Below, one piece after another: positions 1 through 64,000 of a DNA stretch of 64,000 bases; within the stretch, counting starts at the first letter, position 1, and every line of letters begins with the position of its first letter. The stretch is from Dimorphilus gyrociliatus. Its lineage: Eukaryota; Animalia; Annelida. The translations under genes were made by a program, and so were the position numbers. The stretch covers positions 579,100-643,099 of the forward strand of contig CAJFCJ010000011.1 in the NCBI GenBank assembly GCA_904063045.1, read 5' to 3'. The notes below the pieces were generated by a model. It searched no databases and had not been told where the DNA came from. It saw nothing but the letters and a program-made list of their open reading frames with translations.

Positions 1-143
1 TTCGTGTATTCGTTACACAGTACTACTGAATTTAATGTTTTATTCACAGTATTGTGAAAAGTTAATGAATAACAATCTTCATTATAAAGTAAAACTTCCA
101 GTAGTAAAATCCTAATGTTTTGGATACGCATAATATATATAAG

Positions 144-1744
144 TTAACGTTTTCTTAATCCAGTCAGAAGCGAACCCTTGCCCATCGTGTCCATTTGCTT
201 CCTACGATCCTCTTCCATCTGAAATTAAAATTAGCATAAAGTTCAATTATGATTAAAATTTCTTACCCTTAATCTCTGCTGATTCTCCCTAAACGCCTCA
301 ACAGGATCATCGAATTGATTATAATGATCTATAACAGTTCTAACATCTTCTACGTTGCTTATTGCAATTGTTTTGAGAAAAAGAGCAAGATCTATAAGTG
401 TACGATCACTATCAGCTCCTGTCCATTTGGGCATTCCAATGGCATTACGTGGATGGAATTTAAAGGCATTAGGATCGCAATCGACTATAATTACTTTTGA
501 TAAATCCCTATTTAAATGATCCAAATCCTGTCAGAGAATTTTCGTAAAAATTTATGAAAACATATAAAAAACATTACTTTTATATGATGACCATCTTTAT
601 ATCGTGTGGCATCTCTAAAAAGTCGATGAGCAACAACACCTTTAGAATCTATACCATCTATTATCGGCATAGCGGTCTGAAAATAAATTATTCATAAAAA
701 CTTTTCAACATTTCTTTGTCTTAAATACTTACAAAAACTGTTTCTTTCGTGAATATTACAACCTCGAACAAAGGATGTGATACATTCTCCAGAAAATAAT
801 CAACGGCTGGTCTTTTCTTAAACCTCCATCCTGTACCCAACTATATGCATAACATTAACAATTATTAAAAAAATAATGAATATAATTTTTACCGTCCAAT
901 CTGGATGAACTAAAACTCCTGTTAGTTCTAAAACAAGAGTATATGGTGGTTGGTAAAACGGTTCTTTAACGGGATCGGGCAAAAGCTTTCGGCTGGATGG
1001 ATCTCTCATAGACTAAAAATATGCGACTTGAAGATGATTTAGCTCAAAGTTAACAAATCTAACCTGCATAAAGAGCTGAGCTTCATTAAATGCTCTTTTT
1101 ATATATCCTTTCCACTTCGGTACTAAAATGAGGAATACTTAAAGGAATTTTTCATTGCATCAAACTCAAAACTTACAACTGGAATATTCATCGATAATCT
1201 GAGATAAAAAATTATAAATTCTTAGAAATTAAATATTTTTTACAGATGTACTTACTTCGTTTCCTTCGTCATCATGACTTGGCAGCCCTAGAATATTGTT
1301 TATTTTATTAGAGTATTTTTCTACTCTTTTGTAGTACTTACCCCACATTACTATAAGGTTACCGGTCATAATTAAACCCATTACACCAAAACCTATTAAG
1401 CCTAATTTCCATGAATGTTGGCTGCTAAACCATGAGTTTGATTTCTTATCGTCTTCTTTTGACTTTTTATCATCTTGTGGTTGTTCAGCAATACGTTTAT
1501 TTAAGATTTCTTCTGTTATCCGGCCATCCGTTTTTAAAAGTCGAATGGAGCGAAAGTCAACTCCTGATTTATCCTTTGATTTAATATTAACTAATGAATA
1601 TACTACTCGTTGTCGGGTAGTTTCTGAAACTAATGTACTATATGGCAATGCCCATAAGGTTTTTGTAACATGTTGAGCTCTAGTATCTCGCAAAAATTTT
1701 GTCAGTGACAAACTGTTTCGAAAAACCCACGAGGGCACCGCCAT
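144..1744 (-). CDS. TIMM50: Mitochondrial import inner membrane translocase subunit TIM50 (multi-exon, about 6 exons)
   Basis: Minus-strand exons translate to an N-terminal presequence and TM segment ([21 protein letters not shown]). Later exons give [76 protein letters not shown] and a C-terminal tail ending ...[10 protein letters not shown]. These are colinear with the human TIMM50 FCP1-like phosphatase domain. Short GT-AG introns have GTAAGT-like donors. Confidence 0.8.
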
Positions 1745-2050
1745 TTTGTAAGTCACTTTTTTCGTAATATTATAAATATTAAACAAAAAATTTTGTAAGA
1801 AAAATATGTCAACAATAAGAAATTAAAAACATGAATTTATTATATTTAATTTTATTTAGTGCGGACTCAATATATAACGAAAATTTTGTGCGAGTCAACT
1901 AGTGTTATGGGATGGAAAGTACTGAAAAACTTTATTACTCCTAGCTCCATTTTTAAATTCAAAACATGAGGTAGCGATTGTAGAGTAATATTTCGGATAG
2001 TTTATGGAATACGTAAAAGGCCGCGGAATACGCGGGAGGAAAGTATGCAA

Positions 2051-2059
2051 ACCGGAAAT
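2051..2059. promoter_or_regulatory. ETS-like CCGGAA motif in the ~800 bp divergent TIMM50/SMG9 intergenic region (putative bidirectional promoter)
   Basis: accggaaat lies between the TIMM50 start (1744, minus) and the SMG9 start (2556, plus). Both ATGs face outward from this interval. Confidence 0.3.
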
Positions 2060-2555
2060 TTGGAATCGTGTGGTTAGTGTCAACTTTTCGTTTTGGTTTC
2101 CTTCCAGCGCTTGACAGCGCGACTTTTCACTAATTTATTTTTAATTTTTAGACTGCGAATAAGCATAACGACAATCGTAAGCCTGAGACGGCTCCCGTAA
2201 TAGTACAATCACCAATGGCGATATTGGCCAAACAGGACGAAAATACGGTTTGTTGATTCAGGTCATAAGTGAATATAGGAATTAACCCGATTTTTGTGTT
2301 TTTAAGCAACCCTCAAGTGTTGAGAATGTACCGAAAAGTGTAAATAATCCAATAAAGCGCAAGATACTGATAAAGCCTAGAGATAGTAAGTCAGACACGA
2401 TAGCAGTTGCTAAGCAAGTTAGTGCTCGGTTACCAGTCTAATACTATAAAATGTAAGAACATGTATATCGTTTGTCGTTACTTTAGAACAATGCTGTCGA
2501 CAAAAAGGCAGGTCATCAAGGGGATCAGGCGAGAAAATTGGAAATATCAGCCAAT

Positions 2556-3946
2556 ATGAAAATGCCCCGTAATATAAAAACCCCTTTTCAGATTATTGAT
2601 GAGGGTGGACAATGGATAGGTGACGTTTGTGCAGACTATACTATAGATCAAAGTAACTATTGTGTTGTTGGGGTTATTGGTGGTCAAGGTGTCGGTAAGT
2701 CAACAATAGCTTCTCTGTTAGCGTCTAAAGACAATTCAGAAATTTTAAAGTGAGTGTTTAATATACTTGAATCTTTGAATTTTTAAAAAAAATTGATTTT
2801 GTTTAACGTAGAGATGGTCCATTCGTAATAAGTCCAAGGGAGATTCGCGAAGCAGCCTTGTATCAAACAGCTGGAATTGATTTATTCATTACCCCAGAAA
2901 GAATGATAATTTTAGATACTTATGTAAGATTTAGTCAAAAAGCTATAATAGTTATTTAATCCTGAATATTTCTAATAGCCGCTTCTCAGCATTGCTCACT
3001 TCACCGAAAGCTCTCCATTTAGAGATTCGAAATATGAAAGAGGTTTAATGGAAAATCAATCAGAACTACACGTAAGCAAAAAAAAATTAAAATTTTAAAT
3101 TTTTGTAATAAGATATTTTATTTATTTATTTATATTAATTTATATTTTGCAGGCATTACAGCTCATTCTGTTTTTGATTAATATTTGTCATTCGATAATA
3201 GTTGTAAGCGATTGCGGCATAGACTTAAATTTATGCCGGTTACTTCTAACGGCTGAAATGCTGCGATCAGATTTAGCTGAAAATGTAAATCCAGAACTAC
3301 CATATTTAGGTAATAATATACTTTTCTAAAGAATATTTCTATAAACAAATGTATTTCCAGTTTTCTTGAACAATCGAATTTCAGTGCAAGAACTGAACAG
3401 GCACGTCTTTAGAAGTAATGTGGAATTGCTAAATGAAATGTTTTCCACCTCACAATATAAAATTACAGGTTTCATTTAAAACTCACTTATTGTTAATGAG
3501 TGCTTATGTTTAAACGATTTTCAGGTGTTGATGCACATCGTGTAGAATTGCCTCATCTACGTGTAAAAAGACCAGCGAATTTGTTTCTTTTACCAGAAAT
3601 TGATGCAGATAAACCTGCAGCTTTTTCCGCTGATAGAGGTTTTAATTACTCTAACTACTCAATGATAAAGTCATGATCCTATCTAAATTCTAAAATCTAG
3701 GTTTTGTTGACGGAAAGATACCCCCTATTAAATGTTTCGTAAGAAGCTTGACTCGTCAAATTTTGGGTTTACGTCGCTCTTATCCACAGAAAAGTGGGCA
3801 AAGTGAGAAGGCGTGGTAAGTTAACTGGATTCGTTACAGAAAATTTCTTCAGAGTTTTGTCTTCCAGGTTGCAGTCTGCTTCCAGAGCCTGGAATGCCTC
3901 TAAGAAGAGTAGTCTATTATCGGAATTCACTCAATTCGTACCTTGA
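2556..3946 (+). CDS. SMG9: Nonsense-mediated mRNA decay factor SMG9 (multi-exon)
   Basis: Exons translate to QIIDEGGQWIGD...VVGVIGGQGVGKSTIASLL (P-loop), TAGIDLFITPERMIILDT, MQALQLILFLINICHSIIVV...LLLTAEMLRS, LNRHVFRSNVELLNEMF and a C-terminal ...RAWNASKKSSLLSEFTQFVP*. These align colinearly with human SMG9 (VVGVLGLQGTGKS...; EMQSLQIAAFLFTVCHVVIVV...FLQTAEMVKPS; ...ARIWDGVRKSSALAEYSRLLA). The first exon ends at an AA|GTGAGT donor. Confidence 0.75.
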
Positions 3947-4980
3947 TGGATGTATTCGAAATCTCGTTGATAATTAGTAAAAGTGAAATCGATAACTTAA
4001 TTCATGGAGTGGGTTAAACGAAGACGTTGTTTCGTTTCGTTGAAATCGAAGTCAAAAGGCTCTCTTTTAAATGTCAGCCACCCGGCTAAAACATCAAAGC
4101 ACCGCCATGAACTTCTTGGCGGTTATTAAAAACAGTAATTAAAGCCAAATAACTTTCTAATACTGAATGATAAACGACCGCTGCTGTGTAAAATTGGTGA
4201 AAATCTGAAGGGCCCCACATGCATCTAATCGAAATCTTCGACATAAAGGTGGTTATTGGAATTAAAAAAGGCAAGAAATATAATATCAGTATCGCATAAA
4301 TTTAATAATTCCACAATAACCAAATTGTTCCATTTTCAAACAAAACCAATTTGAGGACGGAGCAATTATAAACATATTATAAAGCTAAGTAATTAGACAT
4401 CAAATTGTGAAATAATCTATATTGGAATATCCAGATTTTTTTCAATAGAAACTAGTATTTGGAAGTGTTTTCTGTATGTCGCCTTTTTAAAAATGTAAAA
4501 ATTATGGTATTATCCCACCCCAATCTCTATTTTCAATTTTGCCTATTTGTCATAATACTGTTAATAGAGTTTATGTTTTCGCCCTCGTTTTTAATGATTT
4601 CGAGGTAACTTTGGCGACAACTCGTTGTTCTGGGGAGCTAATTGGTTGTTTACTTTTTTTTATAGAGAACAATATTTTCACAAAAGTAATGTCCAAGTAT
4701 ATCAATTTACTCTTAAAATCCATATTAATTTCTCTGTGTTGTCTTAATAGGTTGTGGATGTGTCTTTGCTTATAATACACTTTATTTTATTAATTGACCA
4801 CTATGAAATTTTGATAAACTAATCAATCACCGCGTCTTACGCGTACTTGGTGCAATCGATTCTAAATGAAAAAAATACACTATCAACATTAAATATACTA
4901 ATGAGTAACTTTAATTCACTATATTCGAAAGTGCCAAGAGTTTCTTTATCAACCCGCACTAGGTTTATATTTCCCTGTCA

Positions 4981-4991
4981 ACGCATGCGCG
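4981..4991. promoter_or_regulatory. Palindromic CGCATGCG (NRF1-like) motif about 65 bp upstream of the FNTB ATG
   Basis: acgcatgcgcg read directly from the sequence. A near-identical palindrome recurs at 43618-43627. Confidence 0.35.
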
Positions 4992-5054
4992 AAAGATATT
5001 GATTGTCTTTAACTACTTGAATTCTGCAACATTAGGACTGAATTTCGTCTAGTC

Positions 5055-6486
5055 ATGACATTAAGGTGTCTTGAAGAAGATCATTTCTCTCGGAAAACAA
5101 CATGTGAGGGATATCCCACTGAAACATATGCTGAACAGGTAATACTTTAGTCTCTGCAATAATTTGAAGTTCCAAATTCTGACGGATTTTTATTTTCGTA
5201 GGCTGAAGTAGAAGACACAATTCATGAATTATTTAAAGCTTTCAAAAGAAAATTAGATTTGGAAGATGATATCCCAAAGTTAAATCGTGAAAAACACCTC
5301 TCCTTTCTAAATAAGGGTACAGAAAATCTGGGTCCTACTTATTCAGTTAGTAGATTGTTATGAATTTTAAAATGTTTAATCTTGTATTATTTTAGTGTCT
5401 AGATTCGAGTAGGCCTTGGCTTGTTTATTGGATTTTAAATTCTTTCCAATTGCTTTCTTATGAGATCCCGGAAGCTCTAGGCGACAAGTGAGATGTTTAA
5501 GCTATGATCTCCTTTAGATTAACATTACCAAGAGTTTCTTAACCTACAGGATATCTGATTTTTTAGGAAGATGCCAATCTGAAACTGGAGGCTTTGGTGG
5601 AGGGCCTGGACAACTACCTCATTTAGCCTCAACATATGCTGCCGTATGCGCTCTGTGTATAATAGGAACTGAACGCAGTCTTAGCATTATAAACAAAGAT
5701 ACATTGAGGAATTATTTGATGAAAAGTCATCAATTGGACGGCTCTTTCGTTATGCACGAAGGTGGTGAAATAGATATTAGAGGAGTTTATTGCGCCGCTG
5801 TTGTAGCAAAATTAACAAATATGCTAAGCCCTGAGATGTTTGACAACACTGGAGAATGGTTAGCTAGTTGTCAGACTTACGAAGGAGGATTTGGGGCAAT
5901 GCCAGGTTTGGAAGCACATGGGGGATATTCCTTTTGTGGCCTTGCAGCCGCAATCCTCCTGAAAAGAGAGAAGTTAATAGACACACAGTCATTTTTAAGA
6001 TGGCTGGTTCTTCGACAAATGACATTTGAAGGTGGATTTCAAGGAAGAACGAATAAAATGGTTGATGGGTGCTACTCTTTCTGGCAAGGCGGTGCTTTTC
6101 CACTTATTCATGTACTTTTAGATTTATCCACACCTGAATATAAAGAACTATTATTTGATCATAGAGCCCTGCAGGAATATGTGCTTATATGCTGTCAGCA
6201 CCGAGATGGTGGTTTGGTTGATAAGCCAGGAAAAAATCGTGACTACTACCACACTTGTTATTGTCTATCGGGCTTATCAATAGCTCAAAATAGCTGTAAT
6301 GCCCTAGGAAGTTCCGATCCAGATATTGTTGGCTGCTCTACTAACTTACTGGTAAGTAAATTACAACATTGATAAACAGATTTATCCATTTTATTTTCTA
6401 TCCTTCAACAGTCTGCAGTTCATCCAATTTTCAATTTCTCCTACACATCAGTAAAAAGAGCTCTTGATTTTTTCAACCAAGTTTAA
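5055..6486 (+). CDS. FNTB: Protein farnesyltransferase beta subunit (about 6 exons)
   Basis: Exons translate to CLDSSRPWLVYWILNS, CQSETGGFGGGPGQLPHLASTYAAVCALCIIGTE...QLDGSFVMHEGGEIDIRGVYCAA, AMPGLEAHGGYSFCGLAAA, FEGGFQGRTNKMVDGCYSFWQGG, KPGKNRDYYHTCYCLSGLSIAQ and a final exon ...VHPIFNFS...ALDFF. This is a near-residue-level match to human FNTB (CQSPEGGFGGGPGQYPHLAPTYAAVNALCIIGTE; RCNKLVDGCYSFWQ; KPGKSRDFYHTCYCLSGLSIAQ). Confidence 0.9.
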
Positions 6487-6869
6487 TCATAAAAACGTTA
6501 AGACTTAAAGATGGGAGAAATTGTTTAAAAATATGTCAATAAATTGATAAAGGTGCCGATACTTGTGTTTGTCTTAGAAAAAGCATTTCGCTTATTAAAC
6601 ACTCTTAAATATCAAAGAAGATGTTAAAAAAGGACATTTTAATAAGTATATTAATTCTTCAAAAGAATTAGAACAAAAGTTTAATACACTTGAAATCAAT
6701 CTTTTAAAAATATTCAAATTTCATTTTCCCTAGAAATTTTTGATAGCAAACTAAGAGAGTAATTTCATATGATTCTGACTAAGTGATCTTCGGGTAATGG
6801 AACAAGTTGACTGAGCTAATATGAAAAACAATTTTATGATCCAAAAATAATGTCTATTTATGTAATTGT

Positions 6870-8180
6870 TCAACCTACCAATCTCTCTAAATTGATTTTT
6901 CTAATACTATCAGGCATTTTATTAACGTGATTTAATAACATTGTAAAGGCATATACATTCTTAATTTGCGACTGCAAATGCCTGTTTAAAGAAGGAACTG
7001 TCGGTTTGGTAATGTACTCTATATCTTTTTTTTCTAGTTGAAACAAGTCATTCGCATGATAAATCATGAAAGTAGTTAGAGAAACAATAAAGTTATCTAA
7101 GAACTTTTTAACCATATCAGTAATTTCGCCCATTTTGCGATTACCTAAATTTTTTGGAGTTTCATAGTCCCCTCTTGGAAATGGGTTAAACAGGCCGTTA
7201 CTAACAATGGAAGCTATTTTCGTAACTGTCAAATTATTTTTTTCTATAAAAATTAATAGAAAACGTGAAAGTAAAAGAATTTTTTGAAGAATCTTATAGT
7301 TAAAGGTTGGTAGACTATGAATGATAAATCGGAGTAATTCTATTTTGATCTTTTCATCATTAGCAGCTAATAAAAAAATTGTTTATTAAAATAATACACA
7401 AATATAAAAGATAGACATAACCGTTTATCAAATAGTATGCAATTATATTTTGTTGTGGCATAATTGGCTGGGGAGAATTTGATAAGAGCCTTTTAAACGG
7501 ATCGGTTAGATATTCTGTACGCCAGTTATTATCCTCCAAAAATGATAGAATTTCATCAGGTAACACAGGATTTCTCATATCATTGAGCCTATCATAGATT
7601 AGTTTACTATATTTTTCTTTCTTGCATCGACGAAATAAACTATTTGAAATGACAACTAAAGAAAAATTAATGGATTTTCTATCGAAAAGAGAAAAAGAAA
7701 AATATTGGTATACTCTTTTCATTCTCTAAAACGTCAATTAAAATATTTAGAGCATGAAGAAACTGATCTTCTCTCAACCGAAACCTATTTAGCTTGTATT
7801 TTTGATCTTCATTATTAAGAGAAAATCAAACTCTCTTAAAGTTTATTACAGTTTTTAAATGTTATTTTTACTTACCAAAGCTTTCGCAAAGTCGTTTACC
7901 AACTTGACCTTTTATACTCGATGCAAATATATCATTTAAACTCAATTCATCATTCAAGTATTTCTATTTAGGTAGAAAAAGAAAGCTAAATATCATTTTT
8001 TTTTTAATTCAATTCTTTTCGCATACAGAAAATAGAAATAAAATGCTTTTTTTACTTTTTTAATACTATCTTCTAAATTAAGAAGATTAGAAATTTTAAG
8101 TTTAGAATATATTTTCAATTTTCTTGGATATTTCTTTCTTATCTCTTCTACTTGTTTGTCAGAGAGGAAATTTTTTCTAA
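6870..8180 (-). CDS. Multi-exon alpha-helical protein of unknown identity (at least 5 exons; N-terminal extent uncertain)
   Basis: Minus ORFs 7722-7360 and 7232-6870 are joined by a GT..AG intron. Upstream exons at about 7870-7975 and 8050-8180 have open frames and good splice sites. I cannot place the family from memory. Confidence 0.3.
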
Positions 8181-8446
8181 TTAAAACGATATAAAAAGTG
8201 AATTTATAGTTGAAATCAATCGAATAATTTTGTATACAAACTGATCTTCAGTCATAATTTATTAATTCTTAATAACTATATTTGTTTACATAATTTTTAA
8301 ATGATATTTGAGTAGTATTAAAAAATTATTATTTTTAGAAGAATGTATTTTTAAAACACATTGCTATCAGATAACGTACATACAAAAAATCATTAATCTA
8401 TGATAGATTATCTCACAATCTATGATTTTTGCAGTTTTGGTCATTA

Positions 8447-8476
8447 TCTATATATATATATATATATATATATATC
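8447..8476. repeat. (TA)n microsatellite, about 15 units
   Basis: tatatatatatatatatatatatatatat, direct read. Confidence 0.9.
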
Positions 8477-8808
8477 TTTTTAACAATAATGGCTTTTAAG
8501 TCATTTTTTCTATAAAAATCTCAAAAGATAAAAACATTAAAGGTGGAAAATAGAAAGTCTACTTTCTGCTAAAATTAGTGGGACAGCTGATTTAGGCGTC
8601 AAAGAATTGATCAAATGACAAACCTTTTTCCAAGTAGACGTAAGATAAAGCTTTTTATTTATTTATTGGGCGTTTCTGGGCAGTACATAATATCATTAAC
8701 TATACTATCAAACTACGATCGCAAAATGACAGACTACATTTCTTTGCATGCTTCACACATCTAAAGTTTTTGCTTTGCGATAAAGACTCTTTGCATACAC
8801 AAAGTTGG

Positions 8809-9564
8809 TTATCTGATTACTTGCTTAGTAACATCAACATACGTGGCTCCATCTGGTATTTTACAGTCATATTCCAGGAAATTGGCTAAGTCACCCCATT
8901 TACAATGCGTCTTTTCCTCTTCTTTATATAGTTTGCACTGTAGTGTTGTCTTCAATTCAACAATGACGCCCGAGACTTTCAGCTGTAGAATAATAATAAA
9001 AAAATTGTAATATGCCTTCAGACGACTAATTAGTACTCTAATCAATATAGAGAAAAGTTTTATAAGGAATTCACGGCCCACAGTGCAAATCAATATCTAT
9101 TTTCCTTGGGAAATGTGTGTCTCATGAGAAATAAGTGTAAAGAAAATTTACAATAATATTTAATATACTAACCCTTATTATAATGATGATCTGCTGTCTA
9201 TTTCCTTTTTTATTGGGTGAGAAACTGGTGCTTGTCCATTCACATGTATATAGGCTTTCTCCAGCCTTTCCGCTCTTCCCTTCGTTGAGAGAAATGCTAC
9301 TTCCTTGTATAGCTAGATCTCTATTGTGAAGGACGAGAAGACATTAAACGACCAAGTGATTTTGTAATAGAAATGAATAGAAAAAAACAAACGCTTACAA
9401 TACTTCAATTTCCTGTGTTAAACGTAATTCCAACAGATAAGGTGTATCGACGTTCAGTTTTAAGGTTTTTTCACTGTCAAATCGACCTCCATCTATTTTA
9501 AAACGAACTGGTTCATTGTCATCCTTCCTCTTCAACCCCAACTGCAATTTAAAGGTGGTCGCCA
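8809..9564 (-). CDS. CNRIP1: CB1 cannabinoid receptor-interacting protein 1 homolog (3 exons)
   Basis: Spliced minus-strand product MATTFKLQLGLKRKDDNEPVRFKIDGGRFDSEKTLKL...LYTCEWTSTSFSPNKKGNRQQII...HCKWGDLANFLEYDCKIPDGATYVDVTKQ aligns with human CNRIP1 (VFYKVDGQRFGQNRTIKL...[24 protein letters not shown]...[29 protein letters not shown]). Confidence 0.6.
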
Positions 9565-9750
9565 TAAGTAACGACAGCCAGCAGCTAAGGCTAATTTTTC
9601 CAAATATCGATCCCCCCACTAGCTACTGTAGGAAACGATGAAACCGCCTACTGATTTCACCGCCATCTTGTGGAAGCTTGAATAGACCTAATCATTTAAA
9701 TGTCACACTTTCATTGTCACAGTTTCTTATACCAGTTTTATTAGTCAGGT

Positions 9751-11372
9751 ATGACAGCTTCAGCGTTGCAATTGTTGAAAACGAATGAAATATTCTCGAA
9801 GGAGATTGAACCATTAGTAAACTCTAGTAATTTTCTTATTTATATGTTTATTAATTCTACCTAATTGTAGAAAATATTACACGAGAAAACCGCAGTTTTA
9901 TGCACCGATACAATCAAGAGACGATTATTTGACACAGAAGCATCGGTGAAAAATCTATTTCAATGTGCTGAGAGAGTTCTAGGAAGTAATTGGGAAGAGG
10001 AATTTCGAAGTAACAACTCGCTTAGATGATTATTGATCATTAAATAAAAAAAATGAAGCTATTTTTTTTTATAAAGAATGGCAGTCCGGAATAGAGACAG
10101 ACGAGGAGAAAATAACAATTCTTGAAGCATTAAAGAGTATAATTCGGTATACGATAATTTTTTATGCTAATGGGGGCAATTTTTATCTATCCAATCATCA
10201 TTCAATGTTTCCAATTTCTTTCAACGATAAAGTCAATAAACTAACTTCTCTTATCAATGCTGGTATTCCTTCTTATATCCCGTCCGTTTGGTTATCAATT
10301 GTTCAGCATGTTATGAGCTGTTTCGAAAAGATTCGCCTCCGTCCCCAAAATGATAAATGGCTAATTTCTGGCAATTCAGAGAAATTTCGTCGAAAAGTTC
10401 TTGGGTATGTGGTAGGTGGTGCTCCAATTCCATTCGTTCTACCCGCTTTCCCAATGAAGAGTAAGAATAGGATAAAGAAGACAATTGGTCCCCTCCCCGA
10501 TATGGCAGAATGGATTTCTTTGAAGCATTTGGCAAATTTTTGTAGGGAAATCCGTAAAATTTATGCACCTGGAGTAAAGATACTTATTTTTGGAGATGGA
10601 CGATTATATGGTAAAATATTAAAGTATGATGATAGCGAAATAACCGAATATGAAAGAGTTTTCAAGGATATGCTATCGAGATTACCTGAAGAAATTCACG
10701 ATCAACTCCTTTATGCCGGTATCGATGACTACTTTGAACGAGACATGGGATATGATAAAATTCGATCATACGTATACTCTCTTTATGATGTTACAATGGA
10801 AGAAGTTGATAATGCAATTAGGGTACATACTGCATTTTAGTATGTATTATATTTGTCTATACTAATCAGCACTTCAACATACTTTTAGACTAATGAAAAT
10901 ATAAATAACGTCTACAAGGGATTTGCACGCTATCTCGACGAGGACCTTGAAGGTGATATACCAAAGGATATTTCTAGAACAAAGCGCAAACAAATAACAA
11001 AGGATTTTGCAAGAAAATTGTTGAGAGGTAATATGGTTTATAGTTTGGTGATAAAGGATATTTTTCCTCATCACCTTCGTCTTTCCATACATCCTCATAA
11101 CAATGAGGATAAGGTTGGGGTTTCCCTGTTGGAGAATCAAAGATTTTCTGCTGGAACACCTGTAAGTTGATTACTTTTACGTTTCATTTCAATATAACAA
11201 AAAAACATTATGTTTTCTTCAGTGGCATCGGGTAGCCGCCAAGAAAAAAGATGGACATTGGTATTTCATGAGACGAATTGATGCTGAGGCAATGAATTAT
11301 AAATTAAAAGGGCAGTTTAACGGCGAAGGAACAGCCAACAGAGAAAATTGGCCTCATTATGTTGAAGAGTAA
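9751..11372 (+). CDS. DIT1/PvcA-family isocyanide synthase-like protein. Five exons: 9751-9816, 9871-10003, 10076-10822, 10889-11161, 11223-11372. About 455 aa.
   Basis: Exon 3 translates to ...VLGYVVGGAPIPFVLPAFPMKSKNRIKKTIGPLPDMAEWISLKHLANFCREIRKIYAPGVKILIFGDGRLYGKILKYDDSEITEYERVFKDML..., matching P. aeruginosa PvcA IAGFVARGEPIRFVLPGFPAKSPNPAKVLGVLPDMAERVALRFLSRLCLHIEAFYPPGAELLICSDGRVFADLVGVSDADVTAYREAIERLI. Exon 4 (NVYKGFARYL...RGNMVYSLVIKDIFPHHLRLSIHPHNNEDKVGVSLLE) matches PvcA RELYQGITRFL...RSNAWSALVDERFPQALRLSIHPQPSHSPKLGIQLLE. Exon 5 (WHRVAAKKKDGHWYFMRR) matches TPWHGVALLEGDGFRLVKR. The introns are canonical GT-AG, including GTAAGT at 11162 and a cttcag acceptor at 11222. Phases are consistent across all junctions. 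Confidence 0.75.
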
Positions 11373-11553
11373 AAAGTTTAAAGTACAAAATTTACAAATG
11401 AATCGAAATATATTTTGACTATTTAAAAATGGAAGAATAAATGATACTTTGAAAATATTTTGTCTTTGTTCTTATTGCATAATAATTTATTCAATTATTA
11501 AAATATTATATTTGTATTCAAAGTGGACGGAACGATTGAATGTGATAAACGAA

Positions 11554-14038
11554 TTATTTTTGTCTTACTGCCTTAATGAACATTGACTTCGTCTGTTCTA
11601 TGACTTGCTGATAGATTTTCAAATCTTCTTCTTTTGCTGATATAGATCTATCTAAAGCCATTTTCAGCATATCAATTTCATCACTTTTAAATAGAATATC
11701 ATTTTCTAAATCATCAATTTTTGTTGCTAATAAATCTGTTTCTGTTTCCTCGAGTTTTCTTCCTTCGCTTTTTAGTCTACCAACCTGTTTCTCAAGGATA
11801 GCAGTCTTTTTTCTTTCTGACTTTAAGTGTTGTTCACTTTGTAGTCTCTTTTCTTCACTATCTTGAACCCTTTTTTGCATAACTCCTATAAGTTCGACTA
11901 ATTTGTCACGTTCAACTTGAGCTGTTTGACTAGGGCGAAAAAACACAATCAAATAATTTAACTTCAAAAAAACTTATTAAATAATCTGTTACCTTAGTAC
12001 TTTGTAGTGTTCTATGTCTGCCCTCGGCGTTTCGGCTAATCGCGAAGACGATCTTGAAGATAATCTTGAGCTATTTCTTCTGGCAGAACCCATTTCTTCA
12101 GAATCGATCGTTACGACCGCGATATTATGTTCAATTCTGCATTGTGACAATCTAGAGGTCTTTTGAGTAAAGTGAGTTTTGGATTGAGAAGTTTTTCTTT
12201 TCAAACTATCAAACTCGTTCTCAAGCTCTATTAAATGATCATCGCGTTCACGAATAGTATTTTCCAACTGTTTTATTCTATTAAGATATTGTTCCGATTG
12301 CACTTTCAAATCAGACATATTTTTATTAAATTTTTCGCTAGAGTCAGATTTATTCTTAGTGGCAGACACCAAACCTTTCTGTAACTGTTCTATTTGTTTC
12401 TAAAATATTAAGAAAGTATCAATTATAGAATACGAATGACTATGTATCATTCAAAGGTTTATTACCATCAATGCTTGTATTAGCTCATTATCGTGGTTAT
12501 TCTTAGTTAGTAACGTTTGAGTTTGATTTTTCAGCGATTTAATTTCGTTGGAAAGAACTTTGTTTCTGAAGATATATTTAAATTAGTTCTTCAAAATCGA
12601 AATAAACATTTGTCTATTCTGTTACCTGGCCTTTGATGCGTCTAATTTTCCTTTAAGATCATCTCTTTCCTTCTCTAATTCTGAAATTGTTTCTCCCATC
12701 TTTTGTAAGTTTTCTTTTCTATCTTTTTCCAATTTCCTAATTTGATCTTTATGTTGGATATCCAAGGTGGCTGTCCGTCGACCAGACACAGCACTTCCAG
12801 TACCAAAATCCATTTCGGAGCCTTCTAACTGTGATTTTAATTCACTTACTTTTTGCTGTAAACTTAAAATTTGTTGAGATCTTCCTCTCCAAGTACTATC
12901 CGACTTTAACACAGCTTGAACGCTGGTGTTTTCACCGATTTCGTTAGAAAGTGCTTTTTGAGCCAGTTTTAGTTCCTGTTTTAAACTTGAATTTTGATTC
13001 CGATATTCAGCCATTTTCAGTTCGCTCTGTCTCAATTTTTCAGAGGTTGCTTTTAATTCTAGTTGTAATTTCTCTTCATCCAAGATTTCTCTAGGTTTTT
13101 CTGATCCTCCATTCTGTAGCTGTTAATATTTTATAAGATAGAGGTAAAAATAAGAGGATTGACGATATTACTTACTTGATTGCTCAACTCGTAGATTCTA
13201 CGTGTGGACAGTCGATTCTTGTTCCTTTCACTTTCTAATTCGGCATTTAATTCTCGTACTTTTTTGGATAATTCTACGATCTTCGTTGACGCTGCATCAG
13301 AAGTTGATCCCGCTGAAAATCTGTTGCCGTAAAATAATATATTACATTTGAAAATTAATTTTAAAGAAGAACACACACGTTTCTAATAGAATCTTATCTT
13401 TCTCCCATTTTTTCCTGAGTAATTTAGCTTCTACTTCCTTCTCTTTAACAAGTTGGAGTAAACGACCATTTTCATCTTCCAGGGATCTTATCCTATTCGT
13501 ATATTCCTCTTTAGCACTTTGAAATTCGTTTTTCAGTTGATCTTGCTGCATCGTATCCGCTCCCTAGTTTGAAAAATATATTTATTGTAAAATAAAATTC
13601 ACAATCTCTGTTTTGAGCATATTTTAAAGCGACCTCTCAATGTTTGAAATAAATACCACTTTACCCAATATTAAATATTTACTTAATTATTAATAACATG
13701 AACCTTTGCGATATAAGTCAAAACGGTTGAAATGTAAATAGAAAATATAAAACTGGGATTGATCCACTGTCATATTAGATTGTTGATTAGATAATATAAG
13801 TGAGAAAATACTAGGAGAATAAGTCAAAGCTGAGTTTCATTTCAATTTCATAACCAGAAAGTTGAACTATACTCACCATTAATCCTAAATCATCACTTAG
13901 AGTAAGAGACTCTTCATTATCCCCATTCTGTTGTTTAGATTTCGCAGCTTGCTGTTGTTTAATTCGAACAAATTTCTTTTTTTGTTTTTCTTGGATCGCT
14001 TCAAATTGTAACCTTAGATCGTCTTGTGTCGAAGTCAT
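11554..14038 (-). CDS. CCDC13: Coiled-coil domain-containing protein 13 homolog (multi-exon)
   Basis: N-terminal MTSTQDDLRLQFEAIQEKQKKKF matches human QNTLRLQFKAMQEMQHKRLQK. LEDENGRLLQLVKEKEVEAKLLRKKWEKDKI matches VDENGRLYKLLKERDFEIKHLKKKIEEDRF. STKIVELSKKVRELNAE matches ATKIVELSKKNRLLMAE. AEYRNQNSSLKQELKLAQKALSNEIGENTSVQAVLKSDSTWRGRSQQILSLQQKVSEL matches [58 protein letters not shown]. The C-terminal ...YQQVIEQTKSMFIKAVRQK matches ...YHEILGQVKSVFLQALRQQK. Confidence 0.8.
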
Positions 14039-14884
14039 CCTCACTATATATTTTTAAAAGTGAACGATAATCGAGGATATATCGGAGATTTATCTTTTTA
14101 CCTTAAAAAATGAAACCATCTGTAAAAAAGAACCCAATGTATTTATATTAAAGTTAGTTTAAAACATCTTATTGAAGTAAATTATTAAGATCAAATTGAT
14201 AAGCTTCTTAATATCTTTAAAAATCGATGTAAACAAAATCTTCACTAACAGGCGCGCAGAGATTTTTAAGGAATGAGAAAAGCTAAATTCGCGGTTTTTC
14301 GAATGGTAAGTTTGTTAAAGTGTCAAATAAAGTTGTCACACTTATTTTAAAATTAATTCTATTAGTCAATAAATCTTCAGATTCAATATGCATTTCTCAA
14401 CTTTAGACTTCATTAATCTAAGCTTCCTATTACTAATTTATATCGGCCAAAACAACAAGTTGGACTAATTTAGGCTTCTTTTTTCCCAATATAGTGTATA
14501 CTAATACATTTCTAAAGTAAGATTAACGTACACAAACCCTGGGTTTTTTATCCGAGTTCTGATTATATTTTGTATTTGAAATATTTCGTAATTATATACG
14601 AGACATTCGACATAGATCAAACAAAATAGAGGCATAAATTAGTCTGTACGAGGCCGGAAGAGTAGAGAAACGTAATGTTAACGGATCTTCAACATCTTCA
14701 AAGAAATTATATTTCAAGGATGAGCTAATTGGGAAAGGATTAATTATAGCATCTTCGGCGACAGGGATACTTTTTGCAATGGTCTTTCCATGTTTATGCT
14801 GCATTTGTAGGCATATATCAGCTAAAATTGTAAATAGGTCTTTTTAATACGTGTCTATTATGAAATAGCAAAGATTACTTTTTA

Positions 14885-15289
14885 GAATGAGGAAATGGAA
14901 GAATTTCGTGAAATGAATCCTGATTTGGAAGATAAGAAGACAAGAAGTTTCTTCAAGTTCCCAATAAAAGGTAAAGAAGACTCAATTATTAATTTATGTT
15001 GAGAAACTATTTTTAAGGCTTGAGAGAAAGAACTGGAGGAAGAAGAAGGGAAAATCGCCTGAAAGATACAGCGAAAATAACAGTGGAGCTTAAAAAAGAA
15101 ATTCCGCCTGGATATGAGCTGGCTTGGGTAAGAACAAGTACGGGTATACGATATCTTGAACTTGTTCCTTCCGAAAAGATACCTATAAGAAAAAAAATAG
15201 GAGAAGCAAGAAGTCGTTCTCGTAACTACATTGACGATTCTGCAATTCGAAACAGAAAATTAACCGGAGACAACGAAGCTTCAGTATAA
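14885..15289 (+). CDS. Small basic/acidic protein, 2 exons, unidentified
   Basis: Exon 1 (...EEMEEFREMNPDLEDKKTRSFFKFPIK) ends at an AAAAG|GTAAAG donor at about 14965. Exon 2 starts after tttttaag at 15019 and reads GLRERTGGRRRENRLKDTAK...IRNRKLTGDNEASV* in a consistent phase. Confidence 0.3.
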
Positions 15290-15445
15290 ACTGTAAAGCG
15301 CCCATAGAATTTAGCATAATTTGTATTTAAAGTAACTTTGGATTCAATATAGAAGATAAGATTCAATATGATTATATATGATCTCTCTTCTCAGTCAATA
15401 GGCTCAAACAAGTGATAAATCTTACAATTTGTCATTCTTAAGTGA

Positions 15446-15460
15446 AATTAAAAAACAAAA
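15446..15460 (-). terminator. Pol III oligo-T terminator downstream of tRNA-Val(CAC)
   Basis: The plus-strand aaaaacaaaa run reads as TTTTGTTTTT on the tRNA strand, immediately 3' of the tRNA. Confidence 0.5.
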
Positions 15461-15462
15461 CT

Positions 15463-15535
15463 TGGTTCCGCCGAGGATCGAACTCGGGACCTCTCGCGTG
15501 TGAAGCGAGCGTGATAACCACTACACTACAGAACC
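15463..15535 (-). tRNA. tRNA-Val (anticodon CAC), 73 nt
   Basis: The reverse complement GGTTCTGTAGTGTAGTGGTTATCACGCTCGCTTCACACGCGAGAGGTCCCGAGTTCGATCCTCGGCGGAACCA has a 7-bp acceptor stem, D-loop GTGGTTA, anticodon loop CTCACAC and T-loop GGTTCGATCC. It is near-identical to vertebrate tRNA-Val-CAC. Confidence 0.9.
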
Positions 15536-15605
15536 CATGAGATTTGCTTTGTCAGTCTGACAGTTAGAGTCCACCGGATTAAGTTTCGTCAAAAAACGGT
15601 CAAGT

Positions 15606-15619
15606 AAAAAAAAAAATTA
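15606..15619 (-). terminator. Pol III oligo-T terminator downstream of tRNA-Val(AAC)
   Basis: The plus-strand aaaaaaaaaaattat run gives a T10 run on the tRNA strand directly 3' of the gene. Confidence 0.5.
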
Positions 15620-15692
15620 TGATTCCGCCGAGGATCGAACTCGGGACCTCTCGCGTGTTAGGCGAGCGTGATAACCGCTACACTACGGAATC
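15620..15692 (-). tRNA. tRNA-Val (anticodon AAC), 73 nt
   Basis: The reverse complement GATTCCGTAGTGTAGCGGTTATCACGCTCGCCTAACACGCGAGAGGTCCCGAGTTCGATCCTCGGCGGAATCA has a cloverleaf with anticodon loop CTAACAC. It differs from the neighbouring Val-CAC gene at a few positions including the anticodon. Confidence 0.9.
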
Positions 15693-17456
15693 GCTGAATA
15701 ATAAGCGATTAATTGAGGCATCTGAGTTACCAAAAAAAACTGAAGCAATGATATAAAAGAATTAGAAGTGCGCAACAAATACAATTTGAATTAATTATGT
15801 AGATATAGGCATATTCAACCACTATAAATAGTATATTTACAAATTACAATTACGACTTAAGTTATTTTGTAACTTTATTACTGTATCAAAAACTGTGTTT
15901 ATTCAAAAATAGTACAGTATATTCTTGAAAGTCAGTTTAATATGAGAATCTCATCAGCCGTTCAAAATACTAAAATTTGTAGAAAATACATTTTGGAAAT
16001 CTGCTGAAAATTTTCCAACTTCTTTCTCTTCTTTCCGCTTTGTTTGTCAGTTCTTACATTTCACCAACTATCTCTTGTTTTGTATGTTTCTGTAAAATTA
16101 TTCAAAACTTAATTAATTGTATTTGACTGCAGCATTACGCTACCGTTTTTCGATATTAGTTTTTGCTATCAATATGTCACATTTTTCTGATTTAGCTTGT
16201 CATGTTTTCTTTCCTGCAGACGGTTACAAAGAATTAAATCAAACTGATTAGCAGATTTCAAATATTCAATAAAAATTTAGCGATATATAATTATATAGAA
16301 TACAGAAGCCTAAGCTAATGAGGAGTTTGAGGGCATCTTTTTCTCTTCGAAATACTTCAAACTTTCAGACCACAAGCGGCGAATTCAAGCAGTTGCTGAG
16401 GAAAAGACTGTTTAAGAAGAGTAAACATTCTTAAAACAGTCTCAGATTTCGATCTATTCGACTAAAATTTATATAAAAATTCCAACGAATTAGAATAGCA
16501 AATTGAAAGTCAAACGACATTAACTTAATTTAAACATTACTTAAAATCGACGTGTTCAAGTTCCGTTTGTAAAAAAATTACACTCTGCTATGAGATAGAC
16601 TGATCTTAAATTCCAAGTAAGCTGGTTGATGAAAAGCCATTTCAGAGCTCACTGCTTAGAAGCGATCACCAGACCATCAAGAAACCAAAGCTAAGATACT
16701 CTATGTAATTGGTATCTGTAGTGCCATCTCAAATGGGTTTTGATATGAGAATGCTAATTTAAAATTAACTACTAATTCAAGTAAGGTATTTTATCATACT
16801 ACAAAATTAATAAATTCATATCAAGTTAATTTAATTGATGACACGACGAAATACAATAAATTTGCATATATTACCCCTGAAATAGGATTATGTTTAGAAA
16901 TCACTCATCTGAGGCGAAAAAAAGATAACTTTACCAAAGACGAGAATGTGCCAACCACCTGTTGTCTTGGGAACTCCACAAACCATTAAAGAGAACTTTC
17001 CAGGAATAAAAAATATTACGCAAAAATTCAACGATCTCGAAAAAAAATTTGCTTTCGAGTAAAATGACCAAATTCAACAATTTCACTTACTTGCTCATTC
17101 AATATAACATAATCAGAAGATCAAAGAAGTGTCAAATTATTATCATTTCATCTTGGCTGTTCAAAATGTCTATTGACAATGACAATTTTCTTTAGCAAAA
17201 CAATTGAAAAATAAAATCACTGTTAACACCGTGTATTTCCTCTCAAGTATCTCAACACAACACAATAGTTCTTGAGACTTTCTCCAATTTCAAAATACAA
17301 TTACGGTATTGTAAAAACACAAAGTCAATAAACAAACATATAATCTAATTTTAATTGTGTCCAAAAATCCCTTTTTCAATTAATTAACGAGCGCAGATTT
17401 ACTAACTATTATGAAAAAGAGACATACCGAGCATTTCTCTCTTCTCGTTCTCTCGC

Positions 17457-19627
17457 TACGGCATTCGATCATATCTAACTTCAATTCTTCGTCCATCGAC
17501 ATTGGCCCCATCGAATTTTTCTGTTATAAAAAAGAAAAAACAATTCGATTACATATAATAAGCTCCATATATAGTTCATGATTTCGGCACCTATTGCTCT
17601 TCTTGCGGATTCATAGGAATGAAATCGCACAATTCCACACCCCTTAGACTTTCCGTTATCAGTTTTAATTTCAGCAAACCGAACTTCACCACATGACCTG
17701 AACTTTTCTTTTAGATCTTGCCATGTGTACTTGAATGGTAAATTTCTAACAAACACTGAATTTGAGTCTCTTCTTTCTCTATCACGTTCTCGAGACGAGG
17801 ATGACATATACATATTGTCTCGATAATCTTCTCGAAACGATCCAACTTCAAATAAAGAATTCGTCCCTTTAAAGCTTGAGCTTCTACTTAATCCAGAAAA
17901 GAAGTTTGAGGACGCACCACTACTTAAACTATTCAATAAAGTTGAGCTATTGCTATTTATAGAATCAAAATTCATTCCACTCCCTATATAAGGTACAAAG
18001 ATTTTAATCCGGATTTAAAATTCATTTATAAACAATAACCTGAAAAACCCAAAGAGCCACTATTCAATCCAACGGATGAACTTAAACCACCTAAACTACT
18101 AAGTAATGAATTTGTGCCGCTATTGCCATTTCCACTTCCACTTCCACCTACGCTACTACTCCCGACTCCTGCTCCAACGTTATTCAAGCTTAATGGATTG
18201 CCAATACCTCTAAGACCAGCCGGTAATTTTCTTGGAAGGTCTCCAGGAACTGATCCCGAACTAGCTAATTTGTCCATCTTTACGTTCATTGCACGTTCGT
18301 ACAACATTTGTCTATTAAACATGGATATAGCTTGACAAGCTTCTAATGCGGTTTCAAATTGAACAGTTGCCATCCCTCGACTTTTTCCTTCTTTATCTTC
18401 CAGCAATTCCACAGCCGTTATTCGACCTGCCAGTCTGAAAACCTCATGCAATTTTTTTTGAGTGACTTTATAATCAAGGTTTGCTATGAACACCTAAAAT
18501 GATCACAAAATTTTAGTTAAAAACTATCTCATTTACCAGATTAGTAGCATCACATACCTGATTGGTAACTGATCCTTCTATTCCCAATTGTTGAAGAATT
18601 TGTGGAGTAACACCCTGAGTATTGACATTGTTGTTGATTGGTGCATTGTCAACCATTAAAGGAGGAGGTTGGTGTCTAATATTATCAGGTCTTTGACACA
18701 TTTCTTTATTCCTCTGTAGTCTGCGTCGATCCTTTTCAGTTTCTTCTCTAACAATAATCTTTCTTCCCCGTAACTCGTACCTGTGTGAACATAAAAGCTG
18801 AAATACTTAATAAACATTGACAATTTAACTCTATTAGAATGAATTTATATCTGCCTTTCCATAAATGGTAAACGTACCCAAAGGGATTTAATTGAAAATT
18901 AATTTGTATTAAATGTTATGTGAAGTTACGTTTTATCGTAATTTAATTAATAATTCACATAATATATAGATAATAATTGATAGAAGTATTTACATTGAAA
19001 ATAAATATTATACATATATGTTGTATAAAGTCTCACCTGTCCATCTTCTCTAGGGCTTTCTGGGCGAGTTTTTCGTCTTTGAACTCTATTAAACCTGATC
19101 CCAATGGCTTTCCATCTGGTGCATCTGGTAGCTCTACGTAAGTTACTTCGCCAATCTCTTTTCGAAACAAGTCTTTGACTGCTTGCCAACGCAGTTCATA
19201 GGGAATATTAGATATAAATAATCGCCTAGTTTTGCATATTCTATCAGAATTAGATTTTCTCCTCCTCTCCCTTGATCTTGAACGTGAATTTGAATCCTCC
19301 CTAAAATTATCAACAACAGTTTTTACACTTTAAAAAAATTCTCTTTCAAGAGCTGCATCAGATATGTCTATCACTGACAGCTTCTATGACAGACCCAAGC
19401 TAAATAAAAATATACCTTCGATTTAGCGGCGATCTTGAGCGGTCTCTCTTCTGATCAGAGTCACCTTCTCTGCATTGATAAACTTGTTAATAGCCTAAGA
19501 AAAGCCTTTTCTAATTTAAATTTCCTTACCTTAAGGGAGAGAAATTTGCATCATCAGCATTTGCAAACTCATCATCGTTTGGATCATATATATCATCAGA
19601 AGATTTTTGATCAGTTTCAGCGGCCAT
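17457..19627 (-). CDS. hnRNP M / MYEF2-like RNA-binding protein with three RRMs (multi-exon)
   Basis: Exon 1 is MAAETDQKSSDDIYDPNDDEF... RRM1 reads FISNIPYELRWQAVKDLFRKEIGEVTYVELPDAPDGKPLGSGLIEFKDEKLAQKALEKMDR. RRM2 reads MFIANLDYKVTQKKLHEVFRLAGRITAVELLEDKEGKSRGMATVQFE. A Gly/Ser-rich linker follows. RRM3 reads VFVRNLPFKYTWQDLKEKFRSCGEVRFAEIKTDNGKSKGCGIVRFHSYESARRAI (human hnRNPM: IFVRNLPFDFTWKMLKDKFNECGHVLYADIKMENGKSKGCGVVKFESPE). The terminal exon reads EKFDGANVDGRRIEVRYDRMP*. Confidence 0.8.
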
Positions 19628-20073
19628 TTTAAAAATAGAAATGTTGTCACAAGCAGTAATGGTTTCCATAAGAACAATGTCTCACCCTTTTGCAATCGTT
19701 GACTTTTTTTGCAGTTCAAAGAATTATCTTACAGTTAAATTTAAATCCAAAAAAAATATTAATATTTCTCAAATTAAGGCTTAACTCTATAAAATATATT
19801 TTATGTAGAATTAATTGAAAAACCGCATAATAAAAAATTTAGAACTTAAATATAATTAAACTTTCAAAAGTGGTGTAGCAAATAAATAAAAATCATTTAC
19901 CTATTTTTGAAAAAAGATTTTTAGAAATTTAAATACTTTCTCAACAGAATGTTGACCTTCTATATACAATACAATCTCTTCAACCTACCAGTTTTTATTA
20001 TTTATGTGTGTTTTTCACACAACCACGTTTTCTTGTTTTCGCTCAATAGTACGGTAGAGTGCTTTAACGCATA

Positions 20074-21592
20074 ATGTCTAGTTTCAAGACTGCCGAACTT
20101 TGCCCGAAACAAAAAACTGAAATTGTTTCCGAATATTGGGACAATTATAGGCAGTTAAATGTGCGAAAGGAAACTGGGGCCGCCAATTGGGTTGAATATC
20201 ATCCAGAACAAGAAGATGTGCTTCTCTTCACATGCGGAAGCCGGGTGTCAATTGTTGATAGCAATATGGAACCTACAAAAACTTTTAGTAGATTCAAAGA
20301 AGATGTGTACAGTGCAAGATGGCGCTCTGATGGTTCTTTGATAACTTGTGGCGGTCAACAGGGAAAACTTCATGTTCTTCATCCCCAGCACGTTAGTTTC
20401 TTATATAAGTATGCTATGTAAAAGGATTTATTTCTAAATTCTTGGGCCTAAATTGAATTTTTAAAAATTATTCCAAGAGTATATTCTTTTACAGGGTGAA
20501 CTGCGAAGAATAAAAGCTCACAAGCAAGCCATCAGAAGCTGCGGTTTTACAAAAGATAATCATCGAATAATTTCTGGAAGCGATGACAACGAAGTGAAGA
20601 TTTGGGATATTGCTACAGGGGAATGTGTGCAAACTTTTAGATCTCATAGCGATCATGTGAGATCAGTGTCTCCAAGTTCGACAAATTCTCAACACTTTGT
20701 TTCTTCTAGTTACGACCATACCATAAAGTTGTGGGATTGCAGACATCCAGATACTGAGGTTTTAACAATGCAGCACAATACTCCTGTTGAATGCGTTTTA
20801 TTCGCAAATGAACTTTGCATTAGTGCTGGAGGAAATTCTGTAAAGATTTGGGATTTATTAGCCGGTGGCAGATTGCTTAAAGAGTTACGCGACCATCATA
20901 AAACTCCAACATGCGTAAAGTTCTCGTCAGGAAGAAGCTATATGCTCACAACAGGTCTTGATAAAAGGATTCTTATCTATGATTGGAATGGTTTTGAATA
21001 TGCTCATTCATTTAAAACTTCTGCCCCAGCTCTATCTGTTGCCGTTTCCAAAGGCGATAAAAGATTTTCTGTTGGATTGGAAGATGGTTTAATAACTACC
21101 TTTGAGAAGAAAGAAAAATTAGAGAAATGGCGCGAGCCTAAAGAAGAAATAGAAGAAGATTGGAAGCCAAAAAATATGTCTAAAGCCGACAAGCATCTAA
21201 GACATTTTGAGCATTCAAAAGCCTTAGATTTTGTTTTGAAGAAAAATCAAGGAGGAATGAAAGTAGATCAAGTCATCAGTGTTCTTCAAGAGTTAATAAG
21301 AAGAGATGTCTTACATGCAGCAATTGCAAGTCGAAGTGAGAAATCTTCACTCGAACACCTTTTAAAATTTGTATTATACAATATAGGTGTACAGCGATAT
21401 ACAGCTCCTTTAATAGAAGTAGCTAATGTCATCTTAGATATTGAGCTACAGACTGAAGAAGTTCCACAACCCGAAGTGGTAGATTTATTAAATAGACTCC
21501 GACGAGCAGTTAAAAGTGAAATTGAAATGTGCGATAAGATCGCTCAAATGAGGGGTGCTCTTGAAATTATAATGAACTGTAATTCTGCATAA
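20074..21592 (+). CDS. UTP15: U3 snoRNA-associated protein 15 homolog (WD40). Two exons: 20074-20388 and 20495-21592.
   Basis: Translates to ...TKTFSRFKEDVYSARWRSDGSLITCGGQQGKLHVL / GELRRIKAHKQAIRSCGFTKDNHRIISGSDDNEVKIWDIATGECVQTFRSHSDHVRSVS...SYDHTIKLWDCR...GGNSVKIWDLLAGGRLLKELRDHHKTPTCVKFSS...DKRILIYD...HFEHSKALDFVL. This aligns colinearly with human UTP15 ([33 protein letters not shown]...VKLWDI...FKEHSDYVRC...SYDHTVKMFDAR...[34 protein letters not shown]...HFRISKALDRVL). Confidence 0.85.
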
Positions 21593-22060
21593 ATTTTCTT
21601 ATTAATGATGTAAATATCTCATAATTTCATAAAGACTTTGTTAAGATGAATTGATTATTAGTGTTATCCTTACATTTGAATTTAAGTTTAGCATTTACGA
21701 GATACTTTTGCCTAATGTATCCTTCTTTTGTACTAGCGCTCTACAATGAGAGATAAGCAAACAAGCTTTCAATATTAAGACACTGTACTTATTCTTCTGT
21801 CAGACTAGTTATTCTTAATATCCCAGGAATTATAGTAGCTCATAGGTTTATATTTGTTTATTAGAAAGAAAACTAAAGATAAACGCTATTAAAAAACTCT
21901 CAAGCAAAAACTGCTGAATTCTTGAATGTGAGCGATACTAGACACATAGTGCGACTCTATATGCAATGAGACCTATCAAACACCAGTTTTCTGTAGAAAC
22001 CGGTATAAGCTCATACTTCCAAAGACAACTGGATCAAAAATTATCACTTTCCTATAAACC

Positions 22061-23909
22061 ATGGTAATTATTTTTATTTTCTATTAATAGAAAAATTTAT
22101 TTATAATTTTTTCAGGACGTTAAGAAGGAAGAAGATGTTGAGGATCCGATTGTTGAAGAACGAAATGTTTATTTGAACAAACAGTTAATGATGTATTTGC
22201 TTCGCTTCCCTCTACGTCCTGCAAATTCAGATATGACTTCATTCTGTTCTGCAAAGATTAAACCGAAACAAAGAGAAGTTGAACTAGAATCCCGCTTAGA
22301 AGAAAATTCTCATTATTCAAAAACGAAGGCTGCTGAAATAGCATGCAATAGCAACATGGATGCAGACATAAGAAGAATTGCTCTTTCCAGCTCTATTACT
22401 AATGCGAACGAAGGGAGCTATGCCGTTGCTTTTATATCTTCAGATGGAAATTTTAATTTGTGCCCAGTAACAAGTATTTTAGAAATGAGGCCATCACTTA
22501 ATTACTTAGATTCTGAAAGGCGTTCTAAAGATGAAGTAATAACAAATGACACAGAAGAGAAAGTATCTGTCCATTATGCTCGAAAAGAATCGGATGCAGC
22601 AAAAGCCAAGCGCCTAGCTTCATATGATTACCATATGAAAAACAAAGCCAAAGAGAGATGGATTAGTCTTGATTATAGAAAAGCAGATAGTCGTCAAGCA
22701 GTTGCTGAACGTTCGCTCCTTGTAAGAGAAATGGGAGATAATTTTCAGTCTCAGTCTTTAGAATGGTTAGATACAACACCTGATGAATATGCTAAAAAAT
22801 TATTACCCGCTGTTGAGGAAGAAGTGGAGTCACACACGCCCTTACCTTATCATATGCTTTCACTCTCGCAGCTAAGAACTCGGCCATTATTAGATCAGGT
22901 CAAACAATTATTGCGTCAGGCCAAGGTTATGAAATTTTCTCAGTTACAGACATTAGTGGGAGGTTGTTCTGATTCTTCTACGCTTCTATGGCAAGTTCAG
23001 CAAGTTGGTTTGCTGATCCAAGGTTGTTGGGTGTTAAAATCAGAAATTTTATATGATGAAAGTCAAAAACACTTAGTAAGTCCCCGAGATTTCGTTCTTT
23101 GGAAATTTGTGCAATCTAGAGATATTCTTCGAAAAGATCTAGCTCAAGCATTAAAGATTTCTCCAGACCAATTAAAAAATGTTTTATTGACAGTGGCTAG
23201 ATCAAAAGGTGTAACTAGGCATTGGGAATTCTTAATGGATACAGATAAAGACTTTATAGATAATCATCCTGAGACTGTCCATAAACAGCAGCGACAATGG
23301 ATTGCTAAACAGCAGGAATTACAAAAGATTCTGAACATTGACCTCACAACAAATCAAAAACGAAGGCGTCAAAGTTCAACTAGAATAGATGATGATACAA
23401 AGTCTCCTAAAGTAAGGAGCCGTCACACCAGTGGAAAGTCACAGGAATCTCCAGCTATTGATGCGAAAAGCCTAAATGATAAATTAACTGAGGTTGATCG
23501 GGAAAAGAGCCTACAATCTTTCATTAAAATCCTTATGACGAATCATCACGTCCTATCACTAACCGAGATCCGCCGGCAGTTAAATATGAAATTAGCTCAA
23601 CTGGATGCAGGACATCCTCTGACTTGTGTTTCTGAGGTTGAGTTAGAAGAAGCTGTAACCAAAGCAGGGTCAAAAAAATTTGGTCAAGTTTTTGTCATGA
23701 TGGAATATGGTGACGGTTTAGACATTATTAGACAATGCGTCTTAGATAAAATGAATAAAGATTTCAAAGTTCGGATAGGTCTAGTAAAAGAGCGTGTTGA
23801 AGAAGTTACAGGCAAACCCGCAAATGAAGCTGAATGTAAAAGAATTCTGAAAGATATGTGCAGTAGCAGGGGTTCATTATGGGTTTTAAAAAATTCTGTT
23901 AGTTCTTGA
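22061..23909 (+). CDS. POLR3E: DNA-directed RNA polymerase III subunit RPC5. Exon 1 is ATG only (22061-22063); exon 2 is 22116-23909.
   Basis: M|DVKKEEDVEDPIVEERNVYLNKQLMMYLLRFPLRPANSD...CSAKIKPKQREVELE...GNFNLCPVTSILEMRPSLNYLDS...MLSLSQLRTRPLLDQVKQLLRQAKVMKFSQLQTLVG...LIQGCWVLKSEILYDE...RDFVLWKFVQSRDI...GSLWVLKNSV aligns end to end with human POLR3E (EEDDPVVQEIDVYLAKSL...YLFQYPVRPAS...LSAKIKPKQQKVELE...GILQLRPSFSYLDK...VLSMAQLRTLPLADQIKILMKNVKVMPFANLMSLLG...VQGNWVVKSDILYP...RDFVMWKFTQSRWV...GGMWYLKGTV). Confidence 0.85.
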
Positions 23910-23952
23910 AGAAAAAAATTAAATAAACTTAAATATGTCTTTCATGTTTTGA

Positions 23953-24789
23953 TCACATATTTTGTTCCTTGGTGTTGATTGGAGTCATTCCGTCAGTTGG
24001 TAGAGGTGACTTAATGAAAGCACAGAGCCAAGCGTAGCGCCAGTTTTTTCCCAAGCGATGTATTATATTCTTTTCCCTACTTTGAGTATATTCAAAGATT
24101 CCATAGGAGGATTCCGTAGTAGTTTGCCCATTCATTAAATTACGAAGATGATAAATAAATATGGCTGTCACGTACAGGCAGCCACCTATGCAAAGTGTGC
24201 ACATGGCGCAAGGTAAGAGAGTACCATGAGGCATGAGCCCTAAAATCCAGGCAAAGGATGGTACTATCATCGAAACTACTGCCTTCCAACTCCATCCGTG
24301 CAAAATATCATATATATAATCCATATTTAAGAAGACACAGTAAGTAGAACCTAGCACATAGTAAAAGAGAAGAAAGAAAAAATAGCGCATATTCCTGTGG
24401 CCAATACATTTGCCGCCAAATGCACAATGATGATCGCGCTCCAAAATGCAAGAGTTGCAAGAGATGCAGTGCTTTGCTCTGGGAGGATAGTTAGCTTCAC
24501 AAACCGGACAGAACTTCCACCCAGGTTTTAGTAAATAAGGAAGCATAATGCCCTGACAGCTTGAATCGTTTGTGATCATCATATAATAATGAGTTATTAC
24601 ATTGAAGTACAAGAAAATTCCAATAAGAACATGGGCAAAATAGTGGCTTGTATATTCAGGATCAATTGTGGGTAGAATGATGAATAATTCAAAGAGAACA
24701 ATTCCATGCGTTATAATGATAGTAAATGCTATAGCCATCCAATCTGACTTTTGGTATGGTAAATATCTTTTCCATTTGACTGAATCCAT
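23953..24789 (-). CDS. zDHHC-type protein S-palmitoyltransferase, single coding exon
   Basis: MDSVKWKRYLPYQKSDWMAIAFTIIITHGIVLFELFII... shows a multi-pass TM architecture. The Cys-rich DHHC domain reads CPVCEANYPPRAKHCISCNSCILERDHHCAFGGKCIGHRNMRYFFF. Confidence 0.8.
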   Translation of the reverse strand: MDSVKWKRYLPYQKSDWMAIAFTIIITHGIVLFELFIILPTIDPEYTSHYFAHVLIGIFLYFNVITHYYMMITNDSSCQGIMLPYLLKPGWKFCPVCEANYPPRAKHCISCNSCILERDHHCAFGGKCIGHRNMRYFFFLLFYYVLGSTYCVFLNMDYIYDILHGWSWKAVVSMIVPSFAWILGLMPHGTLLPCAMCTLCIGGCLYVTAIFIYHLRNLMNGQTTTESSYGIFEYTQSREKNIIHRLGKNWRYAWLCAFIKSPLPTDGMTPINTKEQNM

Positions 24790-25258
24790 CAGAATTATAC
24801 CAGTAAAAAAAGGGACATACAAAGAATTTAGTTTTCCTTTTATTAAGAAAACTGGTTAAGAATGGGCGAAACATACATTTAACCGGTATCATCATATTTT
24901 AAATCGTGTATAAACTAAGCTCCATTTCATCGAAATAGGTGTGCTACCCTCAGAAAAATGCAGATATAGGAAATATATTATCCAATCAGAGCATCTGCGA
25001 TATTTTAAACCTGTCATAAAACTTCTATGTATTCTCTTGACATGCTCTTTTTTATCGGAGAAAAGCTATTTATTGTATAGCTATTTAATATTTTATATAT
25101 TTCTATCAAATTTATTTCTTTAATATATAGAAATAAATGCTTATATGTCATATATAAAAGCTTTCAATGAATTACTTTATTGTAAATCACACATTTTATT
25201 TGCTTAAAATGTAGAACAATCTACGATCTGATAAATTTAAATCAAAACATTTAACTGT

Positions 25259-25482
25259 TCATTTATCCTTCTTTCCTCCTATCATTTTCTTCAAAACTAC
25301 TGCACCGGTTATGGTTCCCAGTGTCAGGCAAACCCACTGTAAAATTATTCATTAACTTTTATCGAAAAATTGGTTCAAGAACTTACGTTAAACCTTCCCC
25401 TGAGTGTATACGAATTTAAATAAAACCTCCATCCCTGGAATCTGTATTGTGGGTCGTTTTCACTTGCGAAATCTCCAGCCAT
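25259..25482 (-). CDS. 57-aa single-pass membrane micro-protein (2 exons), possibly a UQCR11-like respiratory-chain subunit
   Basis: Exon 1 is MAGDFASENDPQYRFQGWRFYLNSYTLRGRFN. Its donor is GTAAGT and the acceptor is TTTTACAG (intron about 25334-25383). Exon 2 is WVCLTLGTITGAVVLKKMIGGKKDK*. The NW-x-TM-x-GKKD layout resembles UQCR11 (...NWVPTA..WGAVGAVGLV...INGKFKKDD), but the match is weak. Confidence 0.35.
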
Positions 25483-25717
25483 GTCGACTTAGGGCCTTCA
25501 AGGTCTGCACGAAATAAAAGAACAATTGTAAGTAAAGCATGTAAAGCAACATTCTTATTGAAGCTTTAATGGTATTACATCATACTTTAAGTATTTGTAA
25601 TTGTTACAATTATTAAAGTAATGAATGTAAATTCCTTCAGAAATACAGCTGAGAAACCTTACCTTAATTTTTCAAAGAGAATTTTAGGATATTGTCAAGG
25701 TTGAAACGCAGTCACGT

Positions 25718-25731
25718 GACGTGTTCCGAAT
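25718..25731. promoter_or_regulatory. tcacgtgacgtg composite E-box/CRE-like element about 240 bp upstream of the micro-protein gene
   Basis: Direct read of agtcacgtgacgtgt. No functional evidence. Confidence 0.2.
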
Positions 25732-27094
25732 GATAACCAATGCCATCTAGAGTAGTTTTAACTATTGGAGATAAGTTAATGAAAAAGTAACTTTACCAAG
25801 TATTTCTGTTATCGAAGTATTATATTAATTATTATAAAGTAATCCTGATAGTTCTTCTCTGAATTATTTTAAGTGTAATTGTAAAAATATTATATCTCAC
25901 GTCTTAGAAAAAGTCTTCATACTTGAGACTTTATAAAAACCTTCGTTGTCTTCTCTGAGGTATGCAAATCTTTCACAAGCTTATGATATTGCCTGTATGA
26001 GCTTAATTAATAGTATGTGCATTAGCTGCTGAGAATTATTGTTCGTATATGATCCTTAACACGTTTCCAGATTTTAATAAAGTCCTTTTTTATAAATCAT
26101 TAAGCACAACATTAAAAATAACATCTCAGTAATGGAGCTAATTTTTGAATGTACATGTGTTTACTGTTCATGTGAAAGTAAAAACCAACGAAATAAAAAA
26201 TTGATTGAAAAAATTCTTATGGAAACAATCTAAGACCGATCGTACTTTCAGTTGTTTTTCCTTGTTACATCTTGCTAACAATCAGGGGTAGCCTAGTATG
26301 TCACATTAATACCTTATTCTACTTGAAGTAATAAGCACTTTGTTTGTTTACTTTGTTTTTGACAAAATACTATCTTTTATCCGAATAATTTGTTAATACT
26401 TTATTATTTAATTAAATACGCGCGCTTTTCCCATTGCACAAAATATCCTTCACCTTGACGCATATAAATGAGATGGATGTCAGTCACGTGATATTTCTGC
26501 ATAATGAGGACAGAAAAGGCTTAGTCTCGAAAATGCCACTCTTAGCTATCGTCTTTAAAAGGCAAGCTCTTTTTCTCGATTATTGTAATAGTTTATTCTC
26601 TTCTATATTTTCTGAAGAGATATGCTACCTACAGTAGATATTTAAATAAATGCAATCGCCTTAAAAATACGACTGTCAGAGCGGAAGTATCGCCATTTTT
26701 GTATTTACTGCGCATGCCCGAGTAGCGGTCTGTGCGCAAAAGGGGAATGTTTCATCAATCAAAAGTATGATTACACTTTTTAATCAAAATATATATGATT
26801 ATCCTTAAATTTAAGTTTGAAAAACTATTTATTTTTATAAAAACTTTTTTAATAATTCTTTATGAGCTAAATTATTTTTTTTAAAAAAGCATTAAGTATA
26901 AAAATTTTTTTTACTGAAATTATGCCCAAAGAGTTGTTTTGTCGGCCATGATCGTCTGTTTCCGAATGCGCTGTGTTACATTGTGTGAAGTGGTAGTTTT
27001 TAATGAAATGCTCGAAATCTACGGACATTTGATCTGTTAGAATTATTCGTTTATGTGATTCTACATTCCTGCTCTTACTTCTAAAGCTGACAAT

Positions 27095-30000
27095 ATGGTA
27101 AGTTGTGTAGTTTATGCAAAAAATCGTAACGTTTATCACAGCGATGGACACTCGCACGGCAGTATAAATCTTAACGTTGCCAAGTCGTATTTTTTAGTAT
27201 ATAAATTTTTTCTAAGTGTGTATTGGGCAGATTTGCTTTTACAGATCGAATATCGAACGAGATTTTGATAAAAGATAGTAAAACTTCTCACGATGTTAAA
27301 TTTTTGTGCCAAAATGTTCTGAACATCTTTGGAGCGATTCGGTACTCCGCCATTATGCTACTCGTACAATATTGGTCAACGTTTTAGCGAAATTCTTCAA
27401 TTATCGTAGGGTTGCCTACTAAACTAACGATGACTATTATATTTTCAGATTTATAACCGATTTCTTTATTTCAGTATGATCCTGCCTATCTTTCAGTAGG
27501 AACTGAAGTAAGTGCAAAATATCGAGGCGCTTTTTGCGAGGCACGAGTAAAGAAAGTTGTGAAACATGTTAAATGCAAGGTATAATTTATATTGCGTCCA
27601 AGGTTTTTTGTTGAATCATCACATAAATTAAATATCTTCAGGTGACGTTGGTAGACCAAACGCAACAGTCATTTTTTCTAAGTGATGAAGATATACAAGG
27701 GCATATTAAGGTAGCTACTTCGGATTAATTTCATGTAAGACTATATTTGCATAATTTTTAAACAAATAGCTAAACAACAAAGTGAAGGTAAAAAGATCAG
27801 ATAGCGACGAATGGTCACAAGCTATCATCAATAAAATTATTGATTCAAGTACCTACACCGTTGGTACGTATAGTTATTTCAATTTTGAAAACTAGCTCTA
27901 TTTGAAAATTTCCTTCCTTCAGAGTTTAATGATGGAGACGAAAATACTCTAAAACGGACACAAATATGTCCCAAAGGCGACAAGCATTTCGACAAAAGCG
28001 AGGTAACATTTGAAATTATTCTTCTCTTTACAGTTAACCACGCCTCTCTATACAGACTCTAGATAATTTACCGTTATCTCATCCTGAGCATTTTGGTATT
28101 CCTGTCAAAGGCAAGGACAGCTCAAAGAGAAAGAAGAATATCAATGAGTACGCCAATTTTTATAAATGTTAAAAAAATATTTCTAAGTAGTGCTTTTAGA
28201 TCTGATGAAAGTGATTCGGAGAATGATGAAGGACCTGAAAAGAAAAGAGTTTTCAAAGGAAAAGCATCTGATTCCATCGGTCTTCTCGTATTAGCAGATG
28301 TTGGTGAACGTAAAAAACAAACAGCCCCATGTTTAATAGTAAAGTTGACCGCAAGTGAGATTCCCGTTAGAGCAAAGGATCAAGTCCTTGTAAAAAGCTT
28401 TAGAGATAACAAATTGTAAGTACATCTTGAAAAAATTCAAGCTAACGACAATAAAGCAACTCATTGTAACTTTCTTTAGCTATGCTGTGTCTAAGAAGGA
28501 TATGAAGGAGTTTGACAAAGAGGATGCCAAAAGATATGATGATAAAATGCTGAGAACAAGTATAGAGAAAGCATTAACATACTTGGACACCCGTGAGTTA
28601 CCTTCCAATTGGCCAAAGAACTTATTAGCGGATGAAGACCCTACAAACGATACTGAAATAGACGATGAAGTGATGGTAGTAATCGTAGTCTCTGCCAATA
28701 GTATTACTAATTATCTTTTTTTAGGATTCTGAGGATGAGAAGTCCAGTTTAGAGAGAGATAATTTTATAGCTCATATATACAAGTTTAACGAAGAAAATG
28801 GAAGTCCAATCAGTAAAACACCGACTGTTGTCAATAAGGAACTGGACTTATTTAAGTTCTCTCAATTGGTTCGTCAGCAAGGTGGATTCAACAATGTTAC
28901 AAAAACTAATAAATGGAAACATATATACTCACGGATGGGATTACCTCCTTTCAACGGGGGTGTAACGCAACTGAGAAAAGTTTATAAACGGTAAATTGCC
29001 AAATATCATTTAATCGATTTTAATATATTTGAAATTTTAGTTATCTTCTGAGTTATGAGGACTTTGGCAGAAAATATGAGGCAATTGAGTGTCGATCATC
29101 AGGTCGTACTCGCGCAACAACAGCCAGAATGGCTATATCACAAAAAGAGAAATCAAAAACAATTGAAGATAGTGACAATGACGATAAGTCATTTACAAAA
29201 GAGGGAGAATCAACAAGCAATAATGATAAACCTAAATCTGGAGTAGGAAATGACCCTAGAAGTGAAAAATCCATTATTCTTGAACCTGATGAAAGCAAGT
29301 TGAAAAGGAGACTTGGTTTAAAAGAGGAGGATAACATTCGTAAGCCACGCGTTTCTAACTCTAGGGATGATACCCCTGGGAGGATTATGGTTATGCGTGA
29401 AAAAGGAGGAAGAGATGATTCTAAAAAACCTTTTGGAAATAGAAAAGAAGATGATGATAAAAGAAAGCGTCCTCAAAGAACTAGAAACACTAAAGACGAC
29501 GAGGAGGAATCAAAATTGGACAAAAGAAAAAAATCTAATGATTTGAAATCAGATGCGACGTCAAACTTTGATTCATCTGAACAAGATATCGACATATCGA
29601 GTTCTGAAAGTGCAACACCAAAAGGAAATAATTTACCTGATGTTATACCTATTAATTCTCGATTATTAGTGAGATACGGACGGGGACGAACCCTTAAAGC
29701 TTATGATGCAAAAGTAATTAGCACGGAGGAGCAAAATGATGAAACTTTCTATCTGGTCCATTATGCTGGATGGAACAACAGGTATGATGAGTGGGTTGGA
29801 AGAGAAAAAATTGTACAAATGCTAGAAGAGGGCGATGGAAAGTATCAAATGAAAAATACACGTCCCTTTGTATCACCAAGAAATAAAAATGCTGTTGTGG
29901 AAAAAGCACTTCCTGGAAGGAAAAAGCTGCTCTGTAACTCGGCTGAGGGTAAATTTAAGACAAAAGCTGGGGTAAAATCAAATACTCAGACTAAGGCTGG

Positions 30001-31681
30001 TCGATTAACTCGATCCTCCAGCATGGAAACGGCTCAGCTTCCCCCACCCCCTCGAAAAGGCAGAGCCCGCAAAACTTCAAGTGTTGCTGATAATGACAGT
30101 CAGACGTCAGATGTCAAAAGTACAGACGATTCGTTTCAAACTGAAGATCCACTAGCGAATGAAGTCACTGAAGATGAAACAATATCTATAAAAGACGAGA
30201 AAGTTGCAGAGGAACCTCCTATATTAGTCGAAGTTAAAACCGAACAAGCAATGAGCATAGTTGAAAAAGAATCTCCTGAGGTTGAAGTTAAACAGGAAGT
30301 GAACAAAGAAGTAGTTGAAGCAAAAGTAGCTGTCGAATTACCAGTAAAATCTCCAGGACGAGGTAGACCTCGTTCCTCAACCAAGTCTCCGAAAAATGCC
30401 TCTGTAAAATCCCGCAATCTAAAAGCTGAGCGTGAAGAACAAAAAGAAAAGGAAGAACCACCGAAAGAAAGTGTTAAGCCGAAAGAAAGTGTTAAGCCGA
30501 AAGAAAGTGTCAAACCGAAAGAACAGCCTGTTGTAGTTGAACCAGAACTCAAAGAGGAAACTGAAGAAAAAAAGAAGCTGGAAGAAAATGTACCTGAAGT
30601 TACATTAACAGCTAAAGTTGAGGAAATGAAAGAGATAGAACAAAAAGAAGAAACGACTGAATGTGTTAAGCCCGAGGAAACTGAAGAAGTTAAAGATGAT
30701 AAGGAGCCAGCTATCGTTGGAGATGTAGACTTGACTTGTAATGAAATTGGGGCAATAGAGAAGATGGAAGCTCTGGCCTCTCAAGAAGAAGAACGAAAGG
30801 AGACAGAGTGTCGATTACTTGAATCTGTAGGTGATGCTGCCGCAGCTGAAACAGACACCAAAAATGCAAAGAAAATTAAAAAAGCAAAGAAAGTGGACAA
30901 AGTGAAAGTTTTTAACGATGACGAAAAGAAAAAGAAAAGTAAGAAAGATAAAGACGATGCCAGTGCATTTACTCCGCCATATACTCCCCCTGAAGATATG
31001 GCAAAAAATAAAAGTGCTTCTTCTTCACCATCAGCACAAGGTGATGAAGTAGGAGGAAATCCTTCACCGATTAGCAATGGAAATTTAACTGCAGACAATG
31101 TGTCTGTTGCATCGACCTCCCGTCCCACAGAGCAAGTTACTCAGGTACCTGTATCCGCTCCTGTCAAGAAAAGAAGACCCAGGTTACGGGGTCGCAGATC
31201 AGCACGCCACAATAGCGACAGCGATGATAACCTCAAAAGTCCAAATTTCCATTCCCCATCCAAATCTATTCCTACATTAATTCACGTTGATCCTCAGCAA
31301 ATGGAACTAACTTTGAAAAAGTATAATTTGTCTTTCGGTAAGTGAATATTGATTTCAATTTCTTTAACTTTGCTAATATTTAAAATATCACACAGACGAA
31401 GGCGAGCAATTAGATGGAGACAATAAGATTGCTTTCTTACAAAGGAAAATGCAAGAAATTCGCACCATTTATATGCAGTTAAAAAGCGACTTATCTTGTT
31501 TAGACAGGAGGTATAAGAGATGTAGAAAAAGACATAAGCAAAGTAAGTCATATGAGTAAGAAGATATCAGGTTAGGTTATTTAAAATGGAATATTGACAT
31601 TTAGAATCAGAAGATACATCTTTTTCAACGAATTCGGCAACCTCGAGCTCATCATTCAATCACAACGGCGGAACGAGGTAG
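27095..31681 (+). CDS. ARID4: AT-rich interactive domain-containing protein 4 (RBBP1-like), at least 11 exons. Putative ATG-only first exon at 27095-27097; large central exon 29041-31341; two small C-terminal exons.
   Basis: [35 protein letters not shown] / [20 protein letters not shown] / [26 protein letters not shown] / [26 protein letters not shown] / [20 protein letters not shown] match human ARID4A ([53 protein letters not shown]...[53 protein letters not shown]). The ARID domain reads [87 protein letters not shown] chromo-barrel ([46 protein letters not shown]) and a long K/E/S-rich acidic region follow. The tail reads ...[74 protein letters not shown]. Confidence 0.8.
30461..30526 (+). 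repeat. In-frame 18-bp tandem repeat (3.5 copies) encoding (PKESVK)n within ARID4
   Basis: ccgaaagaaagtgttaag x2 then ccgaaagaaagtgtcaaa ccgaaagaa, giving protein [21 protein letters not shown]. Confidence 0.85.
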
Positions 31682-31768
31682 CGTGCAAGACTGAAAGTCA
31701 ATCATTCCAATCGCCGATCTCGAACTAGCATACCTGCCGTTGAAATGTGCTTGATAGTACGTTTTTGC

Positions 31769-31813
31769 CATATATATATATATGTATTATATATATATAC
31801 GTACATATATTTT
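31769..31813. repeat. AT dinucleotide-rich simple repeat
   Basis: catatatatatatatgtattatatatatatacgtacatatat, direct read. Confidence 0.8.
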
Positions 31814-32580
31814 CTGTGTGTACTATTTATAGAGTAGTATCATCGTTATTTACTAAACGAAAGCAATTTTAGGTGAATTAAAGGCCTGCACTAGACAATT
31901 TTTTTTATAAGAAGTTGGTCTTTTTTATTGGGGTTGAAATCTTTTTGCTTGTCCATGTTGAACTTTGCTTTAATTAAATCGTTTCTGTATTGTTGATGAA
32001 TGCATACGTAATACGTAGATGTTTCTTTAACTCTTGTCAATACATTCAATATTAACATGTCGCGTGGTTGTCTTCTGTGTAATCATTTGATTATTTGATT
32101 GGAAAAGAACTGCAATCTATAGATAGATAAAATAGATGAATTTAACTATACAACTGTTTTCATTTTTTGAGTAATATTGAAAAAAATGTCCTAAGCACTA
32201 ACATATTGGAAAAATGTTTTGTAAGTTGAGATAATAAACTTATGCTTTTTATACGATTTACATGTTATTTGGCGCGAAAGCTGCCATTTTGAGAACGTCA
32301 ACTGCCGAATGTTTCGCGACAAGAATAATTTGAATTCCTTAAAAAATTATGTCGCTTTCGTTAAGAATTCTTCTTAATCGTTATAATATTATATGCCAAA
32401 GGGAAAAGTTTTTAAATACTGAAGAATACTTCAATTTTGTTGAAGAAGTAAATATTTTTCTAGTCGTTCCTCTTTTATCGCTCCTCGTGTGAAACTCAAT
32501 AGAAAATTTCATAGTAGAATACTTTTAACGTAAATGCAAAACTTATTTTTATCAATTACAATTTGTTTACTTTTCAGATA

Positions 32581-35205
32581 ATGAACGATATTGGTTGTAT
32601 AAATATTGGCTTGGAAGAGAAAGAAGCTTTATCTCAACTTTTACTCAAGCTACTACTTTTAACTTGTTCTAAGATGTCTAATTCATTATTTCATGACAAA
32701 TGCAGAAATTCTCATAGACTTCTTGATCGACTTACTCAAAATATTTATCGTTTATATTTACATCCCGAAGTTTTCAGTGATAGGAATTATATTCGAAAAA
32801 ATCTGAAAGCATATGAGGATAATGATGAATTTTTTTCGAAACTTGGATACTCATCTTTAAGTAAGACAATATAGTAAGTTTATAACTAATTAGTTACATA
32901 CGTTAAAGTTATTTACGATTAATATTTTAGCTGTATTCTAAAAGAGCCTTGGAGTTTATACAAGAAACTTTTAAACCCCGAAATCAATACATTTCCATAC
33001 AGAGTATACTTATTTAACAACTGCGAAAGTGAGGATTTAATTCGCTGTCGAATTCGCCTTTTGATTGAGGCGAGGCAACATAACCTTGTCTTATTCGTCT
33101 TAAATTCCTGGCTACAGTTTGAATCAGTTCGCTATAATTCAGAGTTAAGATGTTATGCAATAGTAAATGCCTATCTATATGGTGATATTGGGGCTCTAAA
33201 TGAATATGTGGGTTAAAGTCATTTCAATTTTTATTTACGAAATCTAATTTAGCATTTATAGCTCAAGTATTTTACATTTAAAGACATAATTTTTTCTTTG
33301 ACTTTTTTAAAAAAAAGTATAACTTATCATAAAGACAAAGAACCCGCAAGGAAAGGCAAGGAAACACTTAAACATTTCCGTTTATTTCATATAACTACAG
33401 TACTTTAATTTCAGGTCACGGTCCCACTTCATGGCATTTGAATTTATTTTCGTCGACACCATATTACTTATCTATCCAATCGGACACTCTGCAACATCTA
33501 ATAAATACAGTATGCAATCATTCTCAGGTTTTTCAGCTTCTTGGATCTTCACACCTACAGCTAGGATATGAAGTAAAACTATAATTTCGATTTAACATTT
33601 AAATATTAACAAACGTTCTTGCCATTTAGGAAACACTTTACCAATGGATAGAAGAAGTAATTACTAACTCAAATCAAAAAAACTTTTTGTTTGAAAAATT
33701 AATCTCAAGTATTAAAGTTGATTTATTAAATAAAGTCTCATTAATTATTAATATCTTCAGCAAACTGGTAAAAATTTCTAGTATTTCTGATATGCTCTTG
33801 AATTAAATAATTTATTCAAGCTTTCATACTCTTTGAACTCTCAAATAGGGCAAAGCAAAAGAAAACTTTGGAATTATTTTGAAATGCGTTATGTTTTCAC
33901 TTGCAAAAGTTTTTTATTTTGCTGAAGAAGACAAGGAAAGTGATTTACTTGAAACTGCAAATCTATTTGAAGCCTTATCTAATACAATGAAAGATGCTTA
34001 TCCTTTGTTTCGCCGTGCTGCATCATTAGCGAGTTTCACGTTAAAACCGAGTAAATCGACGAAGGATGCGATCATTGACTCATATGAAAGACTCCAAGAA
34101 CCTCTAACTTCAATTCTTATCATTCAGAAGCACGATATAAAAGGCCAATTTGATCATAATTTACGTGGAAATATTAAAACTTTTCGAGAATTTTTTTATT
34201 CGGACTCAAAACGAGTAATCGTTAAAGAAATAACCAAGGCTATGACAAATATAAGGAGCTATTGTGCTACAAATGTAGATTGGCCAGAGGAAATTATTCT
34301 TTTCGAGTATGTTCTGGATACGAATAACATAATATAATAATTTGAATATTTGATATATACTTTCCAGATATGCTTTACCAACTTTTGAGATCGACGACGA
34401 AAATATTTTAATTGCGGTCTTTCATATTCTTGCAGCTGTGACTCGGCGTCGACTGTTGGCGCTGACTCACGATAAGGAGATTTTAAAAAATGTTCTTGAC
34501 GATATGCTTGAAGCTATAGATAGGAATATAAGTGTCGAAAGAGAGTCTGTTAGACTGCAAAGTGTGTGCGATGAAACAGCTGGGTCACTCACGTCAAATA
34601 TTAATACATACCTACAAAATATAGATAGAATATTTCCACCTCTCGAAGATGGTTTGCTTAAAATGAATAGTATCTTTGACAAAAAGAAACTGGAATATGA
34701 AAAGAAATATAATAACTGTGAAATTGAACTTCGCAAGAAGAGAAAGATTGGCTTGGCATGTTATCACGCTGCTTCTCTAGACTATGATTCTGATATGAAA
34801 TGCCGGTTATCAGGGAGAAAGTCTGACATGGAAACGTGCGATACTAAATACACTATACGTGTCAAATTTATCAAAGAAAAGATATCAGAAACAGTTGATA
34901 AATCTTTTTTGATACCGTTTTCTGATCTGAATTCTAGAGTATTGTCGGAAACTTATAGCAATGCTATTTTCAAAGAGTTTGAGCAATATCCAGCTTATTT
35001 CTACAAAACAAAAATGAATGCAGATAAATATGCAATAATGTTTTTTGACGAATCGAAACAGTATATCACCCAGACAACACTAGAAAATGTTCAAGATTGC
35101 GGTAAAAAAAAGAATACATTAGAAAGTAAAAATGACATAAGCTCGAACATTTCTAAAATAGACTCTAGTAGAAGTTATTTATATGTAAATGGTCACAGAC
35201 AATAA
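32581..35205 (+). CDS. Large multi-exon gene of unknown family (at least 6 exons), about 700 aa predicted
   Basis: Consecutive open exons have GT-AG boundaries. They read MNDIGCINIGLEEKEALSQLLLKLLLLTC...; CILKEPWSLYKKLLNPEINTFPYRVYLFNNCESEDLIRCRIRLLIEARQHNLVLFVLNSWLQFESVRYNSELRCYAIVNAYLYGDIGALNEYV; GHGPTSWHLNLFSSTPYYLSIQSDTLQHLINTVCNHSQVFQLLGSSHLQLGYE; ETLYQWIEEVITNSNQKNFLFEKLISSIK; the 33879-34337 ORF; and 34365-35205 (...LIAVFHILAAVTRRRLLALTHDKEILKNVLDDMLEAI...). The product looks helical-repeat like. No family recognised. Confidence 0.4.
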
Positions 35206-35447
35206 GTTGCTGCAAAATGAGTTTGTGTAATTTTCAATTTATGTTTTCCGATCCTCGTCGAAAAAAAAGTAGCCGTTTATTTACAGGATTTCAATGATAG
35301 ACATTTGGAAGTTTAAATAATGTACGCTAATTTTTCTAAGAATATTAAAAAAATTTATAGGTGTAAATAAATATTCTTTCTGCTGTATTTTGAAAAACAA
35401 AAGCAATAATTGTCACTTTTAACTACATTTAAAAATATGAATTATAA

Positions 35448-36922
35448 ATGCTATTGTATTTTTATTTTCAAGTATTTTTGTGTATTTTTGTTCAAACTAA
35501 AAAATTACAAACGCTCAGAAAGACAAAAATTTTTCATTTAAAACAATTTTACAGAAGATACCTAGAGAAAGACGCGTATTATCCAGACGAAGAATATGCT
35601 TTTTCTGAAATTTACTCAAGAACTTTGTGGCGAAGTAAATCAGACTTCGTTTCAATCGAAAAGTTAAAGACTTTTAATGATTTTTGTGAATGCGCTGTTT
35701 CTTCAACTGAAATAACTGTAGCTTGCGATAAAAGTCCAGATAAAAAGAGAAAATCTAACCGGTTATGTAATCGTAAAGGGTTTCTTGGTAGGGAGTCACT
35801 TGTTATAAAATGCAATATGCTTAATAGACAAGGATTAAATAAAAGGCCGCAAGTACGAGTTTTAGCTGAGGCAATTTCATCTTATAAAACAAAAATTGAA
35901 ATAATTAACTGTCCTGCTGACTTCTTTAAATTCCTTCCCGATTGCCAACTTAAACCGGAAGTTGGTTACTTTTATGAAGGTATGGATTTTTAAAAATTTT
36001 TCAGTTATTTGTCTAATATTTTCATTCTTAAATAGAAAACAGAGCTAATAAATTAGAAGCTGAATTGGTGTTAGTCAATACCCCAAGCGTTCCTTGCGAA
36101 CTAATCGGGGATAATGTAAATTTAACATTAATTCTAGAGCCACCTGCTACTGAGATAGCTCGCTATTTTTTCAAGCCCGATGATCGGCAGGATTGGCTGA
36201 GCTGGATCATACAAATGAATATGACTGATCATGATATACATTATTTTCTAATTTCTAATATAATAAGACCAAAACACTGTAAATTTTCAGGCCCTAAGAT
36301 TCTACTATCCAACATTAATATACTATTTCAGCCCTTTGCCTTCAAAGTAAATATCGTTTTAATTGATAATATTCTAAGTTTATTCAAAATGGAAGAATTA
36401 AAGATGTTGGATACCATTGTATTTTCAATGAATACTATTGTGGAAGTTACTATACGCGAACCTGAGGATGAGGAAGAGAAGGCTTTAATGATAAATAAAA
36501 TAAGACAATTAATTGTTAAAAAGATATTAGCTGAGGGATGTGAAAGTTCTCATGGAGCAGCCCTCTTAATTCAATATTTACCATATGCCCTTAACATAAA
36601 ATACGGAAAGATAGATTATTGGCCGGAGGGAGATATATATGTTTTTATTGAACACGCTGATGGAGAAGTTGGAGTTTTATTTTACGATTACTGTTGTTAC
36701 AAGGAAAAATCAGTAGCATATAGTATGCCTAACGAGGTTATTCGAGATGAAAATGGGATTAATCGCATTGTGATAAAAAAGGAAGATCAACTTTGGGAAT
36801 TTCCTTTAGATAATTGCCCTAAACGCCCGAAATATAGATCGTATCCGAATGAGACGTCGCTAATTAAGCAATATGCTGAAAACCTGCTAAATGAAATTTA
36901 TGGAGTAGGAGTGGCAGATTAG
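35448..36922 (+). CDS. Unknown protein (2 or more exons: about 35448-35993 and about 36011-36922). May be the 3' half of the preceding gene.
   Basis: The two long ORFs share a strand and are joined by a short intron (GTAT.. donor after ...EGMD; aaatag acceptor at about 36010). They read ...GFLGRESLVIKCNMLNRQ... and TELINLEAELVLVNTPSVPCELIGDNVNLTLILEPPATEIARYFFKPDDRQDWLSWIIQMNMTDHDIHYFLISNIIRPKHCKF...YWPEGDIYVFIEHADGEVGVLFYDYCCYKEKSVAYSMPNEVIRDENGINRIVIKKEDQLWEFPLDNCPKRPKYRSYPNE. No family recognised. Confidence 0.35.
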
Positions 36923-36990
36923 AAGAAACATTTAAGTCTAAAAGTAATTATTTGTTTATTTAAAGAAAAAGAGACCTTGATAAACATAGG

Positions 36991-38065
36991 TTATTCTATC
37001 GACTCTTCCCTGTTCATAGTCGTTAATGCTCTTTTGAATACCTCTGAGACTTCTCTAGGCATTTGTTTTCCATATAATCGAATGTATCTACATAAGGTTA
37101 AACCTTGGACAGAGTTAGGATCTACGCCTTCGGGCCATTTTTCGGAATTAAATACTTTCATCATTGTTGACAAAGTCAGTCCAACGTTTGATGCTCTTCT
37201 GAAATTCTTTTCTTCCTCTACTGGAGGAGGTGTTGCTTTCCTAACATATGGTTTGGCTGTTTCTGTGATTGTAGAAGAGTTATAAAGTTTACAATTGGCA
37301 CATACAAAAATAATATACCATATTTAGATATATTTTCGTATAAAGTCTCTTTCTTCAAGTCTAAGTTGTCTATAATGCCAGTTTCTTTCTCAAGTAATTT
37401 TTTTCTTTTATATTCCTCTCTGCGTTTTGAAGGCGGTTCTTCCCATTGTTTTCTTTGAAACACACCCTCGCTAATCAAACGACCAGTCGAATCTTTCCTA
37501 TACAATGGAAGAAGTTCATTATCTAGTTGCTCTTTTCGCCTTATTTCTAAAAGTCTTCTTCTTCTCATATTCTCTTGCGCTATTGAATCATTTTTAATAG
37601 GTGAATTCTTGTTACTTCCATTAAAGGGATGAGCCTTCAACCAATTTTCAACTTTTTCCTTCTGTTCAATTCCCTCTAAGCTGTCGAAACGAAGTATAAT
37701 ATATTTTTATTTAGCGAACTTTAGAGAGTTTATAATTGCGATAAACTGATTTAAGTGAATCATAAAATTCTGCCTTTTTTTAATAATAAAATATTAATAT
37801 ATCTCTACCGTATTCTTCTTTCTATCTTTTTTCGCTCTCCAGCTAATCTGACCATTGCAACGTAAACATTTTGCTGTAGACGTTCAATTCTTGTTAAAGC
37901 CGCATTCTGTTGATTAAACCAACAGTCAACAGACTGTGACAGCTTTGATTTTACCGCTTTATTCCTTCCAACGGTTGTTGGATGAGATTCACTAATAAGT
38001 GGTCTAACTAGTCCATGAAGGTTGTCTCCACTCATTTGGGAGCGTTTGTACCTCATCGCTGCCAT
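36991..38065 (-). CDS. Basic coiled-coil protein, 3 exons, unidentified (possibly mitochondrial/ribosomal-like)
   Basis: Exon 1 is MAAMRYKRSQMSGDNLHGLVRPLISESHPTTVGRNKAVKSKLSQ... Exon 2 reads KAHPFNGSNKNSPIKNDSIAQENMRRRRLLEIRRKEQLDNELLPLYRKDSTGRLISEGVFQRKQWEEPPSKRREEYKRKK. Exon 3 reads ...MMKVFNSEKWPEGVDPNSVQGLTLCRYIRLYGKQMPREVSEVFKRALTTMNREESIE*. Its 3' end lies only about 70 bp from the 3' end of the convergent plus-strand gene ending at 36922. Confidence 0.35.
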
Positions 38066-38771
38066 ATTTTGAAATACTCTTTGGGGGCAAAAAGTTTGAG
38101 AAGAGGGAGTAAGCACGACCTACCAAACAAAGATTTAGTTAGTCAATTAAAATCCAACAATAAGAAAGGCCAATATTCGATATATATAAATGAGATTTTT
38201 ATTGCAAATCTGGTAATCCGTTCAATCGTACTAAAAAATACACTGTAAACACATTTTCGTGCTTAAAATAAATACAATTCTTTCAGACTAGTGCATTTGA
38301 AAGAATTTAAAAAAGTACTGCAGCGCTCTTGAGAGAGAATTAACTGTATGATATGTAATTAAATGGTATATACTACAGACATAAAACAACGTTTTAAGCA
38401 AATATTTTCCATAAATTCATAATATCCCATTATCCTAAGCTATTTTTAATTGATTCAATAAATAAACTTAGTTTTATGAACGCTTGTGATAAAAATTGAG
38501 ATTTTCCATATAGCAGAATAATGTAAACTTAAATAATTCAAAAGATCATTCGGCTGTACATTAAGAATTGAGTTTTTCTCCTATTTATAAATATTAAACT
38601 TATCCTTTATTACATTTTTAATAGGCTTAGTGATCCTTTAAAATAAATTACACAATTACAAAATATAGCGTCATTATACCATCACTTTTAAATTTTAAAT
38701 TTCAGCTATTAAAACATCGTTTAACACCATATCAATATCTTTCGCAAAAAAATTATCACTAACAATATACT

Positions 38772-40076
38772 ATGACAGACTGTCCCTGCAAAGAAGACTT
38801 ATCCAAGAGAACAAAGAACAAATGGAAAATTTTCTCGAAAAGAAAACCCTTCACGAATGAAAAAAAAGATAAATGCAGCGTTTGCACAAATATGTTCAAT
38901 GCTTGTTCGATATGCCAAACACCAGTGGTACAGTTTCCTATTGTTTTCCAGCCGACAGAAATACGAGGAGGTAGTTCAGTTAATAGCTTCAAAGCTATTC
39001 TAGTACCAAATGTCGAAACTTCTTCAAAGACACTTTTCCAAATCAATTTAGGACAGTTTATTTTTGATTATCATACTGTAGAGATGGTTGAATTGAATTA
39101 CGAAAATGAAAATGCTAGAGTTATCCTATATTGTACAATAGGGTTACAATCCGGTAAGACAAATTTTAATGGTTATGCTGTTGAAAAAGATCAAAAGTTA
39201 ACCCTAATCTGTACCTGGCGATCAAAGGAAGATGCTGGAAAATCTTTTAAAAGACAACTAAACATTAAGCCTTTTGTAGAGGCTAAAACAGATCAATATG
39301 TTGAAGATGATGATGCCTCATTTCATATACAACTTAGACCAACTGGTTTCATAGAAGACGATGAAAATATATATCAAGTTGATGATAAAGAGAGGAGACC
39401 TATATCCGTCTCAATTGAAATGGACTCAGATGCTAAAATATTTGACGAGGAACTATCAATAGTTCATCACAACATGAGTCGGCATGAACCAGGCGTTTGG
39501 AGCTGGAAAAGGTTTCATAGAAAGACGTCTAATTCCTTAGATGATAAACCAATCGTTTGTTCCCAATTTCAATATCAAGGTTTAGAAACGTTTCGTCGAC
39601 CAGAAACATTCATTCGCATTGTTAGCGATACTATCGATGAAAAACTAATAAGGGCGGCCGTTACCGATAATCCCATTCTTTTAGCCGTTATAAAGGCGTT
39701 CGAAGTAAGGTTATCAGAAGCAACTGTAATAAATATTGATGAAATTATTAAAAGACAATTTGAAGCCGTGCTTTTTAAACCAAATTCATTTAAAGAAATT
39801 GTTTATAATATAGACATTGAAACACCTTCAAGGGAGCGTCAAAAGTATGTTACCATTGTTTCGGAGCAAACGAGTGGAATTATTAACACGGAAACCGTTC
39901 CACTAACTTATATTGTTAAAGAAGATTCCTCCTCCTTTGAAGATGGTCTTCAAGTTGTCAACAAATCAGAGGATTCTCTAGACGATAATGAAATATATAT
40001 TATGGTTTCAGAAATTGGTTTTACTGAAAACAAAGTTCTTTTGAAGATACTGAATCCTTTTAAATACTTCAAGTAG
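38772..40076 (+). CDS. 434-aa intronless ORF with a Cys-rich N-terminus (CPCKED...CSVCTNMFNACSICQTP), unknown family
   Basis: A long uninterrupted ORF has a genuine ATG at 38772. No recognisable motif beyond the N-terminal Cys cluster. Confidence 0.4.
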   Translation: MTDCPCKEDLSKRTKNKWKIFSKRKPFTNEKKDKCSVCTNMFNACSICQTPVVQFPIVFQPTEIRGGSSVNSFKAILVPNVETSSKTLFQINLGQFIFDYHTVEMVELNYENENARVILYCTIGLQSGKTNFNGYAVEKDQKLTLICTWRSKEDAGKSFKRQLNIKPFVEAKTDQYVEDDDASFHIQLRPTGFIEDDENIYQVDDKERRPISVSIEMDSDAKIFDEELSIVHHNMSRHEPGVWSWKRFHRKTSNSLDDKPIVCSQFQYQGLETFRRPETFIRIVSDTIDEKLIRAAVTDNPILLAVIKAFEVRLSEATVINIDEIIKRQFEAVLFKPNSFKEIVYNIDIETPSRERQKYVTIVSEQTSGIINTETVPLTYIVKEDSSSFEDGLQVVNKSEDSLDDNEIYIMVSEIGFTENKVLLKILNPFKYFK

Positions 40077-40300
40077 GTTGCATTTTGTAAATACTCTATT
40101 AATTTTTTATTAATTAAAGATTATAATTTTTTATTCAATTAAGAAAAAACTTAAAGGAGTGTTTACCTACTCATGCTTCCAATTTTATAAGCGTCCTCTC
40201 CTGGGTACTACAGAATTACTGGATATCAGGCGAAAGAGAGGATGGTTTATGCAATGATAATCGAACAGCATCATTTTGCTGGAGACGTACATCAACTCCA

Positions 40301-42303
40301 ATGAATAAGCATATGTGGAACGAAAGAAATGCCAGATCAGATGGAATAGACTTGGGAGCTATATGGAGGTCTGATTTGAAAAATGATATTGCTATGGACA
40401 CGGAAAATCAGTCCAGAGGAGAAAATGAATTTTGGACAGAAGACTTTGGTATTGTCGAGTTAAGGAATAGTGCATTTACTTCGGAAGAAGTTAAAACTTT
40501 ACCTACTTCTATTAAGGAAGAGACTTTTCCAGTTGTTGTTGACCATGAATCTCTACGTGCCGAATCAGTGTCACTTGAGGATGCTGTCTCGACTAATTTG
40601 AATAATGACCATGTTGTTTATGACGAACGGGAACAAGAAATTGACGAGAGGTTTGATGTAAAGGTCTCTCCGGAGTCTAATTTCGAAGAAGATTTGATTC
40701 TTGTCAATGATTTGGAGCCATCACTCATAGAATCTTTAGATGATAAAAACGATTCAAAGATTCCAACGATCAAAATTAAAGAGGAACTTGGAGGGACATA
40801 CTCTATCTTGTCCGAAACTGACCAGGAGAATAAATTGGTAATTGAAAATGAAAAGAATACATCTATCATTGAAGGGAGTAATTCTCTTAAACAATCGTTT
40901 AATATTGATGAAAGTGCAAATAGCATTCAACAATCGAAGGAGAAAGAGGCAATTAACATTCGTGAGGAAAATTTGATAATTAATGAAAACCCAGCAGAAA
41001 ATAACGATAAAGACGATAATGCTATGATCCAAGACAATATAGATGATAAGACATCTCCGAAAAGTCCCTTAGCCCTTGAAATAAAAAAAGAGAAAAAAAA
41101 CAAGCGTAAATTTTGGAAACGAAATCATAAGCCTTCAAACATAGAGGATAAATCTTCCAGAGAAGACTCAAAAAGACGATCTAAAAAACGAAATTTACTT
41201 ATCAAATGTTTAATTGGAGGGGGAACAAATTCTTCAATTGATCTCAGTCGACAAGAAGTCAAAGTTAATGAAGAAAAAAAACAATCAGTTATTGAACTTA
41301 TTGATAAGATAAGATCAGAGGAAAATATCTTGAAACCCCAGTCCAAAAAGAGTAATATATCTATGAACTCGTCAAAAACTTCTATTAAATCAAAGAGATC
41401 ACAAGCTCTACTGTCTAACAGACAGAGATCTATGGGAAGTATAAACTTGCTTTCACAGAAGGAAAGAGAAGAGAAGGAGCAGGAGGATAAAAAAAAAGAT
41501 GAAGAAGAAGAGAAGAAAAAAGTCTCAAAATCTAATAAGAAAAAATTTTTTAATTTCAAACCAAGAAAAATTATTACAAAGCATCCTAAGAAGTCAGATT
41601 TAAAAAAACGTGCTAGTGTTCGCCTATCGGAAGGATCTCGAACAGTAAGGAAAGCAAGAGAATGTAATGAAACTGAGGAAGCGCTCTTCACTATGATCTC
41701 ACAGGGAAGTCAAACTGCTCAGAAAAATCCTCATAGTGAAATTTGTGAAAAAATAAGTCCATTTTCCGTTAATGAACCTCAATCCCTCAGGGAAGATATT
41801 GTTAACGAAATAGAACGTCGTATTATTCAAGAAGCTACTTTACATAAATACCTTGCCCTATGGTAAAAACTTAATATTTTCTTATTATTTTACCGTATAA
41901 TGATTTACTACCCAAAAAAACATAGGAGAAACGAAGAGGAAACTAACAAAAGGATGGATCTTTTAAGTGAAATGCTTAAAAGAATGGAAGAAATAGAATC
42001 GGAAATGATGAGAACTAGTTTACCTCCCGCTCAGGCTAAAAAGACAGATCTTACAATGACTGTATTCGAAAATTCTCCACTACAAGGTTTGCTAAATATT
42101 TTTCGATACTTTTTGTTATTAATTTAAACATTTCTCATTATATATAGATTTATACAAAGAATTTATAAATGATAGATCAAAGCTTAAAGCGAAATATGAC
42201 ATGATAACTAACAATGTGCAAAAACAAGCCGTACTTGAAAGCGTGGATGAGATTATTAAAAGTTATACTTTATTTAAGAAGGCATTGGAAGCAAAGATTG
42301 TAT
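40301..42303 (+). CDS. Low-complexity acidic/basic protein. Three exons: 40301-41861, about 41919-42089, about 42146-42303. Unknown family.
   Basis: The 521-aa ORF starts at a real ATG (40301). It ends at a TATG|GTAAAA donor and continues through two short exons (...RNEEETNKRMDLLSEMLKRMEEIESEMMRTSLPPAQAKKTDLTMTVFENSPLQ / DLYKEFINDRSKLKAKYDMITNNVQKQAVLESVDEIIKSYTLFKKALEAKIV*). It is rich in K, E, S and N. Antisense ORFs in this region are low-complexity artifacts. Confidence 0.4.
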
Positions 42304-42342
42304 AATGTGCAAAAGAATAATATCTAATAAACTGTCAATCCT

Positions 42343-42377
42343 CACTCTTTCTCCCTCTCTCTCTCTCTCTCTCTCTT
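42343..42377. repeat. (CT)n microsatellite, about 15 units
   Basis: ctccctctctctctctctctctctctc, direct read. Confidence 0.9.
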
Positions 42378-43016
42378 TTGAAGTATTATCTCAATGAAAA
42401 TAATAAAGTTTTTGTAAATTGTCTTTAATAAAAATTTGAAATGATTATTATAAAGTTTAGGAAAGCGATATTAAAAAAGTTGGTTATAAATTAATATGCA
42501 TTTATTAATAGTAAATGAATAGAAAAATACTTGAAAATCAAATATTTAATCTTAATTAGCAATAACAATTCAATTTGAATTCGTACTCTTTCACCGAGCT
42601 TATTGATCTGTGCCAAAGTACAAAGAATATTTGAATATTATCAATAAAAGGAGAGCTAAAGTATTTATAAAAACTTATACTTATTGTTAAGCCAAACATA
42701 TTTTTTTCTTTTGGTTACAATTGTTTATATAAGTTCAAAGGACTCGTAATAAAAATTGTAGTTATATACGATTATAAACCATTTAATCTACTATACACGT
42801 TATCTTCTTTTCTCTTTTTCTATATTTATCTTTCCAGCAAGTCGTTAAATGTAGCTAAAATCACGAACTGGAATATCTATTTAACGAAGTAAATAAATCA
42901 TTATAAGTTTATAATGAATTTAAATTTTAAACTAGTAATTAATTAAAAACAATAACACAACTACATACATAAATATAGATAATATACGTTTAGAAGATAA
43001 TAGAAATTGATATAGC

Positions 43017-43373
43017 ATGTGTTGGCATACAGAGTTTCAAGGAAGTTCTGGTAAGTATACTTGAATTAAACTATTATTTCCATATTATACATCCATTGGG
43101 ACGTTTCATCTTACTTTATTAGAAGACTTTCAAGAGCGAATTGACAGCATTCGTAAGCCATTTCACGGGCCAATGCTATTATTTGTGGGAATTATAGGCT
43201 CTATTGTCTGTATCTTTATATATAGGTTTACTGTATCCCTTCTAAACATATGTTGTGAAAAAGTTGATAACATTCCTAAAGACGAAGAACAAGAAGTTTT
43301 CTTTCGAGCTTGGTCAAAGAACTTAAAATCTCCACTTAATCGAGATATAAAAAAAGTAGATACAATAAAATAA
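43017..43373 (+). CDS. Small single-pass membrane protein (2 exons), possibly COX16-like
   Basis: MCWHTEFQGSS|EDFQERIDSIRKPFHGPMLLFVGIIGSIVCIFIYRF...KNLKSPLNRDIKKVDTIK* has a GTAAGT donor after exon 1. The N-term, TM and C-term layout loosely resembles COX16 (...TLGYGVPMLLLIVGGSFGL...). Confidence 0.3.
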
Positions 43374-43617
43374 AAAAATATATATGCGAATTGAATATTA
43401 TATCTATTGTCCATTTTATTACAATTTATTTCATTATGCTTCTATTTATGGTAATCGTCATCCTTGCGCAATATTCATAATATTGTCATCATCATTCCTC
43501 TTCAAATGTAAAATTAGAAATCTTGCTGTAAATTTGATAATTTTAAAAAAAAAAACAGAAACAAATTTCGTAACGCCATCTGTATTATTTTTATTGCTGG
43601 AGAGGCCGCGCATGCGC

Positions 43618-43627
43618 ACATGTTTTG
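43618..43627. promoter_or_regulatory. Perfect palindromic GCGCATGCGC (NRF1-type) motif about 110 bp upstream of the MLF start codon
   Basis: gaggccGCGCATGCGCacatg, direct read. Confidence 0.4.
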
Positions 43628-43735
43628 TATATGTGACCAGACTGCCATAAGAGAAATATAAACAGTGATCTATAGAACATTCTAGAAATCGAAATTACAT
43701 ACAGGAAGATAGCTCTACTTGCAAAATAATCCGCA

Positions 43736-44791
43736 ATGTTTGGACACAACCTTTTTGGATCTTTCGAAGGCGATCCGTTTTTCATGTTAGTAATACTTAT
43801 CAGCCATCTTTTGTAGTAATTATGCAAGTGTTCGTATAACCGATTTTCGTCTCGTTTCCAGGGATCATCGAGATCATGTGCGAATGATGAATGATATGAT
43901 GTCTCGACACTTTCAACCTTTCGGACAACAACTTTCTCTTGAGAATTCACGCCCTAACAATCAAAGGCAAATGGCTATGAGAACTCACGATCCCTTTTCC
44001 ATGTTCAATCATATGAACAGCTTCATGGGGAATTTTCACTCAATGTTTGATGAAGTGAACCGTCAAATGGTTAGTAGCTAATTTTCACCCATTTCTATAG
44101 TATTAAAAGAAGTATTTGCAGCGGGACCCAAGTAGAGGTGGAGGTGGAGCAGTCTACCAACAGTCTACTGTAATGACTTATTCGAATGATGGATCGGGAG
44201 CAGCTCCAAAAGTTTTTCAAGCAACTTCAAGCACAAGAACTGGTCCGGGAGGCGTGAAAGAAACGAGAAAATCTGTAAGAGATTCAAGTAGAGGAGTTGA
44301 AAAGATGGCTATTGGACATCATATCGGGGACAGAGCACATATCATTGAAAGAAAAAAGAATACCAAAACGGGAGATATGGAAGAAAACAAGGATCTTATT
44401 AATTTGGATGAGGGTACATAAATTTTTCTCAAAATCCATATTCCTTTAGTAATACACTAATTTTTGTTTAGACGAAGCCCCCGATTTCGAGAGAGAATTT
44501 AGAGAAAAGGCCCATGGAAGTTCCTCCCGTCATCACCATTCTGTTCGCACTGGCAGGTACGGTCATCCTGCTTTGGAGTACACACCATATAAACGAAATT
44601 AAATTAATATAATTTACATTTTGTTTGAAACATAAATTAAGGTGATATAAAAAAAATATGTTGTATTAGGGCTCCTTTTAGTGAGATTGTATGCTAATAT
44701 ACAGTCGCCTTGCCTGGGATTAAGTAACAACATTCTTTTGTTTCAGGGGAGACAAAGTTATGAAATCCCTTCCAGATTCAAGGCGACGTAA
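43736..44791 (+). CDS. MLF: Myeloid leukemia factor homolog (5 exons)
   Basis: Exon 1 is MFGHNLFGSFEGDPFFM (human MLF1 ...SSFEDDPFF). Later exons read ...HMNSFMGNFHSMFDEVNRQM / QRDPSRGGGGAVYQQSTVMTYSNDGSGAAPKVFQATSSTRTGPGGVKETRKSVRDSSRGVEKMAIGHHIGDRAHIIERKKNTKTGDMEENKDLINLDE. These match MLF1 SSVMTYSKIGDEPPKVFQASTQTRRAPGGIKETRKAMRDSDSGLEKMAIGHHIHDRAHVIKKSKNKKTGDEEVNQEFINMNE. Confidence 0.85.
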
Positions 44792-45167
44792 TAATAAACG
44801 CTTTGAACATTGAGAACGAGAGGTATGAGAAAACAAGCATAAAAAACAACTAAAAGGTAAAATGAAGAAGATATTTATTTTATTCAACAGTATTGACTTG
44901 ACCTTACTTGGTATAACTTAAGCAATATCAAATTATTGAAGTTTGTTTTTGCAAACCTTTCTTTTCTCTCTGTTTTTATCATCTGAATCTTTTATGGGCA
45001 AAAATTTATATGTATTTTATTAAATAAAGATTTAAGCTAAGTGATTATTACATGACTGACTCATTGTTTTACTTATTATTTGAAAAGTTAGCAGATTTCA
45101 ATCAAATTGCACTTTTAGTTAACATTTCCAAATGAAGACTAGTTCATATAGCATTTATCGTACAATT

Positions 45168-45708
45168 TTAGTCAGGAATTTGAATGAATAAAGTAGTTTT
45201 ATCGGCGAGATCAACATCATGTAAAGAAAGTTCCATATCTCTCAGAATCGAACGATTATGTGGATTAAACAGTTCATAATTACAAAAGTCTTCATTGGAA
45301 TAATTGGAAGCAAATTTTAATAATTCCAATAGTTTGTCATTTCGGTTGAATCTTCGCTGTATCCGTTCCCCATTAAGAAGCTTCAGCGCAATGTGTAGGC
45401 TATTTGCATCTGGCTCAGATGAAAGATTATAGGGAGTAAACGGTCTTTCACCATTAATATCAGGTAAAACAGAGTAGCGAGATAGAGCGGAACTGGTTGG
45501 TCTTGACTGCACTCGATTGATATCTGAATCGACTTTAAATCATAAATTGTATTTTTACATAACTTGGCAAAAGAGTGTTACCTGAGTCAAGTGATTGTCG
45601 TGACGATTTTCGTCTTCTGAAGTTCCTCCTAGACATATTTTTAATCGGTGGAGGTTCGTTTGGTGGAGTAGGGTTCAATGGGTTATGATGTGGATGAGAC
45701 ACAGACAT
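45168..45708 (-). CDS. Small UBX-domain protein (2 exons)
   Basis: The N-terminal exon is MSVSHPHHNPLNPTPPNEPPPIKNMSRRNFRRRKSS... The C-terminal exon is ...ANSLHIALKLLNGERIQRRFNRNDKLLELLKFASNYSNEDFCNYELFNPHNRSILRDMELSLHDVDLADKTTLFIQ, a UBX-like beta-grasp with R..RRF and TL(F/V) signatures. Confidence 0.55.
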
Positions 45709-46507
45709 TGTTGGAAGTATAATAGTAGAAAATCAGTTATCACAATATTTGGACGGAATATTATAAAGCAGTATCATAATATTAAAAGTTCATTGTCATC
45801 TTTTTTACACTTCAAAAGAGAGTGTAAAAACCAGTTAAGTCGCCATGAATGTTTACGTGCGATACGGGCTAAATATAGTTCTACTTTTATTGTGGTGTCC
45901 TTACAGCATTAATTTGTAAAACAAAACCTTTTTCATTTTCGATTATCTACCTTAAGACTATATTATTTAGGAAAATATTCAAATAATAATAAATTTAAAT
46001 AAGCTGGAAAGACACACACATCTTAGATAAATTTAGATTAAGTATATCTTTAAAAATTTTAATTCCTTTTAAGAAAAAGAGTTAGTTTAGATATGTCAAT
46101 CTTTGTATTTCAAATAGATTATAATTTCTGATTTATGATTTAATATGATATAATAACATTAATACTGTAACGATTATACGCCTTTTAGATTACATTTAGT
46201 TTTTGATAAAATATTATTACAATTTATATTAATTTAAAATATCTAGATATAGATTGCATAACAATCAATCGAAAAAATCATGAAAAATAAATGCAAATAT
46301 TTCAAAACATTATGTAGTATAAAAATACACTTTAAGTTGATTTCTTTTATGGAATCAGTTTGGATTTGGAAATTTCTGTGATTGTTAGATTTCCCTCATG
46401 GGTGCTATATTGCAATGGTGATTATTGGTCATGGAATTTTGTTTGTCCAAGAACATCAGTTTTTTCTTTTTCTTTTTATTTTTACCCTTGTGTTCATTCT
46501 GGAGTTT

Positions 46508-49500
46508 TTAAATTGCAATATTATAAGAAAAAGCTATTTTATGAGTTATTCGGGAACTTACCTTGTTCATTTTCTCGATATTAGAGCTCTTTTTTTCCGG
46601 GAAACCAAAATTATTTTTGTAGTGAAGAACATCTAGATCATCTTTCGTTCGTTTTTCAGGTAGAGAAAATTCCTTTTTTCTTGGTGTAGAATCTATTGAA
46701 TTCCTTCTACGATTTGTATTAGACTCGATAGAACATGTTGATGAAGTTGATCTTATCCTTGCAGATGAATGAGTTGATTGAGCTTTCCCTTTAAATAAAA
46801 ACCATACAATGAAACATATCATAACTTCGAAAAAATGAAAGTGCCATTGACGATCTATTCTTAGATGAGCTTTTTCGAGAAGCATTGTAGCATTTCTAAC
46901 AACAAATTTCAAAGCAACAATTTCTCGATGCGATCGCTCAATTTGTTCTCTTTGCTTTTGTTCTCTTGCAGTAAATGCCTTGGTCATATTAATTATTTTA
47001 GAATTTAACATTTGGTGAGTCTCTTCCATTTTCTTCCGATATCTTTGGCTAAGCTCCTCCAAATATCTAGAGGTTAAATGGAGATCCAGCTCCAACTCTT
47101 TTATTTTACTCCTAAGACGATTTACCGCGGCAAGCTTCTTGTCATAAGGCAATTTAACTGTTCCTTCCTCGGTCTCAGTTTCATCTACTGTCTTTTCCGG
47201 CTTATCTTTGCTTTCATCTGCATATATATGTTGTTCTGTAGCATTTTTCTCTAATTCCTCAACAGACATCGTAGTGTTCTCTTCTAAAACTACAGAATTT
47301 TCAAGTGTTGATTCTATTGGCTTATCTAACTCGCTACTGGATAATGTACTTGATATGTCGTCGTCAACGCTCTTTTCAATTGGAGGATTTGAAACGACAG
47401 AGGTTGGCCTAATTTGGGCAGTGTCTGGACCGAGGGTAGAAGTGTAGACCTCTTCGTTTGATGAGAAAGTTGATTGAGTGGCTTCAATTTCTAAATTCTC
47501 AGACGATTGTGTCGAAAGCACTTGTTCTTGTTTTGATGAAAACAATTCCTTAGTTTCTGTTGACATATCTACAGATGAAGATTTTTCCTCCTCTAAAGAA
47601 GATGAAATAGTTGATGACTCTATTTCAGAAGATGTAACAGTTAATTCAAGTGAGCTTGTTGTTTGGCTTAAGGAGGGCTCAACCACTATTGAAGCAGTAG
47701 GTGAATTTTCTATAGCTGATAATGTAGAAGAATCTGTTTTGAGAAGTATTTCTGTGCTAGATAAGTCTGGTACACTGGACACACAGCAAACAGATAGTCC
47801 AATAAAAATTTCAAAGTATCGGCATAAGAAAACTGAAGGAAAGTATGAACATTGAAAAGATGAGTCAAGATGAACAGGATTTTCACAATTCCAGCATATG
47901 TTTTTTAAATTATCCAGAAAAAAGCCGTGTGTTGCAGATTTGGATATTGCGATAGGAATTTCAGGGCAATTTGTGGTTTTATTTATCACTTTGTTGTCCT
48001 CATTTGTCCCATTTGAACTAAAACATTTAAAAAATTGTGAATGAGAATGTTTGACATCATATACTTACGTTGCATTAGGGGCACAGGGACCAGAAAAAGT
48101 ACCATTTGAATTTAGGGAAGTGGAATTGTTTTCCATAGTTTCATTACTATTAGCAGAATTTTTTGTATTGAATCCATCTTTGCCTCCTTCCTCTTCTTTC
48201 GAGAGCATTTTATGCATTAGGCCTATTACAGTATCCTTCGCTGTTTTAAAAAGAGTAGGAGATTTCTCATTTGGTGGAACAACATTAGCATTGTCATCTT
48301 CCTGATTGTTTTCTACTTGGTCAGGTTCAATTGTATCAGAATCATCATAATCATCTGTTATACCATAAACTCTCAAAACACTTACAGGACAGTAATGCTC
48401 CTTTCCAAAGTGTTCCATCATGTCAATTCTTATATATTTTGTAAAAGTTTCAATACTACTAGGCGGAAGAACAATGTTGAAAAGTTGTACATCCCTTAAC
48501 TCCCTTGCATGAAAAATACCTAAACTTTTCCACTCTTTTGTTGGCCATCTTTCACTAACTTTCACACTGAAAGTCTTTGGCAAGGAACTGAACAATTCAT
48601 AACTTCCTAATTTAATTGCTCTCACAGCAATGCTTTCACAAAGTTCAACAGTAAAGAATTTTTTGGCAGAACAAGGAGAGTTCATGTAGGAGTCCTTATT
48701 TTCAGTTAATATAGCATGAACATTTGATGAATCAGTGTTGGAATTCAAAATTTTTGCTCCACAACGTGAAGATGCATAATTAACACCATTAGTTTTCCTT
48801 TTGCCACTATTTGCACCATTATTGTTTAAAATACCATTTTGGTTATTTGTGTTAGCCACATTTGACTCTGAGGGAGGTAAATTAGTATTACTAGGGGTGC
48901 TATGTATAATAGGACCTTTATTTTTCTCTGCCTCCAACTCTTTCTGTCGCCACTCTTCAAATGATGGCAATTCTTCTTGAGATGATTTAGCTGTTTCTTC
49001 AGCATTAGCTATTGATATTTCATCAGTCTCCTTATTAGGAGATTTTGAAGTACTTTCTTTATCAATAGAACTCCCAGTTTCTTTGTCTACTGATTTATCT
49101 GTTTGAGAGTCAGTCTCCGGTCCCTTAGCACTTTCTATCTCCTCCTTTCCAGTATCAGTATCTACTGTTACAACTTGTTCAGAGATTATTTCCGTTTGAA
49201 TGTCCTCTGTTAGAATTGCTTGATCTACTGGGGAAGATTGAATATTTGGATTGGGAATCTGTGGATCTGATGGAACTGCATTGATGCTGGTTTGTAAAGT
49301 TTCTTCAATTTCTGTTGAAACACTCTCCTTTTTTTCTATATTCAGCGATGGATCGTCTTCTGGAGAGCAAGGTTCGATAATTCTAAGAAAGAATAAAAAA
49401 CATAGCAAACAAGATTAGCATGAACTGTTATTTGAACAAATAGTTACTATTGATTTAATTTATCAAAATAGTGACCAATATTCTAAAGTATTTTAGACGA

Positions 49501-49700
49501 CTAACAATTGTACGAAAGGGATTAAGGCTACTTACTCTACATTTTTTACTGTAGTCTTTTTCTCTTCAGGGTCAATTGATACAGCTTTCCCTCCTAAACC
49601 TTCTGATACAGTGCTTTCAGAATTGGGTGTGGCATCAAACCTTCTTTGAGTGGCATCTGCTCTTTTTACATCTATATCTTCAGCCAATGTATATAACCTT
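46508..49700 (-). CDS. SUCO: SUN domain-containing ossification factor / SLP1-like protein (multi-exon; 5' end approximate)
   Basis: NYASSRCGAKILNSNTDSSNVHAILTENKDSYMNSPCSAKKFFTVELCESIAVRAIKLGSYELFSSLPKTFSVKVSERWPTKEWKSLGIFHARELRDVQLFNI...EHYCPVSVLRVYG matches human SUCO [101 protein letters not shown]...EHFCPLSLIRVFG. An acidic S/T-rich region, a coiled-coil and a C-terminal hydrophobic segment follow. Confidence 0.8.
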
Positions 49701-50342
49701 AAACTAAAATAACAAAATTAAATGAAAGTTGACATAAAAGTTTTACACTTACGTTACGCATAAAATGCCTGACATAATGTTTAAAATCCATATGTACTTG
49801 ATCAAAGACGTCATATCGAATTATCTTGTATCTATATCCTTGATACTGTTAACGATATGTCTTTTCGATGGCATTATGCACAGATTTTCATCATTTCGAC
49901 TGACGTGTTCTTCCAGGAGGCGCTGAAAGATAAATTCTTTCTACGAAACTGGTCCGAAAAACAGTATTAGAGTGGATCACGATTTATTCAAGATATTATA
50001 AACGAGAAAACATGTGGGAAATGGAACCAAATAAAATTAAACTGGTTACCCACTCCTCATCCAAAATATTCATGTTCATATGCGTTTGGCCTCGGATTAT
50101 TTTATTCTCACTTTAAGCAAAATAGTAAATTGTAGTTTTGCTCCTCGTGGTTTCCTTCAATTAAAAATTAACTTTTAAGATTTAGGATATACGAAATAAT
50201 TTACTGTTGAATTGCTAAGACTTATTGATTAGAGTTCACCAAGAAATACAATAGAACTTTTGATTTCTCAAAGCAGAAAATTTGTCTATTTTAAAGAGTT
50301 CGGGAAGACATAATTCGATATTAGGGCGATAATTACGGAAGC

Positions 50343-52062
50343 ATGTCTAACGATATAATTCAATTAAATGATCAAGTCGTTGTACGACGAAACGAACATC
50401 TTAAAATTTTTCGTGTTCGAAAAAATAGGTATGGTCTAAGACTGTTCTCTCAATAGCTTGTCTATTTTATATTTTTTAGGACTATAATCATGGGCAAAAT
50501 TAAGTTTCATTTAGACAACTCTATCGGAAAACCTTACGGATCGTCTTTTGAAGTCAAGAATTCACATTTAGTAGATCACAAGTCTTCAAGCGACTCAAAC
50601 TGTAAGAAAAAGGATTCTATAAATTCTCTCCAATCAAAAATTTTACTTTCCAGCTGTAAACATACCAGTTAAAGACAATAGAAATCTACGAGATTCTAAG
50701 CTGAATCAAAAACTATCTAGAGAAGATATTCACAGTCTAAAAGATGAAGGTTGTACAGGAGAAGTAGGATATCGTTATAAGATTTATATTTTTCGATGAA
50801 AACGTTTTACTTCTTCAGGAAATTATTGAAAAGTTAATCGAACATAGTTCGACATTCAATGAAAAAACCGAATATTCTCAAGAGAAGTATGTCAGCAAGA
50901 AGAAAAAAAAGTGAGATAAGAGTAATTTTGTGAGAACGTTTCTGAATTTTTCTGTTTCTTCAGGCATAATCCAATATTCACTATTCTCAAACCCTGTACA
51001 AGATTAATAGCGGAAATGTATTGGAACACAGGTCCACAGAGATTATGGTAAGGCATAAAAGCTTCCTAAAAATTCCGACATTAAAAAAATATTTCAGCAA
51101 CCTTCGTTTCGACACACTTTCTCAAATTCTGGCCTATGGAAATGTTTGTGCAAATAGAAAATTGCTGGTAGTTGATTCAGGAGTAGGATTAGTGTCGGCT
51201 GCAATTTTAGAAAGGATGCAAGGAAAGGGGAGTGTTATACAACTCCACGATTCTTCATGCCCTGTTAAAGCAGCAACAGAATGTTATAACTTCTCAAAAG
51301 AGATATGGGATAGTCTACATTGCATTTCCTTATCTGAGGTTCGTTACATTATGAAACATTGTGTTCAGCTAATTGTTTGGGTTACAGCTTCCAGAAGTTC
51401 TCAAATTCAAGCCTCAAGATGATCCCGAAGACGAAGAAAAAATTGATAATGAAGATGATACAGCTTTATCATTAGCTCAACCTAATAAACGTAAATTTTC
51501 GGAAAGGGTAATTGATCAACACTTTATATCTTTGTAAATCACTATCTGTATGAATAAAAACATTTTAAAGGTAAAAAAGAAGGAAAAAAAATTTGGTATC
51601 GTTAAAGACATACTGGCAGATTCAAATGCTGACGGGTTAGTGATCAAAGATATTTTTCAAACATTGTAGTCCTCTAATCTTTCAGACTTATTGTGGCATC
51701 TAAGTTTCATCCCACTCCAATTGTTTTGAATCTCATTCAGTTTATCGCTCAAAATAGACCTATTGTAATTTTTTGTCAACATATTGAAGTGAGTTGTTTT
51801 TTGTACTCTAATTTTTCACTCAAAATGCATTTTATCAGCCACTTTTGGATTGTTATAACCAACTGAAAAGCAAAGGTAATGTTCTTATGCTTAAAATCTT
51901 TGACATCTTCTTAAGAGAACATCAGGTTTGTTTACAATTGATGAAAGAATGCGGAAAGAGCTTTCGTAACTTTTTCAGGTTCTTCAAAATCGAACTCATC
52001 CCCATATAAACATGAGCAATACTGGTGGCTATTTATTGACTGGAATAACCGTATCGTCGTAA
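50343..52062 (+). CDS. TRMT6: tRNA (adenine58-N1)-methyltransferase non-catalytic subunit TRM6 (about 9 exons)
   Basis: MSNDIIQLNDQVVVRRNEHLKIFRVRKNR / TIIMGKIKFHLDNSIGKPYGSSFEVKNSH matches human DGDFVVLKREDVFKAVQVQRRKKVTFEKQWFYLDNVIGHSYGTAFEVTSG. EIIEKLIEHSSTFNEKTEYSQEKYVSKKKKK matches EIVQQLIENSTTFRDKTEFAQDKYIKKKKKK. RFDTLSQILAYGNVCANRKLLVVDSGVGLVSAAILERMQGKGSVIQLH matches RYDTLAQMLTLGNIRAGNKMIVMETCAGLVLGAMMERMGGFGSIIQLY. LIVASKFHPTPIVLNLIQFIAQNRPIVIFCQHIEPLLDCYNQLK matches LIVASRFHPTPLLLSLLDFVAPSRPFVVYCQYKEPLLECYTKLR. HPHINMSNTGGYLLTGITV matches HPKLLMSGGGGYLLSGFTV. Confidence 0.85.
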
Positions 52063-52484
52063 TTTTTCTTTAACCCATAAAAACAAAAATAAAATTTATC
52101 TACATTCGTTCATGTTCTTGTCATTCATTTTTCGCTAGTCCATAATACTAAAGTTGATCGAAGATAAGTGTCTAAACCTTTGAATCCCCCAATTACCAAT
52201 TTGATAATTCTCTCTTCACGAAAGTAACAATTTAAAAGTTGTTTATTAGAAAATTTCTGAAATAACGGGTAAACTATACCAGTTTTCAATATCCTTATTA
52301 TCGTTATTACTATAGTTTAAACCGGGGGATTCTACAAAACGATTTCGACTTTTAGATGAAATATACTGATCTTAAATTATTTACCATATGGTTTCTTTTA
52401 GAATCATAATATAGTAACAGCCAAGAAACAATAAGGGTAGTTCAAAATGAATAATTTTGAGTTAAGGCTTTAGTTTACTGATAA

Positions 52485-55400
52485 ATGATGATGAATAATG
52501 ACATCCAGAATTGTTTAGACCTTATCAGCATTTTGGTCTCCCCTTCCACTCAAGCAACATCTGGTTTGGAGAATCACTTTATTGCTAATAAAACTTTAAT
52601 AGAAGATAAGTTAAAAGAAGATCAATATTCTTCACTTCGAAACATCTTGAAACGGAAGAAACTAGAATATTCAATACCGTTGACGTCCTTGGATCTAGAA
52701 ATTGCAAATTGCCTGATTAATCTTCTGTATACTTACAATGAGTTAAAATCCATCGAAAAAGGAAAAAATTCTTCTTTTGAGGAAATTTTATCACCCGAAC
52801 AGAATCTGAACTTTTCGAGAGCATTCAAAATAATCTTCTCTTTTGGTTTAAACCCAGCGCTCGAAAAAGAAATTGTTCTTTGGGATGCTGATCGTTTAAG
52901 ATTAGGACTCTTACCATGGAATTTGAGACATTTAAGCAAACATCAACGATTCGAACAACTTCTATTCTTTACTCATCACTTATTGTCACTAGCCCAATGG
53001 TACAAACCATACATGATTTCCAGATCTTCTCTACCTGTGGATATAATTTCTTCCTTTTTAACACTTGCTTTTTCATCAAACTGTCAACCCAATGATTTGA
53101 AAGAAAGTCGAATGGTGTACTTTGATCAATTGCAAAGTTTGTGCAATGTTGGAGACTTTGGCGGCGAAGCCACTTTTACTGCCATATTCTTAATGAAAGA
53201 TATTCATATAAGTAGACCAGATAATTGGTTTAAACGAAAGATTAATCATTTTCTATTAAACTCTCTCCTTCGCAAGGGTGGTCTTGCTTCTTTCCTTTTA
53301 CTAAATGATACAACTAACTATGATGATGATAAGTCGGAATGGCGAAAAGCTGAAATTTCTGCTAAAATAGTCGTGGAGTGTTCGAAAATGGCATCAACTC
53401 AAGAGAGATTTCTAAAGTTCATTTGTCCTCAAATTATTGATATATTCCTCAATCCACAATATGCAAAAAGTCCAAGAATAATCTTTTACTGCTTGAGTAC
53501 AATAATTCATTCTCTTGTGGCTCACAACAAGCATTTTACAGCCATACTAGATAATTTGTTCTATCCTCTATTTTATTATCTAAATCCACCTACGGTTCAA
53601 GATGAAACTCGTAAACCAAAAGGAACAGATTTGGTCAAGTGTATTGAACTTATGCACAAAATCTTTATCGGCTTTTGTGATCAACCAAATGAGCAGATGT
53701 TGAGATATCTAATTCCTTATATGCCTCTTTTATTCTCAATTTTGAAGGACTGTAAAACAACATACACAGCTACTAGATGTAGAGACATAATAGTCGCTTA
53801 CTTAATGCATCATGAAAAAAGTGAAGAAACTTTTTATAAGATATCTAGTGATCAAATGAAAAATGATATATTGTTACTTCGATTTAGTAATAAAGCAGAT
53901 GGAACAGTGTTTGTATTGGAAAATTGCGAAAAGCTAAGCGACAAACATAGTGTAGTTGTTGAAGCGTTTACGTCTATTTTATCATCTACTCCAAAGCAAT
54001 CGAAAATACTTTCACGCATTTTCTTACTTTTGATAAATAAGCTGGACGAAATTATTAAAGATGAAACTGTTATTGCAAATAACATACCAGTCGAAAAAGG
54101 AAATGTTGAGGAACCTCTAATGGAAATAGAGAAGAAGCTGTTGTATATAGAAGAAAGAAATGATAAAAAAATATTTGTGATGAAAAGCTTAGAACGACTT
54201 TGTCAGATGTCTCCTATTGTTCTTTTAGAAAATGTTTCAAACCTTATTCGATTCATAGCCCTAACTTTGAAAAGAGCAGCCATTTTACTAGAAGATATCA
54301 CTGATAGTGAGGTTATAGAATTTCAAATAATCAATGTAAACATGATTGCGGATATGCTACTATTCCTGTTAGAAACAAATTCAGATGAAGTATTTCAATT
54401 GAAAGCCGAAAATGTAGACGAACTCTCAAGTTTACTCCCTGCTTTATCAAAGTTAGAAATGATATACGGAGATTCTGAAGCTGCTGAAAAACTATTGAAT
54501 TTGCGAATTGCTATTGCAACAAGGGGCAAAGTCATGAATGATAAATCTTCCGATGAATACGAAATTGTCCCTCCAACAAGTTCTAATGTTATAGATGAGG
54601 AATTAAAAGCTATTACGGCACCTTTCTTAAGTAGATTAGAGAGCTTGTCAGCTAATACAGTTCATAATGGAATAATAAGCATACCTGAAGAAATTGAACA
54701 GGAGGAAATCAATGAATCTTTTCATAAAGTCATTAAAGACATAAGTGATCCGCTTATTCCTGTGAAGGGACATGCTTTAATTGTTTTAAAAAAATTGATT
54801 TACAGTCGCGATGAAGAAACAATGAGAGAACAAGATCTTGTTGTACAAACTGTTAGAAAATTGCTTGAAAATGAAGACTCTTATGTTTATAGTGCAGCTA
54901 TCCATTGTTTACAAGCTCTTGCATATCAGAATGGAAATATTATGATACCTATTCTGTTAGATGAATATTCAAACGCCAAGCATCTTGCTATTAAAGTTCG
55001 ATTAAAACTAGGCGAAAGTCTTCAAAAGATAATCTGTGACCTTTTTGAAATGTTACCTAAATATAAAGACAGTATACTGTCGGTATTAATAGATGTTTTG
55101 TCAGAAGAGTCCGACATATTGAAAGTTAGTGGCTTATCGATGTTGGGTGATTGCTGTCGAATCCTAAAATACAACATTGGTATATATTTGTCTAGAATAC
55201 TAACTATTGTAGAAAATCTACTTAACCTGGATAAAAGTATATTAGTCAAGAGGGCATCCGCTATGTTTATAGAATTTTACTTAAGGGGGTTTTCTACAGA
55301 CATGATGGCAGTGAGTATCTGATAATATTAAATTAATATATTGACCATGTTTTCTTAATCTAGGAATATGCATCTGAATTGAAATCGTTGTACAAGGTTA

Positions 55401-55573
55401 TCAAACTCGGATTAAGCAACGAGATTGATGATTTGGTTATACATCATTTGTCTGCTGCCAAAGAAAACTTAGACGAATTAATGAAGTTATTTTTCCAGCC
55501 TGCTCAAAACTTAGAGAAAACGATATTTGTAGCTGACTCTGCACCAGATCCTTTCAAAGACGCCTTTCTTTAA
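52485..55573 (+). CDS. Large HEAT/ARM-repeat protein, probably TANGO6/Rtp1-like. Two exons: 52485-55311 and 55353-55573.
   Basis: A 945-aa ORF starts at a real ATG (MMMNNDIQNCLDLISILVSP...). Its GTGAGT donor is at 55312 and the acceptor is ...aatctag|gaatatgcatct, giving ...EYASELKSLYKVIKLGLSNEIDDLVIHHLSAAKENLDELMKLFFQPAQNL...*. It has an alpha-solenoid character with a C-terminal Rtp1-like HEAT region. The family assignment is from recall only. Confidence 0.5.
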
Positions 55574-55962
55574 ATTTTACATTGTTGTAAACAGATTTCC
55601 TCACGTACTTGTTCAATGGACATTCATATTAACGAATAAAAACATTGATAGAGCTGAAAACCCCTTACAATAAATGATCTTTTGTATCAATAGCCTTTTG
55701 CTCTTATTGATTCTTATTTGTAATAAATTATGTAAAATAACTAATTTAAGTTTAGAATTTAATTCATGAATAGTATTTTCTTTATATTGAGCAACCAAGT
55801 ACTTGTCACTTTAATAGGCAAATTGTCCCACAAAAAAAAATGAATCAGTGATAAATAAAGCTGTAATAGTAATAAAATAATAATCTGCAACAAATATTGA
55901 ATTGATTTGAAATCTGGCAGAGTTCAAGGCAATGAAGCGCCTTGCCTTAAAAAATTTAATGT

Positions 55963-58900
55963 CTATTTTTCTTCACCACTACTTGAGGATGGTGGTGTGC
56001 CATTACTGTCTACAGCCACTCGAGGAGGATGCTTTAGGATGCGCTTTGCACGAACATCATAAACCCTATAACACAGGAAGACAGTATCAGGACTGGCATT
56101 AGCATCCGGCATTTTAACGCAAGTTTCGCCGGGTGGAACAACTGGCATCGAAAGAGGTAGATGAGCTCTCAAACGCTCTTGCTCCTTCTTAAACCTGCAG
56201 AATTGCGCTTTGGTAAGAACATGACATATGTCGTCAATAGTCTGCACATTTGCAATATCAGCATGTCGGGAAGCAAATACTTCAGATTTATGATGGGAAG
56301 GAATATGACTAGCCTCTGTTTGTTCTGGTCTGTAATACCACAGAATGCTCATCATCATCTCTCTAGAGTTTTCATCTTCCCATAGGGCTGCCACTTTGGC
56401 AATGAAGGGTGCAGAAGCTTTACGCCTATTAGCTTTGACAAGAACGCAATCCCGAATTCGCACAATGTCACCGTCTTTATGTTGGATTGCAACATAACAT
56501 TTTCTCTTAACTAACTGCATGGGAGAATTATGCGGCGAATTTGGGCTTGCTCCACAGGACGACGTTCCGTTACTCTGTTACGAAATACAAACACATTATC
56601 ATACAAAATCTACAATCAAACATATACGTACTGATTTCGTTGGCAAGGGGGCATGGTGAGAAGGTATCATTTTCATACTAGGTTCACCAATCCATTGCCA
56701 CTTGCATTGCTTTTTCGATCCATTGTCCTCAGGCGGACGTCTTTTTGGCGTGGAACCATCATTACTTCCCGACTGGCGTTTTCGTTTTGTAGATTTGCCA
56801 CTACCAGATGAACTTTTAGACGATGGCTTGCTGGCTGAAGTTGGAGCGTTCGGTGTTTGTTTAACAGGCGAGGGAGGTTTTGGAGAAATCCTTGGCTGAA
56901 GCTGAATTGGAGTTGCCACGCTATGAGGCGTTGGTAAAATATTACCTACAACCAAGTGCGAATGAGGTTGAACTGCACTACCTAAACGTTGTACCATGTG
57001 GCGCTGAGGCGCTATAGGCCTAAAAGCACATGCTAGATTCGTATTTGTTTTAATATCATGCCTTATAAAGGGCAATGGCTGCGGCCAACATTGTTGTTGC
57101 TGCTGGACGTATAGTCTCTGTCTCAATTGAGGGCAAGGCGAAATTTGATCATAAACAGGAGCTCCATGAACAGGCACATTGAATAACGAAAAAGTCGGTC
57201 TGTTGTCCGAAGCTTGAGCGGCGACTGAAGGTGCAGTGAAACATTGAGAATTTGAAGCGAAGGAAAAAGCGTGTACAGGAGGACGTTGCAGTCTGCTAGA
57301 AGGTCCCAGAGGAGTTGGAACGAACGGCACAATAGGTTGGGGAGGAGCTTGCTGTCTGGGTTGAACGGACGCGGACGGACGAGTAGATACAACCATTACA
57401 GCTGTACAGGAAGTTGTCAAACTTGCTCTGGCCTGATCAGGTGAAGATGACGATTTTGACGATTTTTCACTTTGGGAAACTTTTCCTTTTTTCTTCCCTT
57501 TTGACGAATCTGTAGGAGTCTCTTCGCTATAAGCTGCCTGAAGTATAGCCTAAAAAAACCGACAATACATATTTGAAATATTATTTTTGCGTTATAGATA
57601 TAAAACTACCGTTGCATTCAGTGACGCCATTCGCTTTGCAGTCGGGCCATCTATTACAACATTTTCTGCTGCCTGCTTCCTCTTTCTGACTTTCTTTTCC
57701 TTTTTCGTGACTTCCGTAACTTCTTTTTGACCTTCATCCTCATCTTTCTGTTTCCTAGCCGGACTTTTTTTCTTGGATTTCTCAATAGTTTTATCTTTAG
57801 AATCTTTTCTAGACTTTAAACTCATCTTCTTTTCTGAGTCATTTCCATCTTTTACCGAGGATTCTGTTTTCTGAACACTATTCATAAATTGAAGTTCTTC
57901 GTCCGTATCCTTTTTTTTAGATTTTTTCTTATTAGTTTTTGTCGTATCATCTTTAGGCCTTCCTCTTTTTGCCTTCTGCACCTCTGGTTCTTTTTTTCCT
58001 GTCAGACTAGAGTCAACTGATGAAGCATTTGACTTAGGTCTAATTGGTTCGTATATAGCTGATAATATGGCTCCGGCGTTTAAGCATGCTGTCCTCCTAA
58101 CATGAGGAGATCTAAGGTTCACCTTTGGTTTGCTTTTAGGAGATACTGATTTCTTTTTTTTCGAAGGAGGTTTTTTAGACGACGAATTTACAGGCGGTGT
58201 TTTTGCCGGTGATGTTTTTGCTGGAGATGCTTTTTTCGATATTTTTACTGGCGATGTTTTTGCTGGTGATGTTTTCTTCGGTGATGTTTTTGCTGATGAT
58301 GTTTTTGCTGGTGATGTTTTTAATGGAGGTGTCTTTTCGTTATCTTTCTTTGATTTTGTTTTAGAGTTAGTTTTATTTTTTTGTTTTAAATCAGGAGAGT
58401 TGGTTACTCTTCTTCTAGTTTTCGGTAATGTTGCAGAGGGCTTTAATTTTTCTTTCTTTTTCGGACTGGCTCTTTTTTCTTTCCGTTGAGGTTCGTCATC
58501 CCCTTTCTTTTTTCTTTTTCGTTCTGGCGAATTAGACTTCGACCTGTTCTGAGCCCTTTTCACAGGGGTTGCTCGAGTAATTTTTCGTCGCCCTCCTTTA
58601 TTCCAATCAACTTTGACGCCTTTATGAACGCCAGGGATAATTAAAGATACTTCGTTTTCATTATATGTAGGCTGTTTCTCATATCTTCTGCGCCTGCTTG
58701 TGGTATGCTTCTTAGGACTAGGTGTTGTAGGAGTAGATTTTTGTCTCTGTACACAAATACACGAGAATATAAAATAAATGTGGCTAATGACATTATTCTG
58801 AAGTAATTAAGGCCACACTTTTGTCTCCAGACGCACGACGTTTCGTCGAATGAAAAAATGTATCATATGAGTATTTTTACTGTGGTGTACGGGTAAAATT

Positions 58901-60044
58901 TTTATATTTCTGACTATGAACTAGAAAGCGAACTACAAAAAAAGCTTTCGCACAATATGTGTTTTTGTTTGTTGCTTCGCAATAAATCGTCGTGGCGCAA
59001 ATTTGCGCCTTTCACTTACAACTCGCGACACCTATCGGACAGCTTTTTTTTTACCTAAATGAAAATAGACATTAAAAACAAACAACTCAACACGTAATTC
59101 TGCTCTTTTCCGTAAATAATTCGAGGACAGATTCAAAGTAATGATAGTACAATTTTATGCATTTTATAGTCTTAGATTTACTTGCAACAGTTTTATCAGA
59201 ACTATGCAGTCTGAGGAAATAAAAATGTCAACGTATCGAAGCAAATCAATGGAGTATTCAAACCAATGCCTTTTTGAATCTCGTTGAAGAATATTAGTGG
59301 CTGTAAGCTATAGACCAAAACTAAATATGAATATTAAGATTATGCTATCAAAATGCCTATTGTTTTATTATGAATCTCACTGATAGTTGGATAACGGACA
59401 ATTCCAATTTAGATGAACAACAGTTTTAGCTTGCCTATCTAGACTCTCCTTTAGAAGCATGGTTAAACACCTGCTAAGCGACCTTAGCGTTACCCAGTAC
59501 GATTACGATGAGAATCGGAATGTTTTTTTCCGAAAATGATGCAATCGAAGATCATTAGTCTCTCCTAGACACCTATATCGTTGAGTAGATCAGCACTAAT
59601 TGTAATCCTAAGACAATTAGAGCCAAACGAGTGGTCATCTTAATAAGTTTTAGATAAAAACAGCTTTTGGCGGGACGGCGCACTAGAGACAATTACATCA
59701 ATTAAATTATTCCCTTTTATTTCCCAGGCAGTTGGTCATGAAAAATAGATTATAATTGTCCATATTTTGATTTATAGAAAGCTACGGAAACTTTAAAAAC
59801 CACAATTATTATAGTTTCACAACATTAGCGCGCGGAAACTAGAGCGTTAAGGAAGCATTATCGGCGCGCACAACGATAAACACACATCAAATTTCTGAAA
59901 TCGGTAACGATTCTAAACTATTTACTTAATTAAATCGATACTTGAATGTCTTAAGAATGAAATCCTTTGCAAAATTTACCGTTAATTTGTTCTTCGTTTG
60001 GTTATTTTTCGACTTTACAGTCGACGATGCGCTGCCCGCCGCCA
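55963..60044 (-). CDS. Chromatin protein with a C-terminal BAH domain (BAHD1/BAHCC1/TNRC18-like). About 5 exons, first exon 60044-59977.
   Basis: The C-terminal exon reads ...CYVAIQHKDGDIVRIRDCVLVKANRRKASAPFIAKVAALWEDENSREMMMSILWYYRPEQTE...FKKEQERLR, a BAH fold. Upstream exons are Pro/Ser-rich (56599-57420) and K/S/P-rich with SPxK repeats (57592-58563). Exon 1 is MAAGSASSTVKSKNNQTKNKLT|GTAAAT. Confidence 0.65.
58190..58335 (-). repeat. Coding low-complexity repeat: tandem (K)TSPAKTSP / SPKK-type motifs within the BAH protein
   Basis: The protein reads KTSPAKTSSAKTSPKKTSPAKTSPVKISKKASPAKTSPAKTPP. The antisense frame shows matching GDVFAGDVFAG periodicity. Confidence 0.7.
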
Positions 60045-60090
60045 TGTTGTTGGGATGACGGTCGTTCGCCAAATGCGTTCCGTTCTTTTC

Positions 60091-60106
60091 GCCGATTGGC
60101 GCGCGT
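60091..60106 (-). promoter_or_regulatory. CCAAT box (gccaatcgg on the minus strand) flanked by GCGCGC, about 50 bp upstream of the BAH-gene ATG
   Basis: Plus strand gccgattggcgcgcg. The ATG (minus) is at 60044. Confidence 0.35.
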
Positions 60107-60342
60107 TTTTTAACCAACCTCTGGATTTAAATTTACTTTTAACTTGTACGAGTATTACTTAACATTTTGCAGTGTCTTATACTCAATAATTACTTTTTAT
60201 TAAGTTATTTGTATAAACGGATTTGGAGAACTGCCAGAATCAAAATTCAATTCATTTAGATAAAAACACCATTCATATTGTAAGCATAATAGATAAAAAA
60301 AAATGTTTATACGAGCTTAAATTATTAATAATTTCTACCAAT

Positions 60343-60822
60343 TTACACATTTGTCGCATTTTCCTCTTTTTCGATTTCGGCCATGACCTTGTTAAAATCT
60401 TGAGAACCGTCTGGCAAACTACCCCGCTGTTTTGATGCTTTTGAGATTGGAACTGTAGGTTGTTCCTCATCAATTAAGAAAGAAACACTTTTTCGTCTAG
60501 GAGAAACCGGTGCAGGCAAGACGCAAGAAGTACCTTTTTGGATTGCCTTCGGTTCTGGGGGTCGAGGCAGAGCGCTTCTTTTAATAAATCTCACGGCTGT
60601 CTCCTCAGAATTCCAAGACTTTTCCGGTATAGTTATTTTCGTTCCATAATATAATTGGCTAGATTGTCTTTTTACATTATTTTTGGGTGAATCCATGCTC
60701 GAATTTTTATCCATTATATAGGAGCTGCTAACTCTTCGTTCAATTCTTCTGATATTTGCATAGCTATTACTTACCAAAAAATTTGGAAGAGCAAAAGTTC
60801 CCCTTCTAGGTTTTGTCTCCAT
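60343..60822 (-). CDS. 159-aa Ser/Pro-rich, probably disordered, protein. Single exon; unknown.
   Basis: METKPRRGTFALPNFLVSNSYANIRRIERR...SPRRKSVSFLIDEE...KVMAEIEKEENATNV*. It contains a possible RVxF-like KSVSF motif. Its stop lies about 300 bp upstream of the BAH-gene start, so the BAH promoter would overlap its 3' UTR. Confidence 0.35.
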   Translation of the reverse strand: METKPRRGTFALPNFLVSNSYANIRRIERRVSSSYIMDKNSSMDSPKNNVKRQSSQLYYGTKITIPEKSWNSEETAVRFIKRSALPRPPEPKAIQKGTSCVLPAPVSPRRKSVSFLIDEEQPTVPISKASKQRGSLPDGSQDFNKVMAEIEKEENATNV

Positions 60823-62051
60823 TATTAGAAACAGACAGGTCAATTTTCGATATAAAAAATTTGATTAGACAGAATTGAAATTGGGCAATTCCACTGTAGG
60901 ATATGACATTATACACACTCAAAAATTAGATTTTTCCAATACAGATACATTAAAATATAACACTACGTATTAAATGATCTATTTTAATCAATTATCGCAT
61001 AAAATATAAGAACTCTGGGAGTATATTCGCTTTAAATCCCTTCAACTAACACAGTAAATATGAAAGGCAATTACGGAGAAACTGTCTTGAGCGCCACATT
61101 GCGTAGCTATTTATAGCAATTAAATAAACTTGTCCTTTTTTTTCATCCAGTGCACTTATAATAAATTCTTTTAATAAAATTGTAAGAATATACCCGAGAT
61201 ATAAAAAGAACGAGGGGTCAAACATTCTTCACTGCTATTATTATCAGTACCCTAAATAGGAACGCTCTTAAAGTTTATTCGATCATTGTTGTTTCTACCC
61301 AGTTGCCATCAACAAGTTGACGCTACCGTCACTTAGATACTACCTACCTACCAACAATCACTGTCATCTTTTCGAAAGTATAACAACTAGCTGAATATAT
61401 AATTTACTATTTAAACAAGCCATGGTGTCATAAAGTATAAGAATTTCTCATCCTGTAGTTTTCGATATTTCTTCTCTAATACATCTTCTCTATTTACATT
61501 TGTGGCAAAAAGCACATCATATCTTCCGTCTTTAAAATTCTATTGTAATGTAATAGAAATACAATCAATATAATCCTAACATCAATATAGCCACTAGAAC
61601 TTTAGTGGTAGCGTTCAGGGAAAATAACTTGATTGATTTCAATCAGTTTTCATTTGAAAGAAATATAATGGTTCATAGATTAGCTTTAATAATAGCAATA
61701 GTTGAGGGTATTAATCGCTTGAATAAATTTTTAGAGTGAATATATAAGTGTTATATTTTGAATAGCAGTTGTAACGCCTTTTATTCCACGGCGTGTGTCT
61801 GCCAAACAAGAAGGTAAGCGCTATTTGGCTATAACAATCGAATCAACTATGTGATTGTTTCGTTAAAAATAAGCATTAATGAATAGCATCGAGGGCCGTG
61901 ATATTTTGTTCATTGTGCAGAACCCAACTCTATTTTTGTTCTTTGTATTTCTTTAATACCAATATTAATGATTATACAAGATATGCTATAAAAAATAAAT
62001 AAATCTTAAATGCAGATGAAAGTATGAAAACACACGATATAAGAGACACGT

Positions 62052-62122
62052 AGTATATATACTGTATATACTGTATATAAAATTTATACTGTATATATAC
62101 TGTATATATGCATATTATATGC
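62052..62122. repeat. Imperfect tandem repeat of tatactgta / tatatactgtatata units (about 5 copies)
   Basis: tatatactgtatatactgtatataaaatttatactgtatatatactgtatatatgcatattatatgc. Confidence 0.8.
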
Positions 62123-62264
62123 AGTTGCTTAAATATTCTAAATCCGTCGAATAATAGTCACTGTCGATCATTTTATTTGAACCTAAGTAAGCCGTGACCA
62201 GCAACGGCCTTCATTAATTTTTTAATACTTATCAGAATCAATATTGCAAGAATTTCACTCCTCT

Positions 62265-64000
62265 CTATCTGGACTCTATGCAGTCAGCAGTTTTTGTAAG
62301 CTTAATTGTATCAATGGCAATATCTCCGGAATAGCCTTTGGCTCTCCATGCTCCAAAGGTAATCTGGGTATAGGAATCAAACTTATACATATTTCTTAAA
62401 AAAATCTATTTCTTACTTTGTCATTGTAATCTAAACTTATAGAAACTGTGGCTTTCCTCCAAATTGTACTTGTTGTTTGTTGTTTACTTAAGGCCCAAAC
62501 CTCTTCAAGTTTGTTGGCTGATTCTTTAAAAATTGATAGTTTACCAATATGAAATCCATACATGTTGTACATAAATTCTAGGCAGTGTTGTCCTCCAGAA
62601 CTTAATGCCGGAGTGGAAATTCTAAGAATATTTAGAGTTTAGAGATTATAAAAAGGTTCCATTTCCTATAATAATACTTACAGTGCATAATCACGATTAT
62701 TTTTATTGGTGGCTTCAATGTAAAGGTAAAAAGGTAAGGAATCTGCTTCTCTCGGACCTGTTTTAGAAGATTTTGTCTCGCCAGAATGAATTGTCCAATC
62801 AAACTTATCTTCATCAGATTGAATCATATTGCAAAGAGTTTTCTGACCACTCTCCGTTTCGAAACTGCAGGAAAAAACTATTAGGTCACCTTTAGTTGTT
62901 TGCAAAGTTGAAGTTTGAGATTCTGTTGTGCTTTCGAAAAAAACTGAATCGCTTTGTGTTGATAATGACGGAATCGTTGTTATCTGGTAAGTTGTCTGTT
63001 TCGAGGTATTTTCGGTTGTTTCTGATTTTGAATCAAAAGCTGTAGAGATTTTAGAAGTATCAGTTGTAGATGGAGCTAATGTTGATTTTAAGTCTTTGAA
63101 AGTAGAAGGATTACTTTGTGTTTCTTCTACAGACAATTCATTTGTTGTGATGTCATTTTTACCGACTGAGACTGAGAACTTTGTTGAAGATGTTTCGTGT
63201 TGAATTTCTGTTGTTTCTCTATACGTATTTGTTTGAGACGCCGATGACGACGACGATGATGATTCTGTTGACATACTTGGGGTTTCAGTTGAAGGTGAAG
63301 ACATATTAAATAATGATGTGGTCAAAGTAGTTGGGAATTTCGTTGAAATTGTAGTGTCTACTGTTGATTCATCTTTGTAAAGTGAAGTTGTTTGGGAAGA
63401 ATCTGTCTTGGAATGGGAATTTTGCGTAAAATACGTGGTAAAACTTTTTTCTGTTGATTTTTTTGTCGTAATTTTATTTTTTTTATTAGTTGTCGCCAAC
63501 GGAAGAAGAGTCCAATATGTAGTGTCAATTCTTTCTGTAACGGCTGCAGGAGTTTTTGAAGTAGTTTCTTTAATTAGTGTGGACAGGTTCATTGTCATTG
63601 TGGATTGTTCTGGATCCTCCTTTGTACTTGTCATCAAAGGAGTAGAAAATTCTGTGACAATATTGCTTGTAACTGAATCTGCCGTAGATTGTTTTAGACT
63701 CGTTTCTCTATTTGTTATTTTAGACGTAAACGATTCGGTTGGAGGGTCTGTCTTAACTGAAGCTGTTGTAGATATCCCTAGCGTTGTTTCTTTAGTTGTT
63801 GAAATTAATACATCAGGATTTCTATGGCATATTTTAGATTGTATCCAACTAATAACAGACTTCTCATTCAGCGTCTTGAAATTTCTTAACCATATAGTAT
63901 TATCGCCATAGGGCTCCGAAATTAATGGTCCTAATTCTTTCCATCTAACATATCGTGATATACTAACTATGACTACTTTAACACCAAGCTCCTTGAGTTT
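62265..64000 (-). CDS. MAM domain-containing Ser/Thr-rich mucin-like protein. 3' part only; the gene continues beyond the window end.
   Basis: The C-terminal exons encode a MAM domain: DLIVFSCSFETESGQKTLCNMIQSDEDKFDWTIHSGETKSSKTGPREADSLPFYLYIEA...; ...CLEFMYNMYGFHIGKLSIFKESANKLEEVWAL...; ...YTQITFGAWRAKGYSGDIAIDTIKLTKTADCIESR*. These are preceded (63637-64000 and beyond) by a long S/T-rich, likely O-glycosylated region. Confidence 0.6.

What the first reader, a model, noticed from the sequence alone, without database searches (positions are those of the whole stretch)
9751..11372. Intron-containing PvcA/DIT1-family isocyanide synthase gene embedded among conserved animal genes
Three exons align residue by residue with Pseudomonas PvcA, the isocyanide synthase of the paerucumarin/pyoverdine-chromophore pathway. 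Exon 3 has the FVLPAFPMKSKN...LPDMAEW...GDGRLY core; exon 4 has HHLRLSIHPH; exon 5 has WHRVAA. The DIT1/PvcA family is characteristic of bacteria and fungi. Here the gene carries four canonical spliceosomal introns with conserved phases. It has the local AT-rich composition and sits between CNRIP1 and CCDC13, so it is a host gene and not contamination. That makes it a candidate horizontally acquired, domesticated isonitrile-forming enzyme in an animal. No PvcB/TauD-type Fe/2OG dioxygenase or P450 (Dit2-like) partner is visible in the window, so the downstream chemistry is open. The protein (about 455 aa) is longer than PvcA (about 330 aa), with about 110 extra N-terminal residues.
Basis: partly seen in the sequence, partly recalled or inferred. 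Interest (0 to 1): 0.85.

Follow-up and report, generated by a model that had tools for sequence, protein, structure and literature searches.

The report
Isocyanide synthase gene in an annelid
A small marine worm (Dimorphilus gyrociliatus) carries, between ordinary animal genes, an intact intron-containing gene for an isocyanide synthase, a microbial natural-product enzyme; it was most likely acquired by horizontal transfer, is already in the public annotation, and has not been discussed in any paper I could find.

Summary
Splicing window 9751-11372 (+) at four GT..AG introns (54/67/66/61 nt) gives a 457-aa protein. It matches Pfam PF05141 (DIT1_PvcA) at E=1e-62 and PvcA (PDB 3e59) at E=6e-31.

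The locus is the annelid Dimorphilus gyrociliatus. The public protein DgyrCDS8449 (346 aa) is identical from Met112 onward, so it uses introns 3 and 4.

The flanking genes are CNRIP1 (Pfam E=3e-29) and DgyrCDS8450, a CCDC13 orthologue on the same 1.3-Mb contig. GC, GC3, codon usage and intron sizes match the host.

All family positions conserved at 97% or more are kept. An AlphaFold model (pLDDT 91) superposes on PvcA (TM 0.79/0.89).

An exhaustive search of 1.84 billion representatives found no relative above 37% identity. Its position in the family tree is unresolved, so horizontal transfer is the most economical reading, with an unknown donor.

No TauD or P450 partner lies in the 64 kb.

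The N-terminal extension of about 111 aa has no homologue and is plausible but unproven. Transcription could not be tested.

Verdict: a real, probably functional, stand-alone isocyanide synthase in an animal, and a new member of a known kind.

The parts
9751..9816 (+). Predicted exon 1. It has an ATG, 22 codons, and ends at a GTAAAC donor. It is not in the public CDS.
   Evidence: The codon-usage log-likelihood ratio is +0.21 per codon in this frame, against -0.94 and -0.51 in the other two. There is no homology support.
9817..9870 (+). Predicted intron 1 (54 nt, GT..AG, phase 0, GC 0.20).
   Evidence: It is unverified.
9871..10009 (+). Predicted exon 2 (139 nt). It is not in the public CDS.
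   Evidence: The codon-usage log-likelihood ratio is +0.25 in this frame. There is no homology support.
10010..10076 (+). Predicted intron 2 (67 nt, GT..AG, phase 1, GC 0.21).
   Evidence: It is unverified.
10077..10822 (+). Exon 3. From 10205 (Met112, the start of the public protein) it encodes the conserved core: LPAFPxKSxN, PDMAE, GDG.
   Evidence: The frame stays open for 56 codons upstream of 10205.
10823..10888 (+). Intron 3 (66 nt, GT..AG, phase 0). It is used by the public model DgyrCDS8449.
   Evidence: The P0001 sequence reads ...NAIR|TNENI... across this junction.
10889..11161 (+). Exon 4. It encodes the RLSIHPH motif.
11162..11222 (+). Intron 4 (61 nt, GTAAGT..CAG, phase 0). It is used by the public model.
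   Evidence: P0001 reads ...AGTP|WHRV... across this junction.
11223..11372 (+). Exon 5. It encodes the TPWH motif and the C-terminus, and ends with the TAA stop.
11436..11441 (+). AATAAA, a candidate polyadenylation signal 64 nt after the stop codon.
   Evidence: Read directly from the sequence. This is an inference.
8812..9565 (-). Upstream neighbour CNRIP1, arranged head-to-head with the ICS gene. Its ATG is at 9565, 185 bp from the predicted ICS ATG.
   Evidence: PF15043, E=3.3e-29. Coordinates.
11554..14038 (-). Downstream neighbour CCDC13 (DgyrCDS8450), arranged tail-to-tail. Its stop codon lies 181 bp from the ICS stop.
   Evidence: 814 bits to DgyrCDS8450; orthologues named CCDC13 in lamprey, amphioxus and Owenia. 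Coordinates.

Best explanation
This is a genuine nuclear gene of the annelid Dimorphilus gyrociliatus, present in the public annotation as DgyrCDS8449. It encodes a stand-alone PvcA/IsnA-type isocyanide synthase.

**Origin (inferred).** It was most likely acquired by horizontal transfer from a microbial donor, either a bacterium or a marine protist; the donor is unresolved. The transfer was long enough ago for the gene to gain at least two host-type short introns and to take on host base composition and codon usage.

**Activity (inferred from family chemistry).** The enzyme would bind an aromatic L-amino acid (Tyr or Trp) and ribulose-5-phosphate. It would convert the alpha-amino group into an isonitrile, using a carbon from the sugar phosphate. 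No Fe/2OG dioxygenase or P450 gene lies nearby. The product would therefore be the simple alpha-isocyano acid, which may hydrate to the N-formyl amino acid as proposed for yeast Dit1, unless an unlinked tailoring enzyme exists elsewhere in the genome.

**Shown:** family membership, fold, retained invariant residues, host linkage, host-like composition.

**Inferred:** horizontal transfer, catalytic activity, substrate, product, expression, and the longer 457-aa N-terminus.
For: **Family membership and integrity**
- PF05141 at E=1e-62. PvcA and PIsnA sequence matches at E=6e-31 and 4e-27.
- 36 of 42 family columns conserved at 85% or more are kept, including every column conserved at 97% or more: P194, K196, K203, D210, E213, G234, D242, G243, R381, S383, H385, K392, P408, W409, H410.
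- The AlphaFold2 model has pLDDT 91.3 and pTM 0.89. It superposes on PvcA 3e59 (E=4e-22, TM 0.79/0.89, rmsd 2.6 A). It also matches PIsnA bound to L-Tyr and to an isonitrile product.

**Host gene**
- It is 100% identical to DgyrCDS8449 on a 1,302,597-bp contig. The next gene on that contig is DgyrCDS8450, a CCDC13 orthologue. CNRIP1 lies upstream.
- The rest of the window carries ordinary metazoan genes: prenyltransferase beta, UTP15, RPC5, DHHC, ARID4, TRMT6, TANGO6 and others.
- CDS GC is 0.373 and GC3 is 0.312, against 0.362+-0.037 and 0.282+-0.031 for host ORFs. The RSCU correlation with host ORFs is 0.785, where host-versus-host averages 0.742. Intron GC is 0.20-0.27.
- Introns are 54-67 nt; the species median is 66 nt (PMC7854359).

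**Foreign origin**
- An exhaustive phmmer search of 1.84 billion representatives gave 1451 hits, with the best non-self hit at only 34-37% identity.
- Named relatives are bacteria, fungi, an archaeal MAG and protist transcriptomes. No other animal appears.
- The annelid Owenia is in the database but yields no ICS hit.

**Chemistry**
- The condensation of the Trp/Tyr nitrogen with a carbon from ribulose-5-phosphate is stated in PMC7949033.
- The N-formyl-tyrosine product of Dit1 is described in PMC7345447.
- Stand-alone bacterial ICS genes exist, for example on L003.
Against: - No transcript evidence could be obtained. The protein collection holds no transcript-derived copy.
- The position in the family tree is unresolved: the best sister group is found in 11% of 200 bootstraps, and all distances are at least 1.29 substitutions per site. 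Transfer rests on patchy distribution and not on nesting within a donor clade.
- Six fairly conserved positions differ, for example R364G (R in 92% of relatives) and SDG changed to GDG.
- No partner enzyme lies within 64 kb.
P0002 sits on a eukaryote-looking contig of unknown origin.
Confidence: 0.65

Rival explanations
1. Ancient eukaryotic gene inherited vertically. The ICS gene was present in an early eukaryote or animal ancestor and was lost in almost every animal lineage, surviving in Dimorphilus.
For: - ICS homologues occur in scattered eukaryotes: fungi, a diplonemid (Namystynia), MMETSP and EukProt protist transcriptomes. PMC5974471 also lists Acanthamoeba, oomycetes and a moss.
- The Dimorphilus branch is long and attaches near the boundary between the eukaryote-rich group and the short prokaryote-type group.
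- The gene is fully host-like in composition.
Against: - No other named animal appears in any search, although annelid and other metazoan proteomes are in the database.
- This reading needs very many independent losses.
- There is no N-terminal GAF or PAS domain of the kind seen in the protist-type homologues.
Confidence: 0.1
2. Contaminant DNA or a chimeric assembly: a microbial gene wrongly joined to annelid sequence.
For: The family is overwhelmingly microbial.
Against: - At least two spliceosomal introns of host-typical size interrupt conserved motif regions and are used in the public model.
- GC3 and codon usage cannot be told apart from the neighbouring genes.
- CNRIP1 starts 185 bp upstream and CCDC13 ends 181 bp downstream.
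- The gene lies inside a 1.3-Mb contig and has a gene number consecutive with its neighbour.
- No sequenced microbe has a relative above 37% identity.
Confidence: 0.02
3. Real host gene that is no longer an isocyanide synthase. It is either an unexpressed relic or a protein with a new role, such as an N-formylating activity like Dit1, binding only, or a different amino substrate.
For: - Six moderately conserved positions are changed, including R364G and SDG to GDG.
- No tailoring partner is nearby.
- Yeast Dit1 is reported not to be replaceable by PvcA (PMC7345447), so the family is not chemically uniform.
- There is no expression evidence.
Against: - The reading frame is intact across at least three exons.
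- Every near-invariant residue is kept.
- The fold prediction is confident.
- Codon usage fits the host, which is expected for a gene maintained over a long time.
Confidence: 0.2
4. Gene-model rival. The true product is the annotated 346-aa protein starting at Met112 (10205), and the reader's exons 1-2 are untranslated or not transcribed.
For: - The public model DgyrCDS8449 starts at Met112.
- The first 111 aa have no homologue and no Pfam match.
- The 346-aa form already covers the whole PvcA fold (TM 0.89 normalised to PvcA). Its length matches PvcA (330 aa).
Against: - 56 stop-free in-frame codons precede Met112 (P about 0.012-0.024). Three out-of-frame ATGs (10078, 10164, 10170) sit just upstream.
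- The proposed exons have coding-like codon usage in the proposed frame only (+0.15 to +0.25 per codon, compared with +0.18 to +0.21 for the core exons).
- GT/AG sites fall at phase-compatible positions.
Confidence: 0.4

Closest known systems
PvcA (Pseudomonas aeruginosa PA2254, PDB 3e59), the isocyanide synthase of the paerucumarin pathway
   Same: It belongs to the same Pfam family (PF05141) and gives a sequence match of E=6e-31 over residues 175-443. The fold is the same (TM 0.79/0.89, rmsd 2.6 A). The LPAFPxKSxN, PD(M)AE, DG, RLSIHP and TPWH motifs are shared.
   Different: Identity is only about 27-30%. PvcA is encoded in an operon with the Fe/2OG dioxygenase PvcB, whereas no such partner lies within this 64-kb window. 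The annelid gene has introns and sits in an animal chromosome. It may carry an extra N-terminal region of about 111 aa.
PIsnA / IsnA-type L-tyrosine/L-tryptophan isonitrile synthases (PDB 9dh4, 9dhm)
   Same: The sequence match is E=4e-27. The fold match is E about 1e-21 to structures solved with L-Tyr and with an isonitrile product. This supports an intact substrate-binding architecture.
   Different: IsnA works with IsnB. Substrate preference cannot be read from the sequence here, and the paper describing those structures is not in the searchable library.
Yeast Dit1 (with the P450 Dit2), which makes the N-formyl-tyrosine precursor of the spore-wall dityrosine layer
   Same: It is a eukaryotic, cytosolic, single-domain member of the same family. 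Its product is recovered as the N-formyl amino acid (PMC7345447). That is a plausible fate for the product of a partner-less enzyme.
   Different: Dit1 is clustered with the P450 gene DIT2, and no P450 lies in this window. Whether the annelid protein is closer to the Dit1 group than to other groups was not resolved.
ICS homologues of marine protists with N-terminal sensor domains (GAF-ICS P0004 and P0007; PAS-ICS P0074 from the diplonemid Namystynia; MMETSP P0190)
   Same: They are among the best-scoring relatives (33-38% identity). They are eukaryotic and about 420-570 aa long, with N-terminal extensions.
   Different: The annelid N-terminal region shows no GAF or PAS signal and no similarity to theirs. 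A sister relationship is not supported by bootstrapping.
Other horizontally acquired biosynthetic genes in animals, such as those of bdelloid rotifers (from my own knowledge; PMC4632278 covers rotifer transfers in general)
   Same: A single microbial-type enzyme gene is integrated among host genes, has acquired introns, and has taken on host composition.
   Different: Dimorphilus is not known as a lineage rich in transferred genes, and its genome paper made no such analysis. I found no described case involving an isocyanide synthase.

Membership tests
DIT1_PvcA / isocyanide synthase family (Pfam PF05141) | Significant match to the family profile, above the curated gathering score | tested here: met
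   212.6 bits against a cut-off of 26.4, E=1e-62, covering profile positions 4-271 of 273.
DIT1_PvcA / isocyanide synthase family (Pfam PF05141) | Retention of the family's invariant and near-invariant residues | tested here: met
   36 of 42 columns conserved at 85% or more across 189 relatives are kept. All columns conserved at 97% or more are kept. All 21 invariant columns of alignment A1 are present.
DIT1_PvcA / isocyanide synthase family (Pfam PF05141) | PvcA-type three-dimensional fold | tested here: met
   The AlphaFold2 model has pLDDT 91.3. Foldseek matches 3e59 at E=3.9e-22, TM 0.79/0.89, and matches 9dh4 and 9dhm.
DIT1_PvcA / isocyanide synthase family (Pfam PF05141) | Catalysis of isonitrile formation from L-Tyr or L-Trp and ribulose-5-phosphate | not testable with these tools
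   This needs recombinant enzyme assays or metabolite detection.
ICS biosynthetic gene cluster (pvcAB / isnAB / dit1-dit2 type) | An adjacent Fe/2OG (TauD, PF02668) dioxygenase or P450 tailoring gene | tested here: not met
   A Pfam scan of every ORF of 50 aa or more, in six frames over the 64 kb, found no PF02668, no P450 and no other biosynthetic domain. Short exons could be missed, and the rest of the genome was not available.
Horizontally acquired gene in an animal genome | Physical linkage to bona fide host genes on one molecule | tested here: met
   CNRIP1 lies 185 bp upstream and CCDC13 181 bp downstream. DgyrCDS8449 and DgyrCDS8450 are on the same 1,302,597-bp contig.
Horizontally acquired gene in an animal genome | Host-type introns and host-like composition (domestication) | tested here: met
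   Two introns are used in the public model and two more are predicted, at 54-67 nt against a species median of 66 nt. GC, GC3 and RSCU lie within the host range.
Horizontally acquired gene in an animal genome | Absence from related animals | tested here: inconclusive
   No other named animal appears, and nothing exceeds 37% identity among 1.84 billion representatives.
Horizontally acquired gene in an animal genome | Phylogenetic nesting within a donor clade, with support | tested here: inconclusive
   Neighbour-joining on 269 columns and 190 sequences gave a long branch. The best sister group was recovered in 11% of 200 bootstraps. No maximum-likelihood program was available.
Horizontally acquired gene in an animal genome | Transcription and correct splicing in the host | not testable with these tools
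   No Dimorphilus transcript data could be reached.

The most novel reading that the evidence does not exclude
Dimorphilus gyrociliatus expresses a catalytically active isocyanide synthase encoded in its own genome and makes an amino-acid-derived isonitrile, or its N-formyl derivative. This would be the first demonstrated PvcA-type isonitrile biosynthesis by an animal. The gene would come from an old transfer from an unsampled marine microbe or protist. The product could serve in metal binding, chemical defence, or hardening of the cuticle or egg capsule in the way Dit1/Dit2 harden the yeast spore wall.
Probability: 0.4. Interest if true: 0.75.

Novelty: new member of a known kind. Interest (0 to 1): 0.6.

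Why it matters
Isonitrile natural products are regarded as microbial. The isonitriles known from sponges and sea slugs are terpenoids whose enzymatic origin is unclear. A PvcA-type synthase encoded in an animal genome would add animals to the list of organisms that hold this chemistry, and it would be a clean single-gene example of cross-kingdom acquisition of a natural-product enzyme.

It is directly testable. D. gyrociliatus can be cultured, public RNA-seq and CAGE data exist for it, and the enzyme assay (Tyr or Trp plus ribulose-5-phosphate) is established.

It also shows that ICS homologues are more widespread in marine eukaryotes than the 'bacteria and fungi' picture suggests, including fusions to GAF, PAS and RRM domains.

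The limits are plain: it is one gene in one species, it is already in the public annotation, there is no expression or product evidence, and the donor is unresolved.

Tried and rejected
1. **Transcript evidence.** The exact-sequence look-up of DgyrCDS8449 found no contig on record. The 457-aa query found no transcript-derived copy. The supplements of the genome paper do not mention the gene.
2. I therefore did not submit it for structure prediction, which has the same restriction, so the N-terminal extension could not be folded or searched exhaustively.
3. **Homology for the N-terminal 111-178 aa.** BLASTP against 44 relatives and a Pfam scan at E up to 1 gave nothing.
4. **Null model for coding potential.** Stop-free random windows were used as the null for the N-terminal exons. 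This was uninformative, because the window is mostly coding. Only the frame contrast is usable.
5. **Donor identification.** Neighbour-joining with bootstrap was unresolved (a first attempt timed out). Cluster names for 30 relatives gave few organisms. The neighbour of the top hit on L001 has no Pfam match.
6. **Literature on catalytic residues.** The PIsnA structure paper is not in the library, so ligand-contact residues could not be checked one by one. Family-wide conservation was used instead.
7. **Insertion signatures.** No meaningful direct or inverted repeats flank the gene.
8. **Bacterial promoter and terminator scan.** The number of sites was at chance level, and the scan is not relevant to a eukaryote.
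9. **Earlier reports.** No paper describes an animal ICS. Lim et al. 2018 mention 'metazoans' once as outliers, with no entry that I could find in their table.
Full report
**What is in the sequence**

Reading window 9001-12500 and translating the three forward frames shows five open segments. Joined at GT..AG boundaries, they give an uninterrupted 1374-nt coding sequence:
- Exons are 9751-9816, 9871-10009, 10077-10822, 10889-11161 and 11223-11372.
- Introns are 54, 67, 66 and 61 nt, in phases 0, 1, 0 and 0.
- The product has 457 residues.

The protein matches Pfam PF05141 (DIT1_PvcA) at 212.6 bits, against a gathering score of 26.4 (E=1e-62). The match covers nearly the whole profile. It also matches the solved isocyanide synthases PvcA (3e59, E=5.7e-31) and PIsnA (9dh4 and 9dhm, E about 4e-27).

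**Whose gene it is**

The homologue search returned a 100% identical public protein, DgyrCDS8449 of the annelid Dimorphilus gyrociliatus. It is 346 aa long and lies on a 1,302,597-bp contig. It equals my spliced translation from Met112 (ATG at 10205) to the stop codon.

The neighbours were checked as follows:
- The upstream minus-strand gene is CNRIP1 (PF15043, E=3.3e-29). Its ATG at 9565 lies 185 bp from the predicted ICS ATG.
- The downstream minus-strand gene is DgyrCDS8450 on the same contig. Its orthologues are named CCDC13 in lamprey, amphioxus and the annelid Owenia. Its stop codon lies 181 bp from the ICS stop.

I ran a Pfam scan of every ORF of at least 50 aa, in all six frames, over the whole window.
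- It found only ordinary animal genes:
  - NIF phosphatase, prenyltransferase beta, a weak RhoGAP match and a three-RRM protein
  - UTP15, RPC5, DHHC and an ARID4-like gene
  - MLF, TRMT6 and TANGO6
  - UBX, Sad1/UNC, BAH and MAM
- It found no TauD/PvcB-type dioxygenase, no P450 and no other biosynthetic enzyme.

**Host gene or contaminant**

| Measure | ICS gene | Host ORFs in the window |
|---|---|---|
| GC of coding sequence | 0.373 | 0.362 +- 0.037 (29 long ORFs) |
| GC3 | 0.312 | 0.282 +- 0.031 |
| RSCU correlation with the host set | 0.785 | 0.742 mean, host ORF versus the rest |

- The introns have GC of 0.20-0.27.
- Their lengths of 54-67 nt fit the species' median of 66 nt, and the species lacks trans-splicing and operons (PMC7854359).
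- No flanking repeats mark an insertion.
- No sequenced organism has a relative above 37% identity.

Contamination or chimerism is therefore very unlikely.

**Is it likely to work**

- Across 189 relatives, 42 alignment columns are at least 85% conserved. The annelid protein keeps 36 of them, including every column at 97% or more. These lie in the P-x-K-S, K, D-x-x-E, G, D-G, R-x-S-x-H, K and P-W-H motifs.
- The six differences are S241G, V245L, D248K, F332Y, R364G and A367V.
- An AlphaFold2 model of the 346-aa form, built with 44 aligned sequences, has mean pLDDT 91.3 and pTM 0.89.
- That model superposes on PvcA at TM 0.79 normalised to the query and 0.89 normalised to the target, with rmsd 2.6 A. 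It also superposes on PIsnA crystallised with L-tyrosine and with an isonitrile product.

By analogy with the family, the enzyme should convert the amino group of L-Tyr or L-Trp into an isonitrile, using a carbon from ribulose-5-phosphate (chemistry as stated in PMC7949033). With no tailoring partner nearby, the likely product is the simple isocyano acid. That compound may hydrate to the N-formyl amino acid, which is the form recovered for yeast Dit1 (PMC7345447). Stand-alone ICS genes also exist in bacteria, for example on L003 among ClpB, MraZ and UvrC genes. Activity, substrate and product are inferences.

**Origin**

An exhaustive phmmer search of 1.84 billion representative proteins gave 1451 hits at E up to 0.001. 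The best non-self hits reach only 34-37% identity. The relatives that carry a name, or whose origin can be read from their contig, are:
- bacteria: Crossiella, Kofleriaceae, Pigmentibacter, Hymenobacter and Vibrio, plus the unnamed bacterial-type contig L003
- a Micrarchaeota MAG
- many fungi
- protist transcriptomes: the diplonemid Namystynia, and MMETSP and EukProt entries

No other animal appears.

Several eukaryote-type relatives carry N-terminal GAF or PAS domains, or an RRM or MFS fusion.

A neighbour-joining tree of 190 sequences on 269 columns puts the annelid protein on a long branch, with all distances at least 1.29. It sits between a group of short prokaryote-type proteins and a eukaryote-rich group. 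In 200 bootstraps, no sister group was recovered more than 11% of the time.

Horizontal acquisition is therefore the most economical reading of the distribution. The donor is unknown, and the 'bacteria and fungi' framing is too narrow. Vertical descent with massive loss cannot be formally excluded.

**The N-terminal extension**

- Its first 111 residues have no homologue and no Pfam match.
- The 346-aa form already spans the PvcA fold.
- The public annotation starts at Met112.

For an upstream extension:
- The frame is open for 56 codons upstream of Met112 (P about 0.012 from composition, 0.024 from the empirical stop frequency).
- Three out-of-frame ATGs lie within 127 nt upstream of Met112, which would hinder initiation there.
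- Each proposed upstream exon has coding-like codon usage in the proposed frame only: +0.21, +0.25 and +0.15 per codon, compared with +0.18 to +0.21 for the core exons.

I rate the longer model at about 60%. It needs CAGE or RNA-seq to settle.

**Comparison with what is known, and novelty**

The protein is a member of the PvcA/IsnA/Dit1 family by profile, motifs and fold. It differs from the characterised members in four ways: it is encoded in an animal, it is interrupted by introns, it is not clustered with a tailoring gene, and it may be N-terminally extended.

Full-text searches found no paper describing an isocyanide synthase in an animal.
- The metazoan transfer compendium lists none.
- The D. 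gyrociliatus genome paper made no analysis of horizontal transfer.
- Lim et al. 2018 mention 'metazoans' once as outliers, without details.

The gene is already in the public annotation, with its Pfam domain precomputed. The finding is therefore a new, undescribed member of a known enzyme family and a new example of a known phenomenon, not a new kind of system.

**Verdict**

Interest is moderate to high at 0.6. An animal-encoded isonitrile synthase would surprise natural-product biologists and can be tested easily, but it is a single gene in a single species with no functional evidence yet.

Noticed in passing
window 15463-15535 and 15620-15692 (-): Two tandem tRNA-Val genes (anticodons CAC and AAC) lie 157 bp apart (start to start), between the CCDC13 gene and the RRM-protein gene.
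   Followed up: no
window about 33849-41863 (+): A run of long ORFs (33849-34334, 34354-35202, 35448-35990, 36032-36919, 38763-40073, 40127-41863) looks like one or two very large genes. None has a Pfam match.
   Followed up: no
window 56000-58000: This is the only GC-rich stretch of the window (GC 0.428, against about 0.32-0.36 elsewhere). It coincides with minus-strand ORFs at 55966-57549, in the chain that gave a BAH-domain hit.
   Followed up: no
window about 29033-31342 (+): The ARID4-like gene (RBB1NT, ARID, Tudor-knot) contains a short tandem peptide repeat (KPKESV, three copies) inside a long acidic and lysine-rich low-complexity region.
   Followed up: no
window 62681-64000 (-): A long Ser/Thr-rich, mucin-like ORF runs off the end of the window. 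A MAM-domain hit (PF00629, E=2.5e-14) falls in nearby minus-strand ORFs and may belong to the same gene.
   Followed up: no
P0004, P0007, P0074, P0048, P0049 (relatives; L002 holds P0004): Eukaryote-type ICS homologues from marine metatranscriptomes and protists are fused to other domains. P0004 and P0007 carry GAF, P0074 (diplonemid Namystynia) carries PAS, P0048 carries RRM, and P0049 is named as an MFS-permease fusion. I did not find this architecture described in the ICS papers read.
   Followed up: partly
L001 933-2273: The best-scoring relative (P0002, 446 aa, 33% identity) sits as an intronless ORF on an AT-rich, eukaryote-looking 2.6-kb contig from run SRR25018404. A splice-acceptor-like 'tttcag' lies just before its ATG and AATAAA follows its stop codon. 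The source organism is unknown and could be another eukaryote with an ICS.
   Followed up: partly
window 9566-9750: Only 185 bp separate the divergent start codons of CNRIP1 and the predicted ICS exon 1. If the long gene model is right, the two genes would share a very compact bidirectional promoter.
   Followed up: no
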